From Acidimicrobiales bacterium (GTDB lineage Bacteria > Actinomycetota > Acidimicrobiia > Acidimicrobiales > AC-14), in NCBI GenBank assembly GCA_038238185.1, contig JBBRXY010000009.1, positions 1,385 through 65,384 on the forward strand: DNA of 64,000 nucleotides. Reading direction: 5' to 3'. Below, in pieces: positions 1 through 64,000 of the stretch. The notes beneath the pieces are model-generated. The model saw nothing but the letters and a program-made list of their open reading frames with translations, did no database searches and was not told the origin of the DNA. Positions within the stretch are counted from its first letter, which is position 1. Each line of letters opens with the position of its first letter. The position numbers and the translations under genes were made by a program.

Positions 1-1
1 C

Positions 2-352
2 CTACCTCGGCGTGCTCATCGGGTACGCCGGGAGCGCATGCACCGTGTGTGGGGGGGCCAGCGCCGTCCGCACCTCGTTCTCGGCGATGGTGATGACGTG
101 ACCGTGGTCGTCGATCATGTCACGGGTCGGGTCGGGCATAGCCGTTCGCCAATCGGTCTGTGACTTTCCCGGCATGGCCCCGGCGAGAGAGAACGACGGC
201 CCTTGGCAACCGTGTCGACCGCCGGTGTGGCCGGCGTCGGGGTTGGGGTAGGCGGTCTTCCAGGCCATTTCCGAGCCTCCCGGCATGGCGCCGGCGATCG
301 AGAACACGGGACTGCAATCGGCTGCGGTGGGTGTGGTGTGTCGCGGATCCAT
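2..352 (-). CDS. Small hypothetical protein (116 aa) with an internal duplicated motif FS[IL]AGAMPG..S...W.TA.P.P
   Basis: Complete ORF (ATG at 352, TAG at 4..2). AGGAA lies about 8 nt upstream of the ATG. The two repeat copies are conserved at protein level but differ at synonymous sites, which argues for real coding. Divergent from the response-regulator gene. Confidence 0.45.
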   Translation of the reverse strand: MDPRHTTPTAADCSPVFSIAGAMPGGSEMAWKTAYPNPDAGHTGGRHGCQGPSFSLAGAMPGKSQTDWRTAMPDPTRDMIDDHGHVITIAENEVRTALAPPHTVHALPAYPMSTPR

Positions 353-488
353 GGGATTCCTGCTTTCGTTGCCGAGACGGTTGCTTCGATGTCAGTGTGG
401 GCTCACTCCTGCCGGCGCAACAGGGCCGAAGGACCCGAATCACCGCGGCAGAAGTCCTCGGACGTCGCGTTTCCGGCCGGCTGGCACG

Positions 489-1154
489 ATGGAAGGCATG
501 ACGACGCGCGTGTTCCTGCTCGACGACCATGAATTGGTCCGTCGAGGAGTGCGCGACCTGGTCTCGGCCGAGAACGACATCATCGTCGTGGGCGAGGCGG
601 CGACTGGTGCGGACGCTCTGCTGCGGATCCCGGCCGCCAATCCCGACGTCGCTGTCCTCGACGTCCGCCTGGGCGAGGGCCGGAGTGGGACCACGGGCGT
701 CGAGGTTTGTCGAGCCGTCCGCTCCGCCCATCCGAAGATCGCCTGCGTGATGCTCACGAGCTATGCCGACGACGACGCCCTGTTCGCGTCGATCATGGCG
801 GGCGCAGCTGGGTATGTCCTCAAGCAGATCCGGGGGTCGGACCTGGTCGACGCCATCCGGCGGGTCGCCGCCGGCGAGAGCCTGCTGGACCCGGCGGTCA
901 CTGCTCGGGTGCTCGAACGGCTCCGTTCCCCGATGGCCGATCCCCTCGCCGCTCTGACCCCGCAGGAACGCCGGATCCTCGACCTGATCACCGAAGGCAT
1001 GACCAATCGCCAGATCGGCGAGGAGATGTTCCTGGCCGAGAAGACCGTGAAGAATTACGTGAGCCATCTGCTGACCAAGCTCGGCATGGAACGGCGGACC
1101 GAGGCAGCCGCCTACGCGGCGACGCTCGCCGAGCGCCGGCGAGCCGATCCGTGA
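489..1154 (+). CDS. NarL/LuxR-family response regulator (DevR/DosR-like)
   Basis: Receiver domain (VFLLDDHELVRRGVRDL..., DVAVLDVRL) plus a C-terminal LuxR HTH (LTPQERRILDLITEGMTNRQIGEEMFLAEKTVKNYVSHLLTKLG). Start trimmed to the ATG at 489 (alternative at 498). The longer ORF from 285 has a non-protein-like N-terminus. Confidence 0.9.
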   Translation: MEGMTTRVFLLDDHELVRRGVRDLVSAENDIIVVGEAATGADALLRIPAANPDVAVLDVRLGEGRSGTTGVEVCRAVRSAHPKIACVMLTSYADDDALFASIMAGAAGYVLKQIRGSDLVDAIRRVAAGESLLDPAVTARVLERLRSPMADPLAALTPQERRILDLITEGMTNRQIGEEMFLAEKTVKNYVSHLLTKLGMERRTEAAAYAATLAERRRADP

Positions 1155-2302
1155 ACCCCCTGCGTGGTATCGACGATCCGGAGCGGCTCCGGGATCTCGT
1201 CACGGCGGTGCTGGCCATCGGCTCCGACCTCTCGCTCCCGTCGGTGCTGCGCCACATCGTCGAGTCGGCGATCACCTTGATCGACGCGCGCTACGGCGCT
1301 CTCGGTGTGCTGGATGCCGCCGGCAAGGGGCTGTCGGAGTTCGTCTACGTCGGCATGAGCCCAGACGAAGTCGCCGGCATCGGGCGACTACCGGAGGGTC
1401 ACGGGATTCTCGGGTTGCTCATCCTTGATCCGGAGCCTCTGCGCCTCGACGTGTTGGGCGCTCATCCCGACAGCTATGGCTTCCCCGCCCACCATCCACC
1501 GATGAAGTCGTTTCTCGGCGTCCCCATCCGCGTACGCGGCCAGGTGTTCGGCAATCTGTACCTGACCGACAAGCACGGCGCAGCCGAGTTTTCCCAAGAC
1601 GACGAGATCCTGGCGGTTGCGCTGGCCGGGGCCGCGGGGATCGCCATCGAGAACTCTCGTTTGTCCGCCCGGGTGCGGGAGCTGTCGCTGGTCGAGGACC
1701 GGGAGCGCATCGCCGCCGACCTCCACGACAACGTCATCCAGCGTCTGTTCGCCACTGGCCTCGGCCTGCAGGCCACGGTCCGGACCATCGACGACCCCGC
1801 TGCCGCCGTTCGCCTCCAGGCGGCTGTCGACGACCTCGACGAGACGATCCGCCAGATCCGGACCACGATCTTCGCCCTGCAGAGCCCGAGGGTGGCGGGC
1901 CGCAGTCTGGGAGGCGAGATCGTCGCCCTGGCCGCCGAAGCTGCCGCCAGTCTGGGCTTCGAGCCTCAGGTGCGCCTCGACGGGCTGATCGACGACCGCG
2001 TCGGCGACGCGACCGGTGTCCAGCTGTTGGCTGTCCTGCGTGAGTCTTTGTCGAACGTGGTTCGCCATGCCGGAGCGTCGGGAGCGGCGGTGGTCGTGGA
2101 GCTGACCGACACCGACCTGGTCGCCACGGTCATCGACGACGGAGTCGGCGCCGGCGTCGGTGAGCGGCCCGGGGGACAGGGTCTCGCCAGCCTGCACCAT
2201 CGGGCCGAGGCTCTGGGTGGAACCCTCGAGATCGGCGTCGGCGCCGACGGGACGGGTACCACGGTGCGCTGGCAGGTGCCCATCCAGGCCGCCGGGAGCT
2301 GA
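1151..2302 (+). CDS. GAF-domain sensor histidine kinase (HisKA_3 / NarX-DevS type)
   Basis: GTG at 1151 overlaps the regulator stop (GTGA). GAF-like segment (ARYGALGVLD...FPAHHPPMKSFLGVPIRVRGQVFGNLYLTDK). H-box RERIAADLHDNVIQRLF. HATPase C-terminus (NVVRHAGAS...GQGLASLHHRAEALGGTLEI). Confidence 0.9.
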   Translation: MNPLRGIDDPERLRDLVTAVLAIGSDLSLPSVLRHIVESAITLIDARYGALGVLDAAGKGLSEFVYVGMSPDEVAGIGRLPEGHGILGLLILDPEPLRLDVLGAHPDSYGFPAHHPPMKSFLGVPIRVRGQVFGNLYLTDKHGAAEFSQDDEILAVALAGAAGIAIENSRLSARVRELSLVEDRERIAADLHDNVIQRLFATGLGLQATVRTIDDPAAAVRLQAAVDDLDETIRQIRTTIFALQSPRVAGRSLGGEIVALAAEAAASLGFEPQVRLDGLIDDRVGDATGVQLLAVLRESLSNVVRHAGASGAAVVVELTDTDLVATVIDDGVGAGVGERPGGQGLASLHHRAEALGGTLEIGVGADGTGTTVRWQVPIQAAGS

Positions 2303-2324
2303 GCCGGGGTCGGAGCCGGTGGGA

Positions 2325-2474
2325 TCAGTGGGGCCGCACCCGCCGTGGCGATCCGAGTCGGTAACGCCAGTGACGGTGGTGGTGCCATCCGCTCTGGCAG
2401 GGCCGGGTAGTCGACCGATAGATGCCCGCCGAAACGACGACCACGAGGGCTGCGGTCATGATGAGGATTGCCAT
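2325..2474 (-). CDS. Possible 49-aa small membrane protein with a His-rich tail (MAILIMTAALVVVVSAGIYRS...GWHHHRHWRY...)
   Basis: Below the ORF-track size cutoff; translated by hand. GGAGG lies 5-8 nt upstream of the ATG at 2474. One hydrophobic helix. No homology recognised. Confidence 0.3.
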   Translation of the reverse strand: MAILIMTAALVVVVSAGIYRSTTRPCQSGWHHHRHWRYRLGSPRRVRPH

Positions 2475-2651
2475 TGGGCCCCTCCTCTGCTCTTAGCATC
2501 ACAAGCGTAGGCACCTCGGGACGGTGGTATCCACTGAGGGGCCGCCGTCGGCGGTGCGTCGGGCCAGCCAAGTCCTCGCGAGAGAGCGGTCGGTGGACCC
2601 GCCGGTTCAGCGCGTGGCTTTGGTTGACCCTGTGCTGCCCCCGGCGTCGGA

Positions 2652-2940
2652 CACGGCGCGCTTGACGGTCTTGGCGGTGGTGCCGCAAATGTCCGTGGCG
2701 CCTCGGTAGGTGCCCACCTCGCGTCAGGCGGCAGTCATGTCCATTCGTTCCCTCACTGATTTCATGGAGTAGTCCTCGGGAGCGGTGTTGGTTGGCACCG
2801 CACCGTCACCGGCCGAGGGACGCGTCGGGTGGATGGTTCAGCGAGGGGTGCGGACTTCCGCTGGCCACCAGCGGGGACTTTTCGTGGCCACCGGCGGGAC
2901 CTCATCTGGCCACCAGCGGGGACTTTCTCATGGCCACGGA
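2652..2940 (-). mobile_element. IS21-like insertion sequence left-end remnant: terminal repeat array plus truncated, stop-interrupted 5' end of the transposase gene
   Basis: 2652..2690 matches 63962..64000 at 37 of 39 nt. The latter is the N-terminal HTH region of the IS21-like transposase at the window end. The minus strand reads MKSVRERMDMTAA*REVGTYRGATDICGTTAKTVKRAV, then homology stops abruptly at about 2652. Three to four direct repeats lie upstream (2862..2940). Confidence 0.6.
2862..2940. repeat. Three and a half tandem 22-24 nt direct repeats (TGGCCACCAGCGGGGACTTT-like)
   Basis: tggccaccagcggggacttttcg / tggccaccggcgggacctcatc / tggccaccagcggggactttctca / tggccacgga. They lie just outside the truncated transposase 5' end, the position of the multiple terminal transposase-binding repeats of IS21-family ends. 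Confidence 0.8.
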
Positions 2941-3086
2941 CACCGTTCGAATTACGACTCACCGGTGAAACGAAAACGGCCAGGCCGTCGGCAGAGAGGA
3001 GCTGCTGGAATCACCACCCAAGTTACGACTGGCGGGACAACCTCGGCACCCACGTGGCAGACTCCTGGCGACGGAAGGTGGCTCCC

Positions 3087-3344
3087 ATGAGCAACGGATT
3101 GATCCCGATCGAGGTCCAGGTTGTACTGCTCCGCCAGACCACCGAGCCGGCGACCGGGGCGTGGGTGCTGCGGTTGCAACGCATCCTGAACGACCTGCAG
3201 GTCGGCCCATTGGAAGTGGACGGCTTCTTCGGGCCCAAGACCGAATCGGCGGTCAAGAAGATCCAGGAGAAGTTGGGCCTGAAGGTCGACGGCGTGGTCG
3301 GTGCGAAGACGTGGACCGACCTCATCAACAACTGGTTCCTGTAA
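3087..3344 (+). CDS. Small peptidoglycan-binding-domain protein (PG_binding_1-like, 85 aa)
   Basis: LQRILNDLQVGPLEVDGFFGPKTESAVKKIQEKLGLKVDGVVGAKTWTDL matches the PGBD repeat signature. GGAAGGTGG Shine-Dalgarno before the ATG at 3087. The upstream part of the 171-aa ORF is non-protein-like. Confidence 0.8.
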   Translation: MSNGLIPIEVQVVLLRQTTEPATGAWVLRLQRILNDLQVGPLEVDGFFGPKTESAVKKIQEKLGLKVDGVVGAKTWTDLINNWFL

Positions 3345-3629
3345 CCACCCGGCAGGGGCCGATTGGCTATTGGGCCATACGAACTTTGGGAACGCCGGCG
3401 GACGGCGCAGGGTCCGGCTACTTCTCGACGTAGATCGCCAATGGCGGGGATGACGCCGCGTCTCGCAAGCCGATCCGTGCGGGGCAGGAGGATTGACGCC
3501 AGATGCCGGGCCATTACCGGGAACTCAGGAACGAGCCTTCCCCGGCTATCTCGATCCGATCCCGTGACTGATCGAAGCGCGCAACGGTTGCCAACGCTGC
3601 GACCCGCAGGCGGGCTGCTGCTGGAGCAG

Positions 3630-3857
3630 CTAGCTCGACGCCGTTTCATCGACGACCTCGGCCATGGGAGCCGCCTTCCGTACTGCGGCGATACCGTTCT
3701 TGGCGCCGGACTTGGACTCGTACGCCTGGCTTGTAGCCACGATCTCGCCGCCTACGGTGATTCGCGGAGCTGGTCTCGCAAGCCGGTCGGGTTTTTGGAC
3801 GACGCCGCCGGATCCCCTCTCGTACACCACGCCCGTGGACTCAACCCAGTTGACCAA
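3630..3857 (-). CDS. YegP/DUF1508-family small protein
   Basis: GGEIVATSQAYESKSGAKNGIAAVRKAAPMAEVVDE matches the DUF1508 core (NGE.ia.S..Y.SK..a.nGI.sV.k.A..A). The exact start is uncertain. Confidence 0.7.
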   Translation of the reverse strand: MVNWVESTGVVYERGSGGVVQKPDRLARPAPRITVGGEIVATSQAYESKSGAKNGIAAVRKAAPMAEVVDETASS

Positions 3858-3875
3858 GGGGACCGCCGAGCGTTG

Positions 3876-4082
3876 CTACTTGCCGAACATGCTTTTTAGG
3901 CCGCCGAGCTTGCCGCCGAGCTTGCCCCCGAGGTCACCGGGGTCCACCCCGAACTTTTTCAGGAGCCCAGCATGCTCTTGCGGGTCCACCTTGTCAGGGA
4001 GTTCCTGTTCGGCCTGTGCAACCTTGTCCTGGTCGCCACGCTTCCGAAGCAGATCGAGAATCATGTCCTTGTCGATATTCAT
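3876..4082 (-). CDS. Small hypothetical protein (68 aa) with a Gly/Lys-rich tail (GGKLGGKLGGLKSMFGK)
   Basis: Clean ORF with protein-like composition and an ATG start. No family recognised. Confidence 0.5.
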   Translation of the reverse strand: MNIDKDMILDLLRKRGDQDKVAQAEQELPDKVDPQEHAGLLKKFGVDPGDLGGKLGGKLGGLKSMFGK

Positions 4083-4513
4083 CGCTGAACCTTTCGGTAG
4101 CCCCGTGGGGTGAGGGCAGCGCCTACGTGAAGTCGTGGCGTGGACGCAAAGCGACCGCCTGCTGGAGCGCCACCTCGCCGGTGCCCTTCACCAGCCCGCT
4201 TTGGGGTCTAATCATCCACGACGGCATCGGAGCCTGTCAAGCACTTTGGGACCAGAGATCAGGATTTCATCTGAGCGTCGTTGGTGATGGCGGTCCCCTC
4301 CTTCCCACTGAGCAAGGATCAGGCACGCGAGCACGGCTCCAGCGCCAACGCGCGCTCTATCGCCTCGCCTTTGGCCAGCCGCGCCAAGAGGATCTGCTCA
4401 GCATCCTGAGGGCGCCACTAATGCCCTCGGCTCATGTCTACCAATTACTGCTGGTGATGCGCTGTGCAATTGCCTTATTCGCTAGTCCGACCTAAAACCG
4501 CTAGTCAGACCTC

Positions 4514-4558
4514 GAGCCCGAGTCGGACTCGAACCGACGACCTGCTCATTACGAGTGA
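4514..4558 (-). other. Partial copy of the tRNA-Thr 3' half (anticodon stem to acceptor end): putative att-type direct repeat
   Basis: The minus strand reads TCACTCGTAATGAGCAGGTCGTCGGTTCGAGTCCGACTCGGGCT. The intact tRNA at 6390..6462 reads TCACTCGTAATGAGCAGGTCATCGGTTCGAATCCGATCTCGGGCT. There are three differences, all in the T arm. No D arm or 5' acceptor homology. Confidence 0.75.
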
Positions 4559-4950
4559 TTCCGGGCTGTGCGCTGTGCTCTGCTGCGTAGACGCAGGTGA
4601 CGGCTGAGCGTACGGTGCTCACTTATCCGCTGTAGCAATCGGCCAAGCCGGGTCTTGGGGGAAGCGGACGGGTCGGATGGGCGCGTAATTTCGGCGTCCA
4701 TGGGCATCCGTGAATCGGCGAATTCCTCTGGATGCGGCAACAGCAACGGCAGCCACCAAGACGCAGCTCAACGAACCGACCCCGGCGAGGCAGACCGCAA
4801 CATTCGATGCCCAGGACAAGATCGACAACCTTTACGGGAGTTCCCCTCAGCCCTCGTACCTGACAGCGATCGCGTCACGGAAATCGACCCGGTGGCCTCC
4901 GAGATCGGATTGGGCCACCGGGTCACTGCTCCCGGGTCACTGCTCCCCGG

Positions 4951-6066
4951 TCAGCTAAGGGCGGGAATCTTGGCGACCTGGCCGTACGAATAGTTGTTGG
5001 GGTCCTCGACGAAGTACATGTACCCGTTGGGGCCGCGGGCGATACCGTCGGCCCGGGCGAAGGCGGTCGGCAACGGGTACTCGTCGATCTGGCCGGTGGC
5101 GATGTTGAGCCGCCCGATCTTGTTGCCACCGTGCTGCTCACCGGTGTCGTCGGCCAGGTAGGAATATTCGGTGAACCAGATGTTGCCGTCGGGGCCGGTG
5201 GCGATCCCGGCCGGGTTGGCCACGAAGTCGGGAGGCGCCTGCTCTGGCACCGTGAACTCGGTGATCTGGCCGCGCGGGTTGATGCGGCCGATCTTGCCCG
5301 GCTCGGGATGGGTGGGCTCCTGATGGCCGTTGGCCCCGATAGAGCCCTGTTCGGTGAAGTACAGGTTCCCGTCGCCGCCGATGGTCAGCCGGCTGGGGTC
5401 GCTGTACGGCGTGGGGATCGGGAAGTTCCCGGTGACGACGCCTGATGTGTTCATCCGCTGGATGTAGCCCTGGTTCCGCTCGGGAAGGCTGGTGGCCGTA
5501 TACCAGAGCTGGCCACGGTAGGCGATGATGCCCACCGCGGGCCCGGTGCCCGGTGCGACCGGGTAGAAGCTGACGTCGCCGGACGTGGTGATGCGCCCGA
5601 TCATGCCGTTATCCGGCCCGCAGCAGTTGACCACGAACCAAAGCGCCCCATCGGGCCCGGCGGTGATGCCGAAGAAGAAGAGTTGGTTCTGCGGTGATCC
5701 GATCTGGAACTCCTTGATCTCGCCCCTGAGGTTGACGCGGCCGATGCGACCGTAGAAGTCGGTGTACCAGAGCCTGCCGTCGGGGCCGACGGTGATGTCG
5801 AGGGGGTTGCTGTCGCGCCCGGCCAGGCTCGACGGGGTGGGGAACTCGGTGAAGTGGCCGTTCGGGCTCATCCGGCCGATGCGGCCCGCCCCTTCGGTGA
5901 ACCACAGGTTGCCGTCGGGCCCGGTGGTGATCCGGTTCAGGCCGGGCCGCTCCGAGGGGACGCGGTACTCGGTGACCGGATGGATCTGTGCTGTCGCCGG
6001 TGCAGCGCCGCCGAGGATGACGAGTAGTGCCAGGAGAGCGGAGATGCCGAACGACCAACGACGCAT
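4951..6066 (-). CDS. Secreted beta-propeller protein, virginiamycin B lyase (Vgb)/COG4257-like repeats
   Basis: Signal peptide MRRWSFGISALLALLVILGGAAPATA. AAGGAG lies 7 nt before the ATG at 6066. Six to seven repeats of the type ITxGPDGNLWFTE...IGRI...G.ITEF. Confidence 0.75.
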   Translation of the reverse strand: MRRWSFGISALLALLVILGGAAPATAQIHPVTEYRVPSERPGLNRITTGPDGNLWFTEGAGRIGRMSPNGHFTEFPTPSSLAGRDSNPLDITVGPDGRLWYTDFYGRIGRVNLRGEIKEFQIGSPQNQLFFFGITAGPDGALWFVVNCCGPDNGMIGRITTSGDVSFYPVAPGTGPAVGIIAYRGQLWYTATSLPERNQGYIQRMNTSGVVTGNFPIPTPYSDPSRLTIGGDGNLYFTEQGSIGANGHQEPTHPEPGKIGRINPRGQITEFTVPEQAPPDFVANPAGIATGPDGNIWFTEYSYLADDTGEQHGGNKIGRLNIATGQIDEYPLPTAFARADGIARGPNGYMYFVEDPNNYSYGQVAKIPALS

Positions 6067-6389
6067 GAATGACTCCTTGTTCTGTTCGCGACGGACAGGT
6101 GATATCAGCACCTCGTCGAGAAGGTGTCAATAAGTGTCGACGGCAGTTAGCGTGTCGCGACCGGCGTCTCGGGGCGGGCGGCGACCCAGGCCTCCTGCAG
6201 TACGTCGAGCAGGACGTGGCGCGACTGGGCACCGGCCACGCCGTAGCTCCCGTCGACCACGAGACCACCTCGACCTCGTCGCTGTGGTCGAGCGAGGAGA
6301 GGGTAGCTTCCGGCGACGGCCCGCCGCGGTAGCGACCCACCGGGACCGAAGCAGGAGCCGGCGGCTAGTGGCAAGTGGCGTGACCTGCG

Positions 6390-6462
6390 AGCCCGAGATC
6401 GGATTCGAACCGATGACCTGCTCATTACGAGTGAGCTGCTCTACCAGCTGAGCTACCCGGGC
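6390..6462 (-). tRNA. tRNA-Thr (anticodon CGT)
   Basis: Hand-folded cloverleaf: GCCCGGG/TA/GCTC-AGCTGGTA-GAGC/A/GCTCA-CTCGTAA-TGAGC/AGGTC/ATCGG-TTCGAAT-CCGAT/CTCGGGC/T. CCA is not encoded. Confidence 0.9.
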
Positions 6463-7595
6463 GTGGCCGTCAGTGTAGGAGACGACTCCGCCACGCTTGG
6501 AGGCCCGCCACCCCGCTCGGAGGGGCTGCTCGGGTCGAGGGGCGGGAGGCGGAGGAACAGGGCCTGGAGTAGGAGGGCCTCGTTCGGGTTCCGGACGAGG
6601 TTCTCGGCTGCCTCCCGCAGGGCGTCGACCGCGGCCACGCATGCCGCGGGGTCGGCCGTACCCGCGACCAGCGCGTCACGGTAGGCCCCGGACAGGACGG
6701 CCAGGCCGAAGCGCAGCTCGTCGGTGCGCAGGCGACGCAGCTCCCGCTTGTGGCGGTCGGCGAGCTCCTTGCGTCCCGAACCCCGTTCGCCGGTGCGCGC
6801 CACCCGATCGGCCAGGGCGGCCGCCTCGGCCGCTTGGCTTGCCTCCAGGGGCGCCACGGCTGCGGCCGACAACAACTCGGCCAGCTCGGCGGCCACCACG
6901 CCCACCGCCGCACCGGTGCCGTCGAGGCGACGGGGAACCGCCTGCCAGGCAGACCGGCGCCGTCCGAAGTCCGGATCGGAGGCCAGCAGGCGCGCGCGGT
7001 CGAGACGCCCACCTGCGGACGCAGCCACCTCGCTGGCGAGCGTCTCGTCGACGCCGTCGGCCATGAGGGCGGTCACCAGGTCGGCTGAAGCGACGGCGGT
7101 CAGCTCGATCCGTACGGATCGGGAGGCGATGGTCACCAGCTCCGGGGGGACATGGTCGGCGAGGATCACGAACACCGTGCTCGCGGGCGGCTCCTCGATC
7201 ACCTTGAGCAGGGTGGGCCCGGCTTCTCGGACGAGGTGGAAGTCGGTGAGCACGAGCACCTTCCGGGGCCGTTCGTTCGGGGTGCGCATGGCCAGGCGCT
7301 GGATCTCGCGCGCCTGGGCCACGCTGATGGACGCCCCCTCGCGTTCCACCACCACCAGATCGGGATGGACCCGGGCGGCGACACGGACGCAGACGTCACA
7401 GGACCCACAGCCACCGTCGGGACACAGGAGAGCGGCGGCGAACGCCAGCGCCGCCGACTCCTTCCCGCTGCCGGGTGGACCCACGAACAGGTAGGCATGG
7501 ACCGGGGCACGTACGGCGGCTCGCAGCTCGGCCACCGCCCGGTCCTGGCCGACGACGTCGTCGAACACCAGCCCGGCCACGCCGGATTCGGTCAC
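6453..7595 (-). CDS. holB: DNA polymerase III subunit delta'
   Basis: FDDVVGQDRAVAELRAAV...HAYLFVGPPGSGKESAALAFAAALLC, a Cys cluster (CPDGGCGSCDVC) and LLKVIEEPP. The predicted stop overlaps the tRNA-Thr 5' end by about 10 nt. Confidence 0.85.
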   Translation of the reverse strand: MTESGVAGLVFDDVVGQDRAVAELRAAVRAPVHAYLFVGPPGSGKESAALAFAAALLCPDGGCGSCDVCVRVAARVHPDLVVVEREGASISVAQAREIQRLAMRTPNERPRKVLVLTDFHLVREAGPTLLKVIEEPPASTVFVILADHVPPELVTIASRSVRIELTAVASADLVTALMADGVDETLASEVAASAGGRLDRARLLASDPDFGRRRSAWQAVPRRLDGTGAAVGVVAAELAELLSAAAVAPLEASQAAEAAALADRVARTGERGSGRKELADRHKRELRRLRTDELRFGLAVLSGAYRDALVAGTADPAACVAAVDALREAAENLVRNPNEALLLQALFLRLPPLDPSSPSERGGGPPSVAESSPTLTATPG

Positions 7596-8284
7596 GGCGT
7601 CTCCCCCAGGTCGTTCTGGTCACGCTTCTGCGGGCCAGGGGCCGGGGCAACGTGACCGGAACCAGGGGTGGACAGCCCGAGGCGCACCGAAACCGCATCC
7701 CACACCTGTTCGGCCACCTCGTCGGCCGACGCCGAACCGTCGACGACGGTCCAGCGGTTTGGGTCGGCGGCGGCCAGAGAGCGGTACCCGGCGCGGACCC
7801 GGTCGTGGAAGTCGGTGCGACGCGACTCCAGCCGGTCGAGGGCCTGGCCCCGTTGGCGACCGGTGGCTGCCGAGGTGTCCACATCGAGGAGGACGACCAG
7901 GTCGGGCTCGAGGCCGCTGCTGGCCCAGGTCGACAGCCACGAGAGCTCGTCCCGGTCAAGGCTCTGGCCGTAACCCTGGTAGGCGAGGGTCGATCCCGAG
8001 AAACGGTCGCTCACCACGTGACGACCGGCCTCGAGCGCCGGCTCCACCACCTCGCGTACATGCTGGGCCCGATCGGCGGCCAGCAGCAGAGCTTCGGCCC
8101 GGGGATTGATGGCGACGTTGGCCGGGTCGAGCACCAGGGCCCGGATGTGGCGACCGATGGCCGTTCCGCCGGGCTCCCGGGTCAGCACCGCTCCCCACCG
8201 GGCGGCCAGGGTCGCCGCCTGGGTCGACTTGCCACTCGCCTCGCCCCCCTCGAAGGCCACGAAGCGCCCTCGGGGCGGGGTCAT
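7592..8284 (-). CDS. tmk: Thymidylate (dTMP) kinase
   Basis: GRFVAFEGGEASGKSTQAATLA...TREPGGT P-loop and TMP-binding motifs. 4-nt overlap with the holB start. Confidence 0.9.
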   Translation of the reverse strand: MTPPRGRFVAFEGGEASGKSTQAATLAARWGAVLTREPGGTAIGRHIRALVLDPANVAINPRAEALLLAADRAQHVREVVEPALEAGRHVVSDRFSGSTLAYQGYGQSLDRDELSWLSTWASSGLEPDLVVLLDVDTSAATGRQRGQALDRLESRRTDFHDRVRAGYRSLAAADPNRWTVVDGSASADEVAEQVWDAVSVRLGLSTPGSGHVAPAPGPQKRDQNDLGETP

Positions 8285-8296
8285 GTCATCGCCGCC

Positions 8297-11017
8297 TCAG
8301 GATTTCTTGGCGCCCTTGGTGGCCGTGCGTGCGGGTGCCCGTTTCTTGGCGGCCTTGCCCGTCTTGGCGGCCTTGCCGGTCTTGGCGGACTTCCTGGCCT
8401 TCTTGGCCTTGGGCGGGGCCGGGCCCTTGTCGCGGCGGTCCTGGAGCAGCTCGGTCGCCCGTTCGAGGGTGATGGTCTCGATGGCGTCGCCCACCCGCAG
8501 TGAGGCGTTGGTGGTGCCGTCGGTGACATACGGCCCGAAGCGACCCTCGCGGAGGGTGATCGGAGCCTCCGACGCCGGGTCGTTGCCCAGCTCCTTCAAC
8601 GGTCCCTTGGCCGCCGCCCCCCGACCTCGCTTGGGCTGGGCCAGCACGGTGAGGGCCTCGTCGAGCGTGAGGCTGAACAGGCCCTCGTCGGACTCCAGGC
8701 TGCGGCTCTCCGAACCCTTCTTCACATACGGGCCGTACCGGCCGTTCTGGACGGTGATCTCCACGCCGTCGGCAGGGTCGGCGCCGACGACCCGGGGCAG
8801 GCTCAGGAGGCGCATGGCGTCGTGGAGGGTGATCGTCTCCATCGACATCGCCGAGAGGAGCGACGCGGTGCGGGGCTTGTCCTTGGAGCCGGCCTCGGCT
8901 GCGCCGAGCTGCACGTACGGGCCGTACCTGCCGGCCCGGGCCAGCACGGTCAGGCCGCTGGCGGGATCGTCGCCCAGTTCCCGCTCCTCGTTGGTGGACG
9001 ACAGCAGGATCTCGGCCCGCTCGACGGTGAGCTCGTCGGGCGCCAGATCGTCGGGCACGGTGGCCTTGTCGTCGCCCCGTTGGACGTACGGACCGAACTT
9101 GCCCACCCGGGCGATGATCTCGCGACCCTCGGCGTCGCGGCCGATTGGGATGGAGTTCACGGCCTTGGCGTCGATGGCCTCGAGTCGCTCACCGACCATG
9201 GTCTTGAGCCCGGCCTGGCCGTTGCCGAAGTAGAAGCGTGAAAGCCAGGGGATGGCTTCCTTCTGCCCGGACGCAATGCCGTCGAGGTCGTCCTCCATGC
9301 GGGCGGTGAACGCGTAATCGACCAGATCGGCGAAGTGGAGCTCGAGCAGGCCGATCACCGCGAAGGCGGTGAAGGAGGGCACCAGGGCCGAGCCCTTCTT
9401 CCACACGTAGCCGCGATCCTGGATGGTGGCGATGATCGAGGCGTAGGTGGACGGTCGACCGACCCCCATCTCCTCCAGGGCCTTGACGAGCGATGCCTCG
9501 GTGAACCGGGCCGGGGGTTGGGTGGTGTGGTCCTTGACCTCGAGGCCGCCGAGATCGAGCCCGTCACCGGGACCCAGCGCGGGGAGGCGGACTTCCCGGT
9601 CTTCCAGGTCGCCCTGGGGGTCGTCGGACCCCTCGACGTAGGCCCGGAGGAAGCCGGCGAACTCGATGACCTTGCCGGACGCCGAGAACTCGGTGTCCTC
9701 GCCTCCGGGGCCGGCTGCGTGCCCGAGCGCCGTGGCAGTGGCGCCCAGGCGTACCTGCATGCTTCGACCGCGGGCGTCGGCCATCTGCGAGGCGACCGTG
9801 CGCTTCCAGATGAGGTCGTAGAGGGCCCGCTCGTCGGCCCCGAGCTCGGACGACACCTGGTCGGGGGTGCGGAACGTGTCGCCCGCAGGACGGATGGCCT
9901 CGTGGGCCTCCTGGGCGTTCTTCACCTTCTTCTCGTACCGGCGCGGCGCATCGGGCACGTACTCGGGGCCGTACAGCTTGGTGGCCTGGGCCCGGGCGGC
10001 GGCCACCGCCGATTCCGACAGGGAGGTGCTGTCGGTACGCATGTAGGTGATGTAGCCGTTCTCGTAGAGCCGCTGGGCCACGCCCATCGCCCGCTTGGAG
10101 GTGAACCGCAGCTTGCGCCCGGCCTCCTGCTGGAGGGTCGACGTCATGAAGGGGGCATAGGGGGAGCGTCGGTATGGCTTCTCCTCCACCGAGCGCACCG
10201 CGAAGCTGGCGTCGGCCAGGCCCCGGGCCAGATCCTCGGCCCGGGCGTGGTCGAGCACGACGACTTTGGCATCGTCGGCCAACGTGCCCGTGTCGCCGAA
10301 GTCGCGCCCGGTGGCCAGGCGGGTGCCGTCGACGGCCACGAGGGTGGCGCCGAACGGGATGGAGCCGGCGCCGGGCTTGGCGAAGGTGCCCTCCAGCCCG
10401 GAGTACGAGCCGGCCCGGAACCGCATGCGGGCCCGTTCCCGTTCGACGAGGATGCGAGTGGCGACGCTCTGCACCCGGCCCGCCGACAGCTTGGGCAGCA
10501 CCTTCTTCCACAGCACCGGGGAGACCTCGTAGCCGTAGAGGCGGTCGAGGATGCGGCGGGCCTCCTGGGCGTCGACCAGGCGGCGGTCGAGGTCGCGGGT
10601 GTTCTGGACCGCGTCCCGGATGGCGGCGGCGGTTATCTCGTGGAAGACCATGCGTTTCACGGGTATCCCGGCCCGTGGCGAAAGGACTTCGAGCAGATGC
10701 CAGGCGATGGACTCGCCTTCGCGATCCTCGTCGGTGGCGAGATAGAGCTCGTCGGCCTGCTTGAGGAGTGCCTTCAGCTTGGTGACCACGTGCTTCTTTT
10801 CGCTGGCCACGACGTAGAGCGGCTTGAAGCCGTTGTCGGTATCGACGCCGAGCCGGGCCCAGGGCTCGCCCTTGTAGGCGGCGGGCACGTCAGCCGCCCC
10901 GCGGGGGAGATCGCGGATGTGACCGATGGACGATTCAACGACGAAGTCGGCGCCGAGAAAGCGCGCGATGGTGCGGGCTTTGGCGGGGGACTCCACGATC
11001 ACGAGGGGTTTGGCCAC
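8297..11017 (-). CDS. topA: DNA topoisomerase I
   Basis: TOPRIM N-terminus (LVIVESPAKARTIARFLG), active-site region (ITYMRTDS), repeated C-terminal GRFGPYV/GRYGPYV motifs and a Lys-rich tail (KTGKAAKTGKAAKK). Confidence 0.97.
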   Translation of the reverse strand: MAKPLVIVESPAKARTIARFLGADFVVESSIGHIRDLPRGAADVPAAYKGEPWARLGVDTDNGFKPLYVVASEKKHVVTKLKALLKQADELYLATDEDREGESIAWHLLEVLSPRAGIPVKRMVFHEITAAAIRDAVQNTRDLDRRLVDAQEARRILDRLYGYEVSPVLWKKVLPKLSAGRVQSVATRILVERERARMRFRAGSYSGLEGTFAKPGAGSIPFGATLVAVDGTRLATGRDFGDTGTLADDAKVVVLDHARAEDLARGLADASFAVRSVEEKPYRRSPYAPFMTSTLQQEAGRKLRFTSKRAMGVAQRLYENGYITYMRTDSTSLSESAVAAARAQATKLYGPEYVPDAPRRYEKKVKNAQEAHEAIRPAGDTFRTPDQVSSELGADERALYDLIWKRTVASQMADARGRSMQVRLGATATALGHAAGPGGEDTEFSASGKVIEFAGFLRAYVEGSDDPQGDLEDREVRLPALGPGDGLDLGGLEVKDHTTQPPARFTEASLVKALEEMGVGRPSTYASIIATIQDRGYVWKKGSALVPSFTAFAVIGLLELHFADLVDYAFTARMEDDLDGIASGQKEAIPWLSRFYFGNGQAGLKTMVGERLEAIDAKAVNSIPIGRDAEGREIIARVGKFGPYVQRGDDKATVPDDLAPDELTVERAEILLSSTNEERELGDDPASGLTVLARAGRYGPYVQLGAAEAGSKDKPRTASLLSAMSMETITLHDAMRLLSLPRVVGADPADGVEITVQNGRYGPYVKKGSESRSLESDEGLFSLTLDEALTVLAQPKRGRGAAAKGPLKELGNDPASEAPITLREGRFGPYVTDGTTNASLRVGDAIETITLERATELLQDRRDKGPAPPKAKKARKSAKTGKAAKTGKAAKKRAPARTATKGAKKS

Positions 11018-11081
11018 GAGTCGAGAGGTTTCCCAGGTTGGGGCGCGATGTCAAACGCAGCCCTGTCGCTACCCTACGCGC

Positions 11082-11711
11082 GTGGACCCGAAGGATCTGA
11101 TCGAGGCTTTCGGGACCGTCGGGATCCTGGCCGTCGTCTTCGCCGAGTCGGGCCTGCTGGCCGGCTTTTTCCTTCCGGGCGATTCCCTGCTGTTCACGGC
11201 TGGCCTGCTGGCGTCCCAGGGCAACCTCGACCTGGCCGTTCTTCTCGTCGGTTGCCCGGCGGCGGCCGTGGCCGGCGACCAGGTTGGCTTCTGGTTCGGC
11301 CGGCGGGTGGGCCCGTCGCTGTTCCGCCGGCCCGACGCCCGTTTCTTCCGCCAACGCAACCTCGAGCTGGCCCACGACTACTTCACCCGCCACGGTCCCA
11401 GGACGGTCGTACTCGCCCGGTTCATCCCCATCGTGCGGACGTTCACCCCGGTGGTGGCGGGGGTGGCGGGGATGCCCTGGCGCACCTTCGTCGTGTTCAA
11501 CGTGGTCGGCGGGGTGGTGTGGGGAGCGGGCGCGGTGTTGGCCGGTTGGGGGCTCGGCCAGGTGGGCGGGGGCCAGACGTGGCTCTACCCCGTCACCGCG
11601 CTGATCTTCGGAATCTCGTTCCTGCCGGTGATCGTCGAGTTCGTCCGGCTACGACGAAGTGGCCAGGCGGACGGCGTCGTCGAAGCTCATGGGATCGAAG
11701 GGGATCAGTGA
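11082..11711 (+). CDS. DedA-family (SNARE-associated) membrane protein
   Basis: FAESGLLAGFFLPGDSLLFTAG...GDQVGFWFGRRVG...HGPRTVVLARFIPIVRTFTPVVAG. Start set at the GTG at 11082. Its 3' end overlaps the convergent gene by 63 nt. Confidence 0.85.
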   Translation: MDPKDLIEAFGTVGILAVVFAESGLLAGFFLPGDSLLFTAGLLASQGNLDLAVLLVGCPAAAVAGDQVGFWFGRRVGPSLFRRPDARFFRQRNLELAHDYFTRHGPRTVVLARFIPIVRTFTPVVAGVAGMPWRTFVVFNVVGGVVWGAGAVLAGWGLGQVGGGQTWLYPVTALIFGISFLPVIVEFVRLRRSGQADGVVEAHGIEGDQ

Positions 11712-12524
11712 CCGGATGCGGTCGTCGCCCACCACGACCTCGACCGACAGACCTTCGGCCAGCGGTCGGGCGATCGAAGCGGGCTGGTCTGTGACCAGGC
11801 CGATCCAGTGAGACGACAGCGTGGGCGAGAGCACGGGCACCTTCAGGATGAAGCGCCTCCGCCCGGTGAGCTGGGCGTAGCGCCGCATCATCTGCTCGTA
11901 GGTGAGGACCTCGGAGCCGCCCACGCCGTAGCTCCCGGCGGGTATGTCGAGCGCGCCCACGAGATAGTGGACGACGTCGGCCAAAGCGATGGGCTGGCAT
12001 CTGGTTGTGACCCAGCGCGGGCAGACCATCACCGGCAGGCGGTCGACGAGCTGGCGCATGATCTCGAAACTGGTGCTGCCGGCGCCAATGACGATGGCCG
12101 CCCTGAGCTCCACGGTGTCGGCGCCGTCTCGGAGGATGCGCCCCACCTCCTGGCGCGAGCTCAGATGGGCCGACGGGTTGTCGTCGTTGCCCAGCGCCCC
12201 GAGGTAGACGACCCGTTGCCCGCCCCTTTTGGCCGCCTCGGCGAACGCAATAGCGGCCCGACGGTCGACGTTGACGAACCCGCCACCCTGCTCAGCCGGC
12301 CCTGCGGATTCCATCGAGTGCACGAGGTAGTACGCGCCCCGGCACCCGTCGAGGGCGGCCTCGATCGTGGCGGGATCCGCGGTGTCGAACAGCACGGGTT
12401 CCCCCTCGCCGTGGTAGCGCTGGGGACGCCGGGTCCCGGCCCGCACCTCGTGGCCTGCCTCAACGAGGGCGGTCACGAGATGTTTCCCAACGAAACCGGT
12501 CGCACCGGTGACAAGGATCCTCAC
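11649..12524 (-). CDS. NAD(P)H-binding NmrA/SDR-like oxidoreductase
   Basis: Rossmann N-terminus MRILVTGATGFVGKHLVTALVEAGHEV, with a DUF2867-like C-terminal half. Confidence 0.8.
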   Translation of the reverse strand: MRILVTGATGFVGKHLVTALVEAGHEVRAGTRRPQRYHGEGEPVLFDTADPATIEAALDGCRGAYYLVHSMESAGPAEQGGGFVNVDRRAAIAFAEAAKRGGQRVVYLGALGNDDNPSAHLSSRQEVGRILRDGADTVELRAAIVIGAGSTSFEIMRQLVDRLPVMVCPRWVTTRCQPIALADVVHYLVGALDIPAGSYGVGGSEVLTYEQMMRRYAQLTGRRRFILKVPVLSPTLSSHWIGLVTDQPASIARPLAEGLSVEVVVGDDRIRSLIPFDPMSFDDAVRLATSS

Positions 12525-12583
12525 CGCGCCACCCCTACCACTTTCGCCCTGATCTCACCCCTACCTGTCGTCGGCGGATCATC

Positions 12584-13186
12584 GTGAGCGAAATCGTGGT
12601 AATCGTTGTCGGGCTGGTGGTAGCCGGGTTGGCCTGGGCGTGGTTGTTCTCGGCCGGGCCGACCGAGTTCTGGAGCCGGGCGGCGGTGGCCGGGGTGGTC
12701 ATCGGCGTCTACGGGGCGGTGGCCGAGCGCCACCAGCTCCGGCACCTCCTGTGCCCTTCACTCCTCAACGTGGTCATCGGCGTGGCCGCCGCAGCCGTGC
12801 TCTACGGCGTCTTCTGGGTCGGCGACCGCCTGCTCACCAGGCTCCTCCCGGCCCAGGCCAAGGACATCGGCCGTCTCTATGCGATCCGGGGGACGGCTCG
12901 CCAGGTCCGCATGGTGGGTGTCCTCCTGGTGGTCGGCCCCTGCGAGGAGATCTTCTGGCGGGGGTTCGTGCAGCACCGGGCCGGCGTGGTCGTCGCCCTC
13001 GCCGCCTATGCCGCTGTGCATCTCTGGGAGCGCAAGGCGGTGCTGGTGCTGGCCGCGGTCGTCGGGGGGGCGTTCTGGGGAGCGCTCTTCGCGTGGACGA
13101 CGACCCTGGTGGCGCCGATGATCTGTCACGCTCTGTGGGACCTGGCCGTGGTCGTCTGGTTCCCGTTCCGTCCCCCCGAGGAGTGA
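12584..13186 (+). CDS. CPBP-family intramembrane glutamic endopeptidase (CAAX protease-like)
   Basis: Motifs EEIFWRGF, AAYAAVH and HALWD in a polytopic membrane protein. GTG start. Confidence 0.8.
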   Translation: MSEIVVIVVGLVVAGLAWAWLFSAGPTEFWSRAAVAGVVIGVYGAVAERHQLRHLLCPSLLNVVIGVAAAAVLYGVFWVGDRLLTRLLPAQAKDIGRLYAIRGTARQVRMVGVLLVVGPCEEIFWRGFVQHRAGVVVALAAYAAVHLWERKAVLVLAAVVGGAFWGALFAWTTTLVAPMICHALWDLAVVVWFPFRPPEE

Positions 13187-13225
13187 CCCAGAGACCGTCG
13201 GTCAGTGGCCGGTCGGAAGGTCGGG

Positions 13226-15564
<2,339 letters not shown>

Positions 15565-15568
<4 letters not shown>

Positions 15569-16308
15569 GCGGACTGCTCCTCTCTGGATCCCGGGGACCG
15601 CTGGCTCGCGGGCGGCGTGGCCGCCCGGGCCGGCGGGGTGGTCCCCCGGAACTGTGGTTTGACGAAGATCTGTCGGGCGACGCGGTCGCCCACGGTGCGG
15701 TCGGTGTCGTCGACGCGGACGACCATGGGGCCGTCGAAGGGATGCTTCTCCCGGACCTCGACGACCACGTCGGGGCGCAGGCCGAGCGTCTCCAGGAACG
15801 CCACCAGGCCCGGGTCGATCGATCCGGGAAGGGCGACGACGGCGACATCGCCGGGCTCGAGGTCGTAGAGGTGGCCCATGGCGGGGATGTCGTGTCCCTC
15901 GGCCTCGGGGATGGGAAAGCCGTGGGGGCAGGAGGTGGGCCGGTCGAGGGCCACGAAGAGGCGGTCTTCGACCTCGCCCGGCAGGTCGTGCTCGAAGGTG
16001 CCGGCCAGGCGGTCGGCCTCGTTCCAGGGGTAGCCGAGCATGTCGGACAGGAAGCGCTCGACGATGCGGTGGCGACGTATGGCCGCTACGGAGACGGCTC
16101 GGCCTGCCTCGGTGAGCTCGACGCCCCGGTAGAGCTTGTGGTCGAGCAGGCCGCGCTCGGCCAGACGCTTGACGATGGCCGTGGCCGTGCCCGGGGAGAC
16201 GCCCAACGCCTCAGCCAGGGCGCCGGTGTGGGCGTCCTTGCCGTCACGCGACAAGCGGTACAGAGACTTAAGCGCTTCGCGCTCGGACTTCGCGAGGGGG
16301 GTATCCAT
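15565..16308 (-). CDS. DtxR/IdeR/MntR-family metal-dependent transcriptional regulator with a C-terminal SH3/FeoA-like domain
   Basis: HTH (LAEALGVSPGTATAIVKRLAERGLL), metal-binding helix region (RRHRIVERFLSDMLGYPWNEADRLAGTFEHDL) and CPHGFPIP. Its stop overlaps the hppA ATG (ATGA). An alternative upstream start is at 16365. Confidence 0.85.
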
Positions 16309-16470
16309 GGCTTGGGTGACGGCAAACCTAGATTTTGGGAAGCCAAAGGTCAAGGGCCTTCGCACCGGAGCCCGTCAGTGCGGTAAGCCTGTGTCCTCCA
16401 CTTCGGTGGGTGGTGTGCCGGGAAGCCTGGTCGGCGAATCGTCTGTACGCGCTCGTCAGGAGGCCGACCG

Positions 16471-17787
16471 ATGACCAGTGACCGCTCCTCATCGGGTGCG
16501 GCCGGTGCCATGCCCGGGCGCCGCCTGCCCCGCCCGCTGAGGGAGTTCCTCGGCACCGAGGCGTCGGGAGGGATCGTGCTGGTGGTTGCGGCCCTGGTGG
16601 CGCTGGTCTGGGCCAACTCGCCGTGGAGCGCCTCCTACCGGACGCTGTGGAGCACACAGCTGTCCATCGATCTCGGTGGCCACGTGCTCGTCGAGGACCT
16701 GCAGCACTGGGTCAACGACGGCCTCATGGCGGTGTTCTTCTTCGTCGTCGGCCTGGAGATCAAGCGCGAGCTGGTGCAGGGCGACCTGCGCGACCCCCGG
16801 GCGGCGGCCTTGCCCGCCATCGCCGCCCTCGGGGGCATGGTCGTGCCGGCCGTGCTGTTCCTGGCCGTGACCGCCGGGTCGGCCGGGTCTCGCGGGTGGG
16901 GGATCCCGATGGCCACCGACATCGCCTTCGCCGTCGGGGTGGTCGCCCTCGCCGGCGACCGGGTGCCGCCGTCGCTGAAGCTGTTCCTGCTCACGCTGGC
17001 CATCGTCGACGACATCGGCGCCATCGTGGTGATCGCCGTGTTCTACACCGGCGAGGTCCAGCTCGTATACCTCGCCGCCGCTGTGGCGCTGCTGGTATTG
17101 ATGATCGGGTTGCGGCGAGCCGGCGTGGTCTGGACGGCCCCGTTTGTCGTGCTGGGCGTCGCCGTCTGGCTGGCGACTCAGGCCTCCGGCGTGCATGCCA
17201 CGATCGCCGGTGTGGCGCTCGGCCTGCTGACGCCGGCGAGGGCTCTCACCCCGGCGGCCGTCGCCCGGGTCTGGGCCGCCGATCTCAGTGACGAGCCCAG
17301 CCCGGGCGACCTCGACGACATGACACGGCTGGCGCGGACCTCGGTCTCACCAGCGGAGCGCCTGGAGCACCGCCTGCATCCCTGGACCAGCTTCGGGGTG
17401 GTGCCGCTGTTTGCCCTGGCCAACGCCGGCGTCGCCATTCGGGCCAGCGCCTTCGACTCGCACGGCACGGCTGAGGTGGCGGCCGGCGTTGTCGTGGGCC
17501 TGGTGGCGGGAAAGACCATCGGGATCACAGCGGCGTCGTGGCTGGCCGTGCGCAGCGGGCTCGGCCGTCTTCCCGACGACGCCACGTGGCCCATGGTCAT
17601 GGCAGTCGCGGCGGTGAGCGGCATCGGCTTCACCGTGTCGCTGTTCATCGCCGAGCTCGCTTTCGAGCCCGGATCCGTTCAGGATGCAGCCAAGATCGGG
17701 ATTCTAAGTGCCTCGACGCTCGCTGCGGTGGTCGGCGCATGTGCCCTTGTCGTGGCCTGTCGATCCGGCGGGCGCCGCCAGGCGTGA
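16471..17787 (+). CDS. nhaA: Na+/H+ antiporter NhaA
   Basis: FFFVVGLEIKRELVQGDL, GIPMATDIAFAVGVVAL and LLTLAIVDDIGAIVVIAVFYT match the NhaA signature helices IV, V and XI. Confidence 0.95.
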   Translation: MTSDRSSSGAAGAMPGRRLPRPLREFLGTEASGGIVLVVAALVALVWANSPWSASYRTLWSTQLSIDLGGHVLVEDLQHWVNDGLMAVFFFVVGLEIKRELVQGDLRDPRAAALPAIAALGGMVVPAVLFLAVTAGSAGSRGWGIPMATDIAFAVGVVALAGDRVPPSLKLFLLTLAIVDDIGAIVVIAVFYTGEVQLVYLAAAVALLVLMIGLRRAGVVWTAPFVVLGVAVWLATQASGVHATIAGVALGLLTPARALTPAAVARVWAADLSDEPSPGDLDDMTRLARTSVSPAERLEHRLHPWTSFGVVPLFALANAGVAIRASAFDSHGTAEVAAGVVVGLVAGKTIGITAASWLAVRSGLGRLPDDATWPMVMAVAAVSGIGFTVSLFIAELAFEPGSVQDAAKIGILSASTLAAVVGACALVVACRSGGRRQA

Positions 17788-17794
17788 GTGTCGC

Positions 17795-18184
<390 letters not shown>

Positions 18185-19795
18185 TTACACCGGAGCTTCC
18201 TCGGCCGCATCCTCTTCGTCATCGACGGGTCTCGGCGAAAACCCGCTGCTGGACCGACCGGCGGGTGAGGAGTAGCTCATTCCCTGGCCGAACTCCATGT
18301 GGTAGGCGGGCGAGCCATGCTCGTGGATGTCGAGGCCCTCGAGCTCTCCGTCGGCGGAGACCCGCAGGCTCCACGGGCCCTTGATCGACTTGATGACGTA
18401 CATGACGAGCATGGCCACGCCGAACACGACCACGACACACGTGGCACTCCCGATGACCTGCGCCTTGAGCTGGTCGGCACCGCCGCCGTAGAGGAGTCCC
18501 GTCACGACCTTGGACGTGTCGGCACCGTCGGCGGTCGGGAGGCCGTACTGCCCGCTGGCAAAGAGGCCGAGGGCGATGGTGCCCCAGATCCCGCAGAAGC
18601 CGTGCACGGCCACCGCTCCGATCGGGTCGTCCCAGCGCCGGTACTCCATGAAGTCGATCCCCAGTGGGACCACAACTCCGGCGGCGGCGCCGATGACCAG
18701 CGCCCCAAAGGGGGAGACCCAGTAGCAGGGTGCGGTGATGGCGACCAACCCACCGAGGAGGCCGTTGGTCGACATGCCCAGGTCCCACTTCTTCGAGCGG
18801 GGGTAGACCCAGAAGACCGCCATCATCCCCGCCGAACAGGCGGCGAGCGTGGTGTTGGCCGCCACTCGGCCGATTCCCTCCCAGTCCATCGCCGACAGCG
18901 TCGAACCGGGGTTGAAGCCATACCAACCGAACCACAGGATGACGCCGCCGAGTGCCCCGATCGTCAGGCTGTGCGGTGGGGTGGAGCCGCCGCCGTCACG
19001 CCTGAACCTACGGCCCAGTCGCGGCCCCAGGGTGATGCAGCCGGCCAGAGCGATGAACCCGCCGACGGTGTGCACCACAGTTGAGCCGGCGAAGTCACGG
19101 AACACTGCGTCACCGGTGAGGCCGTGGAACCATCCCATCGTGTTGCCCAGCCACCCGCCCGGCCCCCACACCCAGTGGCCGAAGATCGGATAGATGAACC
19201 CGGACACGCAGATGCTGTAGAGAATGTCGCCCTTGAACCCGGTGCGTCCCACCATTGCCCCGGAGGTGATCGTCGACGCCGTGTCGGCGAAGGCGAATTG
19301 GAAGAGGAAGAAGGCGAGGAAGGCCACTCCGGTCGACCCGTACGCTGGCGTGATGTCGTTCAGGAAGAAGAACTCGTGACCGATCAGGCCGTTGCCTATT
19401 CCGAACTGGAAGGCGAAACCGATCGCCCAGTAGAGGACCCCGCAGAGGCAGGTGTCGAACACGCACTCCATCAGGATGTTCACCGTTTCGCGCGACCTGG
19501 AGAAGCCGGCTTCGAGAGCCATGAAGCCGGCCTGCATGAAGAACACGAGGAAGGCGGTCACGAGCACCCACACCGTGTTGATGGGGCTCACGAAGTCGTT
19601 CGCCTGGTGGAGGGGCGGCGCCACGGGCAGGGCGAAGGCCGCCGAGTCGAAGAACCAGCCGAACCCCTTCACGAGGCCGAGGAGGCTGACGATCCCGAGC
19701 ATCTTTCCGCTCAGGATCACCAGGATCAGGTGCCGGGTTTCCTTGGCCTTCAGTCGGTCCAGGTGCCTCAGCCGCTCGAGTCGTGGTCGCCTCAT
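18185..19795 (-). CDS. amt: Ammonium transporter (Amt) with an acidic C-terminal extension
   Basis: FLVFFMQAGFMALEAGF, AGSTVVHTVGGFIALAG and AVHGFCGIWGTIALGLF. The start is uncertain (19795 or the ATG at about 19702). Confidence 0.95.
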   Translation of the reverse strand: MRRPRLERLRHLDRLKAKETRHLILVILSGKMLGIVSLLGLVKGFGWFFDSAAFALPVAPPLHQANDFVSPINTVWVLVTAFLVFFMQAGFMALEAGFSRSRETVNILMECVFDTCLCGVLYWAIGFAFQFGIGNGLIGHEFFFLNDITPAYGSTGVAFLAFFLFQFAFADTASTITSGAMVGRTGFKGDILYSICVSGFIYPIFGHWVWGPGGWLGNTMGWFHGLTGDAVFRDFAGSTVVHTVGGFIALAGCITLGPRLGRRFRRDGGGSTPPHSLTIGALGGVILWFGWYGFNPGSTLSAMDWEGIGRVAANTTLAACSAGMMAVFWVYPRSKKWDLGMSTNGLLGGLVAITAPCYWVSPFGALVIGAAAGVVVPLGIDFMEYRRWDDPIGAVAVHGFCGIWGTIALGLFASGQYGLPTADGADTSKVVTGLLYGGGADQLKAQVIGSATCVVVVFGVAMLVMYVIKSIKGPWSLRVSADGELEGLDIHEHGSPAYHMEFGQGMSYSSPAGRSSSGFSPRPVDDEEDAAEEAPV

Positions 19796-19872
19796 GGGTC
19801 GAACGTAAACGGCTTCTGTTTCCCGGGGATCAGCGGAATGTGAATGGAAGTTGTCGTTTCGTTCGGGCGTCC

Positions 19873-20571
19873 CTAGGTCGGCGCGGGAGAGAGGGATGAG
19901 TCGTCATGTGTCGCGCCTCCGGCTCGTGCGGCGGCGTCGGCCTCGGCGGCGCGTGTCACCCGCTGAGCCTGGTCGACCACCAGGTCGGCGGGGCGTCGGC
20001 GTTCCAGCCAGGGATTGTCGGAGACGAACCACAGGGCGATCTCCCACGGCGGCCAGGCAGCCAGCACCGCCAGCACCGGAGCCATTCCCGGAAGCGGCCG
20101 TCCGGCGCCGTCGAACTGAAAGCCGAGGTAGAGCTCCCGATTGTCGTAGGGGACGGCGAAGATCCGCCGTTCCCGACGCCAGCGCGAAGCGAGGGCCGAT
20201 CGGTTGGCGGCTCTGGAGCCGGCCAGCTCGGACACGTCGTCGGCCGAGTACGCGCCGAAATCGCGCAGCAGGCGTAATCGGACCACGGCCTGGCGTCGGG
20301 CCTGTTCCAGAGCCGCCGGCGGTGGAACCTGGATCCGGGGGAGCAGGGACTCGACGAGCTCCCCGATGACCACCTCGTGGCCCTCGTTGATCGCCGCGAC
20401 CAGGCGGCCCACCGCCCGTCGCACGGCGGTACGGGTCTCGGCATCGGCTACGACGACGAAGGCGGCCGCTGCCCCGCTGACCTCCGGGCAACGGCGGGCG
20501 AGCACCCGCCGAGCCCGGTCGTCGAGATCGACCACTTCCACACGACCTTCACGACGGTGAGCGGTAGCCAC
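19873..20571 (-). CDS. Hypothetical protein with a C-terminal DUF2384/MbcA-ParS-antitoxin-like domain (orphan)
   Basis: The C-terminal half (YSADDVSELAG...RIFAVPYDNRELYLGFQFD...WEIALWFVSDNPWLERRRPADLV) resembles Xre-associated toxin-binding domains. No toxin gene is adjacent. Confidence 0.5.
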   Translation of the reverse strand: MATAHRREGRVEVVDLDDRARRVLARRCPEVSGAAAAFVVVADAETRTAVRRAVGRLVAAINEGHEVVIGELVESLLPRIQVPPPAALEQARRQAVVRLRLLRDFGAYSADDVSELAGSRAANRSALASRWRRERRIFAVPYDNRELYLGFQFDGAGRPLPGMAPVLAVLAAWPPWEIALWFVSDNPWLERRRPADLVVDQAQRVTRAAEADAAARAGGATHDDSSLSPAPT

Positions 20572-20672
20572 GGCCCCGCGGTCCTCCCTGTCGAGCGTGG
20601 CGTCGTCTCATATCGGCCACCGAGCGGTGGACGGGGCGGCCGGTGTCGGTTCCGACCGCTCCCGTCCGGGGT

Positions 20673-22247
20673 TCAGATCTTGTCGGGAGCGTCTCCAGCC
20701 GGAGTCGTGAGCACCGGTTCGGCGACGCCGCTCTCTTGGGCTGGGGCGACGTAGGTACCGAGGCCCTCGTGACTCCCCTGGAACTCGGGGTAGGCCAGCA
20801 CGCCCATCTCGGCCATGTCGAGGCCTTCCGTCTCTACTTCCTCTGTGGGCCGGATGCCACCCTTCATGAGGGCGTTCTGCACCTTGAAGAAGATGAGGGC
20901 GATGGAGAACATGACGATGGCGATGGTGAGGATCCCCATGGCCTGGGCGGCCAGCTGGCCCGCCCCGTCGCCCCCGTAGAAGATCCCGAAGACGTTCGGA
21001 GTGCCTCCCGTGAGGTTCCAATCCCCGCCGTAGCTGCCATCGGCGAAAAGGCCCACGGCGAGCACGCCCCAGGCTCCACAGACCCCGTGGACGGAGATGG
21101 CACCGACCGGGTCGTCGATGCCCCGCTTCTCGATGAACCATACCGACTCGACCACGACGAATCCGGCGACGACGCCGATCACCGCCGCGGCCCAGGGCTG
21201 GACGAAGGCGCAGGGGGCAGTGATGGCCACCAGTCCGGCGAGCATGCCGTTGGCCATCATCCCCGGGTCGGGCTTCTTGTCACGGCGCTGCTGCTTCCAC
21301 AGCATGGCGGCCACGGCTCCGAACGCTGCGGCGATGGCGGTGTTGGCGGCCACGACGGCGAAGCGGTTGTCGGTGGCCGCGAAGGTGGAGGCGGCGTTGA
21401 ACCCGAACCACCCGAACAGCAGGATGAACGTGCCCAGCATGGCCATGGGGATGTGATGGCCGGGGAGGGTCCGGGGTTTGCCGTCGGGCCCGTACTTGCC
21501 CAGCCGAGGCCCGAGCACCATCGCCCCGGCCAGTCCGGCTACGCCGCCCATCATGTGAACGACGCCGGAGCCGGCGAAGTCGACGTAGCCGTGTCCCATG
21601 TCGGCGCTGACGCCGAGCTGGGACAGCCACCCCCCACCCCAGGTCCAGGCTCCGAACAGGGGATAGTAGATGGCGCCGCAGAACAGTCCCCACTGGACGA
21701 AGGCGCTCCACTTCCAACGTTCGGCCATCGCCCCCGTGGGGATGGTGGCCGTGGTGTCCATGAACGCCACCATGTAGAGGAAGAATGCGAGCGTGCCCAC
21801 GTCGTAGGCCTTGCCACCGAGGAAGAAGCCGCCCTTCCACAACAGCACGTGGTTTCCGGACCCGATCAGGGCCCCGCCGACAGGGCTGTCGAGGCCGAAC
21901 ACTCCCGGGAGGCTGTACCCCCCGAACATGAAGGCGTAGCCGACGCAGAAGAAGGCCACGAACCCGAGGCCGAAGACGGCGAAGTTGGTGGTCACCACGT
22001 GAGCGGCGTGCTTGGCCCGGCAGAACCCGGTCTCCACCAGCGCGAAGCCGGCCTGCATGAAGATCACCAGCACGGCGCCGATCACAATCCACAGCAGGTT
22101 CAGGCTGATCTCGCCGTGCGTCAGCGGGATCGGATTCGCCGGGTCGAGGGGCGGGGTTCCACCGCCATCGGTGGAGCTCGCCCACGCTGTCGCGGCCATG
22201 ACGGCAAACGCCGCCACTCCGCAGGCAGCACCGACGGCCGCTTTCAT
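20673..22247 (-). CDS. amt: Ammonium transporter, second paralog, with an N-terminal signal peptide
   Basis: MKAAVGAACGVAAFAVMAATAWA signal peptide, VIFMQAGFALVETGF, AGSGVVHMMGGVAGLAG and SVHGVCGAWGVLAVGLF. Start trimmed to the ATG at 22247. Confidence 0.95.
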   Translation of the reverse strand: MKAAVGAACGVAAFAVMAATAWASSTDGGGTPPLDPANPIPLTHGEISLNLLWIVIGAVLVIFMQAGFALVETGFCRAKHAAHVVTTNFAVFGLGFVAFFCVGYAFMFGGYSLPGVFGLDSPVGGALIGSGNHVLLWKGGFFLGGKAYDVGTLAFFLYMVAFMDTTATIPTGAMAERWKWSAFVQWGLFCGAIYYPLFGAWTWGGGWLSQLGVSADMGHGYVDFAGSGVVHMMGGVAGLAGAMVLGPRLGKYGPDGKPRTLPGHHIPMAMLGTFILLFGWFGFNAASTFAATDNRFAVVAANTAIAAAFGAVAAMLWKQQRRDKKPDPGMMANGMLAGLVAITAPCAFVQPWAAAVIGVVAGFVVVESVWFIEKRGIDDPVGAISVHGVCGAWGVLAVGLFADGSYGGDWNLTGGTPNVFGIFYGGDGAGQLAAQAMGILTIAIVMFSIALIFFKVQNALMKGGIRPTEEVETEGLDMAEMGVLAYPEFQGSHEGLGTYVAPAQESGVAEPVLTTPAGDAPDKI

Positions 22248-22327
22248 GGATCTGTGACGCACAGGGCCCTCCCTTGTCGAACAGTTGCCCGTTTCCGGGA
22301 GAGTAGGGAAAACCGGTTTCGAAGCCG

Positions 22328-25120
22328 TCACCCGCGTGTTGCCGTTCGTGGGCGATCGTCTTTCGTGTATCTGACACGAAGCCGGGCCCAACGCGACGGG
22401 GATGCCCCCTGAGCGAGGGTACGGCTCATCCGGCCGATGGTCCGATCGTCGAGTTTTCGGCCCGAGCGGTCGGTGAGCTCGAACACGTCGCGAGCCGTAC
22501 CCTCGGAAGTGGTCGAGAGCCGGGCTGCGTGCACGTTCGTCCCCGCCGAGGCGAAGGCGGTTGTGAGCTGGAAGAGGAGACCCTTCCGGTCGACCGCCTC
22601 GACCGTTACAACCGAGTGCCAGGGCGACGCCTCGTTGTCAACGTCGAGGACCGCATCCGGAAGTGACGACGAGGAGAGTGGCGCATCCAGCGCCGCGATC
22701 ATGCGCGCCTCGAGCTCCCGCGGGTCCGGCGGTTGACCGGCGACGACGAACGAGCCGAGCGCGCATCCGTCGCCCCAGGTGGCGACGGTCGCGGCGGTGA
22801 CATCGAGGTCGAACGAGGCGAGCACCCCGGCCTCGGCGGCCAGCAGGCCTAAGCGGTCGGCCGCCACCAGCTCCACCCGGAGCCCGTCCTGGGCGAGGGA
22901 GGCGCCATTGCCGGCGGCCGCAGGGGGAGTAGTGCCCGGCCTCGGTGATCGGACCAGCGACACCCGGACCGACTGACGGCCGGGCGCGGGTTCGGACAGC
23001 GTGGCCTGGCGGGCCAGGTCGACGGGATCGACGGCGAGTACGTAGGCCCGCGGCGCAACGGCGATGCGCTCCCTGACCGCGGGATCATCGGTGAGCCGGC
23101 CGGCACGGGCCCTTCGTTCCTCGACGGTGTTCGACGCGCCCCGCCCCACCAGTTCGGGGTGGGACAGAACTTGCTGGAGGAGTGCGTCCAGGGCTCGTAG
23201 GCGGTCGCGCATCCCGATGTCGCCATTGACGCCGGCCTGGGCGAGCAGGTATTGAGCTCTCGCTCGTTCGGGTGAGCCGAGGTGGGCGGCAAGCTGGAGC
23301 ACGGGCTCCTCTGACAGGGCGTCGAGACGGCGGGCGGCGGCGGGAAGGAGGGCGACGTTGTCCACCAGTCCGGCCACGGCCTGCTCGGTGGCCGCACCTA
23401 GATCGAGCCGTTTGACCAGCCGGCGAGCCACGATCACCGGCTCGTCCGGGCCACCGTCGGTGGCATCGAGGACGATGGCAGCGAGGAGGAGGCGTTCGGG
23501 ATTGGTGACCTCCGTCGAAATGGGATCCTCCCGGAGGCGGGCAAGGGTGGGCCAGCGCAACGCCTCGAGAGGGTCGACCTGGGTGGCGTCGGCCTGACGT
23601 CGTCGGAGGGCCTCGGCGAGCTCGGGCAGGGCACGGTTGAGGATCCCGGTCACGGCGAGGAACCGCCACGAGCGGGGACCGCCTCCGGCCAACAGCTCGA
23701 GCAGCCGTCGCCGGGCCTCGGCGTTCCATGGCAGGCGTTCGTCGGGCAGGTCGCCCAGCCACGACAACAGTCGAGAACCGGGCTGGCGGGTCTCACATGC
23801 CAGTGCAGCCTGGAGGGCCACCGTGAGGGCGTCGGCCAGCGGAGGCTCGCCGGCCAACTCCACCGTGCGGTCCGATTCCCCGCCTATACCGGCTGTATGC
23901 ACCTTCAACCATCCGCCGGGGGGTGCCGATTGGGGTGCGGCCGCTCGGACCCGGGCCCGCAACCGACCCAGGCGCCAGCGCAGCGCCGGTGGTGTGAACA
24001 ACGTCGTCGCCAGCACGACCAGGAGGAGGGCGGCGTACAGGTCATCTCCGAAGACGTGCTGGCGCAGCCCGATGGCGGCGAAGATCAAGCCCACCTCGCC
24101 GCGCGGGATCATGCCGATGCCCACCAGCAGTCGGTCACCGCGACCGAGCAGGCCGGCCGCCGAGACGAGCTTGGTGATGACCGCCACCGCCAGGAGGGCG
24201 CCCGCCAGGGCCAGCACCGCGGGGTCGGCGAACCGGCCCACGTCGGCGTCGATGCCGATCTGGAGAAAGAACACCGGGATGAAGAGGTGCCCGACCGGCG
24301 CCAGGTCTCGGCGGATTCGGTCGGCCGCTCGGCATCGCGACAGCGAGATGCCGGCGACGAAGGCGCCGACGATGGGCGCCAGCCCCGCGACCTCGGCCAG
24401 TTCGGCCACGCCCAGGGTGAAGGCGAGGGCCAGACCCACCAGCGTGCCCGCCGAACGGCTGTGCCGTTGCACCAGGGCGAACACCTGGGGCGCCAGGCGA
24501 ACACCGATGACCGTCGTGATCACGAGGAAGCCGATGGCCAGGGCGACCACACCCACGACCGACAGCGCCGACACCGTGTCTCCGGATACGACCTTGACGA
24601 CCACGGTGAGGATGACGAGCCCGATCACGTCGTCGGCCACGGCCGCGCCAAGGACGGTGCGAGCCTCCACCGTGGCCAGGGCACCCAGGTCGTTGAAGAC
24701 TCGGGCGGTGATGCCCACACTTGTTGCCGTGAGGGCGGCGCCGACGAACAGTGCCTCCTGACCCGACATCCCGACCAGGACACCCATGCCCCCGCCGGCC
24801 GCGAACGGGACGGCAACCCCTATGAGCGCCACGGTGATCGACGATCGTCCGACCGCTCCCAGCTCGGCCAGGTCCATCTCCATGCCGACCTGTAGCAGCA
24901 GGAGGATCACGCCCAGCTGCCCCAGAACGGAGAGGACGGCGTCGCCGCCGACCAGCCCCAGGGCGGATGGGCCGATGAGCACCCCGGCCAGGATCTCGCC
25001 GACCACGGCCGGAACACCGACGCGTTCAGCCACCTCGGCGGCGACCTTGGCCGCAACGAGAACGACAAGAACATGGAGAAGAACCGTGGTGACGCTCGTC
25101 TGGGCGACGGTAGGGAGCAT
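22328..25120 (-). CDS. Fusion protein: N-terminal CPA2 (Kef-type) cation/H+ antiporter plus a C-terminal GlnD-like module (degenerate HD region and two ACT domains, no nucleotidyltransferase domain)
   Basis: About the first 390 aa are polytopic, with GEILAGVLIGPSALG and LLLLQVGMEMDL. The C-terminal 540 aa parallels GlnD: AVTGILNRALPELAEAL...QVDPLEALRWPTL, LLLAAIVLDATDG and APRAYVLAVDPVDLARQ. ACT-like units are VAADRLGLLAAEAGVLASFDLDV and VEAVDRKGLLFQLTTAFASAGTNVHAARLSTTSEGTARDVFELTD. Confidence 0.8.
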   Translation of the reverse strand: MLPTVAQTSVTTVLLHVLVVLVAAKVAAEVAERVGVPAVVGEILAGVLIGPSALGLVGGDAVLSVLGQLGVILLLLQVGMEMDLAELGAVGRSSITVALIGVAVPFAAGGGMGVLVGMSGQEALFVGAALTATSVGITARVFNDLGALATVEARTVLGAAVADDVIGLVILTVVVKVVSGDTVSALSVVGVVALAIGFLVITTVIGVRLAPQVFALVQRHSRSAGTLVGLALAFTLGVAELAEVAGLAPIVGAFVAGISLSRCRAADRIRRDLAPVGHLFIPVFFLQIGIDADVGRFADPAVLALAGALLAVAVITKLVSAAGLLGRGDRLLVGIGMIPRGEVGLIFAAIGLRQHVFGDDLYAALLLVVLATTLFTPPALRWRLGRLRARVRAAAPQSAPPGGWLKVHTAGIGGESDRTVELAGEPPLADALTVALQAALACETRQPGSRLLSWLGDLPDERLPWNAEARRRLLELLAGGGPRSWRFLAVTGILNRALPELAEALRRRQADATQVDPLEALRWPTLARLREDPISTEVTNPERLLLAAIVLDATDGGPDEPVIVARRLVKRLDLGAATEQAVAGLVDNVALLPAAARRLDALSEEPVLQLAAHLGSPERARAQYLLAQAGVNGDIGMRDRLRALDALLQQVLSHPELVGRGASNTVEERRARAGRLTDDPAVRERIAVAPRAYVLAVDPVDLARQATLSEPAPGRQSVRVSLVRSPRPGTTPPAAAGNGASLAQDGLRVELVAADRLGLLAAEAGVLASFDLDVTAATVATWGDGCALGSFVVAGQPPDPRELEARMIAALDAPLSSSSLPDAVLDVDNEASPWHSVVTVEAVDRKGLLFQLTTAFASAGTNVHAARLSTTSEGTARDVFELTDRSGRKLDDRTIGRMSRTLAQGASPSRWARLRVRYTKDDRPRTATRG

Positions 25121-25184
25121 GCGTTGCCAGTCGATGTTCGCCGCATGAACGGTCTGTTACATCGGCCTCCTGGCTGATGACGGC

Positions 25185-25574
25185 GTGTCACCGGTGTGGC
25201 AAGGTCGAGGCATGTTCACTGAGGAGTGGAACACCGTCCCTTTGCGCGACCGGCGTCGCATCCGCCGGATGGTCCGCATCGGCCGTCTTCCCGAGGACGC
25301 CGACGAGGCTCGACTGGCCCAGGCCTTCGCCGTTCGGGAGCGGGCTCGGCTGGTATGGCGCGCCTTCTGGTTCTGGTTCGTCCCGGCAATGATCGTTGCC
25401 CTCGGGGTGGCGATGACGATCCACCCCATCGTCATCGGCATCGTCCTGGCCACCGGCGCCCAGGCCTTGGTCGTCCGCCGCAATGCCAGCCGCATCGCTC
25501 GCCAGTCCGCCGACCGGCCCCTTTCCGGACCTCGAGGCGCTCCTGTTTCGCCTCTCTCAGCGGAGTGTGACTAG
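25185..25574 (+). CDS. Hypothetical small membrane protein
   Basis: Two predicted TM helices (FWFWFVPAMIVALGVAMTIHPIVIGIVLATGA). The start is uncertain (ATG at 25212 is plausible). No family recognised. Confidence 0.4.
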   Translation: MSPVWQGRGMFTEEWNTVPLRDRRRIRRMVRIGRLPEDADEARLAQAFAVRERARLVWRAFWFWFVPAMIVALGVAMTIHPIVIGIVLATGAQALVVRRNASRIARQSADRPLSGPRGAPVSPLSAECD

Positions 25575-25735
25575 GGCTTTGCATCGGCCTCCGCCCCCTT
25601 CCGGGGCGTAGACTCTGCCTCTACCCACCTCGGATGAGCCTCGAAGGCGGACTTCGTCCACCGCCTCTCGAGGCCGACCTCGACATCCGCTCGACCTGGG
25701 CTCTCTCGAGAACCACCTGCCGTTACACTCCGGTC

Positions 25736-26119
25736 ATGCATTCGCGCCCGGTGCAGCACTGGGCCATCCTGGCCTTGGTGGTGGCGTCGGTCGCCATGAT
25801 CCTCGGCGGCGGTGCAGCCGGGACCTCGCAGGACACCCGGGAGACTGGCGCGGCTGCGTCCAGCTCGGTCACTTCGTCGGTCCGATTGCCGGACGTGATC
25901 GTGCGCTCCGAGGCCGACCGCGAGGACTTGGTGTTCGGAAAGCTCGCAGGCTCCGTGGGCCTACTCTGCCTTGTCGCCATATCCGTGTCGAGCCTGCTGG
26001 CGCTGCTGGCACGGGCTCGCCGGCGGGGGAGGCGGAGTCGCCGTGAGCGCGTCTCGCGGCCAGCGCCCCTCCGGCACGCCCTCACCCGGCGGGCGCCACC
26101 GGTTCTCCAACCCATCTAG
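25736..26119 (+). CDS. Hypothetical membrane protein (N- and C-terminal TM segments, Arg-rich tail)
   Basis: ORF trimmed to the ATG at 25736 (MHSRPVQHWAILALVVASVAMILGG...). Weak evidence only. Confidence 0.35.
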   Translation: MHSRPVQHWAILALVVASVAMILGGGAAGTSQDTRETGAAASSSVTSSVRLPDVIVRSEADREDLVFGKLAGSVGLLCLVAISVSSLLALLARARRRGRRSRRERVSRPAPLRHALTRRAPPVLQPI

Positions 26120-26152
26120 TCCCCAGGACCCGCCCCCGGAGGGGCGAAGGAG

Positions 26153-26596
26153 TTGGAGGAGATAATGACCCGCCTCGATACACGGCCGTACCCGCCGTCT
26201 GTGCGGCGCGCCTTACCGAAGATCGGGCTCTACGCCTGCCTTGCCGCCGCCCTGGTCCTCATGCTCGTCGGTGTGTCACTACTCAGTCTTCCCTCCGTCG
26301 TGCCAAAGCTCACGGTGGTGAACCCGGGCGCCTACCAGGTCCACGTGGAGGTCAGCGGTAGCGGGAAGGATGGCTGGCTCGACCTTGGTGCCGTCGAACG
26401 CGAGAGCACGAAGACACTGGAGGAGTTGATCGACCAGGGCCACACCTGGCTCTTCCGCTTCTCCTATGGCGGTGTGCCGGCGGGTGAGACGGTGGTCGTC
26501 CGGTCGGCGCTCAAGAGGGACGGGTGGAGGATCACCGTCCCCGCCGAGGTCACCGAACGCCTGCGCCAAACCGGGATGGCCCCATCGGCCCAGTGA
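26153..26596 (+). CDS. Hypothetical membrane-anchored protein
   Basis: Single N-terminal TM helix (IGLYACLAAALVLMLVGVSLLSL) followed by a beta-rich soluble domain. No family recognised. Confidence 0.45.
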   Translation: MEEIMTRLDTRPYPPSVRRALPKIGLYACLAAALVLMLVGVSLLSLPSVVPKLTVVNPGAYQVHVEVSGSGKDGWLDLGAVERESTKTLEELIDQGHTWLFRFSYGGVPAGETVVVRSALKRDGWRITVPAEVTERLRQTGMAPSAQ

Positions 26597-26630
26597 TCAA
26601 CGAGGTCGAGGTCGGGGTCGGAGGGGCCGC

Positions 26631-26981
26631 TCAGGCTTCCAGCTCATAGTCGGGGTTGAGCAGGGCCAGACGCCCTTGGTGGGCGCCCAGGATCCCCTCG
26701 GCGACGAGACGGCTACCGGGTCGGATGCCGGCGACCTCCCGGCGGCCGAGGAACACCACCTCGATCCCGCCCGTGTCGTCGACCAGGGTGCATTCGAGCG
26801 TGGGCACGCCGCCCCAGGGCTGGACACGTACCGACCGGAGCCGGCCGGCGACCCTGGCCCGCTGTCGCCAGCGAACGTCACCGATCGAGACCACACCGGT
26901 TCGGCGGGCCGGAGCGGCCTGTGGAGCGGAGTGACCGGCCCGAGCGGCCCTTCGAGCGGGGTGACGGACGAGCAGATTCAT
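26631..26981 (-). CDS. OB-fold nucleic-acid-binding-domain protein (copy 1)
   Basis: RARVAGRLRSVRVQPWGGVPTLECTLVDDTGGIEVVFLGRREVAGIRPGSRLVAEG...LLNPDYEL. Paralog of 34964..35329. Its start overlaps the APC permease stop by 4 nt. Confidence 0.65.
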   Translation of the reverse strand: MNLLVRHPARRAARAGHSAPQAAPARRTGVVSIGDVRWRQRARVAGRLRSVRVQPWGGVPTLECTLVDDTGGIEVVFLGRREVAGIRPGSRLVAEGILGAHQGRLALLNPDYELEA

Positions 26982-29041
26982 CGGTTGCTCCCGCTGGGCG
27001 TGGTGGTGGTGGCGTCGTCGGATGGGTCAGGTCTCGCTGCCCGTCGCCGGCGTTCACTCGGTTGGCCCAGGCCGAGGTGGTAGGGCACGAACGTCACATT
27101 GGCGTGGGGCAGGCGGGACACGGCGCGCGCGATGCGGTCGCTCGTGCGGTCGTGCAGGAGCCGGTGCCAGACCCGACGATGCTCCAGACGGGGGATGAGC
27201 ACGGTGACCTCGGTGTCGCCGGTGGCGGAGACCTCGGCCACCACCTCCATCACCGACCGACTGATCCGGCGATCCGGACAGTCGACCAGTTCGAGGGGGA
27301 ACCGGGACAGGCCCAGGCGGCGCCAGTCGTCTGCCAGGTGCTCGGCCTGGTGAGGGTCGGCGGCCACGTGTACGGCTCGGAGCTCATCGGGGGTGAGGGC
27401 GCGGGCGTACTGCATGGCCCGGGCGGCGCTGCGGTCGAGGCTGTTCACCAGCACGAGCACCACGTGGCGGCGCAGGATCCGTGCGCTGGCTGCCGTGCGG
27501 GCGTCGCCTTCGAGCTCGGTGGCCTCGGCCTCGTACTGGCGGTTGAGGCGCACCAGCAGCGCCACCATGATCGGGACCAGCACGATGATGACCCAGGCAC
27601 CGAGGATGGCGCCCTTGGGCTTGAACTTGGTGATGGCGATGACCACGGCAACAACCAGGGACAGGAAAGCCCCCGTGGCGTTGATGAATAGGCCCCGCTT
27701 CCAACCCTCCTCCTTCTTGGTGATGTGGTGCTTGGCCATGCCGGCCTGGGAGAGAGTGAACGACGTGAACACGCCGATGGCGTAGAGCGGGATCAGGCGG
27801 TCGACCTTGGCCTGGGTGATGGCAACGAGGAACATCGATGCCGCCGCCAACGAGATGATCCCGTTGGAGAAGACCAGGCGGTGGCCCCGCTTGGTGAGCT
27901 GGCGGGGCATGAAGTCGTCGCCGGCGGCGAACGATGCCAGCCGGGGAAAGTCGGCGAAGCTGGTGTTGGCCGCCATGACCAGGATGAGCATGGTGCCGGC
28001 CTGCAGGCAGTAGAAGGCGATGCCGCCGAGGGCGCCCCCGCCGAACACCACCTTGGCGATCTGGGAGATGACCGTCGGCGTGCCCTTCTCGTAGGGCACC
28101 ACGTGCATTCTCGCCGCGAGGATCGACAGGCCAAGGAACATCGTCCCGAGCGTCGCCCCCATGATCACGAGCGTGCTCCGGGCGTTCCTCCACTCCGGCA
28201 CGCGGAAGGCAGTGACTCCGTTGGAGATGGCCTCGACGCCGGTGACTGCCGCGCCGCCGGACGCGAAGGCCCGGAGGACGACGAACAGCGTGGCCCCCTG
28301 CAGCCACCCGTTTCCGGGCCGACCCAGCGGCATCATCCCGGGTTGGTCAATGGCCTGGACCGGGAGGTGGCCGAAGACGAGGCGCCCCAGGCCGACGGCG
28401 AGGAGGGCCACCATGGTCGCGATGAAGAAGTAGGTGGGAACGGCGAAGAGGCGACCCGACTCCTTCACCCCTCGCAGGTTCCCGTAGGCGATGATCATCA
28501 CGAAGGTGATGGCGATGGGTATGGCATAGCTGGCCAGGCTCGGGAAGGCCGAGATGAGAGCAGCGGCGCCGGCGGCGACCGACACGGCCACGGTGAGGAC
28601 GTAGTCGGTGAGCAGGGACACGCCGGCAAACTGGGCGGGCAGAAGGCCGAAGTTGTCGCGGGTGACGACGTAGGCGCCGCCGGCGGTGGGGTAGGCCTTG
28701 ATCGTCTGGCGGTAGGACAGGATGAGAAAGGCCAGGACTACCAGCAAGACGATGGTGATGGGCATCACCAGGCTGAAGGCGGCGATGCCTACGAACTGCA
28801 CCAGGTGGCGGAGGATCTCCTCCGTTCCGTAGGCCACCGACGACAGGTTGTCGGACGCGAACACAGCCAGGGCGGTGGGCTTGCCGAGGCGCTCGTGGGC
28901 CAGGTCCTCGGTGTCGAGCGGCTGGCCCAGCAGCTTGGTCTTGACCCGGTCTCCGATGGTCTCGGGCAGGGCCTCACGACAGAAAGGGGGAATCGGACTG
29001 GGCGGGGTGAACTGACCGGTGGGGGTCCTGGAATCGAGCAT
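26978..29041 (-). CDS. APC-superfamily permease with a cytoplasmic C-terminal domain (copy 1)
   Basis: LGKPTALAVFASDNLSSVAYGTEEILRHL, 12 TM helices and a C-terminal soluble domain ending VTFVPYHL. Start trimmed to the ATG at 29041. Confidence 0.85.
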   Translation of the reverse strand: MLDSRTPTGQFTPPSPIPPFCREALPETIGDRVKTKLLGQPLDTEDLAHERLGKPTALAVFASDNLSSVAYGTEEILRHLVQFVGIAAFSLVMPITIVLLVVLAFLILSYRQTIKAYPTAGGAYVVTRDNFGLLPAQFAGVSLLTDYVLTVAVSVAAGAAALISAFPSLASYAIPIAITFVMIIAYGNLRGVKESGRLFAVPTYFFIATMVALLAVGLGRLVFGHLPVQAIDQPGMMPLGRPGNGWLQGATLFVVLRAFASGGAAVTGVEAISNGVTAFRVPEWRNARSTLVIMGATLGTMFLGLSILAARMHVVPYEKGTPTVISQIAKVVFGGGALGGIAFYCLQAGTMLILVMAANTSFADFPRLASFAAGDDFMPRQLTKRGHRLVFSNGIISLAAASMFLVAITQAKVDRLIPLYAIGVFTSFTLSQAGMAKHHITKKEEGWKRGLFINATGAFLSLVVAVVIAITKFKPKGAILGAWVIIVLVPIMVALLVRLNRQYEAEATELEGDARTAASARILRRHVVLVLVNSLDRSAARAMQYARALTPDELRAVHVAADPHQAEHLADDWRRLGLSRFPLELVDCPDRRISRSVMEVVAEVSATGDTEVTVLIPRLEHRRVWHRLLHDRTSDRIARAVSRLPHANVTFVPYHLGLGQPSERRRRAARPDPSDDATTTTPSGSNR

Positions 29042-29194
29042 TGCCACAAGCACAGCCCACCGCCGCCTCAAGGGGCCGTCAACGCGTGCCCCAGACCGTA
29101 AAGATGGCGCAAGTATCAGGTCGTGATCACGGACGGACGTGCCGCCGGGGCCCACAACCAGCTCGCGCGGTGCGATGGTGGGGGTACGTCAACA

Positions 29195-30334
29195 ATGACC
29201 GGTCTCGTTTTCGCACGCAAGACGCCGTGGTTGGGCGCCGCCGTCGGTGTTGCCGTCGTGGGCGCGACGGTGGCAGCGTTGGCGCCGCTCGGGGCCGACG
29301 TGAGCCGCGCCACACCCGCGCTGGTGCTTGTCCTCGCCGTGGTGGGCGCCTGCCTCCTGGGTGGTGGACGAGCGGCCGTGACCGTGGCCGTGGTGGCCGC
29401 CGTCACCTACAACCTCGCATTCGTACCTCCGGTGTGGACCCTTAAGGTCAACGCCGGTGAGGACTGGGTGGCACTGGCCGTCTTCCTGGCCGTCGCCGTC
29501 TCGGTGGGCCTGCTCGTGGCCGGGGAGGCCGACCGGCGCCGGCGGGCCGAGCAGCGCGAGGCCGAGCTGCGCGCCCTGTACGCCGAGCTCGAGGCGGTCG
29601 CGGCCGAACGGGGCCGGCTGGCCGAGGAGGCAGCCCGGGTCACCCTCCTCGAAGACGTCGACGAGCAGCGGTCCGCACTGCTGCGCTCGGTGTCGCACGA
29701 TCTGCGTACTCCGCTGGCGACCATCCGGGCCGTGGCCAGCGACTTGCGTGACGGGACCGTCTACGACGAGCCCACCCGTACCGAGCTCCTGGCCACCGTC
29801 TGCGACGAGGCCGAGCGCCTCGACCGACTGGTGGCCAACCTGCTCTCGCTGTCGCGCATCGAGGCCGGCGCGCTGCGCCCGGAGCGCCAGGCTGTCCCGT
29901 TCGATGAGCTCGTCACCGATCGGGTCCGGCGCCTGTCCCGGATGTTCCGCCAGGTGCGTGTCGACGTGAGCCTGCCCGCCGACCAGTCCCTGGTCGACGG
30001 CGACTACAGCCAGCTCGACCAGGTGGTGACCAATCTCCTGGAGAACGCCGCCCGCCACGCTCCCCAGGGGTCCACCGTCCGCCTCGACGGCCGCAGGCGC
30101 GACGCCATGCTCGAGGTGCGGGTGAGCGACGAGGGCTCCGGCGTAGCCGAGTGGGAACGCAACCGGGTGTTCGAGGCATTCCGTCGTGGAGAGGGCAGCT
30201 CGTCGACCGGTGTCGGCCTGGCTATCTGCGCGGCCATCGTCGAGGCTCATGACGGGCAGATCTGGGTCGAGCACACCTCGGGCGGCGGAGCTACCTTCGT
30301 GTTCACCCTGCCGCTCAGGAAGATGGGCCCGTGA
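29195..30334 (+). CDS. KdpD-like sensor histidine kinase lacking the N-terminal KdpD/Usp sensor (DUF4118 TM module plus HisKA plus HATPase)
   Basis: Four TM helices, then EQRSALLRSVSHDLRTPLATIRAVASDL and NLLENAARHAP...GVGLAICAAIVEAHDGQIWVE. Only about 380 aa, versus about 850-900 aa for full-length KdpD (from memory). Confidence 0.85.
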   Translation: MTGLVFARKTPWLGAAVGVAVVGATVAALAPLGADVSRATPALVLVLAVVGACLLGGGRAAVTVAVVAAVTYNLAFVPPVWTLKVNAGEDWVALAVFLAVAVSVGLLVAGEADRRRRAEQREAELRALYAELEAVAAERGRLAEEAARVTLLEDVDEQRSALLRSVSHDLRTPLATIRAVASDLRDGTVYDEPTRTELLATVCDEAERLDRLVANLLSLSRIEAGALRPERQAVPFDELVTDRVRRLSRMFRQVRVDVSLPADQSLVDGDYSQLDQVVTNLLENAARHAPQGSTVRLDGRRRDAMLEVRVSDEGSGVAEWERNRVFEAFRRGEGSSSTGVGLAICAAIVEAHDGQIWVEHTSGGGATFVFTLPLRKMGP

Positions 30335-31080
30335 CGTCCGCTCCGACGGTGCTGGTGGTCGACGACGAGCCGGCCATCCTGCGGGCGCTTCGCGCCGGCC
30401 TCGAGGCCCGCGGCTACCGCGTCCGCACCGCCACCGACGGCCAGGGCGCCATCGACCTCGTGGCCCTGGAGGCACCCGACCTGGTCGTGCTCGATCTCGG
30501 GCTGCCCGACCTCGACGGTGTCGACGTCTGCCGGCGCATCCGCGGATGGACCGACGTTCCCATCGTCGTGCTGTCGGCGGACGGCTCGGACCAACGGAAG
30601 GTCGTCGCCCTCGACGAGGGGGCCGACGACTACGTGACCAAGCCCTTCTCCATGGCCGAGCTCCTGGCGCGGGTCCGCGTCGCCCTACGTCACCGCCCCG
30701 CCTCGGAGGCCGGCACTTCGTCCAGGCACGGAGCCGGACCGATCGACCAGTCCGTGCTCGAGGTGGGCGACCTGCGCGTCGATGTGGCTCGCCGTCATGT
30801 CGACGTCGGCGGACGCCGGGTCGAGCTCACGCCCAAGGAGTTCGCCTTCCTGGTGCTGCTGGCCCGCTGGCCGGGGCGGGTCCTCACCCACGGGGCCATC
30901 CTCGCCGACGTCTGGGGTCCGGGCTACGAGACAGAGACCCAGTACCTGCGCGTCTACGCCAGCCAGCTGCGCAAGAAGCTCGACGACGACCCCTCCCGTC
31001 CCCGGCTGGTGACCGAGCCCGGGGTGGGCTACCGCTTGGTGGACCCGTCGGAGTCCGGTGCCGGCGGTGGACCTGGGTAG
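30331..31080 (+). CDS. OmpR-family response regulator, KdpE-like
   Basis: VLVVDDEPAILRAL...DLVVLDLGLPDLDG...DDYVTKPFSMAELLARVRVALRH plus a winged helix (LTPKEFAFLVLLARWPGRVLTH...YLRVYASQLRKKL...TEPGVGYRL). GTGA overlap with the kinase gene. Confidence 0.9.
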   Translation: MTSAPTVLVVDDEPAILRALRAGLEARGYRVRTATDGQGAIDLVALEAPDLVVLDLGLPDLDGVDVCRRIRGWTDVPIVVLSADGSDQRKVVALDEGADDYVTKPFSMAELLARVRVALRHRPASEAGTSSRHGAGPIDQSVLEVGDLRVDVARRHVDVGGRRVELTPKEFAFLVLLARWPGRVLTHGAILADVWGPGYETETQYLRVYASQLRKKLDDDPSRPRLVTEPGVGYRLVDPSESGAGGGPG

Positions 31081-32951
31081 GACTCCTTGCTGTCGCCGGG
31101 TTTGTGCAGGTGGTACGGCACCGAGGTCACGACGGTGCCCTCCCGGAACAGGAGCTTGGCCTTGAGCATCAGCGCGCTCTGGTTGTGGAGCAGCTGTTCG
31201 TACCACTTGCCCACCACGAACTCGGGGATGACCACGGTGACGGTGTCGTTGTCCCAGCGGGCGTCGAGCTCGTCGATGTAGCGCTCGATGGGCCCGACCA
31301 GGTCGCGGTAGGGAGAGGGCACGATCTCGAGGGGGACGTCGATGCCCATGTCCTTCCACTGGCGTTCCAGGGCCAGGCGGTCCTCGTCCTCGTACGACAC
31401 GTAGACCGCCACCAGGTGCTGGGGACGCAGCGACCGGGCGTAGGACAGCGCCTTGAGCACGCCGCGGTGGACCCGGCCCACGAGCACGACGACCGTGTGA
31501 TTGATGGCCTCGGGGCGCACCGGCGCGCTCTCGACTGCGAGCGTGGCGGCGACACGGTCGTAATGACGCTTGATGGCCGTGAACAGGGCGATGATCGCCG
31601 GGACCACGATGATGGGCACCCATGCGCCCTGGGTGAACTTGGTGGTGGCGATGATGAGCAGGACGATGAACGTGGCCACCGACCCCACGGCGTTGATGGC
31701 GACGCCCCGCTGCCAGCCCGGTTCTTTGAGCCGGCGGTGATGCTGCACCATCCCTGCCTGACTCAGAGTGAACGCGGTGAACACACCCACCGCGTAGAGG
31801 GGGATGAGGGCATTGGTGAGGCCCCCGAAGGCGACCAGCAACGCGGCCGCAAGCACCGACAGGATGATGATGCCATTGGAGAACACCAAGCGGTCGCCCC
31901 GGCCCGACAGCTGCCGGGGCAGGTAGCCGTCGCGGGCGATCATCGACGACAGCAGGGGGAAACCGGCGTAAGCGGTGTTGGCGGCCAGGGTGAGGATGGC
32001 GGCGGTGGCGAACTGGAGGATGACGTAGAGGGGCCCACCTCCGTAGACGGCCTGGCCCATCTGCGAGATGACCGTCTCCTCGTGGCTGGGGAAGGGGTGG
32101 AGGTGGTGGGCCAGCACCGACACCCCGAAGAACAGGGTGCCCAGGATCAACCCCATCCAGGTGATGGTGACGGCGGCGTTCTTCGCTTCGGGCTTGCGAA
32201 AGCCGGGGACGCCGTTGGAGATGGCCTCGACGCCGGTGAGCGCCACCGCTCCCGACGAGAAGCCCCGCAGCAGCAGGACCAGGGTCAGCGACCCCCCCGC
32301 TTCGAGGACGGCCGACGACTTGGCCGGGTCGAACGGGATGGGGTCGATGCTGCCGAAGTAGGTCTGGAACAAGCCGTAGCCGACCAGGGCGGTGAGGCTG
32401 AAGATGTAGATGTAGGTGGGGATGGCGAAGACCGACCCCGACTCCTTGATGCCGCGCAGGTTGGCGACGGTGATCATGGCGATGAGGATCAGGCCGACCA
32501 GCACCCGTTTGCTCTCGAGCCCCCGGAACGCAGGCAGGGAGATGATGGCGGCTACCCCCGCGGAGATCGACACCGAGACGGTCAGCACGTAATCGACGAG
32601 GAGCGAAGCACCGGCGACCAGCGACGCCTTGTCGCCGAGGTTCTCGCGGCTGACGATGTAGGACCCGCCACCGCTGGGATAGGCGAAGATCGTCTGGCGG
32701 TACGACGCCACCACGAGGGTGAGCAGGACGGCCACCACGATGGAGATGGGCACCAACCTGGACAGGCCCAGGGCCAGGCTGGACGGGGCCAAGGCCACCA
32801 CGAACAGGATTTCCTCGGTGGCATAGGCCGTCGACGAGATGGCGTCGGAGGAGAACGTGGCCAGGGCGATGAGCTTGCGCAACCGCTGGTGATCCTGCTG
32901 ATCGGAGGGAATGGGCCGACCCACCAGCAGACGCTTGAACAACGACGACAT
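31029..32951 (-). CDS. APC-superfamily permease with a cytoplasmic C-terminal domain (copy 2)
   Basis: Paralog of 26978..29041 (LIALATFSSDAISSTAYATEEILFVV ... TSVPYHL). Its 3' end overlaps the convergent kdpE-like gene by 52 nt. Confidence 0.85.
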   Translation of the reverse strand: MSSLFKRLLVGRPIPSDQQDHQRLRKLIALATFSSDAISSTAYATEEILFVVALAPSSLALGLSRLVPISIVVAVLLTLVVASYRQTIFAYPSGGGSYIVSRENLGDKASLVAGASLLVDYVLTVSVSISAGVAAIISLPAFRGLESKRVLVGLILIAMITVANLRGIKESGSVFAIPTYIYIFSLTALVGYGLFQTYFGSIDPIPFDPAKSSAVLEAGGSLTLVLLLRGFSSGAVALTGVEAISNGVPGFRKPEAKNAAVTITWMGLILGTLFFGVSVLAHHLHPFPSHEETVISQMGQAVYGGGPLYVILQFATAAILTLAANTAYAGFPLLSSMIARDGYLPRQLSGRGDRLVFSNGIIILSVLAAALLVAFGGLTNALIPLYAVGVFTAFTLSQAGMVQHHRRLKEPGWQRGVAINAVGSVATFIVLLIIATTKFTQGAWVPIIVVPAIIALFTAIKRHYDRVAATLAVESAPVRPEAINHTVVVLVGRVHRGVLKALSYARSLRPQHLVAVYVSYEDEDRLALERQWKDMGIDVPLEIVPSPYRDLVGPIERYIDELDARWDNDTVTVVIPEFVVGKWYEQLLHNQSALMLKAKLLFREGTVVTSVPYHLHKPGDSKESYPGPPPAPDSDGSTKR

Positions 32952-33028
32952 GAGGACGCACGCTAGCCCCGGCGAACAGTGCCCTCAGGAGTTGTGTCAC
33001 GGTCCCGCGGCGTGTTGGATGGTGCGCC

Positions 33029-33682
33029 ATGCACGTCGTCGTCGTGGGCTGTGGGCGGGTGGGATCCGAGCTGGCCAACGCGCTCGAGCTCGACGGCCAC
33101 AGCGTCTCGATCATCGACAAGAACCGGTACGCCTTCCGCCGCCTGCCCGACAGTTTCGCGGGCAAGGCGATCGTCGGTTTCGGGTTCGACCGCTCCCATC
33201 TCGAAGATGCGGGGGTCAAGGAGGCCGACGCGCTGGCGGCCGTGACCAATGGCGACAACACCAACATCCTCACCGCCCGGATCGCCCGGGAGACCTACGA
33301 GATCCGCAACGTGGTGGCCCGTATCTACGACCCCCGCCGGGCTGCCATCTACCAGCGCCTCGGCATCCCCACGGTGGCCACGGTCGCCTGGACCACCGAC
33401 CAAGTGCTGCGACGCCTACTACCGGCTCGCTCGGTGACCGAGTGGAGCGACGCCACCGGCACGTTGAGCATCATCGAGTACCCCCTCCCCGACGCCTGGG
33501 CGGGCCACAAGCTGGTCGAGCTGGCCGAGGGCGACCGCTTCCGCCTGGTTGGCCTCACCCGGGGTGGAGATGCCCGCGTGGTCGGCCACGAGGCCGTCGG
33601 CCAAGAGGGCGACACTCTCCATCTCATCGTGCACCGTGACGCCATCGAGGACCTCGAGGCACGACTGGAGGGCCGACCGTGA
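33029..33682 (+). CDS. trkA: TrkA-family K+ transport NAD-binding regulatory protein (TrkA-N plus TrkA-C), first of two
   Basis: MHVVVVGCGRVGSELANALELDGHSVSIID...NGDNTNILTARIA Rossmann/RCK motifs. Confidence 0.9.
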   Translation: MHVVVVGCGRVGSELANALELDGHSVSIIDKNRYAFRRLPDSFAGKAIVGFGFDRSHLEDAGVKEADALAAVTNGDNTNILTARIARETYEIRNVVARIYDPRRAAIYQRLGIPTVATVAWTTDQVLRRLLPARSVTEWSDATGTLSIIEYPLPDAWAGHKLVELAEGDRFRLVGLTRGGDARVVGHEAVGQEGDTLHLIVHRDAIEDLEARLEGRP

Positions 33683-34356
33683 AGGTGGCCATCGCCGGCG
33701 CCGGCAACGTGGGCGTGTACATCGCCGCCGACCTGCGCGAGAACGGCCACGAGGTGATGCTCATCGAGCAGGACCCCGACCTGGTGGCCGTGCTGCGCCC
33801 CCGGCTCGACGTGCGCTGGTTCATCGCCGACGCCTGCGAGCCCGACAGCCTCCGGGCCGCCGGGTTCGACGAGATGGACGTGGTCGTGGCCGCCACCGGA
33901 GACGACGAGGACAATCTGGTCATCTCCCTTCTGTCGAAGCAGGAGTTCGCCGTTCCCAGAGTGGTGGCCCGGGTCAACCACCCCGACAACCAGTGGCTGT
34001 TCAACGAGTCGTGGGGAGTCGACGTCTCGGTATCGACGCCACACCTGCTGACGGCGCTGGTGGAGGAGGCCGTGCAGGTCGGTTCTCTGGTCCGCCTCCT
34101 GCAGTTCCAGGATGCCAATCTGGTCGAGGTCACCCTGGCCGCCGACTCGCCGGCGGTCGGGGTTTGCCTCAGCGATCTGGGCGTGCCGCGCGACGCCACC
34201 GTCGTCGCCGTCATCCGGGAGCGTCACGTGGTCGTGCCTCGAGGCGAGACCATGATGCAGGCGGCCGACGAGGTCCTCTTGCTCGTGAGCCCCGAGTCGG
34301 TCGACCAGGTGAAGGCGCTGCTGGTCGGCCCCGGAGGGCCGACGCCACTCGGTTAG
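33679..34356 (+). CDS. trkA: TrkA-family K+ transport NAD-binding regulatory protein, second of two
   Basis: MKVAIAGAGNVGVYIAADLRENGHEVMLIE...GDDEDNLVISLLSK. 4-nt overlap with the first trkA. Confidence 0.9.
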   Translation: MKVAIAGAGNVGVYIAADLRENGHEVMLIEQDPDLVAVLRPRLDVRWFIADACEPDSLRAAGFDEMDVVVAATGDDEDNLVISLLSKQEFAVPRVVARVNHPDNQWLFNESWGVDVSVSTPHLLTALVEEAVQVGSLVRLLQFQDANLVEVTLAADSPAVGVCLSDLGVPRDATVVAVIRERHVVVPRGETMMQAADEVLLLVSPESVDQVKALLVGPGGPTPLG

Positions 34357-34556
34357 TTCAGGACGACGAGGGAGATGATCGCCACCACGGCCACGAGGAT
34401 GACCACCGCGCCGACGATCCGGGCGGTCACGCTCCCGGGCGTGAGCCCGATGTTCTCCTCGACCGCGGCCCGTTCCTCGCGCATCTCGCGCTGGGGGTCC
34501 GAACCAACCTTCGGCAGGTGTTCCCGACCCTTGTGCTTCTCTCCCGAGCTGCCCAT
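34353..34556 (-). CDS. Hypothetical small tail-anchored membrane protein (67 aa)
   Basis: Charged N-terminus and a C-terminal TM helix (ARIVGAVVILVAVVAIISLVVL). No family recognised. Confidence 0.4.
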   Translation of the reverse strand: MGSSGEKHKGREHLPKVGSDPQREMREERAAVEENIGLTPGSVTARIVGAVVILVAVVAIISLVVLN

Positions 34557-34603
34557 TACGGGTAGCGTACCCGCCCGCGCCCGAGCCGATATCGTCCGGG
34601 GAC

Positions 34604-34951
34604 ATGACCAACGATTCCGTCAACGAGATCCCGATCTCGACCACGTTCGATCTTCCCGGCTACACCGTCGACCAGACACTGGGGCTCTGTTGGGGGATCA
34701 TCGTGCGTAGCGTGGGCACGATCAAGGGGATCAGCGGTTCGTTCCGATCGCTGCGGGCGGGCGAGGTGCCGCAGTACACCGAGGTGGTCTCCGAGGCCCG
34801 GCACACGGCGATGGAGCGCCTCATCGAGCACGCCAAGCAGTTGGGTGGCAACGCCGTGCTCGGCGTACGCTTCGATTCCTCCGACGTGGGGGAGAGCCTG
34901 GCCGAGATCGTCGCCTACGGCACTGCCGCCGTCGTGCGCCCTACCGGCTGA
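34604..34951 (+). CDS. YbjQ/UPF0145-family protein
   Basis: ISTTFDLPGYTVDQTLGLCWGIIVRSVG...RHTAMERLIEHAKQLGGNAVLGVRFDSS matches the YbjQ fold signature. Confidence 0.8.
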   Translation: MTNDSVNEIPISTTFDLPGYTVDQTLGLCWGIIVRSVGTIKGISGSFRSLRAGEVPQYTEVVSEARHTAMERLIEHAKQLGGNAVLGVRFDSSDVGESLAEIVAYGTAAVVRPTG

Positions 34952-34963
34952 GGCACGTCGGAT

Positions 34964-35329
34964 CTAGAGCAACTCGTAGCGGGGGTTGTAGAGGAACAGG
35001 CGGCGTCCCTGGCTGCCTGGGTTGACCCGTCCGCTCACCACGATCCTGCGGCCCGGGCAGACACCGGCGATCTGGCGCCGACCCATCCAGACGGCGACGA
35101 GGGAACCGCTGCCGTCCGTGATGGTGGCCTCCAACGAGGGCGACCCGGCGCGGGGGACGATCCGCAGGGCGCAGATCTCGCCCACCACAGCGACCTCTTG
35201 GCGGGCGTGAGCGTCGCCGATGGCCGTCATCCCCGCCTGGCCCGTGCAGAACTCGCGTAGCCGGGTGATGTCGAGCTCCGACGAGGTGGTCCGCAACTTC
35301 TTCAGGAGACGCTTCAACGTGAGCGGCAT
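34964..35329 (-). CDS. OB-fold nucleic-acid-binding-domain protein (copy 2)
   Basis: VAVVGEICALRIVPRAGSPSLEATITDGSGSLVAVWMGRRQIAGVCPGRRIVVSG...LYNPRYELL. Same architecture as 26631..26981. Confidence 0.65.
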   Translation of the reverse strand: MPLTLKRLLKKLRTTSSELDITRLREFCTGQAGMTAIGDAHARQEVAVVGEICALRIVPRAGSPSLEATITDGSGSLVAVWMGRRQIAGVCPGRRIVVSGRVNPGSQGRRLFLYNPRYELL

Positions 35330-35338
35330 GGGCGATCC

Positions 35339-35782
35339 TCAGTCGACGATGTCGTCGGCGGCATGCAACATCACCAGGCGCACCGCCGTTCCCCCTTGTG
35401 ACGAAGTGATCTCGACCTCGTCGACGAGGGCCCGGATCAGGGGGATCCCGAGTCCCCGTTCGAACTTGAGCCGGTCGGGATCGGTGACCGGCGGGTGATC
35501 GGGGAGCCGGGAAGGGTCGAAACCCGAGCCGCGATCTTCGATGCTGACCTCCAGGCCCCGGTCGTCGGCCCGGCAGCTGAGTCGTACGCGCTCGGCGGTG
35601 TCGATGGCGCCATGGGCCTCGATGGCGTTGGTGCAGGCTTCGGACACCGCCAGCTTGAGGTCGTCGACCCGCTCGTCGGCCAGTTGGATGTCGGTAGCGG
35701 CCATGGCCGAGACGACCAGGCGGGCCAGGGCGACGAACTCCGCTCGGGCCGGGATCTCCAGGGCTACGACGTCGGCGGCCAT
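35339..35782 (-). CDS. Anti-sigma factor serine kinase (RsbW/SpoIIAB-like, HATPase_c_2)
   Basis: LAVSEACTNAIEH-type N-box (LAVSEACTNAIEAHG) and G-boxes (IEDRGSGFD, ERGLGIPLIRALVDEV). Confidence 0.75.
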   Translation of the reverse strand: MAADVVALEIPARAEFVALARLVVSAMAATDIQLADERVDDLKLAVSEACTNAIEAHGAIDTAERVRLSCRADDRGLEVSIEDRGSGFDPSRLPDHPPVTDPDRLKFERGLGIPLIRALVDEVEITSSQGGTAVRLVMLHAADDIVD

Positions 35783-35834
35783 GCGATCCTCAGGGCGTCG
35801 GCTTCTTGGGAATGCTCGGACGCCTCCCCGGGAC

Positions 35835-36173
35835 TCAGGAGTCGGCGGTCGCCTCGTCGACCGACGTGTGGATGGCGAACACCTTGGTCAGCCCGGTGAT
35901 CTCGAACACCTTCAGGATGCGGCTCTGGTTGCACACGAGAACGAGGTCGCCGTCGTGGCTGCGCAGACGCTTGAGTCCACCGACGAGAACGCCCAGGCCG
36001 GTGGAGTCGAGGAACTCGACACCGTCGAGGTCGACGACGATCTGGTGCTTGCCCTCGGTCACGAGCTCGATGAGCCGTTCCCGGAATTTAGGGGCGGTAT
36101 AGACGTCGACCTCACCGTGGACGCTGAGCACCGTGTACTTGCCCTGTTCCTTGACGTTGAGGCCAAGATCCAT
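35835..36173 (-). CDS. STAS-domain anti-sigma-factor antagonist (RsbV/SpoIIAA-like)
   Basis: [20 protein letters not shown]...[24 protein letters not shown] contains the conserved phosphorylatable DSTG motif. AGGAGA Shine-Dalgarno. Confidence 0.85.
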
Positions 36174-36245
36174 CCCGTTTCTCCTATCTCTCCGGTTGCA
36201 AAGCTACCAAGTCCACGTGACTGGGTAGGACGTCTCTGGTCTCGT

Positions 36246-36887
36246 TCACGGGTTAGCGGTGGCCAGGTACCGGATGCGGCCGGCGATGTTGACGGCGTGG
36301 TCGCCGAGACGCTCGTAGAACCGTCCGACGAGGGCCAGCTCGATAGCCACGGGGATGGAGACCGTCCCCGAAGCCAGCTCGGCCGTGAGGCTGATGTGCA
36401 CATCGTCGAGCTCGTCGTCGCTCTCCCGGAGCTGGGCGGCGGCGGTGCCGTCACGCTCGACGTAGGCCTCGGCCGTCGCCCGCCACATCTGCACCCCGAC
36501 CCGGCCCATCTGCTCGATGAGGCCCCGGATGCGTGGGGTGAGCTCGGGGGTAAGACCACGAGCCGCCCGCTGGGCGATGTGCTCGGTGAGGTCGCCGCTG
36601 CGCTCCAGCTCGGGCACGATGCGCAGGACGGACAGGAGGAAGCGCAGGTCTTCGGCCATGGGTGACTGCAGGGCGATGACGCTCTGAACGAGCTCCTCGA
36701 CCTCGACGTAAATGTCGTCGATGATCCGGTCGCGCGCGACCAGGGCACGGGCCGACTCCCGGTCACCGGCCAACAGGGCGTCGGTGGCGCCGGCCAGGCC
36801 TTCGCTGACGAGGGCGAACAGCTGCAGGACCTGAGCGTCGATCTGGTCGAGCTCACGGTGGAAGGCGACTCGTAGTTCCTCGGGCAC
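36246..36887 (-). CDS. phoU: Phosphate signalling complex protein PhoU
   Basis: Duplicated PhoU repeats (FHRELDQIDAQVLQLF...ARDRIIDDIYVEVEE and ESDDELDDVHISL...RFYERLGDHAVNIAGRIRYL). Confidence 0.9.
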   Translation of the reverse strand: MPEELRVAFHRELDQIDAQVLQLFALVSEGLAGATDALLAGDRESARALVARDRIIDDIYVEVEELVQSVIALQSPMAEDLRFLLSVLRIVPELERSGDLTEHIAQRAARGLTPELTPRIRGLIEQMGRVGVQMWRATAEAYVERDGTAAAQLRESDDELDDVHISLTAELASGTVSIPVAIELALVGRFYERLGDHAVNIAGRIRYLATANP

Positions 36888-36915
36888 GATCCGACCCTAG
36901 GTGATGGCGTCGCCG

Positions 36916-38097
36916 TCAGTGCTCCAGGGGCTGGGCCAGCACGCGCCGGTTGAACCGCCGCAGGTGGAGGGCGAACACGCACATGAGCAGGCCGGTGGCG
37001 ACTGGCAGGAGCAGGGTTCTGCGGCTCGTCGAATGACCGAGGATCTCCACGGAATCGGCTCCGGCGTCGGAGGCGTTCTTCGGCCCGAAGGGCAGAGTGG
37101 CCGAGAAGGTGCCGTCGGGCAGCGTGACCCCCCCGGGCACGGCGATCTTGGGCGGGGCACCCCCCGCGGCGAGGAACGAGGACAGGTCGAGCGGGGCGGG
37201 AGAGCCAGTTGTGAACGCCCCGCCGGGTCCGGGAGCGGCGAGGGCACCCGGCCCGCCCGGTCCGCCGGCGGGCGATCCCGGCCCACCCGGTCCACCTGGC
37301 CCACCGGGCGATCCCGGCGGGGGGGGAACCGACACTGCGGCCCCCGCCGATGCCGCAATGGCCCGATTGCTGACCTCGCCGTTGCCGTCGGGCCGGACGG
37401 CCACCACGAGGTACTGGAACTGCCCACCCGACTGCGCCGTGGTGGTGTCGGTCCAGCTCACGGTCGACCCGTCCGGCGGTTGGGGAATGTTCGGCCCCAC
37501 GGGCTGGAAGCCCGACCCTCCCGGGCCCGTCCGCTGGACCTGGTAGCCCACCAGGTCGGGTTCGGTGTTTCGCGTCCACTTCAAGGTGACACTGCGGTCC
37601 GGATTGGAAGAGGCGGTCACGTTGGCCGGGGGAGCGGGAGCAACTTCGATGTTGAAGCTCGTGTCTTGCCTGGTGGTCACCGGGGCGTTGTTCAGGACGG
37701 CATCGAGGATCTTCCTGCCCGAGACCACGACCGCGACGTCGTAGGGGCCGTTGTAATCGAGCCCCTGGGCCGTGAACGAGAAGTGGGTGGCCTTCTGGCC
37801 CACCGGGTCGGCGCAGTCGCCGCACGACGGGGAGGTGCCGGGGTGCAGGCGGGAGGTCATGGTGATCTCGGCGCCGGTGATCCAATCGAGCTGGCCCGCC
37901 ATCTCCGCCGATCCCGACACCGTGGCGCTGGCGCCGTCGACCCCCGGCGGGTCGACATTGACGGTGAGGGCCGGGTCGGCCATCGCTGTGGTGGCCGGTG
38001 CTACCAAGGCCAGTGACGCGATCGCCGCCGTGGCCATGCCGGCCACCGCCCGGCGGACTCTGCCACCCTGCTCGGGCCGGGCCGCTCGGGCCCTCAT
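36916..38097 (-). CDS. Secreted FN3-domain surface protein with a Pro/Gly-rich linker and a C-terminal hydrophobic anchor
   Basis: Start at the ATG at 38097 in ATGA overlap with the sortase stop. Signal peptide (AVAGMATAAIASLALVAPATTAMA). FN3 domain (PPANVTASSNPDRSVTLKWTRNTEPDLVGYQVQR). PGGPGGPGGPGSPAGGPGGPG linker. Tail LLLPVATGLLMCVFALHLRRFNRR. Confidence 0.7.
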   Translation of the reverse strand: MRARAARPEQGGRVRRAVAGMATAAIASLALVAPATTAMADPALTVNVDPPGVDGASATVSGSAEMAGQLDWITGAEITMTSRLHPGTSPSCGDCADPVGQKATHFSFTAQGLDYNGPYDVAVVVSGRKILDAVLNNAPVTTRQDTSFNIEVAPAPPANVTASSNPDRSVTLKWTRNTEPDLVGYQVQRTGPGGSGFQPVGPNIPQPPDGSTVSWTDTTTAQSGGQFQYLVVAVRPDGNGEVSNRAIAASAGAAVSVPPPPGSPGGPGGPGGPGSPAGGPGGPGALAAPGPGGAFTTGSPAPLDLSSFLAAGGAPPKIAVPGGVTLPDGTFSATLPFGPKNASDAGADSVEILGHSTSRRTLLLPVATGLLMCVFALHLRRFNRRVLAQPLEH

Positions 38098-38726
38098 GCC
38101 TGTTTCAGGTCCTTGGAGAGTGTGGCCTTGATCACGAGGCGCTCGGCAGCCGAGCCCTTGGGGTGACAGGTGGTGAGGGTGAGCGTGCGGTTGCCCCCCC
38201 TGGCGTCGAGCACCGAGAGGTCGTTGGGAGTTACGACGAACGGTTCCTTGGACACCTGGTACACGCATCCGCCGACGGGCGTGTCGAGCTCGATGGTGGA
38301 TCCCACTTTGAGCCGGTCGACGTTGGCGAAGGGCTTGCCGAAGGTGGTGCGGTGCCCGGCGATGGCCACGTTGCCGACATCGCAGGGGAGCGCGGTACTC
38401 GGGTAGTGGCCGGCTCCGGCCCGCAGGGCGCTCGGCGTGGTCCCCTCGACCACGACCACGTCCACACCGATGTCGGGGATCTTGAGGCGGGTGAGGCTGT
38501 CACCCGTGCCTACCTTGCGGTCCTTGTAAGCCTGGCGGAGCTCGGGGCTGGCCAACTGCTTGCCGAGGCGGTCCTGGAGGCGGCCCTGCCAGAGGTTGCT
38601 GGCCAGCGGGTAGGCGACCAGCACCAGCCCGGCGAGGAGGAGCATGACGGACACCGCGGACAGCGTTCGCCGCAGCCACAGCTTGGAGCTGAGCAGCTCC
38701 GAGACGGATTGTCTTTCCTGGGTCAC
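38094..38726 (-). CDS. Class E sortase
   Basis: N-terminal TM anchor, AIAGHRTTFGKPF and the catalytic LTLTTCHP (TLxTC) motif. Length and motifs are typical of actinobacterial SrtE. Confidence 0.9.
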   Translation of the reverse strand: MTQERQSVSELLSSKLWLRRTLSAVSVMLLLAGLVLVAYPLASNLWQGRLQDRLGKQLASPELRQAYKDRKVGTGDSLTRLKIPDIGVDVVVVEGTTPSALRAGAGHYPSTALPCDVGNVAIAGHRTTFGKPFANVDRLKVGSTIELDTPVGGCVYQVSKEPFVVTPNDLSVLDARGGNRTLTLTTCHPKGSAAERLVIKATLSKDLKQA

Positions 38727-38843
38727 GGTCTTTCCCGGGTCACTAGAGAATCACGCACTGGAGATTCACGGTTGTTGGGCTCTCCGAGGGTACCGGACGA
38801 GCCCGCTTCAACTGGGCCGCTCAGAGCCGGAAATTCCGGACCT

Positions 38844-40082
38844 TCAGCGCCGGGCGCGGGTCACCCGACGGGTCACGAAGGCGGCGAGGATCAACATCAT
38901 CCCCATCGGCAGCCACGGTGCCTCGGCGCCGGTGCGGGCCAGCTCGGCGGCCTTGACCTCGGCCGGCGGGTTCTCCGGTGGGTTCACCGACTGGGTGATG
39001 AGGGCCTTGGCCCCGCCCACCGCAGACTCGGCGTGGGCCAGCTCGAGATTGATGCCACCGGAGACGCCTTTCAGCAGCTGGAGGCTCACGCCATCGGCCA
39101 CCGCCCCGACGGTGCCGTCAGGGTTCGAGATGGTGCGGCCCGCACCGATCGAGATGGTCGATTCGAGGAGGGTGCCGGGGAACAGCACGATGGGTGCGCC
39201 CAGGCCGACAGGCACGGTCAAACCGAGTACCTGGAGGGTGAGCAGGGAGGGGTCGAAGGAGGCTGCGCTCTGGCCCGTGGAGCGGTCGAACGTCGAGCTG
39301 GCCTTCGCCGACCCGAGCACGATGGAGATGAGCGGGGGGGCGCCCACCAGCCCGAGCCCGGGCAGCACGTCGATCTCGCCGCCCTGGGCCGTGGCCAGCG
39401 CCGTGACCTTGCCGGCGTCGGTGGTGACCGACGACGTGGTGTCGCCGACGTGGACCGTGGCCAGGTTGGTCACGTTCTCCAAGGCGTCCACCAGGCTGCT
39501 CACCGGGCTGTTCAGGTTGAGTCCCAGGTTCCCGAGCAGGGGATCGAGGGCGCCACCGAGCAATGGTTGCAGGGTGCTCGTGACCGTGCCGATGACCTGA
39601 TCGAGGACCGGCGTGAGGGCGTTGAGGATCGGCCGGAGCAGATCGAGGACGAGGTTGAGGAGGCCGACGTCGATGTCAGCGATGTTCGCCGCGGCAGCGG
39701 CCATGGGATTGCCCCCGTTGGCCGAGGCCGACGACTGGGAGCAGGCGAGGGCCACGGTGAGGATGCCCTGGATGGGCAGGTTCAGGGCACAGGCCTTGGG
39801 CGACGACTGGTCTTGGCCGGCCGTGGCGTCGGCCTTGCTGGTGGAGTCGGCGATCAGGCCCAGACCGGAGCCGTTGGCATGGGCCTCGGGCGTCGAGTTG
39901 GCCTGGGCATCGGTGGACCCGGCCGTGAGCTTGATCCCGAGCACGTCAAGATTGAGTGCCCGGGCCGCGGCACTTCCGGCGAAGGCTTCGGCGTTGTCGG
40001 CTGAGGCAGGTGTCGTGGCGAAGAGCCCGGACACGACCATGCTCGACAGTGCGAGAGCGCAGAGGCGCCCAGTAATTCTCAC
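38844..40082 (-). CDS. LAxTG (LARTG) cell-wall-anchored surface protein of unknown function
   Basis: GTG at 40082 preceded by GAGGGGGA. Signal peptide (LCALALSSMVVSGLFATTPASA). The C-terminal sorting signal LARTG plus TM helix plus RRVTRARR matches class E sortase substrates. Confidence 0.8.
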   Translation of the reverse strand: MRITGRLCALALSSMVVSGLFATTPASADNAEAFAGSAAARALNLDVLGIKLTAGSTDAQANSTPEAHANGSGLGLIADSTSKADATAGQDQSSPKACALNLPIQGILTVALACSQSSASANGGNPMAAAAANIADIDVGLLNLVLDLLRPILNALTPVLDQVIGTVTSTLQPLLGGALDPLLGNLGLNLNSPVSSLVDALENVTNLATVHVGDTTSSVTTDAGKVTALATAQGGEIDVLPGLGLVGAPPLISIVLGSAKASSTFDRSTGQSAASFDPSLLTLQVLGLTVPVGLGAPIVLFPGTLLESTISIGAGRTISNPDGTVGAVADGVSLQLLKGVSGGINLELAHAESAVGGAKALITQSVNPPENPPAEVKAAELARTGAEAPWLPMGMMLILAAFVTRRVTRARR

Positions 40083-40226
40083 GTTTTTTCGTCCCCCTCG
40101 GACCGGTGCCTTTGTCGGCCTGTGATGCGGGCATGAACAAGCCCGCCTCCACAAGATGGCGGAAGTGTCAGCCGCGTCACACAACAGATTCGCCGTCGTC
40201 GCCCGAACTCCTGCTTCAGGGCGGCA

Positions 40227-40622
40227 CTAGCGCTCTACGCGCATGGTGGCCGAGGCCTCGAGCGTCAGATCACCGAGGGCGGCGCCGACGAGGGGTACCC
40301 GGCTCGGCGCCCGGTACCGGACCTCGACCCGGACGTGGGTGCCCGGGCCACCGCGACCGCTGACGCCGACCTCGAGACGGTCGCCGTCGAGGTTTGAGCC
40401 GGCCAGCGCCACGCGGCGCACGGCGTCGGGGTTGGCTTCCACGGCCGCTTCCCGAGCCGCTTCTCGTGCGGCGTGGACCACGAGCACCTGGTCGCGTACG
40501 AGTAAGCCGACTTGCACTACGGCCAGGAGAACGAGCGCGACGAGGGGGAGGACGAGGGCCAGCTCCACTGCGGACTGGCCCCCGTCTCCCTGTCCCCTCG
40601 TTCTCAGGCCACCACGGCTCAC
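40227..40622 (-). CDS. TadE-like pseudopilin / pilus assembly protein
   Basis: GTG at 40622 in GTGA overlap with the flp stop. GGQSAVELALVLPLVALVLLAVVQVG is the TadE N-terminal motif. Confidence 0.7.
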   Translation of the reverse strand: MSRGGLRTRGQGDGGQSAVELALVLPLVALVLLAVVQVGLLVRDQVLVVHAAREAAREAAVEANPDAVRRVALAGSNLDGDRLEVGVSGRGGPGTHVRVEVRYRAPSRVPLVGAALGDLTLEASATMRVER

Positions 40623-40870
40623 TTCACCTTGCCGGTGATGGCATTGAGCACGGCATCGAACAGCTTGCCGATGAGATCGGACTTGGTGGCCCAGGCCACG
40701 AGGAGTAGGGCGATGGCCGCGGCGCCGAGGAGGACCAGGGCGTACTCGGCTGAGGTCTGCCCCCGCTCGTCGCGCCGCAGGCGTCGGGTGATCGTGGTGG
40801 CGAGGGTCGACGGTTGACCCGAGGCGAGGGCCAGGAGGGCCGTGTGGACGTGGATGTAGGCAGCGAGCAT
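40619..40870 (-). CDS. flp: Flp-family type IVb pilin (actinobacterial DUF4244-like)
   Basis: AAGGAG lies 6 nt before the ATG. Processing and assembly motif RG/QTSAEYALVLLGAAAIALLLV. Confidence 0.75.
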   Translation of the reverse strand: MLAAYIHVHTALLALASGQPSTLATTITRRLRRDERGQTSAEYALVLLGAAAIALLLVAWATKSDLIGKLFDAVLNAITGKVK

Positions 40871-40954
40871 GTGGTGCTCCTTCGTTTCGTTGGAAACTTC
40901 GATGGGGGAAAGCGCCGGGGGAGGGCGGGAGATGAAGCGTCAGGGGATGACGCG

Positions 40955-41818
40955 TCAGACGCGGAGCGAGCGAACGGCGCTGGCGATGAGGGGCGCCACG
41001 GTGAGCAGCCCGAAGGCGGGGAGCGTGCAGGTGACCAGAGGGAAGAGGAGTTTCACGGGGACCTTCCGGGCCGCCTCCTCGGCCCGGCGGCGGTGATCGC
41101 GCCGAACCTCGTCGGCCAGGCGTTCGAGGCTGGTCACGAGCGGGGCGCCGTAGCGTTCGGAGGCGACGAGCGCCCCCACCAGGGGACGGACTGCCTCGCC
41201 GGCCCGAGCCGGGAGGTCGTCGAGCGCGTCGGCGAGGCGCCGCCCGAGGGCCACCTCCTGGGTGACCCGGCGCAACTCCGCGGTGAGCGGCCCCGACCCG
41301 CGGCGGGCCACGTGGCTCACCGCCAGCCCGACGGTGAGGCCGGCGCCCACAGCGAGGGTGAGGAGGTCGACCACGTCGGGAAGGTCTGCCGCCAGTGTGG
41401 CCAGGCGACGGCGCTCTCGGCGTCCGGCGCCGATGCCGGGCACGCCCCACGCCACCAGGGCGGCGACCGGCGAGGCCAGCGGGACGACGGGCACCACGAC
41501 GGCCGCCACGGCCACCGCCGTCCCGAGCCGGCGGGCCCGGGTCGGCGACGGTGGCTGGTGGACCCGTCGCAGCAACCAGGCGCCGAGGCGTTCGAGGAGG
41601 CATCCCGCTGCGTGCGCCAGCCCGGTAGGGCCGGCGACGGTGATACCGGCGGCCCGGCTGCTCGTCGGCGTGGTTCGGCCGGTGAGGGTCCGCACCCGTT
41701 CCGGCGCGGGACGCCATCGGAGCGACGCGGCCACGACCACTGCGGCCCATGCGCCGGGAAGCAGGGCACCCCACCCGGCTGCGAGGATGCCGACCGAGGC
41801 GGTCACCGTCGCCGTCAC
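40955..41818 (-). CDS. tadC: TadC-like type II secretion system F-family membrane protein
   Basis: GTG at 41818 in GTGA overlap with the tadB stop. T2SSF domain (LPDVVDLLTLAVGAGLTVGLAV...ERYGAPLVTSLERLADEVR...KVPVKLLFPLVTCTLPAFGLLTVAP). Confidence 0.75.
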   Translation of the reverse strand: MTATVTASVGILAAGWGALLPGAWAAVVVAASLRWRPAPERVRTLTGRTTPTSSRAAGITVAGPTGLAHAAGCLLERLGAWLLRRVHQPPSPTRARRLGTAVAVAAVVVPVVPLASPVAALVAWGVPGIGAGRRERRRLATLAADLPDVVDLLTLAVGAGLTVGLAVSHVARRGSGPLTAELRRVTQEVALGRRLADALDDLPARAGEAVRPLVGALVASERYGAPLVTSLERLADEVRRDHRRRAEEAARKVPVKLLFPLVTCTLPAFGLLTVAPLIASAVRSLRV

Positions 41819-42915
41819 GGGTTCACCCGGGAAAGGCGGTTCATCCACATCCACCCGAGGCCGTCGAGGACACCGCCGGCGGCGAGCAGGGCGAACCCGG
41901 CACCGGTGTGGAAGAGGAAGACGGCGGTCCGGGGATCGGTGGTGGCGGCGAAGGCCCCGAACCCGAGCGGGGCCAGGCTGATCACCAGTGCGGAGATGCG
42001 CGCTTGGGACGACAGGGCGCGGACCTCGGCGAGCACGGCCAGGCGGTCGCGAAGGGTGGTGGCCACTCCGTCGACGGCCTGGGCTTGGGCGCCACCGGTC
42101 TCCGCGCCCAGGCAGAGGGCGGCCACGGCCAGGCGGACACCCGGGAGGGGGCGACGGTCGGCCAGGTGGTCGAGGGCCTGCACGAGCGGTACTCCCCGCT
42201 CGGCCTGGGTCGACACCCGTTCGAGCTCCTGGCCGAGGGGGCCTGGTGTCCGGGCCGCGGCCTCGCCGACCGCCTGGCGGAGTGATGCGCCGGTGCGCTG
42301 CGCCCGGGCCACCGCCTCGAGCGCCCCCGGCAGGGCGGATTCCACCCGTGCGTCGCCCCGGCCCCGGCGGGCCCGGAGGACGACGATGGGCCCTGCGATG
42401 GCGAGCGCGGTGCTGCCGAGGGCGAGGGTCGGTCCGGCAGCGACGAGGACGACGAGGCTCGACACCGGGACGCCGGCACACCACAGTGTCCAGGCCGCGG
42501 CCGGATCCACGTCGAGGTCGGCGGCCACCAGCGCGGGACCCAGCCACCGGGGCCCGCCTCCCCAGCGGTTCTGGTCGGGCTTCTGGTCGTCCTGACGACC
42601 AGAAACCCGACCAGTTCGGGATGGCGCGCCGTGCAGGTGGTCTGAGTCGTGGGTCGGCAACCGCCGGACGACGGTGGTGCGACGGGCGGCACCGAGAGCG
42701 AGGCGCACGGCCAGACAGAGTGCCGCCACCAACGCACCGCTCGCCAACGCGCCGGTGACGGTGTGGAGGCCGGCCACTGCGTTCAGGCCACGCAGGCCGG
42801 CCACTGCGTTCAGGCCACGCAGGCCGGCCACTGCGTTCAGGCCACGCAGGCCGGCCACTGCGTTCAGGCCACGCAGGCCGGCCACTGCGTTCAGGCCACG
42901 CAGGCCGGTGGTCAT
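41815..42915 (-). CDS. tadB: TadB-like type II secretion system F-family membrane protein with an N-terminal (GLRGLNAVA)x5 repeat
   Basis: ATG at 42915 in ATGA overlap with the tadA stop. T2SSF domain (LPGALEAVARAQRTGASLRQAV...ERGVPLVQALDHLADR...LSSQARISALVISLAPLGF). Confidence 0.75.
   Translation of the reverse strand: MTTGLRGLNAVAGLRGLNAVAGLRGLNAVAGLRGLNAVAGLRGLNAVAGLHTVTGALASGALVAALCLAVRLALGAARRTTVVRRLPTHDSDHLHGAPSRTGRVSGRQDDQKPDQNRWGGGPRWLGPALVAADLDVDPAAAWTLWCAGVPVSSLVVLVAAGPTLALGSTALAIAGPIVVLRARRGRGDARVESALPGALEAVARAQRTGASLRQAVGEAAARTPGPLGQELERVSTQAERGVPLVQALDHLADRRPLPGVRLAVAALCLGAETGGAQAQAVDGVATTLRDRLAVLAEVRALSSQARISALVISLAPLGFGAFAATTDPRTAVFLFHTGAGFALLAAGGVLDGLGWMWMNRLSRVNP
42768..42910. 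repeat. Perfect 27-bp tandem repeat, 5 full copies plus a partial one (unit ggccggccactgcgttcaggccacgca)
   Basis: Read directly. Copies start at 42768, 42795, 42822, 42849 and 42876. In frame (9 codons) within the tadB 5' end. Confidence 0.95.
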
Positions 42916-44150
42916 GGCTCCAACCACGTGGTATCCGGCGGAATGAAGCCCGGGGCCCGGCCCTGTCGCTCCGGGAGAGCGACCACCGACCTGGCACCGG
43001 CCAGCCGCCGGGTGCGGCCGCCGGGCCCTTCCGGGCCGGGCACACGCCTTCGTCGACCATCGTCGCCCCCGCGCCGGTCGGTGGCCTGGCGCACCTCGGC
43101 CACCTCCACCACTTGGCGGGAACCGCCGGGGGCCCGTGCCACCTGGACGACGAGGTCGAGGGCGGACTCGAGTTGGGTGCGCACGGCGTCGAGAGGAAGG
43201 TCGACGTCGCCCATCAGGATCATCGTCTCGAGGCGCCGCAGGGCGTCGACCGGGCTGTTGGCGTGGCAGGTCGACAGCGAACCTTCGTGGCCGGTGTTCA
43301 TGGCCTGGAGCATGTCGAGGGCCTCGGGGCCCCGGACCTCGCCGACGAGGATGCGATCGGGTCGCATGCGCAGGGCGTTGCGGACCAGGGTGCGGACGGA
43401 GACGGCTCCTGCTCCCTCGGCGTTGGCCGGGCGAGCCTCCAGGCGCACGACGTGGTCGGCGGGAAGGCGCAGCTCGGCCGCATCCTCCACGGTGACGACC
43501 CGTTCCCCGGGTGGGATGTGGCCGCCCAGGGCATTGAGCAGCGTGGTCTTTCCGGCACCGGTGCCGCCCGACACCAGGATGTTGAACCGGGCCCCGACCG
43601 CCCAGGCCAGCAGGGCGGCGACGCTCGGTGCGGCGAAGGCGCTCAGCGGCACGGGCCGGGTCCCGAAGCGGCGGATGGTGAGGCAGGGCCCGTCGACGGC
43701 CAGGGGCGGTACGACGGCGTTCACCCGGGAGCCATCGGGCAGGCGAGCATCCACGAGGGGCGCAGACCGGTCGACCCGGAGCCCGAGGGGGCCCACCACC
43801 CTCTCGATGAGGTGCTCGATGGCGGCGGCGTCGAGGTCGAGGGGAATGCGTTCGAGGCGGCCGGCCCGCTCCACCCAGACCCTTTCAGGTCCGTTGACCA
43901 TGACCTCGGTGACGGTGGGGTCGGCCAGGAGCGGCTCCAGCGGCCCGAGCCCCTGCACCTCGGCAAGGACCTCCTCGACCACTCGGGCCCGCTGGGCGGC
44001 GCCGAGCAGTGGAGCCTCCTCGCCCACGAGGACGGCCAACCGTTCGGGGAGCACCGCACCGACACCCTCGGCCAGCAAACGGGCGTGCACCCGGGACCGA
44101 ACCGAGACATCATCCCGCTCGGTCACGGGACAGGACCCGACGAGGCTCAC
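42912..44150 (-). CDS. tadA: TadA/CpaF-family pilus assembly ATPase
   Basis: Walker A (ILVSGGTGAGKTTLLNAL), Asp and Walker B boxes (RVVTVEDAAEL, RPDRILVGEVRG) and His box (AMNTGHEGSLSTCHAN). Start set at the GTG at 44150; an in-frame ATG at 44219 is an alternative. Confidence 0.92.
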   Translation of the reverse strand: MSLVGSCPVTERDDVSVRSRVHARLLAEGVGAVLPERLAVLVGEEAPLLGAAQRARVVEEVLAEVQGLGPLEPLLADPTVTEVMVNGPERVWVERAGRLERIPLDLDAAAIEHLIERVVGPLGLRVDRSAPLVDARLPDGSRVNAVVPPLAVDGPCLTIRRFGTRPVPLSAFAAPSVAALLAWAVGARFNILVSGGTGAGKTTLLNALGGHIPPGERVVTVEDAAELRLPADHVVRLEARPANAEGAGAVSVRTLVRNALRMRPDRILVGEVRGPEALDMLQAMNTGHEGSLSTCHANSPVDALRRLETMILMGDVDLPLDAVRTQLESALDLVVQVARAPGGSRQVVEVAEVRQATDRRGGDDGRRRRVPGPEGPGGRTRRLAGARSVVALPERQGRAPGFIPPDTTWLEP

Positions 44151-44284
44151 GGCTGGACCGTCGCCCGCAGGGCGTCGACTCCGCGCTCCCGACACGGGTG
44201 CCCCGTGGGGAGATGGCATGTGGGCCCGCCGCCGACAAGGCGGTGGGAGGGGCCGGCCACGGGACAGGACCCGACGAGGCTCAT
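44147..44284 (-). CDS. Possible 45-codon coupling ORF between the tadZ-like gene and tadA (MSLVGSCPVAGPSHRLVGGGPTCHLPTGHPCRERGVDALRATVQP)
   Basis: Its ATG at 44284 overlaps the upstream stop (ATGA) and its TGA overlaps the tadA GTG (GTGA). Its first 9 codons are a 26-nt duplicate of the tadA start. It may be a duplication scar rather than a gene. Confidence 0.3.
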   Translation of the reverse strand: MSLVGSCPVAGPSHRLVGGGPTCHLPTGHPCRERGVDALRATVQP

Positions 44285-44928
44285 GCCGCGTCCCGGAGCG
44301 ATCGCTCCAGCGCCCGGGGAACGCGACGGGACAGCAACCCGGCGTCGACGGCACGGGCCACCGCCGGGTCGTAGGCGATCTCCGCCCGTACCGGCACCCC
44401 GAGCACCTCCTCGATATCGCGCCGGCCGAGGGAGCGGCCCTCCTCGCCGACCAGGATTACTCCTGTCGGTCGCAGTGGCGCGGCCAGGGCCCGGCGCAGG
44501 GCCAGGTAGCACGGGCGCAGCACCAGCAGGGACACGGTCGCCCCGGCGGCCACCGCCAGCGCCACACCGTCTTCGGCGCGACCGCAGTCGGCCACGACCG
44601 GTCGACGCTCGACGGTGAGGGCGGCGGCGAGCGCTTGAGGCCTCCCCGACACGGCCGACCCCGTGGAGCCCCGGGCCAGGAGCCGGAGGCCGGGGGCGGC
44701 ATCCAGCTCGAGGCGACTCAGGGCATCGTCGGGCACCTCCGACCCGGCCGCCAACCAGTCGGACAGGCCGGGTCCGTCGGGTTCGGGAATCCCGAGGGCG
44801 GCCGGGACGTCACCCGCCAGGTCGACGAGGAGAGCGGCCCCTTTGGTGCTGGCGAGGATCAGGCTGAGGGCAGCCGAGACGACGGTGGTTCCGCTGCCAC
44901 CCTTGGGCGACCAGCAGGCAATGAGCAT
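44281..44928 (-). CDS. ParA/MinD-like protein with a deviant Walker A (TadZ/CpaE- or Ssd-like)
   Basis: MLIACWSPKGGSGTTVVSAALSL (the KGGxGKT lysine is replaced by T). It occupies the first position of the tad cluster. Confidence 0.65.
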   Translation of the reverse strand: MLIACWSPKGGSGTTVVSAALSLILASTKGAALLVDLAGDVPAALGIPEPDGPGLSDWLAAGSEVPDDALSRLELDAAPGLRLLARGSTGSAVSGRPQALAAALTVERRPVVADCGRAEDGVALAVAAGATVSLLVLRPCYLALRRALAAPLRPTGVILVGEEGRSLGRRDIEEVLGVPVRAEIAYDPAVARAVDAGLLSRRVPRALERSLRDAA

Positions 44929-45229
44929 GTGAACCCCTCCCCGGGGCGCGGACGAACTGGCTCGGGGGAAGGGGGGGCGTGGCTACGGTACGGGCCGGAC
45001 CACGAGGTGCGCAAGGCCTTTCCGCCATTTCTTGCTTCTAGGCCATTGCCTGCAGTTGTCGACTGGCGCCGTGACCAACCGGCACGGCGCCGCGCGCCGC
45101 CACCGCGGAGGGCAGAGGGCACCTGCGACCGAACTAGCGAGTACACGACGCCGACTGCGGACTGCCACGACGAACTCGGATGCCGAATCGGGGGCGCGCC
45201 AAAGCGCGACCCGGCGCGTACAGCCAACT

Positions 45230-45261
45230 GTTCTCGGGCCGACCCGCGGGCCGGCGAGAAC
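45230..45261 (-). terminator. GC-rich hairpin immediately after the stop of the 24-aa ORF
   Basis: GTTCTCG...CGAGAAC outer inverted repeat enclosing GCCGGCCCGCGGGTCGGC. No U-tract, so an intrinsic-terminator function is uncertain. Confidence 0.3.
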
Positions 45262-45336
45262 TCAGGCGGCGCGCACCTTCTTGGCGGCCACGACGCCGAG
45301 AGCAACCAGGATTGCGATGATCAGAAGCTTCTTCAT
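45262..45336 (-). CDS. Possible 24-aa single-TM micropeptide (MKKLLIIAILVALGVVAAKKVRAA)
   Basis: Translated by hand (below the ORF-track cutoff). Clean Lys-flanked hydrophobic helix. It resembles the N-termini of small actinobacterial membrane peptides. Confidence 0.4.
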   Translation of the reverse strand: MKKLLIIAILVALGVVAAKKVRAA

Positions 45337-45402
45337 GGGCGCGAGCTTAACCTGCCGATGTCGGCCGTGGAAAGGGGCTGTAGGCGCGGTAGGGTGACCG
45401 AC

Positions 45403-45498
45403 GGAGGTGTCCGGGCGCCTGGTGGGCCCCCCCGCCTTCAAAGCGGGTGGGACGGGTGATCCCCGTCCGGCGGGTTCGATTCCCGTCCACCTCCGCCA
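45403..45498 (+). tRNA. selC: tRNA-Sec (selenocysteine, anticodon TCA)
   Basis: Anticodon arm CCCGC-CTTCAAA-GCGGG. Long variable arm GGACGGG-TGATC-CCCGTCC. T arm GCGGG-TTCGATT-CCCGT. Extended acceptor GGAGGTG(T)/(C)CACCTCC, G discriminator and encoded CCA. 96 nt. The D arm could not be folded confidently by hand. Confidence 0.8.
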
Positions 45499-45580
45499 TG
45501 TCTCTCTGGCAGGTGCTTTGATTGTTCTGGGCAGCGTTTGGGTGGTCAGGACGACCATGAACCTGCCCAGAACGAAAGCT

Positions 45581-46519
45581 TTAGACCGCCAGGAGGTCTC
45601 GCGCTCCGGTGTCGCTGCTCGGGTGGCGGAGCTTGGACATGGCGCGGGCCTCGATCTGGCGGATGCGCTCGCGGGTCAGGTTGAAGTGCTCGCCGACCTC
45701 TTCGAGGGTACGGGGCTCGCCGCGGTCGAGACCGAAGCGCAGGCGCAGGATCTCGCGCTCACGTTCGTCGAGCGGCCCGAGGAGCTTGGCGATCTCGTCG
45801 GGCAGGAGGGCGGTGGCGGCCACCTCGAACGGCGACTCGGCTGACCGGTCTTCGACCACGTCGCCCAGCTCGGCGTCGCCGTCCTCGCGGAGAGGTTCGG
45901 AGAGCGACAGGGGTTCGGCGGCGAAACGCAGGGCCTCGGTGACCTTGTCCTCGGGCATCTCGACTTCGGCGGCCAACTCCGACAGGGTGGCCGGACGACC
46001 CAGCTTGAGCTCGAGACGGGCGCGGGCCTTCTGGAGACGGGCCAGCGTGTCGCCTGCGTGCACAGGCAGCCGGATGGTGCGCCCGGTGTTGGCGATGCCC
46101 CTGGTGATGGCCTGGCGGATCCACCAGGTGGCGTAGGTGGAGAACTTGAAGCCCTTGCGCCAGTCGAACTTCTCGACGGCGTGCATGAGGCCCAGGTTTC
46201 CCTCCTGAATGAGGTCGAGGAGGGGCAGGCCGGAGGCCTGGTACTTCTTGGCGATGGAGACCACCAGCCGCAGGTTGGACTTCACAAAGGTCGACTGGGC
46301 CAGCACACCCTCGGAGGCCACCCGGCGCAGTTCGCGTCGTTTGGCCTGCGTGAGCCCGGTGCCCTCGACGTCGGCCTGGCAACGGGCGGCGTTGCCCGCC
46401 TCGATGGCCTTGGCCAGGCGGACCTCGTCGTCCTTGGTGAGCAGGGGGTACTGCCCGATGTCGGTCAGGTAAAGACGAACAAGATCTTCCTCGTCGCGCT
46501 CTACTCGCTCCTTCGGCAA
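45581..46519 (-). CDS. RNA polymerase sigma-70 factor, group 1/2 (RpoD/SigB-like, no region 1.1)
   Basis: DLVRLYLTDIGQYPLLTKDDEVRLAK, region 2 (NLRLVVSIAKKYQASGLPLLDLIQEGNLGLMHAVEKFDWRKGFKFSTYATWWIRQAI) and region 4 (LEEVGEHFNLTRERIRQIEARAMSKLR). Confidence 0.95.
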   Translation of the reverse strand: MPKERVERDEEDLVRLYLTDIGQYPLLTKDDEVRLAKAIEAGNAARCQADVEGTGLTQAKRRELRRVASEGVLAQSTFVKSNLRLVVSIAKKYQASGLPLLDLIQEGNLGLMHAVEKFDWRKGFKFSTYATWWIRQAITRGIANTGRTIRLPVHAGDTLARLQKARARLELKLGRPATLSELAAEVEMPEDKVTEALRFAAEPLSLSEPLREDGDAELGDVVEDRSAESPFEVAATALLPDEIAKLLGPLDEREREILRLRFGLDRGEPRTLEEVGEHFNLTRERIRQIEARAMSKLRHPSSDTGARDLLAV

Positions 46520-46631
46520 AATGAACCTCTTCGTGTTGTTCGCGGTGTCGCTACGGGCACTTGGTCAAACGTCGCGACGGACGCGACGATTCCGACCAGC
46601 CGGGACGGGGACCTCTGGTGCTGTAGGACAG

Positions 46632-46637
46632 ATTCTA
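46632..46637 (-). promoter_or_regulatory. Candidate -10 element (TAGAAT) for the sigma-factor gene
   Basis: The minus strand reads ...TTGGGCcccttgaccgggcgggTAGAAT, about 110 nt upstream of the start. The -35 match is weak. Prediction by eye only. Confidence 0.25.
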
Positions 46638-46695
46638 CCCGCCCGGTCAAGGGGCCCAACCCTCGGCGCCAATTGTCAATCCATTTGAGAGTATC

Positions 46696-47283
46696 TCATT
46701 CCTCGGTATGGTTCGTCAACCCGACCATGTCGGCGTCGTCGGTGAGATAGGTAGCCAGGCCGGCCTCGACGGTAATCGCCGGTCGAATCGTGAGCAGTCC
46801 CTCGGCCTCGGTGCGACACGTCTCCGCGTCGGTGAGCAGGAACTTGGCCCAGCGAAGGGTGGGGCCGTCGGCCAGGGGGTGAGCCCGCTCGCAGCGGTGG
46901 CGGTAGGCGGCCAGCCGCCGGGGTTCCACGACGCGGGCCACGGCCACCAGCCGCGATGCCGTCGTCGCGGGATCGGCCGGGTCGGCCGGGTGAGCCAGTT
47001 CGGCCAGGGCGGCGATGAACGCGGCCACACCGGGTCCGGCGGGAACGGTGAGCACGTCGCGGTCGAGATGAGCCACCCGGGGCTGGCGATCCCGCCACAC
47101 CTCGGCCCCGGTGGCGTGGCGCAGGCTGTGGGTGGACCACAGCACCTTGGCGGCGGCGTCGGGTTCGATTGGCACCCAGGAGCCGATGACCTCGAACAGA
47201 CGCGTCTCCAACCACCGAGCGTGGCCGGCGACCCGCGCCGACTCCTCCAGGCTGAGGGCTTCAGAGCCGGTCACCGCCATCAC
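46696..47283 (-). CDS. Hypothetical protein (195 aa)
   Basis: Long clean ORF with protein-like, helix-rich composition. No family recognised. Confidence 0.5.
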   Translation of the reverse strand: MMAVTGSEALSLEESARVAGHARWLETRLFEVIGSWVPIEPDAAAKVLWSTHSLRHATGAEVWRDRQPRVAHLDRDVLTVPAGPGVAAFIAALAELAHPADPADPATTASRLVAVARVVEPRRLAAYRHRCERAHPLADGPTLRWAKFLLTDAETCRTEAEGLLTIRPAITVEAGLATYLTDDADMVGLTNHTEE

Positions 47284-47467
47284 TGTAAAGACCGCGCTCC
47301 GCTTGGACCGAGGCGGCCCGCCGCCGGGACAGATCGAGGTTGGACTCGTCGGTGCCGATCGAGCCGGTGTAGCCGACGACGCTCACCGCCCCCGGGCATG
47401 TGCCCTCCTCACGCCGTTCGCCTCGCGTGCCGCTGACGCCGTCCGACGCAACGGTACACAGCTGCAT
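47261..47467 (-). pseudogene. OmpA/MotB C-terminal-domain fragment
   Basis: VSVVGYTGSIGTDESNLDLSRRRAASV matches the OmpA_C core (v.GHTD..G....N..LS..RA..V). Only about half a domain is present and no N-terminal part exists. Confidence 0.3.
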
Positions 47468-47509
47468 CCACCCCGGCTGAGCTCGGTGGACGGGCGTCCG
47501 ATCCCCGGC

Positions 47510-49225
47510 TCAGCGGTAGTGGTTGGTGATGGGGAGGCGGCGGTCCTTGCCGAAGGCCTTCGGGGTCACCCGCACGCCGGGCGGGGCCTGGCGCCGCTTG
47601 TACTCGGCCCGGTCGACGATGGTCACCACGCGGCGCACCAACTCGCCGTCGAAGCCGGCAGCCACGAGGTCGACCGCCGTCATGTCCCCTTCGACATAGG
47701 CCTCCAGCACCGGGTCGAGCTCGTCGTAGGGCGGAAGTGACTGGTCGTCGCGCTGGTCGGCCCGCAGCTCGGCCGACGGCGGTTTGTCGAGCACCGAATC
47801 GGGGATGGGGCCCACACGATCATTGTCCCGGCGATTGCGGTGCCGGCAGAGGTCGTACACCACGGTCTTCGGCACGTCTTTGATCACCGCGAACCCGCCG
47901 GCCATGTCGCCGTAGAGGGTGGCGAAACCGGCCGCCATCTCGCTCTTGTTCCCGGTGGCCAGCACCATCCATCCGAACTTGTTGGACAGCGCCATGAGCA
48001 CGACCCCCCGCACCCGGGCCTGCACGTTTTCCTCGGCCAGGTCCTCCGCGGCGCCGGCAAACGACGGCTCGAGCATCTCGAGCACGGCGGCATGTGCCGG
48101 CTCGATGGCGATCACGCGGAAGCCGATGCCCAGCCGGTCGGCCAGTTCCTTGGCGTCGTCGTTGGCCCCGGCGCTCGAGAAGCGCGACGGCATAGCCACC
48201 CCGTGGACGTGATCGGCTCCGAGGGCGTCGACGGCGATCACGGACACGAGCGACGAGTCAATGCCTCCCGACAGGCCGATCACCACGTCGGTGAAGCCGT
48301 TCTTCGTGACGTAGTCGCGCGTGCCCAGGACCAGGGCCTCGTAGACCTCGCCGACGGGGTTGAGCGGCTCGGCCAGGCCCGGCTCGGCGGTGTCCCCGTG
48401 CTCCCGGGCCTCGCCGGTGATCGTGACGGCGGTGAGCGCCGGTGCCACGGCCCGGCCCCGGGGGTCGAGCAGGCGCTTGCGGAACACCGCACGTACGTCG
48501 ATGTCGGCGACCATGACGGCCTCAACGAACTCCGGGGCCCGGGCCAGGATCCTGCCGCCGGCGTCGACGATCAGGGAGGCGCCGTCGAACACCAACTCGT
48601 CCTGGCCGCCGACCAGGTTCACGTAGACCAGGCCGCAGGACGCATCGGACGCTCGGGTGGCGAGCATGCGCTCACGCTCGATCAATCGCCCGGCGTAGAA
48701 GGGCGAGGCGCTGATGTTCACGATCAACTCGGCCCCGCCGGTGGCCTGGTCGGTCATGGGCCCGGTGGGCGACCAGATGTCCTCGCAGACGGTGAGGCCC
48801 ACCCGGACCCCGCCGACCACGAACAAGGTGGGCTCGTCGGAACCGGCGGCGAAGTAGCGCTGCTCGTCGAACACGGAGTAGTTGGGTAGTAGGCGCTTGC
48901 GGTAGACGCCCTGCACGGCGCCGTGGGCGCACACCGCGGCGGCGTTGTGCAGATCGCGCCCGGAGTCGACGAAGCCCACCACGGCTGCGCACCGCCCGGT
49001 CCGAGCAGCCAGCTTCTCCAGGGCGGCGCGATTGTCGGCGACGAACCCCGGCTTCAACAACAGGTCCTCTGGGGGATAGCCGGTGATGGCCAGCTCGGGG
49101 AAGACGGCCAGGTCGGCCCCGGCGGTCTCGGCGGTCTCGAGGGCACCGAGAATGGCATCCACGTTGGCGTCGAGGTCTCCCACCACCAGGTCGAGCTGGC
49201 AGGCGGCGACACGCAGGCGACCCAC
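47510..49225 (-). CDS. nadE: Glutamine-dependent NAD+ synthetase
   Basis: N-terminal CN-hydrolase domain (LRVAACQLDLVVGDLDAN...FPELAITGYPPEDL) plus an NAD synthase domain with the SGGIDSS PP-loop. Confidence 0.95.
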   Translation of the reverse strand: MGRLRVAACQLDLVVGDLDANVDAILGALETAETAGADLAVFPELAITGYPPEDLLLKPGFVADNRAALEKLAARTGRCAAVVGFVDSGRDLHNAAAVCAHGAVQGVYRKRLLPNYSVFDEQRYFAAGSDEPTLFVVGGVRVGLTVCEDIWSPTGPMTDQATGGAELIVNISASPFYAGRLIERERMLATRASDASCGLVYVNLVGGQDELVFDGASLIVDAGGRILARAPEFVEAVMVADIDVRAVFRKRLLDPRGRAVAPALTAVTITGEAREHGDTAEPGLAEPLNPVGEVYEALVLGTRDYVTKNGFTDVVIGLSGGIDSSLVSVIAVDALGADHVHGVAMPSRFSSAGANDDAKELADRLGIGFRVIAIEPAHAAVLEMLEPSFAGAAEDLAEENVQARVRGVVLMALSNKFGWMVLATGNKSEMAAGFATLYGDMAGGFAVIKDVPKTVVYDLCRHRNRRDNDRVGPIPDSVLDKPPSAELRADQRDDQSLPPYDELDPVLEAYVEGDMTAVDLVAAGFDGELVRRVVTIVDRAEYKRRQAPPGVRVTPKAFGKDRRLPITNHYR

Positions 49226-49330
49226 GGCGTAAGCCTACCGGCGGATGCCAGCCTGGCCGCCCTTTCGGAGCCCCGCCTCACCCCCGGGCGTCGTCGAGCG
49301 CGCCAACCGCGGTGGGGGCAGACTGCGGCC

Positions 49331-52069
49331 GTGTACGGCAATCGGCTCCGGTCGACGATCGAGCGTTCGGCGGCACCTGCGGCGGTCGCGGTTGCCATCG
49401 AGCGCATGGCCGAGCGCGACCGGTCCATCGTCGAGCGCCTCACCGACGATGTCGCCCTGAGCGAGGCGGTGGTGGCGGTGACTGCGGCCAGCCGGTCGCT
49501 GGCCGAGCTGTGCGTGGCCGAGCCGGCCGCCATCGAGGTGCTGGCAGATCTCGACCGCCGGCCGCTTCTCGACGGCCCGGCCCGCGTCGAGGACCTGGCT
49601 GAGTGGAAGCGTCTGGAGCTGTTGCGCATCGCCGGGCGCGACCTGGTGGGCCTCGACGACCTGCCCACGGTGGGCCGGGGCCTGGCGCGCTTGGCCGCCG
49701 AGGTCCTGAAGGCGTCGTGCGCCCTGGTCTTGCTACCCGACGCCGGGGGGGGTTTGGCCGAGAACAGCGGGGGATTGGCCGTCATCGGCATGGGCAAGCT
49801 CGGAGGCTCCGAGCTGAACTACGCCAGCGATGTCGACCTGATGTTCGTGGCCGAGGACCCGGCGGCCGCCGAGAAGGCGGCCCGGGCGGTGCTCGAGGCG
49901 GCGCGGTCGTGCTTCCGGGTCGACGTCGACCTCCGCCCCGAGGGCCGGGACGGGCCTCTCGTGCGCTCGCTCGCCTCCTATGAGGCCTACTGGGACCGGT
50001 GGGCGAAGACGTGGGAGTTCCAGGCCCTGCTCAAGGCCCGTCCCATCGCCGGTGACGCCACGTTGGGCGCAGCGTTCTCGGCCAGCGCCGACGAGCGGGT
50101 GTGGGGCCGGGCCTTCACGTCCGACGACCTACGGGAGGTCCGGGCCATGAAGGCCCGCGCCGAGGAGCATCTGGCCCGGAAGGGCCTCACCGACCGAGAG
50201 GTCAAGCGCGGCCGCGGCGGGATCCGCGACATCGAGTTCGCCATCCAGTTGCTCCAACTCGTCCACGGTGCCCAGGATCCGGCCCTGCGGTCGGCCAACA
50301 CCCTCGACGCCCTGGGCGAGCTCGGGCGGGCCGGCTATGTCGACCCCGACGACGCCCGGGCCCTCGATCACGCCTACCGGCTCTTGCGAACCGTCGAGCA
50401 CCGCCTCCAGTTGGTCCACGAGGAACAGGTGCACGTCCTGCCCGACGACGCCGCGTCGCTCTCCCATCTGGCTCGGGTCATGGGGTACCGCGACAACGCC
50501 GAGGGCACGGCCGGCGAGTTGCTGGTCCGGTATCTCCGCCGCCAGCAGGCCACGGTCCGGTCGATCCACGAGCATCTGTTCTTCCGGCCCCTCCTCGACG
50601 CCCTGCTGTCGGTCCGTGCAACCCGGGCGGCAGCCCTCGCTCCCGGCGTGGTGGAGGCCCGGCTGGCCGCCTTTGGGTTCACCGACGCGACCCGCACCCG
50701 CCAGGCATTGGCAGAGCTCACCCGCGGACTCACGCGGTCGTCGCGCCTGATGCAGCAACTTCTTCCCCTGCTCCTTGGCTGGCTGGCCGACTCGCCTGAC
50801 CCTGATCTGGGCCTGCTCGGCCTGCGCCGGCTGGCGGGCGGTGACGAGCACCGAGCCGGTGAGCTGGCGGTTGCCTTCCGGGAGTCGCCTGAGGGCGCCC
50901 GCCGCCTGTGCGTGTTGCTGGGCACCAGCCGGCGCCTCACCCAGACCCTCGAGCGCCACCCCGACCTGATCGCCGACCTCGATGCGCCCGATGGGTTGGG
51001 GTTTCGCTCGGCCGGGGAGCTGGCGGGGGGCGCGCTCAACGCGGTGTCGTGGCGAACCGAAGTCGACGAGCGCCAGCGGAGCCTCGAGCGGTTCCGGCGC
51101 CGTGAGGAACTACGCGTCGCCTCCGCCGATGTCCTGTCGCTGACTCCCGCCGGTGACGACCCCGTGGTGGTCACCGGTGCCCAGCTGACCTCGCTCGCCG
51201 AGGCATGCCTGCGGGCGGCATTCGAGGTCGTGGTCCCGGAAGTCCCCTTCGCCGTGGTGGCCATGGGTCGCTTCGGCGGGGCGGAACTGTCCTACGCCAG
51301 CGACCTCGATGTCCTCTTTGTCTACGACGGCGCCACGCCCACCGACTTCGCCCTGGCCGAGAAGGCCGCCGTCTCGCTCCTCGAGTTCCTCGCCGGGCCC
51401 AGCCCGGCGACGCGGATCTACTCCGTCGACACCGGCCTGCGTCCCGAGGGCAAGGACGGGCCAGTGGCCCGCAGCCTCGACGGCTATCGCGCCTACTACG
51501 AGCGGTGGGCCCAGGTGTGGGAGCGCCAGGCATTGCTCCGGGCCCGGTTCGTCGCCGGCGACGCCGAGGTGGGGAGGCGCTTCTGTGAGCTGATCGGGCC
51601 CTACCTGTGGCGCGATCCCTTCCCCGACGACGATGCCCGGGAGATCCGGCGCATGAAGGCCCGTATCGAACGTGAGCGCATGCCGCCGGGCGACGACCCG
51701 CAATTCCACCTCAAGCTTGGTCGCGGGTCGCTGTCGGATGTGGAGTTCACCGCCCAGCTGCTCCAGCTCCAGCACCGGGTGGCCGCCACGGGCACCATGG
51801 CCGCCCTCGACAGGTTGGAAGCTGCCGGCGCCCTTGCCCATGCCGACCGGGTAATCCTCGGCGAGGCCTATTGGTACTGCGAGAGCACCCGCAACCGGTG
51901 GTTCCTCATCAAGGGCGAACCCGACGACTCGTTGCCACAATCGGCGCAGGACCTGGCCCGTGTGGCCCGCTCGCTCGGCACCACGCCCCAGGAGCTGCGC
52001 GATGGCTACCGGCGCGCCACCCGCCGGTCCCGCCAGGTGGTGGAGCGGGTGTTCTACGGGAGAACCTGA
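49331..52069 (+). CDS. glnE: Bifunctional glutamine synthetase adenylyltransferase/adenylyl-removing enzyme
   Basis: Two nucleotidyltransferase modules (GMGKLGGSELNYASDVDLMFV and AMGRFGGAELSYASDLDVLFV), each followed by a GlnE domain (DVDLRPEG, GRGGIRDIEF / GRGSLSDVEF). The start is uncertain (GTG at 49331 chosen). Confidence 0.92.
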   Translation: MYGNRLRSTIERSAAPAAVAVAIERMAERDRSIVERLTDDVALSEAVVAVTAASRSLAELCVAEPAAIEVLADLDRRPLLDGPARVEDLAEWKRLELLRIAGRDLVGLDDLPTVGRGLARLAAEVLKASCALVLLPDAGGGLAENSGGLAVIGMGKLGGSELNYASDVDLMFVAEDPAAAEKAARAVLEAARSCFRVDVDLRPEGRDGPLVRSLASYEAYWDRWAKTWEFQALLKARPIAGDATLGAAFSASADERVWGRAFTSDDLREVRAMKARAEEHLARKGLTDREVKRGRGGIRDIEFAIQLLQLVHGAQDPALRSANTLDALGELGRAGYVDPDDARALDHAYRLLRTVEHRLQLVHEEQVHVLPDDAASLSHLARVMGYRDNAEGTAGELLVRYLRRQQATVRSIHEHLFFRPLLDALLSVRATRAAALAPGVVEARLAAFGFTDATRTRQALAELTRGLTRSSRLMQQLLPLLLGWLADSPDPDLGLLGLRRLAGGDEHRAGELAVAFRESPEGARRLCVLLGTSRRLTQTLERHPDLIADLDAPDGLGFRSAGELAGGALNAVSWRTEVDERQRSLERFRRREELRVASADVLSLTPAGDDPVVVTGAQLTSLAEACLRAAFEVVVPEVPFAVVAMGRFGGAELSYASDLDVLFVYDGATPTDFALAEKAAVSLLEFLAGPSPATRIYSVDTGLRPEGKDGPVARSLDGYRAYYERWAQVWERQALLRARFVAGDAEVGRRFCELIGPYLWRDPFPDDDAREIRRMKARIERERMPPGDDPQFHLKLGRGSLSDVEFTAQLLQLQHRVAATGTMAALDRLEAAGALAHADRVILGEAYWYCESTRNRWFLIKGEPDDSLPQSAQDLARVARSLGTTPQELRDGYRRATRRSRQVVERVFYGRT

Positions 52070-52102
52070 CCAGCTCCCAGGGGAAGCTAGGTTGACAGGT
52101 GG

Positions 52103-52131
52103 TTGCCGTTGACAAAGAGTTGCGGTACCAT
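52103..52131 (+). promoter_or_regulatory. Candidate promoter for a leaderless antitoxin mRNA (-35 TTGCCG, 17-nt spacer, -10 TACCAT, 7 nt to the ATG), with a GTTGACA direct repeat
   Basis: ggTTGACAggtggTTGCCGttgacaaagagttgcggTACCATcgtctcgATG. GTTGACA occurs twice 17 nt apart (start to start), a possible operator. Prediction by eye only. Confidence 0.3.
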
Positions 52132-52138
52132 CGTCTCG

Positions 52139-52606
52139 ATGGTCAAAGCGCTGCGGCTCGAGGAACTCGCCGACGACGACCCCGCCGCTGCGGCCCATGC
52201 CGTGGCGGGAGCCCTCACCGTTAATGGTGCGTCGTCGGGATGGATGAACCGGTTCCTCACCGAGCTCGATCACATCGCCGAGCGCAGTCAGCTGGCACGC
52301 GTCCTCGACGTGTGGTCGCTCTCCATGGCTGACGCCGGGCGGATGTTCGGTGTCAGCCGCCAGGCGGTCGACAAGTGGCTGAGCCGAGGTGTCCCTGAGC
52401 AACGGCGCTCCGCCGTGGCCGACCTGGAGGCGGTCACCGACCTGTTGACCCGTTACCTCAAGCGCGACCGGATCCCCACCGTCGTGCGCCGCCCGGCCGA
52501 TCGCCTGGAGGGTTCGAGCATGCTCGACCTGGCCCGGGCCGGTCGCACCGATGAGCTGTTGGCCTACACGCGGGAGATGTTCGACCTCCGTCGCGTCGTC
52601 GCCTGA
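52139..52606 (+). CDS. Xre-family HTH antitoxin with a DUF2384 toxin-binding domain (MbcA/ParS-like)
   Basis: HTH (MADAGRMFGVSRQAVDKWLSRG) and a C-terminal DUF2384-like segment (VRRPADRLEGSSMLDLARAGRTDELLAYTREMF). Followed 3 nt later by a RES-domain gene. Confidence 0.75.
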   Translation: MVKALRLEELADDDPAAAAHAVAGALTVNGASSGWMNRFLTELDHIAERSQLARVLDVWSLSMADAGRMFGVSRQAVDKWLSRGVPEQRRSAVADLEAVTDLLTRYLKRDRIPTVVRRPADRLEGSSMLDLARAGRTDELLAYTREMFDLRRVVA

Positions 52607-52609
52607 GCG

Positions 52610-53191
52610 GTGGCGTCGAGGGCGGGGGCGGCGAAGTCGTCGAAGTCGACGGTGGCCGTGCCGGTCGTCGAGCCGGTTGATCCTCGTCACGTGTGGCTGC
52701 GTCTGGCCGATCCAGGCTGGGCCGATCCACTCGATCCAACCTTTGCGCCGGTCGTGGGCGGGCGCTGGACGCCAGTCGGCGGCCCTCCAACGCTGTACTT
52801 CAACGCCGACGTGGCGACGGCGCGCGCCAATGTCCGTCGCCTGTGTGCCGGGTACTCGATCGTGGCCGAAGACCTCGACGACGACAACGGGTACGCGCTC
52901 GTCGGTGCCCGACTGCCGCCCCGGCAACTGGTTGCCGACGCCCACACCACCGCCGGCCTGGATGCCCTCGGGCTGCCCCCCACCTACCCCCTCGACCGGG
53001 GCGGGCACGAGATCGGCCATCGCACCTGTCGGAGCCTCGGGCAACAGATCGTCGATGCCGGCCTCGACGGCGTGCACTGCCGGTCGGCGGCCACCCACGA
53101 CGGCTCCGGTCGCGAGCTGGGATGGTTCCCTCGGCCGGGAGCCCACGCCCGCTCCCGGACCACCCACCGATTCGCCGACTGGTTCTACTGA
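52610..53191 (+). CDS. RES-domain toxin (MbcT/ParT-like NAD+-targeting family)
   Basis: GGRWTPVGGPPTLYFNADVATARAN (R motif) and GLDGVHCRSAATHDGSGRELGWFP (S motif). GTG start 3 nt after the antitoxin stop. Confidence 0.75.
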   Translation: MASRAGAAKSSKSTVAVPVVEPVDPRHVWLRLADPGWADPLDPTFAPVVGGRWTPVGGPPTLYFNADVATARANVRRLCAGYSIVAEDLDDDNGYALVGARLPPRQLVADAHTTAGLDALGLPPTYPLDRGGHEIGHRTCRSLGQQIVDAGLDGVHCRSAATHDGSGRELGWFPRPGAHARSRTTHRFADWFY

Positions 53192-53220
53192 GCTGACGCT
53201 CGGCGGCTCGGCCGTCCTCG

Positions 53221-54765
53221 CTACTCGCCTGGCTTGTGCTGTTCGTCGGAGTCGGTGTAGCGGGCCAGTTCGTCGGGGCGGGGAGCGAGGGGACGTAGGA
53301 GGGGGAAGAAGATCACGTCGGCGATCGAATCTGCCTCGGTCAGCAGCATGGCCAGCCGCTCGATACCGGGGCCGACGCCCGTCGTGGGTGGCATGCCGTA
53401 CTCCATGGCTTCCAGGAACTCGTGGTCGACGGGATGGGCCTCGATGTCTTCGTCGACAACGCGCCGGCCCTGCTCGGCCTGAAACCGGCGCTGGAGCTCG
53501 GCGGGATCGTTGAGCTCCGACCAGTTGTCGCCCTGCTCGATGCCGCCCACGTACAACTCGAACCGTTCGACGAACCGTGGATCGTCGGCCGTGCACTTGG
53601 CCAGTGGGGACACCTCGACCGGATAGCCGAACACGATCGTCGGTTGGATCAGCGTGGGCGCCACCACTTCCTCAAACAGCGAGGTCAGGGCGTGGCCGAC
53701 GGTGGCCTGCGGGCGCAGGCGGTTGTCGGCGAGGACCTGGTTGGCGACCGCCAGGTCGCTCACCGCCCGGAAGTCGACCCCGCACTGGCGGTTGACCAGG
53801 CCGACCATGGTCTCCCGGGGCCATTCACCCATCAGGTCGACCGGCTGGCCTCTCACCGAGACGATCTTCTTGCCCACGACGTCGGCGGCGAGATGCTTGT
53901 AGAGCTGTTCGGTGAGCTCCATGTTGAACTCGTAACCCTCGTACGCCGTCATGGTCTCGAGCATCGAGAACTCGGGGTTGTGCGTCCGGTCGATGCCTTC
54001 GTTTCGGAAATATCGACCGATGGTGTACACGCGTTCGAAACCGGCGATGACCAGCCGCTTCAGGTACAGTTCATGCGAAATGGCCAGGTAGTAGTCGCTG
54101 TCGATGGCGTTGACGTGGGTGCGAAACGGCTGGGCCCGGCCGCCGCCATAAAGAGGTTGGAGGATGGGGGTATTGAACTCGACGAACTTCCGTTCGTTCA
54201 GGAAGGCCCGAATACCAAAGAGGATGTCGGAAACCACGACGAACCTGTCGCGCTTGGCCGGGGTCATGATGAGGTCGAGATACCGCTTTCGCGCCAGCAC
54301 TTCCTCGTCGGTGACGCCATGCCACTTGTCGGGGAGGGGCTGCAGCGACTTGGCGAGCAGCCGAAGCCCCTTTACCTGAACCGAGTCCTCGCCCCGACGG
54401 GTCCTGGTGACGGTGCCCTCGGCTTCCACGATGTCGCCGATGTCGATGAGCTGGCCGGCGTCGTCGAAGCCGAGCGTTCCCGCGGCGGGGCTGGTCGGGG
54501 CCAGGTTCTCGCCGGCGATCATGAGCTGTACCCGGCCCGACTGGTCCTGCACGTCGGCGAAGACGAGTTGTCCGTGGCCTCGGCGCGACATCATCCGCCC
54601 CGCCACGGTCACGGGTTGTCCGGCGAGCTCGTCGTAGCGATCGTGGACGTCGACGGCCATGTGGGTCCGTCGGGATGTCGACGGGTACGGATCGATTCCC
54701 AATGCCTTGAGTCGCCGCACCTTTTCGATGCATTGGGTTCGGAAGGCGCTTCCCGAGGTTCCCAT
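53221..54765 (-). CDS. lysS: Lysine--tRNA ligase (class II)
   Basis: OB anticodon-binding domain (VTVAGRMMSRRGHGQLVFADVQDQSGRVQL), motif 2 (YFRNEGIDRTHNPEFSMLE) and motif 3 (GVGPGIERLAMLL). Start trimmed to the ATG at 54765. Confidence 0.95.
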   Translation of the reverse strand: MGTSGSAFRTQCIEKVRRLKALGIDPYPSTSRRTHMAVDVHDRYDELAGQPVTVAGRMMSRRGHGQLVFADVQDQSGRVQLMIAGENLAPTSPAAGTLGFDDAGQLIDIGDIVEAEGTVTRTRRGEDSVQVKGLRLLAKSLQPLPDKWHGVTDEEVLARKRYLDLIMTPAKRDRFVVVSDILFGIRAFLNERKFVEFNTPILQPLYGGGRAQPFRTHVNAIDSDYYLAISHELYLKRLVIAGFERVYTIGRYFRNEGIDRTHNPEFSMLETMTAYEGYEFNMELTEQLYKHLAADVVGKKIVSVRGQPVDLMGEWPRETMVGLVNRQCGVDFRAVSDLAVANQVLADNRLRPQATVGHALTSLFEEVVAPTLIQPTIVFGYPVEVSPLAKCTADDPRFVERFELYVGGIEQGDNWSELNDPAELQRRFQAEQGRRVVDEDIEAHPVDHEFLEAMEYGMPPTTGVGPGIERLAMLLTEADSIADVIFFPLLRPLAPRPDELARYTDSDEQHKPGE

Positions 54766-54894
54766 CAGGTTGAAGTCATAGGGGGTTGAGGTCCTCGGTA
54801 CAGAGGGGCTTGATCCTGAGAGGATACGCGTAGCAGCGCCAGGGTCCCAGCCGCTGGCCCGACTGCTCGCTACCATGGCCACCGTAGCCGTTCG

Positions 54895-56496
54895 ATGAAA
54901 CGGCGAGGGGATGGAGTGGGCTACCAGCTCGGTGTTGACATCGGTACGACGCATACTGCGGCTGCCGTTCTCCGCCAGGGCCAGGCCGAGATGGCCATCC
55001 TCGGCGACGACACCGCCACACTCCCCTCGGTGATATTCGTCGGTACCGATGATGCCGTCGTCGTGGGAGATGCAGCCCGCGAGCTGGGCTTCTCCGACCC
55101 GACCCGGGTGGCGCGCGCCTTCATCCGCCGGTTGGGCGACCCCGTCCCGCTCGTGCTCGGGGAGACGCCCTACTCCCCCGACGACCTCATGGCCAAGCTG
55201 CTGCGCCGGGTAATCGACGTGGTCTCGGAGCGAGAGGGTGCATTTCCCGACCTGGTCACCGTCTCCCACCCGGCTAACTGGGGTGCCTACAGGCTGGATC
55301 TGCTCAACCAGGTCATCGGCCTCGCCGGCATGGAAGGCGTCCGCACGGTCAGCGACCCCGAGGCCGCTGCCATCTTCTACTGCGCCACCGAGGGGATACC
55401 CGACGGGAAACTGGTCGTGGTCTACGACCTCGGCGGCGGCACGTTCGACGCGGCCGTCGGGCGCAAGACCCCCGACGGCTTCGAGATCGTCGGGGCGGCC
55501 GAGGGTATCGACCGGCTCGGCGGTATCGATTTCGACGAGGCCGTTCTCGCCCACATCTCGAGAGCCGTCGGCGTCGGGCTGGCTGACTTCGAACCCGACG
55601 ACCCGGCTACGACCGCCGCCATCGACGGCCTCCGCGAGGAGTGTGCCGTGCTCAAAGAGACACTTTCGACGGCCGCCGAGGTGTCGGTGCCGGTGTTCCT
55701 CCCCGGCGGCGAACGCGAGGTGCGGGTGACCAGGGACGAGCTGGACGCCATGGTCCGCTCGTCGCTCACAGAGACCGTCGAGGTCCTTCGCCGCACCCTT
55801 GTCGCCGCCGACGTTGACGCCGCCGAGGTCGACTCCGTTGTCCTCGTGGGCGGGTCGTCGCGCATGCCGCTGGTCGCTCAACTGGTGTCCGAGGAGTTGG
55901 GCCGGCCGGTCACCGTCGCGGCCGAACCGACGCACGCGGTCGCCCTCGGGGCGGCGTTGTCGATGGTGTCGTGGGCCGAGAAGCACGATCCGCCCCCCTC
56001 ACCGCCGAAGGTCTCGACCACACTCACCGAATCCACCGATTCCGAATCCACCGATTCCGAATCCACCGATTCCGACTCCGCCGAATCCAAGGACGCCGAA
56101 TCCAAGGACGCCGAATCCAAGGACGCCGAATCCAAGGACGCCGAATCCAAGGACGCCGAATCCAAGGACGCCGATTCCAAGGACGCCGATTCCGACTCCG
56201 CCGAATCCAAAGACGCCGGGTCCAAGCCGGCGGAACAGGCGTCGCCCCAGCGCTCGGGGCCACCGCCCTTGTCACTGCTGATGTCGATCGTCGCGGCTGC
56301 GTGCTCCCTGGTCATGGTGGCGGCCGCAGCCGGGGCAGGGACGCTCATCGCCGTCGGGCAGGTGGCGGCGGGGATCGGGCTGGTGGCACTGGCTGTCGGC
56401 GCAGGTGTGGCCCTGCTTCTCATCATGAGGCGGCCCGCTCATCGGGTCTCGGCAACGACCGAGTCCGCAGAGCACCGGGAAGAATCGCCGTTGTAG
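54895..56496 (+). CDS. Hsp70-family (DnaK-like ATPase domain) protein with an acidic repeat linker and a C-terminal double-TM anchor
   Basis: LGVDIGTTHTAAAV, VVYDLGGGTFDAAV and VVLVGGSSRMPLV actin-fold/Hsp70 phosphate motifs. No substrate-binding domain. Then (ESTDS)x3, (ESKDA)x6 and related repeats, then hydrophobic MSIVAAACSLVMVAAAAGAG...GLVALAVGAGVALLLIM. Confidence 0.85.
   Translation: MKRRGDGVGYQLGVDIGTTHTAAAVLRQGQAEMAILGDDTATLPSVIFVGTDDAVVVGDAARELGFSDPTRVARAFIRRLGDPVPLVLGETPYSPDDLMAKLLRRVIDVVSEREGAFPDLVTVSHPANWGAYRLDLLNQVIGLAGMEGVRTVSDPEAAAIFYCATEGIPDGKLVVVYDLGGGTFDAAVGRKTPDGFEIVGAAEGIDRLGGIDFDEAVLAHISRAVGVGLADFEPDDPATTAAIDGLREECAVLKETLSTAAEVSVPVFLPGGEREVRVTRDELDAMVRSSLTETVEVLRRTLVAADVDAAEVDSVVLVGGSSRMPLVAQLVSEELGRPVTVAAEPTHAVALGAALSMVSWAEKHDPPPSPPKVSTTLTESTDSESTDSESTDSDSAESKDAESKDAESKDAESKDAESKDAESKDADSKDADSDSAESKDAGSKPAEQASPQRSGPPPLSLLMSIVAAACSLVMVAAAAGAGTLIAVGQVAAGIGLVALAVGAGVALLLIMRRPAHRVSATTESAEHREESPL
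56039..56227. repeat. 15-bp periodic coding tandem repeats (gaatccaccgattcc x3; gaatccaaggacgcc x6; diverged copies)
   Basis: Read directly. Six consecutive perfect copies lie at 56093..56182. They encode an ESKDA pentapeptide array inside the Hsp70-like gene. Confidence 0.95.
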
Positions 56497-56517
56497 CGGT
56501 TATTTTGCGGTAGCGGG

Positions 56518-57192
56518 CTATTCCGGCGTGCCGGAGGCACCCGAGCAGGGCGCGCCCGGCTCCGGCGCCTTGGGGCTCTGGCGGTACTGCTTCACGAACA
56601 CCGCCAGCTCGGGGTCGGTGGCCGACGGCAGCTCGAGCTGGGCACCCCATGCCGAGGCCACGACAGGGGCGGGAAGTCCCGGGAACGGGCTAACGAGGAC
56701 GTACGTCGGGCTCTTGGCCAGGTCGCGCAACACGGCGACCTGTTGGACAGGCAGGTCGGGGGAGTACGTGATCCATACCGCCCCGTGCTCCATGGAATGT
56801 ACGCCCTGCTCCGTCACGATCGGCTGGGAGTAGTAGCCGCAGTTCTGCCAGATCGGAGCATGATCACCGCCCACCGGCGGCGTCTGGGGATAATCCACCT
56901 TCCCCTGCACGTGGTTCCGGGCGAGAGCGGCGTAGGTGTTCACCGTGGTCAGGTGTGTCGTCGGAGTCCCGGAAGGGGTCGCCTTCTGGCTCCCCGATCC
57001 GCACCCGGCAACCAATAGGGCCAGGACGGCGGTGGCAGCCAGAGCCCTCGTTCTTTTCCCGATCCTTCTCGCCCGGAATCGTCCGGCGCCTGCGTCGCCT
57101 CGAATGACAGATCGCTCAGGGCGAGGGGGCACGCTCACCCCCGGCTCGCTTGCCGGCCTCCACGAACGCCAGGCGGAGGCTGGTAAGGGCAT
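56518..57192 (-). CDS. DUF3105-domain lipoprotein
   Basis: Lipobox LALLVAGCGSGS. Conserved GGDHAPIWQNCGYYSQPI...EQGVHSMEHGAVWITYSP. The only in-frame start candidates (57192, 57258) overlap the upstream DUF1844 gene. Confidence 0.7.
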   Translation of the reverse strand: MPLPASAWRSWRPASEPGVSVPPRPERSVIRGDAGAGRFRARRIGKRTRALAATAVLALLVAGCGSGSQKATPSGTPTTHLTTVNTYAALARNHVQGKVDYPQTPPVGGDHAPIWQNCGYYSQPIVTEQGVHSMEHGAVWITYSPDLPVQQVAVLRDLAKSPTYVLVSPFPGLPAPVVASAWGAQLELPSATDPELAVFVKQYRQSPKAPEPGAPCSGASGTPE

Positions 57193-57541
57193 CCCGCAAT
57201 GGGGTTTCGTCTTCGCCCAGCTTGTCGCCCAGACCTTCGACGATGGCGGCGAGGGCATCGACGGCCAGTTGTGCCTGGGCCAGATCGGGGCGCTCCTGGT
57301 CGAGGTGAAGAGCCGCGAGCTGGAACAGCCCGATGCAGTGGTTGGCGATCACCACGATCGCGGGTGTCTGGAGGAGCTCTCGTTGGACCTGGGCCATCCG
57401 CGCGGCCAACTCCTCCTCGGTGGGTTGGGCCCGCCCGGAGGGGTCCGACGGTGGGGCCGGTTGCGTGCCCTGGGGTGGCGGTGCGGGCGGGTCGTCTCGA
57501 TGGACGGGACGCTCGCCTGACGGTGTCCAGATGGTGCTCAT
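57116..57541 (-). CDS. DUF1844-domain protein
   Basis: IVVIANHCIGLFQLAALHLD...DLAQAQLAVDALAAIVEGLGDKLG is the DUF1844 signature. As I recall, DUF1844 genes commonly neighbour infC. Confidence 0.7.
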   Translation of the reverse strand: MSTIWTPSGERPVHRDDPPAPPPQGTQPAPPSDPSGRAQPTEEELAARMAQVQRELLQTPAIVVIANHCIGLFQLAALHLDQERPDLAQAQLAVDALAAIVEGLGDKLGEDETPLRDALTSLRLAFVEAGKRAGGERAPSP

Positions 57542-57734
57542 GCTGCTAGCCTAGGTGCACAATTGAAGACGGGAAGCGGGATCTTTGGGTCCCCACCTGG
57601 CCACCGTTGGTGCGTCCGGGTCGATTCGACCGCCGCAGGCGGGCGTTGCCTTCCCGACGTCCGCCTCTTTCGCGTCCATCGAACGAACACTGCGAAGTAC
57701 CAGCCCGACCATACAAGCCAAGGAGTGATGCCGG

Positions 57735-58367
57735 ATCGCCACAGCAGACGGGAACGACCCGAGGATCAACGACCGCATCCGAGCGCGCGAAGTGCGCTTG
57801 GTCGACCCCGACGGAGGTCAGCTCGGGATCAAGCCCACCCTGGAGGCTCTGCGGATTGCCGAGGAGCTCGGGATGGACCTGGTGGAGGTGGCGCCCAACG
57901 CCGACCCGCCCGTGTGCCGGATCCTCAACTACGGCAACTGGAAGTACGAAGCGGCAAAGCGCGACCGGGAGTCCCGGAGGCGGGCTGCGAGCAGTTCGAT
58001 CAAGGAGATGAAATACCGCCCCAAGATCGGCGGCGGCGATTTCGACACCAAGACGCGCAAGGTCGGGGAGTTCCTCGACGAGGGTCACAAGGTCAAGGTC
58101 ACGATCATGTTCCGTGGCCGGGAGGTCGCTCATCCCGACCTTGGCATGAAGATCCTCAATCGCATCGCCGAGACCCTGGGGCCAGGGGCCAAGGTGGAAG
58201 CATCACCCAAGCTGGACGGCCGCAACATGGTGATGGTGTTGGCACCTGACAAGCGGGCCAAGGCCGCGGCGGCCAAGGCGGCTGCCGAAGAGGAAAGCGA
58301 AGCAGGGCAGCCTCAGCCAGACGTCACCCCGCCGCCTGAGATCCCCACAGACGCACAGAACGTATGA
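57735..58367 (+). CDS. infC: Translation initiation factor IF-3, probable non-canonical ATC start
   Basis: [23 protein letters not shown]...[23 protein letters not shown]...[17 protein letters not shown]. The frame opens at 57729 after a TGA, and the conserved N-terminus lies upstream of the first GTG (57792). AAGGAG lies 9 nt before the ATC at 57735. Confidence 0.9.
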
Positions 58368-58386
58368 CCGAGATCGGAGCCACGAC

Positions 58387-58581
58387 ATGCCCAAGATGAA
58401 AACGCACCGAGGGGCGGCCAAGCGCTTCAAGGTCACCGGTACCGGAAAGATCATGCGTCGCAAGGCGTTCCGGTCCCACATCCTCGAGAAGAAGCCTTCC
58501 AAGCGCACGCGCCGCTTGGCCAAGGAAGCTGAGCTCCGCGGCGGTGACCGAGCTCAGGTCAAGCAGCTTCTCGGCCTCTAA
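58387..58581 (+). CDS. rpmI: 50S ribosomal protein L35
   Basis: [36 protein letters not shown]. Confidence 0.95.
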
Positions 58582-58628
58582 CCACCCGAAACCGCACCAC
58601 GTCACGAGAACCAGGAAGGGAGCGTTTC

Positions 58629-58994
58629 ATGGCCAGGGTCAAGCGCGCCGTACACGGTCGAAAGCACCACCGGGCCGTCCTCAAGGAGGCCCGCGGCTAC
58701 TACGGCAACAAGAGCCGAAGCTTCAAGGCTGCCAACGAGCAGCTGATGCACTCCCGCCAGTACGCCTACCGCGACCGTCGGGCACGCAAGGGCGACTTCC
58801 GCCAGCTCTGGATCCAGCGGATCAACGCCGGAGCCCGCCAGCACGGCATGAGCTACAGCCGGTTCATCGACGGCCTCAACCGGGCCGGAGTCGAAGTCGA
58901 CCGCAAGATCCTGGCCGACCTCGCCGTCACCGACGACCGTGCTTTTGCCGCTCTGGTGAAGGTGGCCCAGGAGGCCCCGCCCAAGGCGTCATGA
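58629..58994 (+). CDS. rplT: 50S ribosomal protein L20
   Basis: [42 protein letters not shown]...[21 protein letters not shown]. Confidence 0.95.
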
Positions 58995-59821
58995 GACCAG
59001 GGCCCGCCGGCCCGGGTGACGGATCGCCGGTCGGGCTGGCCATACGCAACCCCAGGGTCCAGCGGTTGCGCCGGTTGGCCCGCGACGCCAGGGCCCGCCG
59101 GACGGAGCGGGCCTACGTGGTCGAGGGCGAGAAGCTGGTCGCCGCCGCGGTCGCTGCCGGTGCGCCCGTCGAGGCCGTGTACGTCGGCCCCGGATATGCC
59201 GGTGCGCTGGCCGCGTCGTCCGCCGGCATCGTTGCCCAGGCCCTGGCCCCTGGTGTCCTCGAGCGGGTGTCGGCCACCGTCACGCCCCAGCCTGTCATCG
59301 GCGTCGTGGCCATCGTCGATACCGACATGGCGACGTTGCATCACGCGGTGGCGGCCGATGCCGGCCCGGTGGTGGTGTGTGTCGATGTCCGTGACCCCGG
59401 CAACCTCGGGACGGTGCTGCGGAGCGCCCAGGCCGCGGGGGCGGCCGGGATAGTGTTTTGCGACGGGACAGCGGACGCTTACGGCCCCAAATGCGTGCGG
59501 GCATCGGCCGGTGCAGTGTTCCAGCTGCCGATGGTGAGCGGAGGGGCGGCGGTGGAGGTGCTGGAGGAGTTGGGGTCGTGGGGGATGCGGCGCCTGGGGA
59601 CGCGGGCCGCGGGTGGTACCGCCTACGACACCACCGATCTGACCGGGCCGGTGGCCCTGGTGCTGGGCAACGAGGCTCACGGCCTGTCCTCGGAGATCGA
59701 GGGCGTCCTCGACGGCCTGGTCACCATCCCCATGGCGGCGCCGGCGGAGTCGCTGAACGTTGGGGCCGCTGCTGCGATTCTCTGCTTCGAGTCGGCTCGC
59801 CAGCGACGAACCCGGCCATGA
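58991..59821 (+). CDS. TrmH/SpoU-family RNA 2'-O-methyltransferase
   Basis: ATGA overlap with the rplT stop. [35 protein letters not shown] and [22 protein letters not shown] are SpoU motifs 1-3. Confidence 0.85.
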
Positions 59822-60894
59822 ACGCCACCACCGACTCCGGCACCCCCGATTTCGACCGGTTCCCGGACGCGGTGTTCCATCTCGATGCCGAGCGACGTCT
59901 GGTGGCCGTCAACCGAGCCGCCACCGAGCTCACCGGTCTCAAGCGCGACGACCTGATCGGACGTCCCGCCGGTGAGGCGCTCAACTGTCACACCACCGAC
60001 GGCAGGGCCCTGCTGGTCGACGGCTGGCCCCGGGCGGCCCGGCTGCGATCGGTGCGGGCCATACCCGAGCACGAGGTGGTGATGCGGGCCGCCGACGGCT
60101 CCGATGTCGTCACCCTCGTTACCGGTACCTACCAACGCGACGTCGACGGTCGAGTGATCGGGGCGGTGGTGGCCGCGCGCGACGCCAGCCGTCGCAGGGC
60201 CGGGCCGGCCGAGGGGATGGAGGTCATCTCCACGGTCAGCCACGAGCTGCGAGCGCCGCTCACGTCGGTGCGGGGCTACACGAGCCTCCTGCTCAACCGC
60301 TGGGACCGGTTGGGTGACGACCAGAAGCGGAGCATGCTCGAACAGGTCAACCACGACGCCGCGAGGGTCACCCGGCTCGTCACCGAGCTGCTCGACATCA
60401 GCCGCCTCGAGAGCGGCCGGCTTCATCTGCGCCGCCAGCTCGTGGACCTGCCGGCCCTGGTTGCCACGGTCGTCGAGAAGGTGCGGATGAGCGAATCCAC
60501 CCTCGACGCCGAGGTGGTGTTCCCCGGCGAATTCCCCCACGTCTACGCGGATCCCGACAAGGTGGAGCAGGTGCTCACCAATCTGGTCGAGAATGCCGCC
60601 AAGTATGGCGACCCGAAGGGGATGCGGATCATGGGAACCGATGGCGAGGGAGCGGTGGCGGTGGCCGTGACCGACAAGGGTCAGGGCATCCCCGAGTCCG
60701 ACCTGCGCCGCGTCTTCAGCAAGTTTTTCCGGCGGGCCGAGACCCGCCCCACGGGTTCAGGGCTCGGCCTGTGGATCAGCCGAGGCCTGGTCGAGGCCCA
60801 CGGGGGATCCCTGGTGGTCGAGTCCGAGGTGGGCCGGGGATCGACGTTCCGCTTCACCCTTCCCACCGGCCTCCCCGACGAGTTGTCCACATGA
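59818..60894 (+). CDS. Cytoplasmic PAS-domain histidine kinase (orphan; no adjacent response regulator)
   Basis: PAS domain (FPDAVFHLDAERRLVAVNRAATELTGLKRDDLIGRPAGE), H-box (VSHELRAPLTSVRGYTSLL), N/G boxes (NLVENAAKYG, DKGQGIP, GSGLGLWISRGLVEAHGG). ATGA overlaps at both ends. Confidence 0.9.
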   Translation: MNATTDSGTPDFDRFPDAVFHLDAERRLVAVNRAATELTGLKRDDLIGRPAGEALNCHTTDGRALLVDGWPRAARLRSVRAIPEHEVVMRAADGSDVVTLVTGTYQRDVDGRVIGAVVAARDASRRRAGPAEGMEVISTVSHELRAPLTSVRGYTSLLLNRWDRLGDDQKRSMLEQVNHDAARVTRLVTELLDISRLESGRLHLRRQLVDLPALVATVVEKVRMSESTLDAEVVFPGEFPHVYADPDKVEQVLTNLVENAAKYGDPKGMRIMGTDGEGAVAVAVTDKGQGIPESDLRRVFSKFFRRAETRPTGSGLGLWISRGLVEAHGGSLVVESEVGRGSTFRFTLPTGLPDELST

Positions 60895-61931
60895 CTGACG
60901 AGAGTCGTTCCCCCGCCCAGATCGAGGAGGAGGCTGTGGGCCGGGTGGCTGCCGCCGCCTCGGTGGCCGACCTCGACGCCACCCAACAGGAGTTCCTGGG
61001 CAAGAAGTCACCGTTCGCGGCATTGCACCGTGCCCTGGGTGGACTCGAGGTCGAGGAGCGCCGCGAGCAGGGACGGGCGATACACGAGGCCCGAACCAGA
61101 GTGGAGGAGGCGGCCACCGGCCGCCGGCAGACCTTGGAAGCGGCCGAGCGGGTCGTCCGCCTCGAGGCCGACCGCACCGACCTCACCGAGATCGTCGGAC
61201 GGCCCGGTCGGGGGCACACGCACCTCGTCAACCAGGCGCGCGATGACTTGGAGGACGTCTTCGTTTCCATGGGCTACGCCGTGGCCGAGGGGCCCGAGGT
61301 GGAGACCGACTGGTACAACTTCGAGGCGCTCAACATGCCCCCCGCCCATCCGGCCCGCAGCATGTGGGACACGCTGTACCTGAAGCTGGGGGCACCCGAG
61401 TCGGTGCTGCTGCGCACGCATACATCGCCCGTGCAGATCAGAGTCATGAAGAGCCAGGCGCCACCCATCCGGGTTGTGGCCCCGGGGCGGTGTTACCGCC
61501 GCGACACGCCCGACGCCCGGCACCTCCCGGTCTTCCACCAGATCGAAGGCCTGGTGGTCGACCGGGGCATCACGTTCGGCGACCTGGCCGGCACCATCGA
61601 GGCTTTCACCACTGCCTACTTCGGCGAGTCGATCCACACCCGCCTGCGACCGTCGTACTTCCCCTTCACGGAGCCATCGGCCGAGTTCGAGGTCACCTGC
61701 ATCTTCTGCCACGGCGCCGGATGCCGGGTGTGTTCCCAGTCGGGCTGGATCGAGTTGGGCGGAGCGGGCATGGTCGATCCGAACGTGTTCGCCGCCGTCG
61801 GCATCGACCCCGAGGAGTGGACGGGCTTCGCCTTCGGCTTCGGCATCGACCGTTGCGCCCAGGTCCGCCACGACCTCGACGACCTCCGCCACCTGCTCAC
61901 CAACGACGTCCGCTTTCTGTCGCAGTTCTAG
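60891..61931 (+). CDS. pheS: Phenylalanine--tRNA ligase alpha subunit
   Basis: GHTHLVNQARDDLEDVFVSMGY, NFEALNMPPAHPARSMWDT, LRTHTSPVQIR, RRDTPDARHLPVFHQIEG and GAGMVDPNV are class II motifs. Confidence 0.95.
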   Translation: MTDESRSPAQIEEEAVGRVAAAASVADLDATQQEFLGKKSPFAALHRALGGLEVEERREQGRAIHEARTRVEEAATGRRQTLEAAERVVRLEADRTDLTEIVGRPGRGHTHLVNQARDDLEDVFVSMGYAVAEGPEVETDWYNFEALNMPPAHPARSMWDTLYLKLGAPESVLLRTHTSPVQIRVMKSQAPPIRVVAPGRCYRRDTPDARHLPVFHQIEGLVVDRGITFGDLAGTIEAFTTAYFGESIHTRLRPSYFPFTEPSAEFEVTCIFCHGAGCRVCSQSGWIELGGAGMVDPNVFAAVGIDPEEWTGFAFGFGIDRCAQVRHDLDDLRHLLTNDVRFLSQF

Positions 61932-61960
61932 GTGAGTCGGCAGGAAGTGGCCTTTTAAGA

Positions 61961-62964
61961 CTACGACGCCCGTTGGTCGGCGCGCCGGACGATCGGGTTG
62001 ATGGTCCGAGAGGGCGGCGCTGATGACTCTTCGGGGCCAATTCGGCGGCAAATGGCCCGAGTGGCGCATACGCACGGGCCCAAGGCCCGATCCACAGGCG
62101 GCGATGGCCAGTTCGGGGGCCGGTGTCGAACGCGCCGAGGACACCGAGGCGCTTGAAGTTGGCCACGGTGGCCGCGAGCAGCGCCTGCAGGCGCGTCTTT
62201 CGTCGGCCCCGGTAAGCGGGCCTGGCGCATGCCCAGGTCCTGGAGATGGTCGATCTTGCGCTCGACCTTGGAGCGACGGCGCAGCAATGCCTTGGTCGCC
62301 GGCTCGGCCTGGGCCGCCCGGGCGGCGGTGATGCGGGCCTCGTGCACGCCGACGGTGATCTGGCGCCCGCCTTTGGCCGTGGTGCACTGGGTCTGGAATG
62401 GACAGGCGCCGCAGGTGACGGCGGCGAAGACGAAGCGGAGGGCGGCACGGCCCTTGTGGTCGGTGACCGGGCGGGCGTCGGTGGTGGTCTCCAGAGCCGG
62501 GCACGTGACGCTGTTCGCCTCGAGGTCGATCTCGAAGTCGGTCTTGGGGAAGCGCCCGCCGTTGGTCACCGGGGCCACCTTGGCCACCAGCTCGGTTCCG
62601 TGTTCTTCCACCGCCACCCGTACGTCGCCGTCGGAGTAGGCCATGTCGGCGAGCAGCGTGGTGATGACGATGCCGGGCAGGGTCAGGATCTGGGCGAGCA
62701 ACGGGGCGGCCCCTTGCCGTCGCCGGCGTTGCCGGCTCGGACATCCACGCCGAGAATCATCTCGGTGTCCTCGTCGGTGACGACATCCAGCTTGTGGCCG
62801 TCGAAGCGTCGAGCCGCCGACTTGCGGCCGTGGCGCATCTCCGGATCGGAGTGGCTGATGGTGCGATCGGGCGCCACACCCTGGCGGATCTCGGGGCTCC
62901 CGTCGTCGGCCTCGGTGACATCGTCGCCGATGACCTGGGCCAACAGGCCCGCAGGGGTGGCCAC
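61961..62964 (-). pseudogene. IS1182/IS5-superfamily DDE transposase remnant (5'-truncated, at least two frameshifts)
   Basis: Three reading-frame pieces: SDPEMRHGRKSAARRFDGHKLDVVTDEDTEMILGVDVRAGNAGD; LADMAYSDGDVRVAVEEHGTELVAKV...CPFQTQCTTAKGGRQITV...RSKVERKIDHLQDLGMRQA; and, in another frame, YRGRRKTRLQALLAATVANFKRLGVL. Confidence 0.7.
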
Positions 62965-64000
62965 CGCCGGGGCCGGTGCCGGTCTCGCTCCGCCGTAGGG
63001 TCGTCGTTCACAGACGCCTCACCAGGGGAAACGACGGCATGCTCGGCGATGACCGCACCGAGGGAGATGATCTGGACCCGGCCGTCGCCAACCCGGACCT
63101 CGACCTGGCGGCCGATGTGGCGGGTGGGCACCGAGTAGCGGGCCGAGCCGAACCGGACGCAGCTGAGCCGGTCGACCTTGCGGACCACGAGCTTGGCGAT
63201 CCGGGCCCGCAATGACGGCAGCACGCTGAACAGCTCGAGCTCTTTGGCCAGGCGCTCGGCGGGCACGGCGGCGATCTCGGAGTGGACCGCAGCGTTCACC
63301 TCATCGCCCCAGGCCGCGCCCTTCTCGTTCGCCGTGGCCAGGGCGGCGACGGTGAGGCCCTCGGGATCATCAGGTCGGACTTAACGTAGCCGACGAGGTT
63401 CTCCACCAGACCCTTCGATTCGGGGTTGGCGCCCTCACAGAAATCGGGCCGGAAGGAATAGTGGTTGGCGAAGCGCACGTAGTCAGCCGTGGGCACGACG
63501 ACGTTGGCAACGGTGGCTCCCTTCAGACAGCCCATGCGATCGCTCAGCACCGTGCGGGGAACGCCGCCCATCGCCTCGAAGCACGCGGCCAGGGCGGCGA
63601 GGGTGGTTTCGGAGCGTTGGTTGTCGGCGAAGAACACGAAGCGCCACCGGCTCCAGGCGGCCACCGCGCAGAACACCGACAGGGCACCGATCTCGCCCCA
63701 GTCGATCACCAACATGTCTCCCGGCGTCCACACGCCGGGACGACGTCCGCGGTGATTGCCCGACCGCCACTTCGCCTTGGCGATGGCAACGAGCCGGCGG
63801 AAGTTGCGGGCCGAGCCCTCGTAGCCGGCGGTGCGAGCTGCAGGCCGTAGCCGCTTGGCTGAGATCCGCCCGTGGGTCTTGGCGATGCGCTCGGCGACGA
63901 TGTCGGCCACCGAGTCGTAGTTGCGGGGCCTGTCGGTGTTGCCGACCACCTCCGCGCCGGCCACGGCGCGCTTGACGGTCTTGGGGGTGGTGCCGCAGAT
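62965..64000 (-). pseudogene. IS21-like (IstA-type, rve/DDE integrase core) transposase, frameshifted and 3'-truncated; runs off the window end
   Basis: DDE core (VIDWGEIGALSVFCAVAAWSRWRFVFFADNQRSETTLAALAACFEAMGGVPRTVLSDRMGCLKG...PDFCEGANPESKGLVENLVGYVKSDLMIP). A frameshift near 63300-63370 leads into NAAVHSEIAAVPAERLAKE...VDRLSCVRFGSARYSVP. Homology is lost at about 62965, where the IS1182-like piece begins. No istB follows. Confidence 0.75.

Follow-up and report, generated by a model that had tools for sequence, protein, structure and literature searches.

A widespread actinobacterial fusion of a NapA-type antiporter with a GlnD-derived, predictedly inactive C-terminal module, usually encoded beside ammonium transporter genes

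The window, i.e., the whole stretch of 64,000 nucleotides of Acidimicrobiales DNA analysed here, contains a run of genes in the order fusion gene, amt, unknown, amt and glnK, the first of which encodes an antiporter joined to a GlnD-like C-terminal module. The features of this locus are:

22328..25120, minus strand: whole fusion ORF, NapA-type CPA2 antiporter plus GlnD-derived C-terminal module (PF00999, TIGR01693, >120 full-length homologues)
23945..25120, minus strand: transmembrane antiporter domain, aa 1-392, 13 predicted helices (PF00999, phmmer, Foldseek)
23744..23944, minus strand: linker behind the membrane domain, aa 393-459, beta-hairpin (GGWL...VEL) and then helices (AF2 secondary structure, conservation)
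22976..23743, minus strand: all-helical pseudo-HD region, aa 460-715 (hhalign, NCBIfam scan, column counts)
22676..22888, minus strand: ACT domain 1, about aa 745-815, motif DRLGLL (hhalign to E. coli GlnD ACT1, AF2, Pfam)
22406..22618, minus strand: ACT domain 2, about aa 835-905, motif DRKGLL (PF01842, hhalign, Foldseek)
22316..22331, minus strand: GlnR-type box GTGAC-n6-GAAAC, overlapping the fusion stop codon, 54-84 nt upstream of amt1
20673..22262, minus strand: amt1, ammonium transporter, start GTG 22262 or ATG 22247 (PF00909, E 1e-106; TIGR00836 above cut-off)
18185..19795, minus strand: amt2, second ammonium transporter (PF00909, E 2e-112)
17795..18136, minus strand: glnK (PII), Tyr51 kept, final gene of the run (PF00543, E 1e-26)

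The single 930-codon reading frame of the original prediction was recovered at exactly 22328-25120; it lies on the minus strand and runs unbroken from an ATG at 25120 to a TGA at 22330-22328, yielding a protein of 930 aa. As had also been noted, amt1 is the next gene downstream on the same strand, separated by 65-80 nt. Beyond glnK, nhaA is encoded on the opposite strand. A 112-aa ORF just upstream of the fusion gene (25157-25495, minus strand) was considered as glnK and rejected for lack of a Pfam match; the same region holds a small divergent membrane ORF on the plus strand.

The antiporter half (aa 23-380) matches PF00999 (Na_H_Exchanger) with an E-value of 1e-62 (212.6 bits vs the Pfam gathering cut-off of 26.2), bearing out its earlier assignment to the CPA2 group, but not the assignment to Kef. 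A PDB sequence search with the fusion protein returned NapA and KefC as sole matches, with NapA (4bwz, phmmer E 1e-64) clearly ahead of KefC (E 1e-17), and the AF2 model was structurally closer to NapA (5bz2; Foldseek TM 0.91, rmsd 2.5 A, 38 % identity) than to KefC (TM 0.59), both comparisons resting on a predicted structure. Among the NCBIfam models TIGR00932 (2a37) ranked top, yet its 174.2 bits remained below the curated cut-off of 238.3, and the Kef equivalog models NF002924 and NF002973 reached only 66-67 bits vs cut-offs of 752-804. The predicted ion site comprises D163, D164, K317, R340 and E342 as well as the unwound ATSVG segment (aa 132-136) including V135, and is invariant in 62/62 sequences. 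D163, D164 and K317 correspond to D156, D157 and K305 of NapA (the DD motif and the TM10/11 lysine), and V135 is situated in the unwound TM4/5 segment. In CPA2 proteins, DD together with Val marks the Na+/H+ site and QD together with Thr the K+ site of Kef, single swaps at the QD/Thr positions of KefC abolishing K+ binding (PMC11150392). Since DD, Val135 and Lys317 satisfy this rule, the transporter is predicted to be of the NapA-like Na+/H+ type and not of the Kef-like K+ type. It further shares with Thermus thermophilus NapA (4bwz, 5bz2) the 13-helix fold and the PRGEVG crossover; NapA ends, however, right behind the last helix, whereas the fusion protein continues with a cytoplasmic module of 540 aa.

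Behind the membrane part follows the linker, in which G403, W404 and L405 are kept across the fusion family, and then a tail whose collinearity with GlnD had been proposed from the sequence and was confirmed by profile methods. The GlnD model TIGR01693 aligns aa 460-903 with profile positions 369-846 of 850 (E 2.2e-27), the match beginning already at position 336 in some family members; its score of 95.7 bits is below the equivalog cut-off of 519.4. The family alignment of the C-terminal part matched E. coli GlnD in hhalign with 97.8 % probability (E 1e-12; aa 460-904 collinear with 408-882), and tblastn with E. coli GlnD retrieved 14 homologous genes through their C-terminal halves, with E-values down to 1e-12. 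The helical part alone, without the ACT domains (aa 395-715), had GlnD as its top family in an NCBIfam scan in 7/8 members (E 3e-9 to 5e-4), while its hhalign match to the single E. coli GlnD sequence was weak (E 0.016 vs 0.5 for the reversed control); with the tail model, Foldseek matched the helical bodies of class II tRNA nucleotidyltransferases weakly (E 5e-4, TM 0.3-0.4), a similarity that says little on the HD question. An RCK domain, named as an alternative with the original prediction, was not found, the fusion protein having no Pfam match to TrkA_N (PF02254). Judged from these alignments, the tail is GlnD-derived, the fusion protein itself not being a GlnD. The counterpart of the tail is the rear ~60 % of GlnD, which comprises the helices preceding HD, HD itself, the 'R-A-x-Y-F/V' linker and the ACT pair. 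PDB searches by sequence and with the tail model in Foldseek found no experimental GlnD structure. Predicted on its own, the tail is well folded (pLDDT 89, pTM 0.84, with the pseudo-HD region above pLDDT 90), and the full-length AF2 model has a moderately confident domain interface (pTM 0.67).

The GlnD motifs quoted in the original prediction, including the P..YFL-type linker, align in hhalign as claimed: 'EALRW' is placed over the first His of GlnD 'VDEH', 'VLDATD' over 'FHDIAK' and 'APRAYVLAV' over 'CRANYFVRH'. The proposed loss of the catalytic residues was likewise found, as the metal-ligand positions H...HD...D of GlnD are occupied by L521, L551-D552 and G630. This holds throughout the family, with Leu for His in 57/62 sequences, LD for HD in 56/62 (column counts Leu 56/62 and Asp 58/62), and none of 25 members matched Pfam HD (PF01966) at E<=1. 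Of the domain set anticipated earlier, PF00999 and the two ACT domains were thus recovered, whereas HD and PF08335 were not; the absence of a nucleotidyltransferase, by contrast, had been foreseen, and Pfam matched neither PF01909 nor PF08335 in the fusion protein. At the same time, R483, W485, R486, R496, L498, P499, D516, P517, R566, R571 and R685 of the pseudo-HD region are invariant in the family. Because the catalytic-residue substitution is family-wide, the tail appears to be an old, conserved pseudoenzyme. Unlike GlnD, the fusion protein lacks the NTase and PF08335 parts and the HD ligands, is membrane-anchored via the antiporter and would be unable to modify PII.

The two ACT units proposed earlier are evident as two Pfam stretches (PF01842, E 2e-11 at aa 837-888) and as two beta-alpha-beta-beta-alpha-beta units in the AF2 model (aa 747-828 and 836-904). 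Both match E. coli GlnD in hhalign, and their nearest NCBIfam families are all GlnD models; weaker matches were obtained to ACR9-type ACT (Pfam) and, with the tail model in Foldseek, to the tandem-ACT proteins 2nyi, 2f06 and 1u8s. Residues conserved to at least 90 % are D755, G758, L759 and F791 in ACT1 and D844, G847, L848 and F880 in ACT2. GlnD, plant ACR11 and the glutamine-activated amylase AMA2 have in common an Asp and a Leu in the beta1-alpha1 loop and a Phe in beta4 (PMC11190351), and this signature is present in both ACT domains of the fusion protein. Since the pair is inherited from GlnD, its most likely ligand is glutamine, the signal of nitrogen sufficiency; ACT domains bind many ligands, however, so that homology does not prove glutamine specificity. 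Like the fusion protein, ACR11 and Chlamydomonas alpha-amylase AMA2 combine a GlnD-like ACT with an unrelated effector (PMC11190351, PMC3173338), but both are soluble and without HD remnant, whereas the fusion protein has an ion transporter as effector and keeps the entire rear part of GlnD.

The fusion is a real, widespread and unstudied actinobacterial membrane protein that joins a NapA-type antiporter to the catalytically dead rear two-thirds of GlnD. The identical architecture is found in more than 120 full-length homologues, nearly all from Acidimicrobiia or other Actinomycetota, and clustering at 50 % identity divides the family into at least 173 clusters, with a strongly constrained tail that is 35-50 % identical across clusters. 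That a frameshift or mis-assembly had joined two genes, a possibility raised with the original prediction, is hardly conceivable and was rejected: the ORF is uninterrupted, and the architecture recurs in these sequences, which are independent of one another, come from assemblies of NCBI, ENA, JGI and Logan and lie in part on contigs of 0.2-3.8 Mb. Proteins of 470-800 aa that resembled a separate, stand-alone tail architecture proved to be pieces of this fusion protein that lack its N-terminus, and among the homologues examined the GlnD-like tail is carried solely by the NapA-like antiporter. P0146, in which the tail is joined to one helix, may be an exception among the short matches. In a short variant (L020, L021) the ACT domains are missing and the front part of the helical domain remains, the gene being followed by amt-glnK-amt-glnK; hhalign supports the homology of its tail weakly (probability 58 %, E 1e-4). 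Because this variant retains amt-glnK neighbours without ACT, the helical domain may have a role of its own. Databases label the at least 173 fusion clusters merely 'cation:proton antiporter' and miss the relation to GlnD. In agreement with the earlier remark that the architecture was not known, a literature search found no description of a CPA2 antiporter fused to GlnD/ACT and no relevant paper on a GlnD pseudoenzyme or on GlnD in Acidimicrobiia.

An amt gene directly adjoins the fusion gene in 14/21 actinobacterial loci vs 0/59 among NapA-like relatives that lack the tail (p 8e-11 in Fisher's test, the loci being phylogenetically non-independent). Its position varies from upstream to downstream, and in two loci (L009, L019) glnK lies directly between fusion and amt; glnK is within reach in 5/21 loci. 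In four loci (L006, L007, L018, L027) amt is absent from the surrounding 10 kb, and the fusion gene is flanked by leuC-like and leuB-like or oxoprolinase genes. The amt/glnK neighbourhood resembles the amtB-glnK-glnD operon of actinomycetes (PMC10704036), but neither the window nor five related loci contain a glnD downstream of glnK, and tblastn with the tail and with E. coli GlnD revealed no second GlnD-like gene in the window. With the GlnR box consensus of PMC10704036, the strict box in the fusion-amt1 gap is the single match in the 64-kb window (0.17 expected by chance), and loose boxes are present upstream of amt in 7/13 related loci (background 0.05 per kb). No GlnR-type box was found upstream of the fusion gene, and a promoter/terminator scan of the fusion-amt gap yielded nothing relevant. 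Since the box is located in this gap and the fusion gene has none, co-transcription of fusion and amt appears doubtful. A functional link between the two is nonetheless supported, on genomic grounds, by the conserved synteny, and the placement of the fusion beside amt genes suggests that ion and pH balance are tied to nitrogen status.

The best reading, to which we give about an even chance, is that of a ligand-gated Na+/H+ antiporter, the ligand probably being glutamine, that is tuned to ammonium uptake. The protein would be a homodimeric, electrogenic Na+(Li+)/H+ antiporter of the NapA type, with a cytoplasmic regulatory module of GlnD descent consisting of the dead HD-like helical domain and the two ACT domains. 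Architecture, homology, loss of the catalytic residues, Na+-type ion site, breadth of the family and synteny are established by the sequence comparisons; as to ligand identity, direction of regulation and physiological purpose, we infer that ligand binding to the ACT pair would change the docking of the helical domain against the cytoplasmic side of the transporter, and that the changed docking would gate the elevator movement, as RCK does in KefC. Na+/H+ exchange would be matched post-translationally to ammonium uptake and assimilation, and with it the pH of the cytoplasm, the proton-motive force and the Na+ cycle, whereas amt would be under separate, transcriptional control through the GlnR-type site in front of it. 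A precedent is provided by E. coli KefC/KefB, CPA2 transporters with a fused cytoplasmic ligand-binding domain, the C-terminal domain of KefC inhibiting the transporter through docking (PMC11150392); KefC differs in combining the QD/Thr K+ site with a Rossmann-type RCK that binds glutathione and AMP, in place of DD/Val, pseudo-HD and two ACT domains. Several points speak against ligand gating tuned to ammonium uptake: an electrogenic Na+/H+ antiporter brings protons in, so that its physiological fit with ammonium assimilation is not self-evident, and there are loci without nearby amt (4/21) as well as the ACT-less variant beside amt-glnK.

The original prediction had envisaged K+/H+ or NH4+-linked flux and a replaced or complemented glnD, and a K+ or NH4+/H+ efflux valve set by nitrogen status and standing in for a missing catalytic GlnD would agree with the two neighbouring amt genes and with the absence of glnD behind glnK. 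The CPA2 member AmhT of Bacillus reportedly moves NH4+ and K+. Some actinomycetes, e.g., S. erythraea, are without glnD altogether (PMC10704036). We nevertheless consider such a valve quite improbable, as DD, Val135, Lys317, Arg340 and Glu342 form a NapA-type Na+/H+ site in place of the QD and Thr of the K+ type (PMC11150392), and NapA is the nearest relative by a wide margin. The replacement of glnD found no support in the window: every neighbouring GlnK keeps the modifiable Tyr51 of the T-loop, suggesting that the genome encodes a catalytic GlnD at another locus, and a tail without NTase domain could not substitute for GlnD catalysis. Unlikely is the alternative that the ACT pair senses another ligand (an amino acid or nucleotide) and that the amt neighbourhood is a relic of an amtB-glnK-glnD operon with no present nitrogen function. 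The promiscuity of ACT domains, the lack of an own GlnR box and one fusion subclade located among leucine-biosynthesis-type genes (leuC-like, IclR, leuB-like) would fit it; the signature residues of GlnD-type ACT domains are conserved, however, and the relic is hard to sustain because amt stays adjacent even where gene order and orientation have changed, across a sequence divergence of 35-80 %.

The HD domain of GlnD handles modified PII, and the pseudo-HD region might accordingly serve as docking site for GlnK, the antiporter being plugged or released by GlnK in the manner of AmtB and the ACT domains modulating binding. This is unlikely in our estimate, although invariant, mostly charged or aromatic residues gather in the helical domain (R483, W485, R486, R496, D516, R566, R571), the short variant keeps the front of this domain beside amt-glnK pairs, glnK is inserted between fusion and amt in two loci, and the T-loop with Tyr51 is retained in all neighbouring GlnK proteins. 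On the other hand, few loci have glnK near the fusion (5/21), the short-tail homology is weak, and the conserved helical residues could equally form the transporter interface. Quite unlikely, too, is the extended version with the dead HD as GlnK receptor, the antiporter as second membrane target of PII beside AmtB, and glutamine on the ACT pair as second, direct input. If the GlnK-receptor reading is true, no cation/proton antiporter before this one would have been under PII control, and GlnD would for the first time be seen turned into a pseudoenzyme adaptor, with ammonium entry and Na+/H+ exchange switched jointly by one signal protein.

Cytoplasmic sensors fused to cation/proton antiporters have precedents (KefC with RCK, SOS1, SLC9C1 with CNBD), and GlnD-type ACT domains are familiar as portable glutamine sensors. 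New is the fusion of a CPA antiporter with GlnD-type ACT domains, in which the GlnD remnant appears as an ancient pseudoenzyme conserved across the Acidimicrobiia, a major lineage of soil, freshwater and marine habitats. If the tail senses glutamine, as in the preferred reading of a ligand-gated Na+/H+ antiporter, or GlnK, the fusion would represent a natural single-chain system for the study of signal transmission by the sensor half of GlnD, and would directly link nitrogen status to Na+/H+ homeostasis, i.e., to pH and proton-motive force, in these bacteria.

The fusion protein is encoded by a single reading frame, which is indeed uninterrupted and lies on the minus strand; its principal features are:

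22328–25120, (−) strand: fusion ORF, 930 aa, uninterrupted, ATG at 25120, TGA at 22330–22328
aa 747–828 of the fusion: ACT1, beta-alpha-beta-beta-alpha-beta fold in the AlphaFold model
aa 836–904 of the fusion: ACT2, beta-alpha-beta-beta-alpha-beta fold in the AlphaFold model

Plus-strand translation of the same interval yields many stops, so that the original observation must refer to the reverse complement, and the G+C content of the gene (0.68–0.73) matches that of the flanking DNA. The best 120 database matches, originating from NCBI, ENA, JGI and Logan assemblies, are all 880–960 aa long, share 53–83 % identity with the window protein and have the identical architecture, which argues against a frameshift or mis-assembly; the chance that an artefact explains the fusion is negligible.

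The membrane half matches Na_H_Exchanger (Pfam, aa 23–380, E 1e-62). Among solved structures, NapA of Thermus (4bwz, 5bz2) is by far the best match (E about 1e-64, aa 14–393), whereas KefC reaches only 1e-17. Likewise, the full-length AlphaFold model (62 homologues as input; mean pLDDT 86, pTM 0.67) superimposes on inward-facing NapA with a TM-score of 0.91 (rmsd 2.5 Å), compared to 0.59 for KefC. D163 and D164 (NapA D156, D157), K317 (NapA K305), the helix-crossover residues R340 and E342 and the unwound ATSVG segment with Val135 are unchanged in 62/62 aligned homologues. According to the KefC structure paper (PMC11150392), ‘QD’ together with a Thr in place of NapA's Val marks K+/H+ exchangers, whereas Na+/H+ exchangers have ND or DD. 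By this rule, DD together with Val135 would make the transporter a NapA-type electrogenic Na+(Li+)/H+ antiporter and not a Kef K+ efflux protein. Kef equivalog models score 66–67 bits versus cut-offs of >750, and Pfam/NCBIfam scans detected no RCK domain in the fusion. Thus, the originally predicted Kef type of the membrane half is not upheld.

In the cytoplasmic half, Pfam detects nothing but the ACT domains. By contrast, TIGR01693, the equivalog model for GlnD, aligns with aa 460–903 collinearly and in a single stretch (profile positions 369–846 of 850; E 2e-27). When the C-terminal part of the family was used as a profile, it matched E. coli GlnD 408–882 (97.8 % probability, E 1e-12), and tblastn with E. 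coli GlnD as query matched the tails of 14 homologous genes. Since the ACT pair contributes most of the GlnD score (alone E 8e-12), the helical region was tested separately. Against one E. coli GlnD sequence the match was weak (E 0.016; reversed control 0.5), but when aa 395–715, without the ACT domains, were compared with curated GlnD HMMs, GlnD was the top family in 7/8 diverse members, with E-values of 3e-9 to 5e-4 and always collinear with profile positions about 364–646. Taken together, these matches identify the tail as the rear ~60 % of a GlnD, in line with the predicted collinearity. The nucleotidyltransferase is missing as predicted, Pfam scans revealing neither an NTase nor a PF08335 domain in the fusion. 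Foldseek with the tail model (tail alone: pLDDT 89, pTM 0.84) retrieved tandem-ACT proteins and, weakly, class II tRNA nucleotidyltransferases (their helical bodies); the PDB searches yielded no experimentally determined GlnD.

The first HD-domain His (VDEH) of E. coli GlnD aligns with L521, its HD dyad (FHDIAK) with L551-D552 and the distal Asp (TVADIC) with G630. The proposed substitution of catalytic residues applies family-wide, with Leu in 57/62 (L521) and 56/62 (L551) and Asp in 58/62 (D552); PF01966 (HD) was found in 0/25 members, even at E ≤ 1. R483, W485, R486, R496, L498, P499, D516, P517, R566, R571 and R685 are invariant across the family. The pseudo-HD domain is a long-standing pseudoenzyme under strong constraint rather than a decaying remnant.

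Two ACT units were likewise correctly foreseen. Work on AMA2, an amylase activated by glutamine, named Asp, Leu and Phe positions common to this enzyme and to GlnD and ACR11 ACT domains (PMC11190351); the same paper records that GlnD requires its ACT domains for the glutamine response. In the fusion, these positions correspond to D755, L759 and F791 (ACT1) and D844, L848 and F880 (ACT2), all of them conserved in 90 % or more. ACT1 is separated from the linker strand by a Pro/Ala/Gly-rich insertion, SPRPGTTPPAAAGNGASLAQDG (aa 725–745; window 22850–22915, minus strand), with pLDDT <50, which is missing or far shorter in most homologues.

The fusion gene resides within a dense ion-homeostasis cluster (13226–34356):

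13226–15568, (−): H+-pyrophosphatase
15565–16365, (−): DtxR-like repressor with FeoA domain
16471–17787, (+): NhaA
17795–18136, (−): glnK, Tyr51 retained
18185–19795, (−): amt2
19873–20571, (−): 232-aa ORF between amt1 and amt2, no Pfam/NCBIfam match
20673–22262, (−): amt1
22316–22331, (−): strict GlnR box, sole match in the 64-kb window (chance expectation 0.17)
25226–25570, (+): divergent small ORF, 114 aa, two predicted hydrophobic helices, no family match
26978–29155, (−): APC-family permease (640–725 aa) with long C-terminal extension
29123–31080, (+): KdpD-C-like histidine kinase and OmpR-type regulator
31029–32951, (−): APC-family permease (640–725 aa) with long C-terminal extension
33029–34356, (+): two TrkA-like genes

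The 114-aa ORF starts about 105 nt from the fusion start codon, the promoter region being common to both. On the minus strand, the fusion directly precedes an ammonium transporter gene, as anticipated, with a 65–80 nt gap to amt1, followed by the 232-aa ORF, amt2 and glnK; the run is closed by the convergent NhaA gene. By eye, the C-terminus of the 232-aa ORF (‘WFVSDNPWLERRRPADL’) resembles the DUF2384/Xre-antitoxin toxin-binding motif; its place is taken by a 186-aa unknown (locus L083) or an HTH_31 protein (L082) elsewhere. The usual operon in Streptomyces and mycobacteria is amtB-glnK-glnD (PMC10704036); no canonical glnD follows glnK in the window or any locus examined.

Among GTDB representatives, amt is directly adjacent on the same strand in 12/19 fusion loci, downstream of the fusion in nine (glnK intervening in L009 and L019) and upstream in L002, L005 and L012; two further fusion loci with adjacent amt come from other assemblies. 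Such variety in gene order speaks against simple inheritance. Only 2/61 loci whose match ends after the membrane domain contain amt (L020, L021); counting these as fusions gives 14/21 versus 0/59 (Fisher p 8e-11, the loci not being independent). Both encode a short variant (about 590 aa; L020:1416–3197, L021:9188–10984; freshwater Actinomycetota) with the same NapA-type domain and a helical tail of ~190 aa without ACT domains, weakly aligning to the pseudo-HD front (hhalign E 1e-4), and amt-glnK-amt-glnK downstream. No amt occurs within 10 kb of the fusion in L006, L007, L018 and L027. In the three of these scanned for an alternative context (L006, L007, L018; fusion at ~10001–12700 each), a divergent leuC-like aconitase-family gene flanks the fusion; YceI-like and leuB-like dehydrogenase genes lie downstream in L006 and L007, while L018 has an IclR regulator and, downstream, hydantoinase/oxoprolinase A and B.

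The box at 22316–22331, conforming to the strict actinomycete GlnR consensus gTnAc-n6-GaAAc (PMC10704036), overlaps the fusion stop codon 54–84 nt upstream of amt1. Loose GlnR boxes precede amt in 7/13 related loci (background 0.05 per kb). GAAAC pairs ~22 nt apart recur upstream of amt, are rare upstream of fusion genes and are absent upstream of the window's fusion. Judging from these boxes and the rarity of GAAAC pairs at fusion genes, amt probably has its own nitrogen-regulated promoter and the fusion is probably expressed apart and regulated at the protein level, a promoter reading based on consensus matching only. Just upstream of both amt start codons (22270–22295, 19797–19822, minus strand), GGAAAC is followed 8–13 nt on by GTTCGAC, which may be an operator common to both genes besides the strict GlnR box.

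Homology with NapA and KefC places the fusion's C-terminus in the cytoplasm. The fused C-terminal domain of KefC docks on the transporter and inhibits it until a ligand change causes release (PMC11150392), and from this precedent a ligand-set Na+/H+ antiporter is proposed. Its activity would depend on a ligand, most likely glutamine, that binds the GlnD-type ACT pair, with the dead HD domain as signal transmitter. Amt-mediated ammonium uptake is electrogenic and one proton is released per NH4+ assimilated; coupling proton-importing Na+/H+ exchange to nitrogen status could thus serve to protect the pH of the cytoplasm or to adjust the trapping of NH3/NH4+. We infer ligand, sign of regulation and purpose, and give the overall model of a ligand-gated Na+/H+ antiporter with a GlnD-type sensor about even chances.

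A non-glutamine ligand for the ACT pair is rather unlikely. Docking of GlnK to the pseudo-HD domain would agree with the invariant charged residues there and with the short variant lacking ACT domains, and is judged unlikely as well. The original observation stands, but its interpretation does so only in part: a K+/NH4+ valve replacing GlnD is quite improbable, as the ion site is of the Na+ type and the Tyr51 modification site is retained in 9/9 neighbouring GlnK sequences. The ligand-gated Na+/H+ antiporter is the preferred reading.

When only the tail served as query, an exhaustive search yielded 173 clusters at E ≤ 1e-30 (clustering at 50 % identity), the top 150 of which are all members of the fusion family; shorter matches are fragments cut at the N-terminus, starting within the last membrane helices, and no partner other than the antiporter was seen. 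A 577-aa metagenome protein (P0146) carries the GlnD-like tail after one hydrophobic helix and an Arg-rich stretch, without a full antiporter, and may be a truncated derivative or gene-call artefact. Within the GTDB species representatives, only Actinomycetota carry the complete fusion, mostly Acidimicrobiia (Ilumatobacteraceae, Microthrixaceae) besides a few MAGs under the labels ‘Mycobacteriales’, ‘Actinomycetes’ or ‘Bifidobacterium’; in Gemmatimonadota, Acidobacteriota, Planctomycetota and others, the NapA-like relatives end after the membrane domain. Current annotations read just ‘cation:proton antiporter’ or ‘KefB / ACT domain protein’ and, as surmised, literature searches found no description of the architecture. 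The fusion, so far unnamed and uncharacterised, would be a regulated CPA antiporter whose sensor is a pseudoenzyme derived from GlnD, and it is common in Acidimicrobiia.

What the first reader, a model, noticed from the sequence alone, without database searches (positions are those of the whole stretch)
36916..44928. Tad/Flp pilus locus contiguous with a class E sortase, its LARTG substrate and an FN3 surface protein
Seen: ten same-strand genes with minimal spacing.
- The order is ssd/tadZ-like, mini-ORF, tadA, tadB, tadC and flp. The junctions from the ssd/tadZ-like gene through tadC are 4-nt ATGA/GTGA overlaps, and flp follows tadC after an 84-nt gap.
- flp then overlaps the tadE-like gene (GTGA).
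- 144 nt downstream lies a 412-aa protein with a LARTG sorting signal.
- 117 nt further lies a class E sortase (TLTTCHP).
- An ATGA overlap links the sortase to an FN3 protein with a PG-rich stalk.

Established: Flp pili are assembled non-covalently by the Tad machinery. Class E sortases anchor LAxTG proteins to the actinobacterial wall. The two systems are normally described as independent.

Inference: the sortase substrates may be pilus-associated adhesins or a wall-anchored base/receptor for the Flp fibre, giving a hybrid adhesion module. The FN3 protein ends in LLLPVATG plus TM plus RR, which is not a canonical LAxTG/LPxTG signal.
Basis: partly seen in the sequence, partly recalled or inferred. 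Interest (0 to 1): 0.6.

Follow-up and report, generated by a model that had tools for sequence, protein, structure and literature searches.

The report
Tad pilus locus beside sortase cassette
In this uncultured Acidimicrobiales bacterium a Tad/Flp pilus operon is followed by a three-gene cassette (an undescribed wall-anchored protein, its own sortase and a membrane protein with FN3 domains); the pairing is old and widely inherited, but each part also occurs without the other, so they look like neighbours, not one machine.

Summary
All ten minus-strand ORFs, the 4-nt overlaps and the 84, 144 and 117-nt gaps are as described.

The genome is an Acidimicrobiales MAG.

- **Conserved order.** The order sigma, ssd, tadA, tadB, tadC, flp, tadE, LAxTG protein, sortase, FN3 recurs in 15 of 25 family genomes and 35 of 53 species loci.
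- **Independence.** In 151 order-level genomes, 62 have the tad locus without the sortase and 12 have the sortase without tad (odds ratio 2.0, p = 0.10).
- **Same site.** In tad-less genomes the cassette still lies just downstream of the same sigma gene. The unrelated sigma gene is as syntenic as the cassette.
- **Substrate.** The LARTG protein is a genuine sortase substrate of an unnamed family. It has been lost from several genomes that keep sortase and FN3.
- **Sortase.** It is a second, divergent class-E-like enzyme. A canonical class E sortase lies elsewhere in the genome.
- **FN3 protein.** It is a bitopic membrane protein, not a sortase substrate.
- **Mini-ORF.** It comes from a strain-specific 134-nt insertion.

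My best reading is two separable surface modules sharing one conserved locus. A direct pilus link is not excluded but has no support. The scan reached the same reading before on another Acidimicrobiia genome.

The parts
44281..44928 (-). ssd/TadZ-like ParA/MinD-type ATPase, 215 aa, ATPase domain only (SPKGGSGTT)
   Evidence: Pfam CbiA scores 30.3 bits against a cut-off of 25.4. TIGR03815 (Ssd) scores 35 bits against a cut-off of 154 and covers model positions 114-331 only. Orthologues of the same length precede tadA in relatives.
44147..44284 (-). 45-codon ORF created by a 134-nt insertion that repeats the first 30 nt of tadA; not a conserved gene
   Evidence: There is a direct repeat at 44120-44149 and 44254-44283, 97% identical and 134 nt apart. 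The segment is absent from G001, G002, G003 and G008, where tadA abuts ssd. It has no family match.
42912..44150 (-). tadA/cpaF secretion ATPase
   Evidence: Pfam T2SSE matches at 1.4e-58. TIGR03819, the TadA family, scores 324 bits against a cut-off of 373.
41815..42915 (-). tadB platform protein, with a 27-nt x5 in-frame tandem repeat (GLRGLNAVA) at its 5' end (42767-42908)
   Evidence: Pfam T2SSF matches at 1.2e-11. The repeat family is D1. Matches in relatives start at residue 38 or later, so they lack the repeat.
40955..41818 (-). tadC platform protein
   Evidence: Pfam T2SSF matches at 1.4e-17.
40619..40870 (-). Flp prepilin (leader, then ERG|QTSAEYALVLLG)
   Evidence: Pfam DUF4244 scores 33.8 bits against a cut-off of 27; Flp_Fap scores 19.9 bits, below its cut-off. 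The mature part is almost invariant in more than 50 orthologues.
40227..40622 (-). TadE-like minor pilin
   Evidence: Pfam TadE scores 47.2 bits against a cut-off of 22.9. NF041390 (TadE_Rv3655c) scores 34.9 bits against a cut-off of 40.
40083..40226 (-). 144-nt spacer with a conserved non-coding block (GGCGAA, about 17 nt, TGGTAnnCAC; upstream AGGAAC-like box), promoter-like
   Evidence: The alignment of seven relatives shows the block. A strict form of the motif occurs in 9 of 39 LAxTG-gene upstream regions against 0.4% of control windows, but the window's own spacer does not match it. No sigma-70 consensus site or terminator was found by the scan, and there is no consensus RNA structure.
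38844..40082 (-). 412-aa secreted beta-rich protein with a cell-wall sorting signal (LARTG, hydrophobic stretch, RRVTRARR); unnamed family
   Evidence: It has no Pfam, NCBIfam or PDB sequence match. The signal peptide and the motif LA[RK]TG (also LPRTG, LVRTG, LAFTG) are conserved in 17 orthologues. The AF2 model has pLDDT 78.9; Foldseek TM-scores are at most 0.16. The family has 528 clusters at 50% identity.
38094..38726 (-). dedicated class-E-like sortase, 210 aa, N-terminal membrane anchor, AGHR / TLTTCHP / ERL catalytic motifs
   Evidence: Pfam Sortase matches at 1.6e-29. NCBIfam class E scores 124 bits against a cut-off of 160 and is the best class. The nearest PDB sequences are class D and class E sortases. 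It occurs mostly as a single-copy orthologue in 50 of 151 genomes of the order.
36916..38097 (-). bitopic membrane protein: signal peptide, two FN3-like beta-sandwich domains, Pro/Gly-rich disordered stalk, C-terminal TM helix; start overlaps the sortase stop (ATGA)
   Evidence: Pfam fn3 scores 21.8 bits, below its cut-off. The AF2 model shows domains 44-150 and 158-257 with pLDDT above 90 and a helix at 359-387. Foldseek finds tandem FN3 pairs with probability 1.0. Relatives have long cytoplasmic tails.
45581..46519 (-). flank: sigma-70 family factor (regions 1.2, 2, 3, 4), syntenic upstream neighbour
   Evidence: Pfam matches regions 1.2, 2, 3 and 4. The gene is 85-99% identical and lies upstream of tad or of the cassette in nearly all loci.
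45403..45498 (+). flank: tRNA-Sec
   Evidence: ARAGORN.
36246..36887 (-). flank: phoU, downstream neighbour in the closer relatives
   Evidence: Pfam PhoU matches at 3.5e-33. The synteny is seen.

Best explanation
Two separable cell-surface modules occupy one conserved chromosomal site, between a sigma-70-family gene with tRNA-Sec and phoU.

**Module 1** is ssd, tadA, tadB, tadC, flp and tadE. It is an actinobacterial Tad/Flp (type IVc) pilus locus of the M. tuberculosis Rv3654c-Rv3660c type. The prepilin peptidase is encoded elsewhere in the genome.

**Module 2** is a sortase cassette.
- The 412-aa beta-rich protein is exported by Sec.
- It is cut in its LA[RK]TG motif by the neighbouring dedicated class-E-like sortase and joined to peptidoglycan. 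This step is inferred from the sorting signal.
- The FN3 protein is translated from a start that overlaps the sortase stop.
- It stays in the membrane through a C-terminal helix and holds two FN3-like domains out on a Pro/Gly stalk of about 90 residues.
- It is the sortase's constant companion; its role is unknown.

The adjacency is inherited synteny. At most it reflects a shared surface or adhesion programme. It is not a physical pilus-sortase hybrid: either module is dispensable for the other.
For: **Anatomy.** Gene content and junctions are as described.

**The sorting signal is real.** The motif, the hydrophobic stretch and the basic tail are conserved in 17 orthologues down to 38% identity.

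**The sortase is a dedicated second copy.** The genome also has a canonical class E sortase (192 bits against a cut-off of 160) and a class F sortase. At least five other LAxTG candidate proteins lie elsewhere in the genome.

**Synteny.** The full gene order is found in 15 of 25 family genomes and in 35 of 53 species loci.

**Independence.**
- Of 151 genomes of the order, tadE is present in 100, the sortase in 50, both in 38, tad only in 62 and sortase only in 12. Four families are consistent at 2 of 2 genomes. The odds ratio is 2.0 with Fisher p = 0.10.
- In tad-less genomes the cassette still lies behind the same sigma gene.
- Genomes that keep the cassette have a best tadA match of only 36-42% identity, against 60-90% for orthologues.
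- G012 has tadE abutting phoU.
- G004, in the same genus, has tadE abutting the STAS gene, with a sortase-FN3 pair on another contig.

**The substrate gene is often lost.** It is missing, with sortase and FN3 retained, in G002, G008, G014, G024, G034, G083, G103, G149 and G163.

**The module boundary.** A non-overlapping spacer of 110-280 nt with a conserved promoter-like block separates the modules. Junctions within each module are tight.

**FN3 is not a substrate.** Its motif lies inside the predicted TM helix, and relatives have long cytoplasmic tails.
Against: - Whenever tadE and the sortase are on one contig they are adjacent, in 34 of 34 genomes. Only one separation was seen (G004). Selection for co-location or co-transcription therefore cannot be excluded.
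- All genes are co-directional and no canonical terminator was found in the 144-nt spacer, so read-through from the tad operon is possible.
- The promoter-like motif has not been validated, and the window's own spacer does not match its strict form.
- Presence and absence counts come from MAGs, some of them incomplete, and are not corrected for phylogeny.
Confidence: 0.6

Rival explanations
1. Functional coupling without physical contact. The cassette is an accessory of the Tad operon. It is transcribed with it by read-through, or under one regulator, so that pili and a wall-anchored adhesin are displayed together as one attachment programme.
For: - The genes are co-directional and no terminator was detected in the spacer.
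- The two modules are adjacent in 34 of 34 same-contig cases when both are present.
- The order is kept over deep divergence, with LAxTG protein identity down to about 31%.
Against: - Co-occurrence is weak (odds ratio 2.0, p = 0.10).
- 62 genomes have tad only and 12 have the cassette only.
- The sigma gene is equally syntenic, so conserved order is not specific evidence.
- A conserved promoter-like block lies in front of the LAxTG gene, also at solitary paralogues L072-L074.
Confidence: 0.25
2. Direct structural link. The wall-anchored beta-rich protein, with or without the FN3 protein, forms a peptidoglycan-level collar, base, conduit or receptor for the Flp fibre in a monoderm envelope.
For: - The position is immediately after tadE, where other Tad loci carry tadF/tadG-type accessory genes.
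- The protein is built of long antiparallel strands, and its weak Foldseek hits are all outer-membrane barrels.
- Monoderm Tad systems have no known wall-spanning component. This rests on general knowledge, not on a test here.
Against: - Foldseek TM-scores are only 0.08-0.16, so there is no real structural match.
- Orthologous tad loci lack the protein in 62 genomes and in at least 9 further genomes that keep the sortase.
- The protein and its sortase persist where the tad locus is gone.
- Its signal peptide is of Sec type, not prepilin type.
Confidence: 0.1
3. The sortase acts on the pilins themselves, cross-linking or anchoring Flp or TadE covalently.
For: Flp ends in ...NAITGKVK, faintly like an xTG motif, and this ending is conserved within the family.
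Against: - No hydrophobic segment or charged tail follows the motif.
- The ending is absent (…QLLSRVR) in L061, L067, L068 and L086, which do have the sortase. It is therefore not correlated with sortase presence.
- TadE has no such motif.
Confidence: 0.03

Closest known systems
Actinobacterial Tad/Flp locus of the Mycobacterium tuberculosis Rv3654c-Rv3660c type (ssd, tadA, tadB, tadC, flp, tadE, tadF); gene names recalled from memory
   Same: It has the same gene order from ssd to tadE. The same NCBIfam and Pfam models are the best hits: TIGR03815 (Ssd), TIGR03819 (TadA family), DUF4244 (Flp) and NF041390 (TadE_Rv3655c). The prepilin peptidase is encoded elsewhere in the genome.
   Different: - The ssd-like protein is only 215 aa and has the ATPase domain alone.
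- There is no tadF-like gene.
- Most scores lie below the equivalog cut-offs.
- The locus is followed by a sortase cassette, which I do not recall being described for the mycobacterial locus. The three literature searches turned up no such linkage.
Class E sortases and their LAxTG substrates (Streptomyces coelicolor SrtE1/SrtE2 with chaplins; Actinoplanes missouriensis SrtE, PMC13251363; Bifidobacterium housekeeping class E sortase, PMC8603203)
   Same: It has the sortase fold with the His/Cys/Arg motifs and TLTTC. Class E is the best-scoring class. PDB relatives include 5cuw (SrtE1) and 5go5. The neighbouring substrate carries LA[RK]TG.
   Different: - It scores below the class E cut-off (124 bits against 160).
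- It is not the housekeeping enzyme: the genome has a canonical class E sortase at 192 bits.
- It is paired with one neighbouring substrate and an overlapping FN3 membrane-protein gene.
Dedicated sortase-substrate gene pairs (for example the class B SrtB-IsdC pair in the isd locus; general knowledge)
   Same: A second, specialised sortase is encoded next to its presumed single substrate.
   Different: - The sortase class and the motif differ.
- The substrate family has no known domain.
- The substrate gene is often lost while the sortase stays.
Cutibacterium acnes plasmids carrying a tad locus and, in an insertion, a SrtE-family sortase next to a PT-repeat surface protein (PMC5696575)
   Same: A tad locus and a class E sortase with a surface protein lie on one replicon.
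   Different: There the two are separate regions of a plasmid, and the sortase lies in a variable insertion. Here they abut on the chromosome and are inherited vertically across many families.

Membership tests
Tad/Flp (type IVc) pilus locus | TadA/CpaF secretion ATPase with a T2SSE domain | tested here: met
   PF00437 matches at 1.4e-58. TIGR03819 scores 324 bits, below its cut-off of 373.
Tad/Flp (type IVc) pilus locus | Two T2SSF platform proteins (TadB, TadC) | tested here: met
   PF00482 matches at 1.2e-11 and 1.4e-17.
Tad/Flp (type IVc) pilus locus | Flp prepilin with the G/xxxxEY processing motif and a hydrophobic mature N-terminus | tested here: met
   The sequence reads ERG|QTSAEYALVLLGAAAIALL. 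DUF4244 scores above its cut-off and Flp_Fap below. The mature part is conserved in orthologues.
Tad/Flp (type IVc) pilus locus | TadE/TadF-type minor pilins | tested here: met
   TadE (PF07811) scores 47.2 bits. No tadF-like gene was found.
Tad/Flp (type IVc) pilus locus | TadZ/CpaE/Ssd ParA-like protein with an N-terminal receiver-like domain | tested here: inconclusive
   Only the ATPase half is present: 215 aa, TIGR03815 positions 114-331, 35 bits against a cut-off of 154.
Tad/Flp (type IVc) pilus locus | Prepilin peptidase (TadV, Peptidase_A24) in the genome | tested here: met
   There is one PF01478 match, on contig C52 and outside the locus.
Tad/Flp (type IVc) pilus locus | Pili are actually assembled | not testable with these tools
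   The organism is an uncultured MAG.
Class E sortase | Sortase domain with the catalytic His, the TLxTC Cys and the Arg | tested here: met
   PF04203 matches at 1.6e-29. AGHR, TLTTCHP and ERL are conserved in all orthologues.
Class E sortase | Score above the curated class E model cut-off (NF033747, 160 bits) | tested here: not met
   It scores 124.2 bits. Class E is still the best class, with class D next at 92.8 bits. The genome's C62 sortase scores 192.3 bits.
Class E sortase | LAxTG-type substrate | tested here: met
   The neighbouring gene ends in LARTG, and orthologues carry LA[RK]TG, LPRTG, LVRTG or LAFTG. This is sequence evidence only; cleavage was not shown.
Class E sortase | Housekeeping role for many substrates | tested here: not met
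   It is a second copy beside a canonical class E enzyme. It has been lost from many genomes of the order.
Cell-wall sorting signal substrate (LARTG protein) | N-terminal Sec signal, then C-terminal motif, hydrophobic stretch and basic tail | tested here: met
   These features are conserved in 17 of 17 orthologues.
Cell-wall sorting signal substrate (FN3 protein) | A conserved LPxTG/LAxTG motif outside the membrane, followed by a short charged tail | tested here: not met
   LPVATG degenerates to VPVAAG and VSLAFA in relatives. It lies inside the predicted TM helix 359-387. Cytoplasmic tails in relatives add more than 200 alignment columns.
Sortase-assembled (covalent) pili | Class C sortase plus two or more pilin substrates carrying a pilin motif | tested here: not met
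   Class C is not the best-scoring class. There is a single substrate gene, it has no pilin-domain match, and no YPK motif can be read in its sequence.

The most novel reading that the evidence does not exclude
In monoderm Acidimicrobiales the sortase cassette is a wall-level accessory of the Tad pilus. The covalently anchored beta-rich protein, held in place with help from the FN3 membrane protein, would form a collar, docking point or partner for the Flp fibre where it crosses the peptidoglycan. That would be the first functional link between a sortase and a type IV pilus. Lineages lacking one module would have replaced or abandoned that function.
Probability: 0.1. Interest if true: 0.75.

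Novelty: new member of a known kind. Interest (0 to 1): 0.35.

Why it matters
**What is new here**
- The work defines an unnamed family of wall-anchored proteins. It has 528 clusters at 50% identity and no Pfam, NCBIfam or PDB relative.
- The family travels with its own divergent class-E-like sortase and a constant FN3 membrane partner.
- The cassette is present in about a third of sampled Acidimicrobiales, a large, mostly uncultured actinobacterial order.

**A cautionary case.** Strong, deep conservation of gene order did not survive a presence/absence test or a synteny control with an unrelated neighbour. It therefore cannot be read as evidence for a hybrid machine.

**If the minority reading were right**, it would bear on an open question: how type IV pili pass the thick wall of monoderm bacteria.

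Tried and rejected
- **Promoter and terminator scan.** It found no sigma-70 site and nothing relevant.
- **Spacer folding.** Folding of the three spacers gave z-scores of -0.8, 0.4 and -2.4 and no terminator-like hairpin with a U tract. RNAalifold on the tadE-LAxTG spacer gave no consensus structure.
- **LAxTG protein model.** Foldseek against PDB gave only outer-membrane barrels at TM-scores of 0.08-0.16, so I rejected them as a real match. A profile search of PDB sequences found only a designed helical bundle at E = 0.006. Pfam scans of all 39 family members found nothing.
- **Flp as a substrate.** I rejected the idea that Flp's C-terminal AITGKVK is a sortase signal.
- **FN3 tail as a sorting signal.** Rejected.
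- **Shared promoter motif.** A single motif across all clades was not found. The strict AGGAAC-N-GGCGAA form covers 9 of 39 upstream regions, and other clades have different boxes.
- **Literature.** Searches for a sortase linked to a tad locus, or for sortases in Acidimicrobiia, found no description of this arrangement.

Full report
**1. What is in the sequence**

The region is 69-75% G+C and all the genes lie on the minus strand. Reading 5' to 3' on that strand:

| Gene | Coordinates | Evidence |
|---|---|---|
| ParA/MinD-type ATPase (ssd-like) | 44281-44928 | Ssd is the best NCBIfam hit, but only its C-terminal half |
| 45-codon ORF | 44147-44284 | no family match |
| tadA | 42912-44150 | T2SSE 1.4e-58 |
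| tadB | 41815-42915 | T2SSF |
| tadC | 40955-41818 | T2SSF |
| flp | 40619-40870 | DUF4244/Flp, ERG\|QTSAEY |
| tadE | 40227-40622 | PF07811 |
| 412-aa LARTG protein | 38844-40082 | Sec signal peptide; ends LARTG, hydrophobic stretch, RRVTRARR |
| sortase | 38094-38726 | AGHR, TLTTCHP |
| FN3 protein | 36916-38097 | fn3, below cut-off |

- The flanks are a sigma-70-family gene and tRNA-Sec upstream, and phoU followed by a STAS/anti-sigma-kinase pair downstream.

**2. Corrections of detail**

- **Mini-ORF.** It sits in a 134-nt insertion whose first 30 nt repeat the start of tadA. Four genomes of the same genus lack the insertion and have tadA abutting ssd. It is a strain-specific by-product and not a gene of the system.
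- **Sortase class.** Class E is the best match, but the score of 124 bits is under the curated cut-off of 160.
- **Other sortases.** The genome has four sortase-domain ORFs. One, on contig C62, is a canonical class E enzyme (192 bits). One, on C25, is class F (193 bits). The tad-linked sortase is therefore a second, specialised copy.
- **Other substrates.** Six candidate LAxTG-ending proteins were seen in the six-frame scan, including this one and a 6135-aa protein.
- **Other tad loci.** The genome also has further tad-like loci on C131, C133 and C70 and one prepilin peptidase on C52.

**3. The three cassette proteins**

*The LARTG protein*
- It has no Pfam, NCBIfam or PDB sequence relative. 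This holds for the window protein, for 39 family members scanned one by one and for a profile search of PDB sequences.
- Its relatives are all from Acidimicrobiales or Acidimicrobiia MAGs and are annotated as hypothetical or as 'LPXTG anchor' proteins.
- A profile search of 1.84 billion representatives finds 528 clusters.
- In 17 orthologues down to 38% identity the following are conserved: the signal peptide, two cysteines, a VADGVSLQLLKG...LELAHAE block and the sorting signal. The motif reads LA[RK]TG, or once each LPRTG, LVRTG and LAFTG.
- The AF2 model (pLDDT 78.9, pTM 0.67) is a meander of long strands with a helical hairpin at 141-203.
- Foldseek returns only outer-membrane barrels at TM-scores of 0.08-0.16. 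I do not count these as a match.

*The FN3 protein*
- It models as two beta-sandwich domains (44-150 and 158-257, pLDDT above 90). A disordered Pro/Gly stalk (270-358) and one helix (359-387) follow.
- It matches tandem FN3 pairs in PDB.
- Its LLLPVATG lies inside that helix.
- It degenerates in relatives to VPVAAG or VSLAFA.
- It is followed in many relatives by cytoplasmic tails that add more than 200 alignment columns.
- It is a bitopic membrane protein, not a sortase substrate.

**4. Is the linkage conserved?**

Yes, among relatives.

*In the family (25 genomes):*
- 15 show tad, LAxTG protein and sortase (plus FN3 where the contig continues) on one contig.
- Four have tadE, sortase and FN3 with the LAxTG gene missing: G002, G008, G014 and G024.
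- G012 has tadE directly followed by phoU.
- G004, of the same genus, has tadE followed by the STAS gene, and a sortase-FN3 pair (71% and 34% identity) on another contig.

*Across one genome per species, among the 53 loci that encode the LAxTG family:*
- 35 have the full order.
- 6 have the cassette with no tad genes in at least 3 kb upstream.
- 6 have a solitary LAxTG-family gene.
- 6 are too short to tell.

In two of the tad-less cases the upstream genes are dnaK, grpE, dnaJ, hspR and clpB.

**5. Is the linkage functional?**

I searched the same 151 genomes of the order (more than 80 GTDB families) with tadE, the sortase and the LAxTG profile.

| | sortase present | sortase absent |
|---|---|---|
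| tadE present | 38 | 62 |
| tadE absent | 12 | 39 |

- The odds ratio is 2.0 and Fisher p = 0.10, without phylogenetic correction.
- The sortase-only state is consistent within families: f30, f32, f49 and f62 are each 2 of 2.
- When both are present on one contig they are always adjacent (34 of 34). The LAxTG gene lies between them in 29 cases and is absent in 5.
- That alone would suggest selection for linkage.
- However, in the tad-less genomes the cassette lies at the same site, 1-5 kb downstream of the same sigma gene and tRNA-Sec, with only a HAD hydrolase gene between.
- In three genomes that keep the cassette, the best TadA relative is 36-42% identical, against 60-90% for orthologues.
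- One locus therefore exists in three states: sigma-tad-cassette, sigma-tad and sigma-cassette.
- The sigma gene, which nobody would call a pilus part, is as faithfully syntenic as the cassette.
- Conserved order here therefore measures low rearrangement at this site and not functional dependence.

**6. The boundary between the modules**

- Within each module the genes overlap or are tightly spaced.
- Between tadE and the next gene there is always a spacer: 110-280 nt before the LAxTG gene, and 58-445 nt before the sortase where the LAxTG gene is gone.
- In the closer clades the spacer holds a conserved block, GGCGAA then about 17 nt then TGGTAnnCAC, with an AGGAAC-like box upstream.
- A strict form of that motif occurs in 9 of 39 LAxTG-gene upstream regions, including three solitary paralogues, against 0.4% of random windows. 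The window's own spacer does not match the strict form.
- Other clades carry other conserved boxes.
- This looks like the cassette's own promoter or operator, but it is not validated. No terminator was found either, so read-through cannot be excluded.

**7. Verdict**

- The most likely account (about 0.6) is two separable surface modules sharing a conserved chromosomal site: a Tad/Flp pilus locus of the mycobacterial Rv3654c-Rv3660c type, and a dedicated sortase cassette.
- The wall-anchoring step is inferred from the conserved sorting signal and the neighbouring sortase. It has not been shown.
- The role of the FN3 partner is unknown. It is the sortase's most constant companion and is translationally coupled to it, so it is the best target for a first experiment.
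- Co-regulation as one adhesion programme (about 0.25) and a direct wall-level role for the pilus (about 0.1) remain open.
- Sortase action on the pilins is very unlikely.
- Literature searches found no description of a sortase cassette attached to a tad locus or of sortases in Acidimicrobiia. The nearest case is a C. acnes plasmid with both features in separate regions.
- An earlier follow-up in this scan, on another Acidimicrobiia genome, reached the same reading. My counts qualify its 'always followed': 62 of 100 tad-bearing genomes of the order lack the sortase.

Noticed in passing
window 42767-42908 (minus strand, 5' end of tadB): There is a perfect 27-nt x5 in-frame tandem repeat encoding (GLRGLNAVA)5 right after the tadB start. 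tblastn matches in relatives begin at residue 38 or later, so they appear to lack it. It is a recent strain-specific expansion or an assembly effect.
   Followed up: partly
window 44120-44283: A 134-nt insertion between ssd and tadA begins with a 30-nt copy of the tadA start and creates the coupled 45-codon ORF. Four same-genus genomes lack it.
   Followed up: yes
window 40083-40226 and the homologous spacers in L042-L089: A conserved non-coding block lies upstream of the LAxTG gene: an AGGAAC-like box, then GGCGAA, then about 17 nt, then TGGTAnnCAC. It is also present before the solitary LAxTG paralogues L072-L074. It may be an ECF-type or other promoter.
   Followed up: partly
G002 (L110), G008 (L112), G014 (L114), G024 (L134), G034 (L116) and G083, G103, G149, G163: The LAxTG substrate gene is cleanly missing (58-445 nt between tadE and the sortase), while the sortase and FN3 genes stay intact. 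No LAxTG-family gene was found elsewhere in the five family genomes. This sortase must therefore have another substrate or role there.
   Followed up: partly
FN3 orthologues, alignment A4 columns 500-777: Distant orthologues of the FN3 protein carry long acidic, Pro-rich cytoplasmic tails ending in a conserved EIEVxEVVSPxRRRLxRxGSR motif, which hints at a cytoplasmic partner. The window protein has almost no tail.
   Followed up: no
own genome, contig C25 8114-10362 (L040): A class F sortase (193 bits) lies next to a 505-aa protein with an internal duplication that ends in LPVAG, a hydrophobic stretch and a basic tail. It is a second sortase-substrate pair in the genome.
   Followed up: no
own genome, contig C22 18796-37838: An open frame of 6135 aa ends in an LAFTG sorting signal and is followed by a 218-aa LAFTG protein. 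These are a giant wall-anchored protein and a small companion.
   Followed up: no
window 45403-45498 (+): tRNA-Sec lies between the sigma gene and ssd. The same tRNA sequence accompanies the sigma gene in the tad-less loci L122-L128.
   Followed up: partly
window 40619-40870 and its orthologues: The mature Flp pilin is nearly invariant across genera (QxSAEYALVLLGAAAxALL...). The leader peptide varies freely in length and sequence.
   Followed up: no
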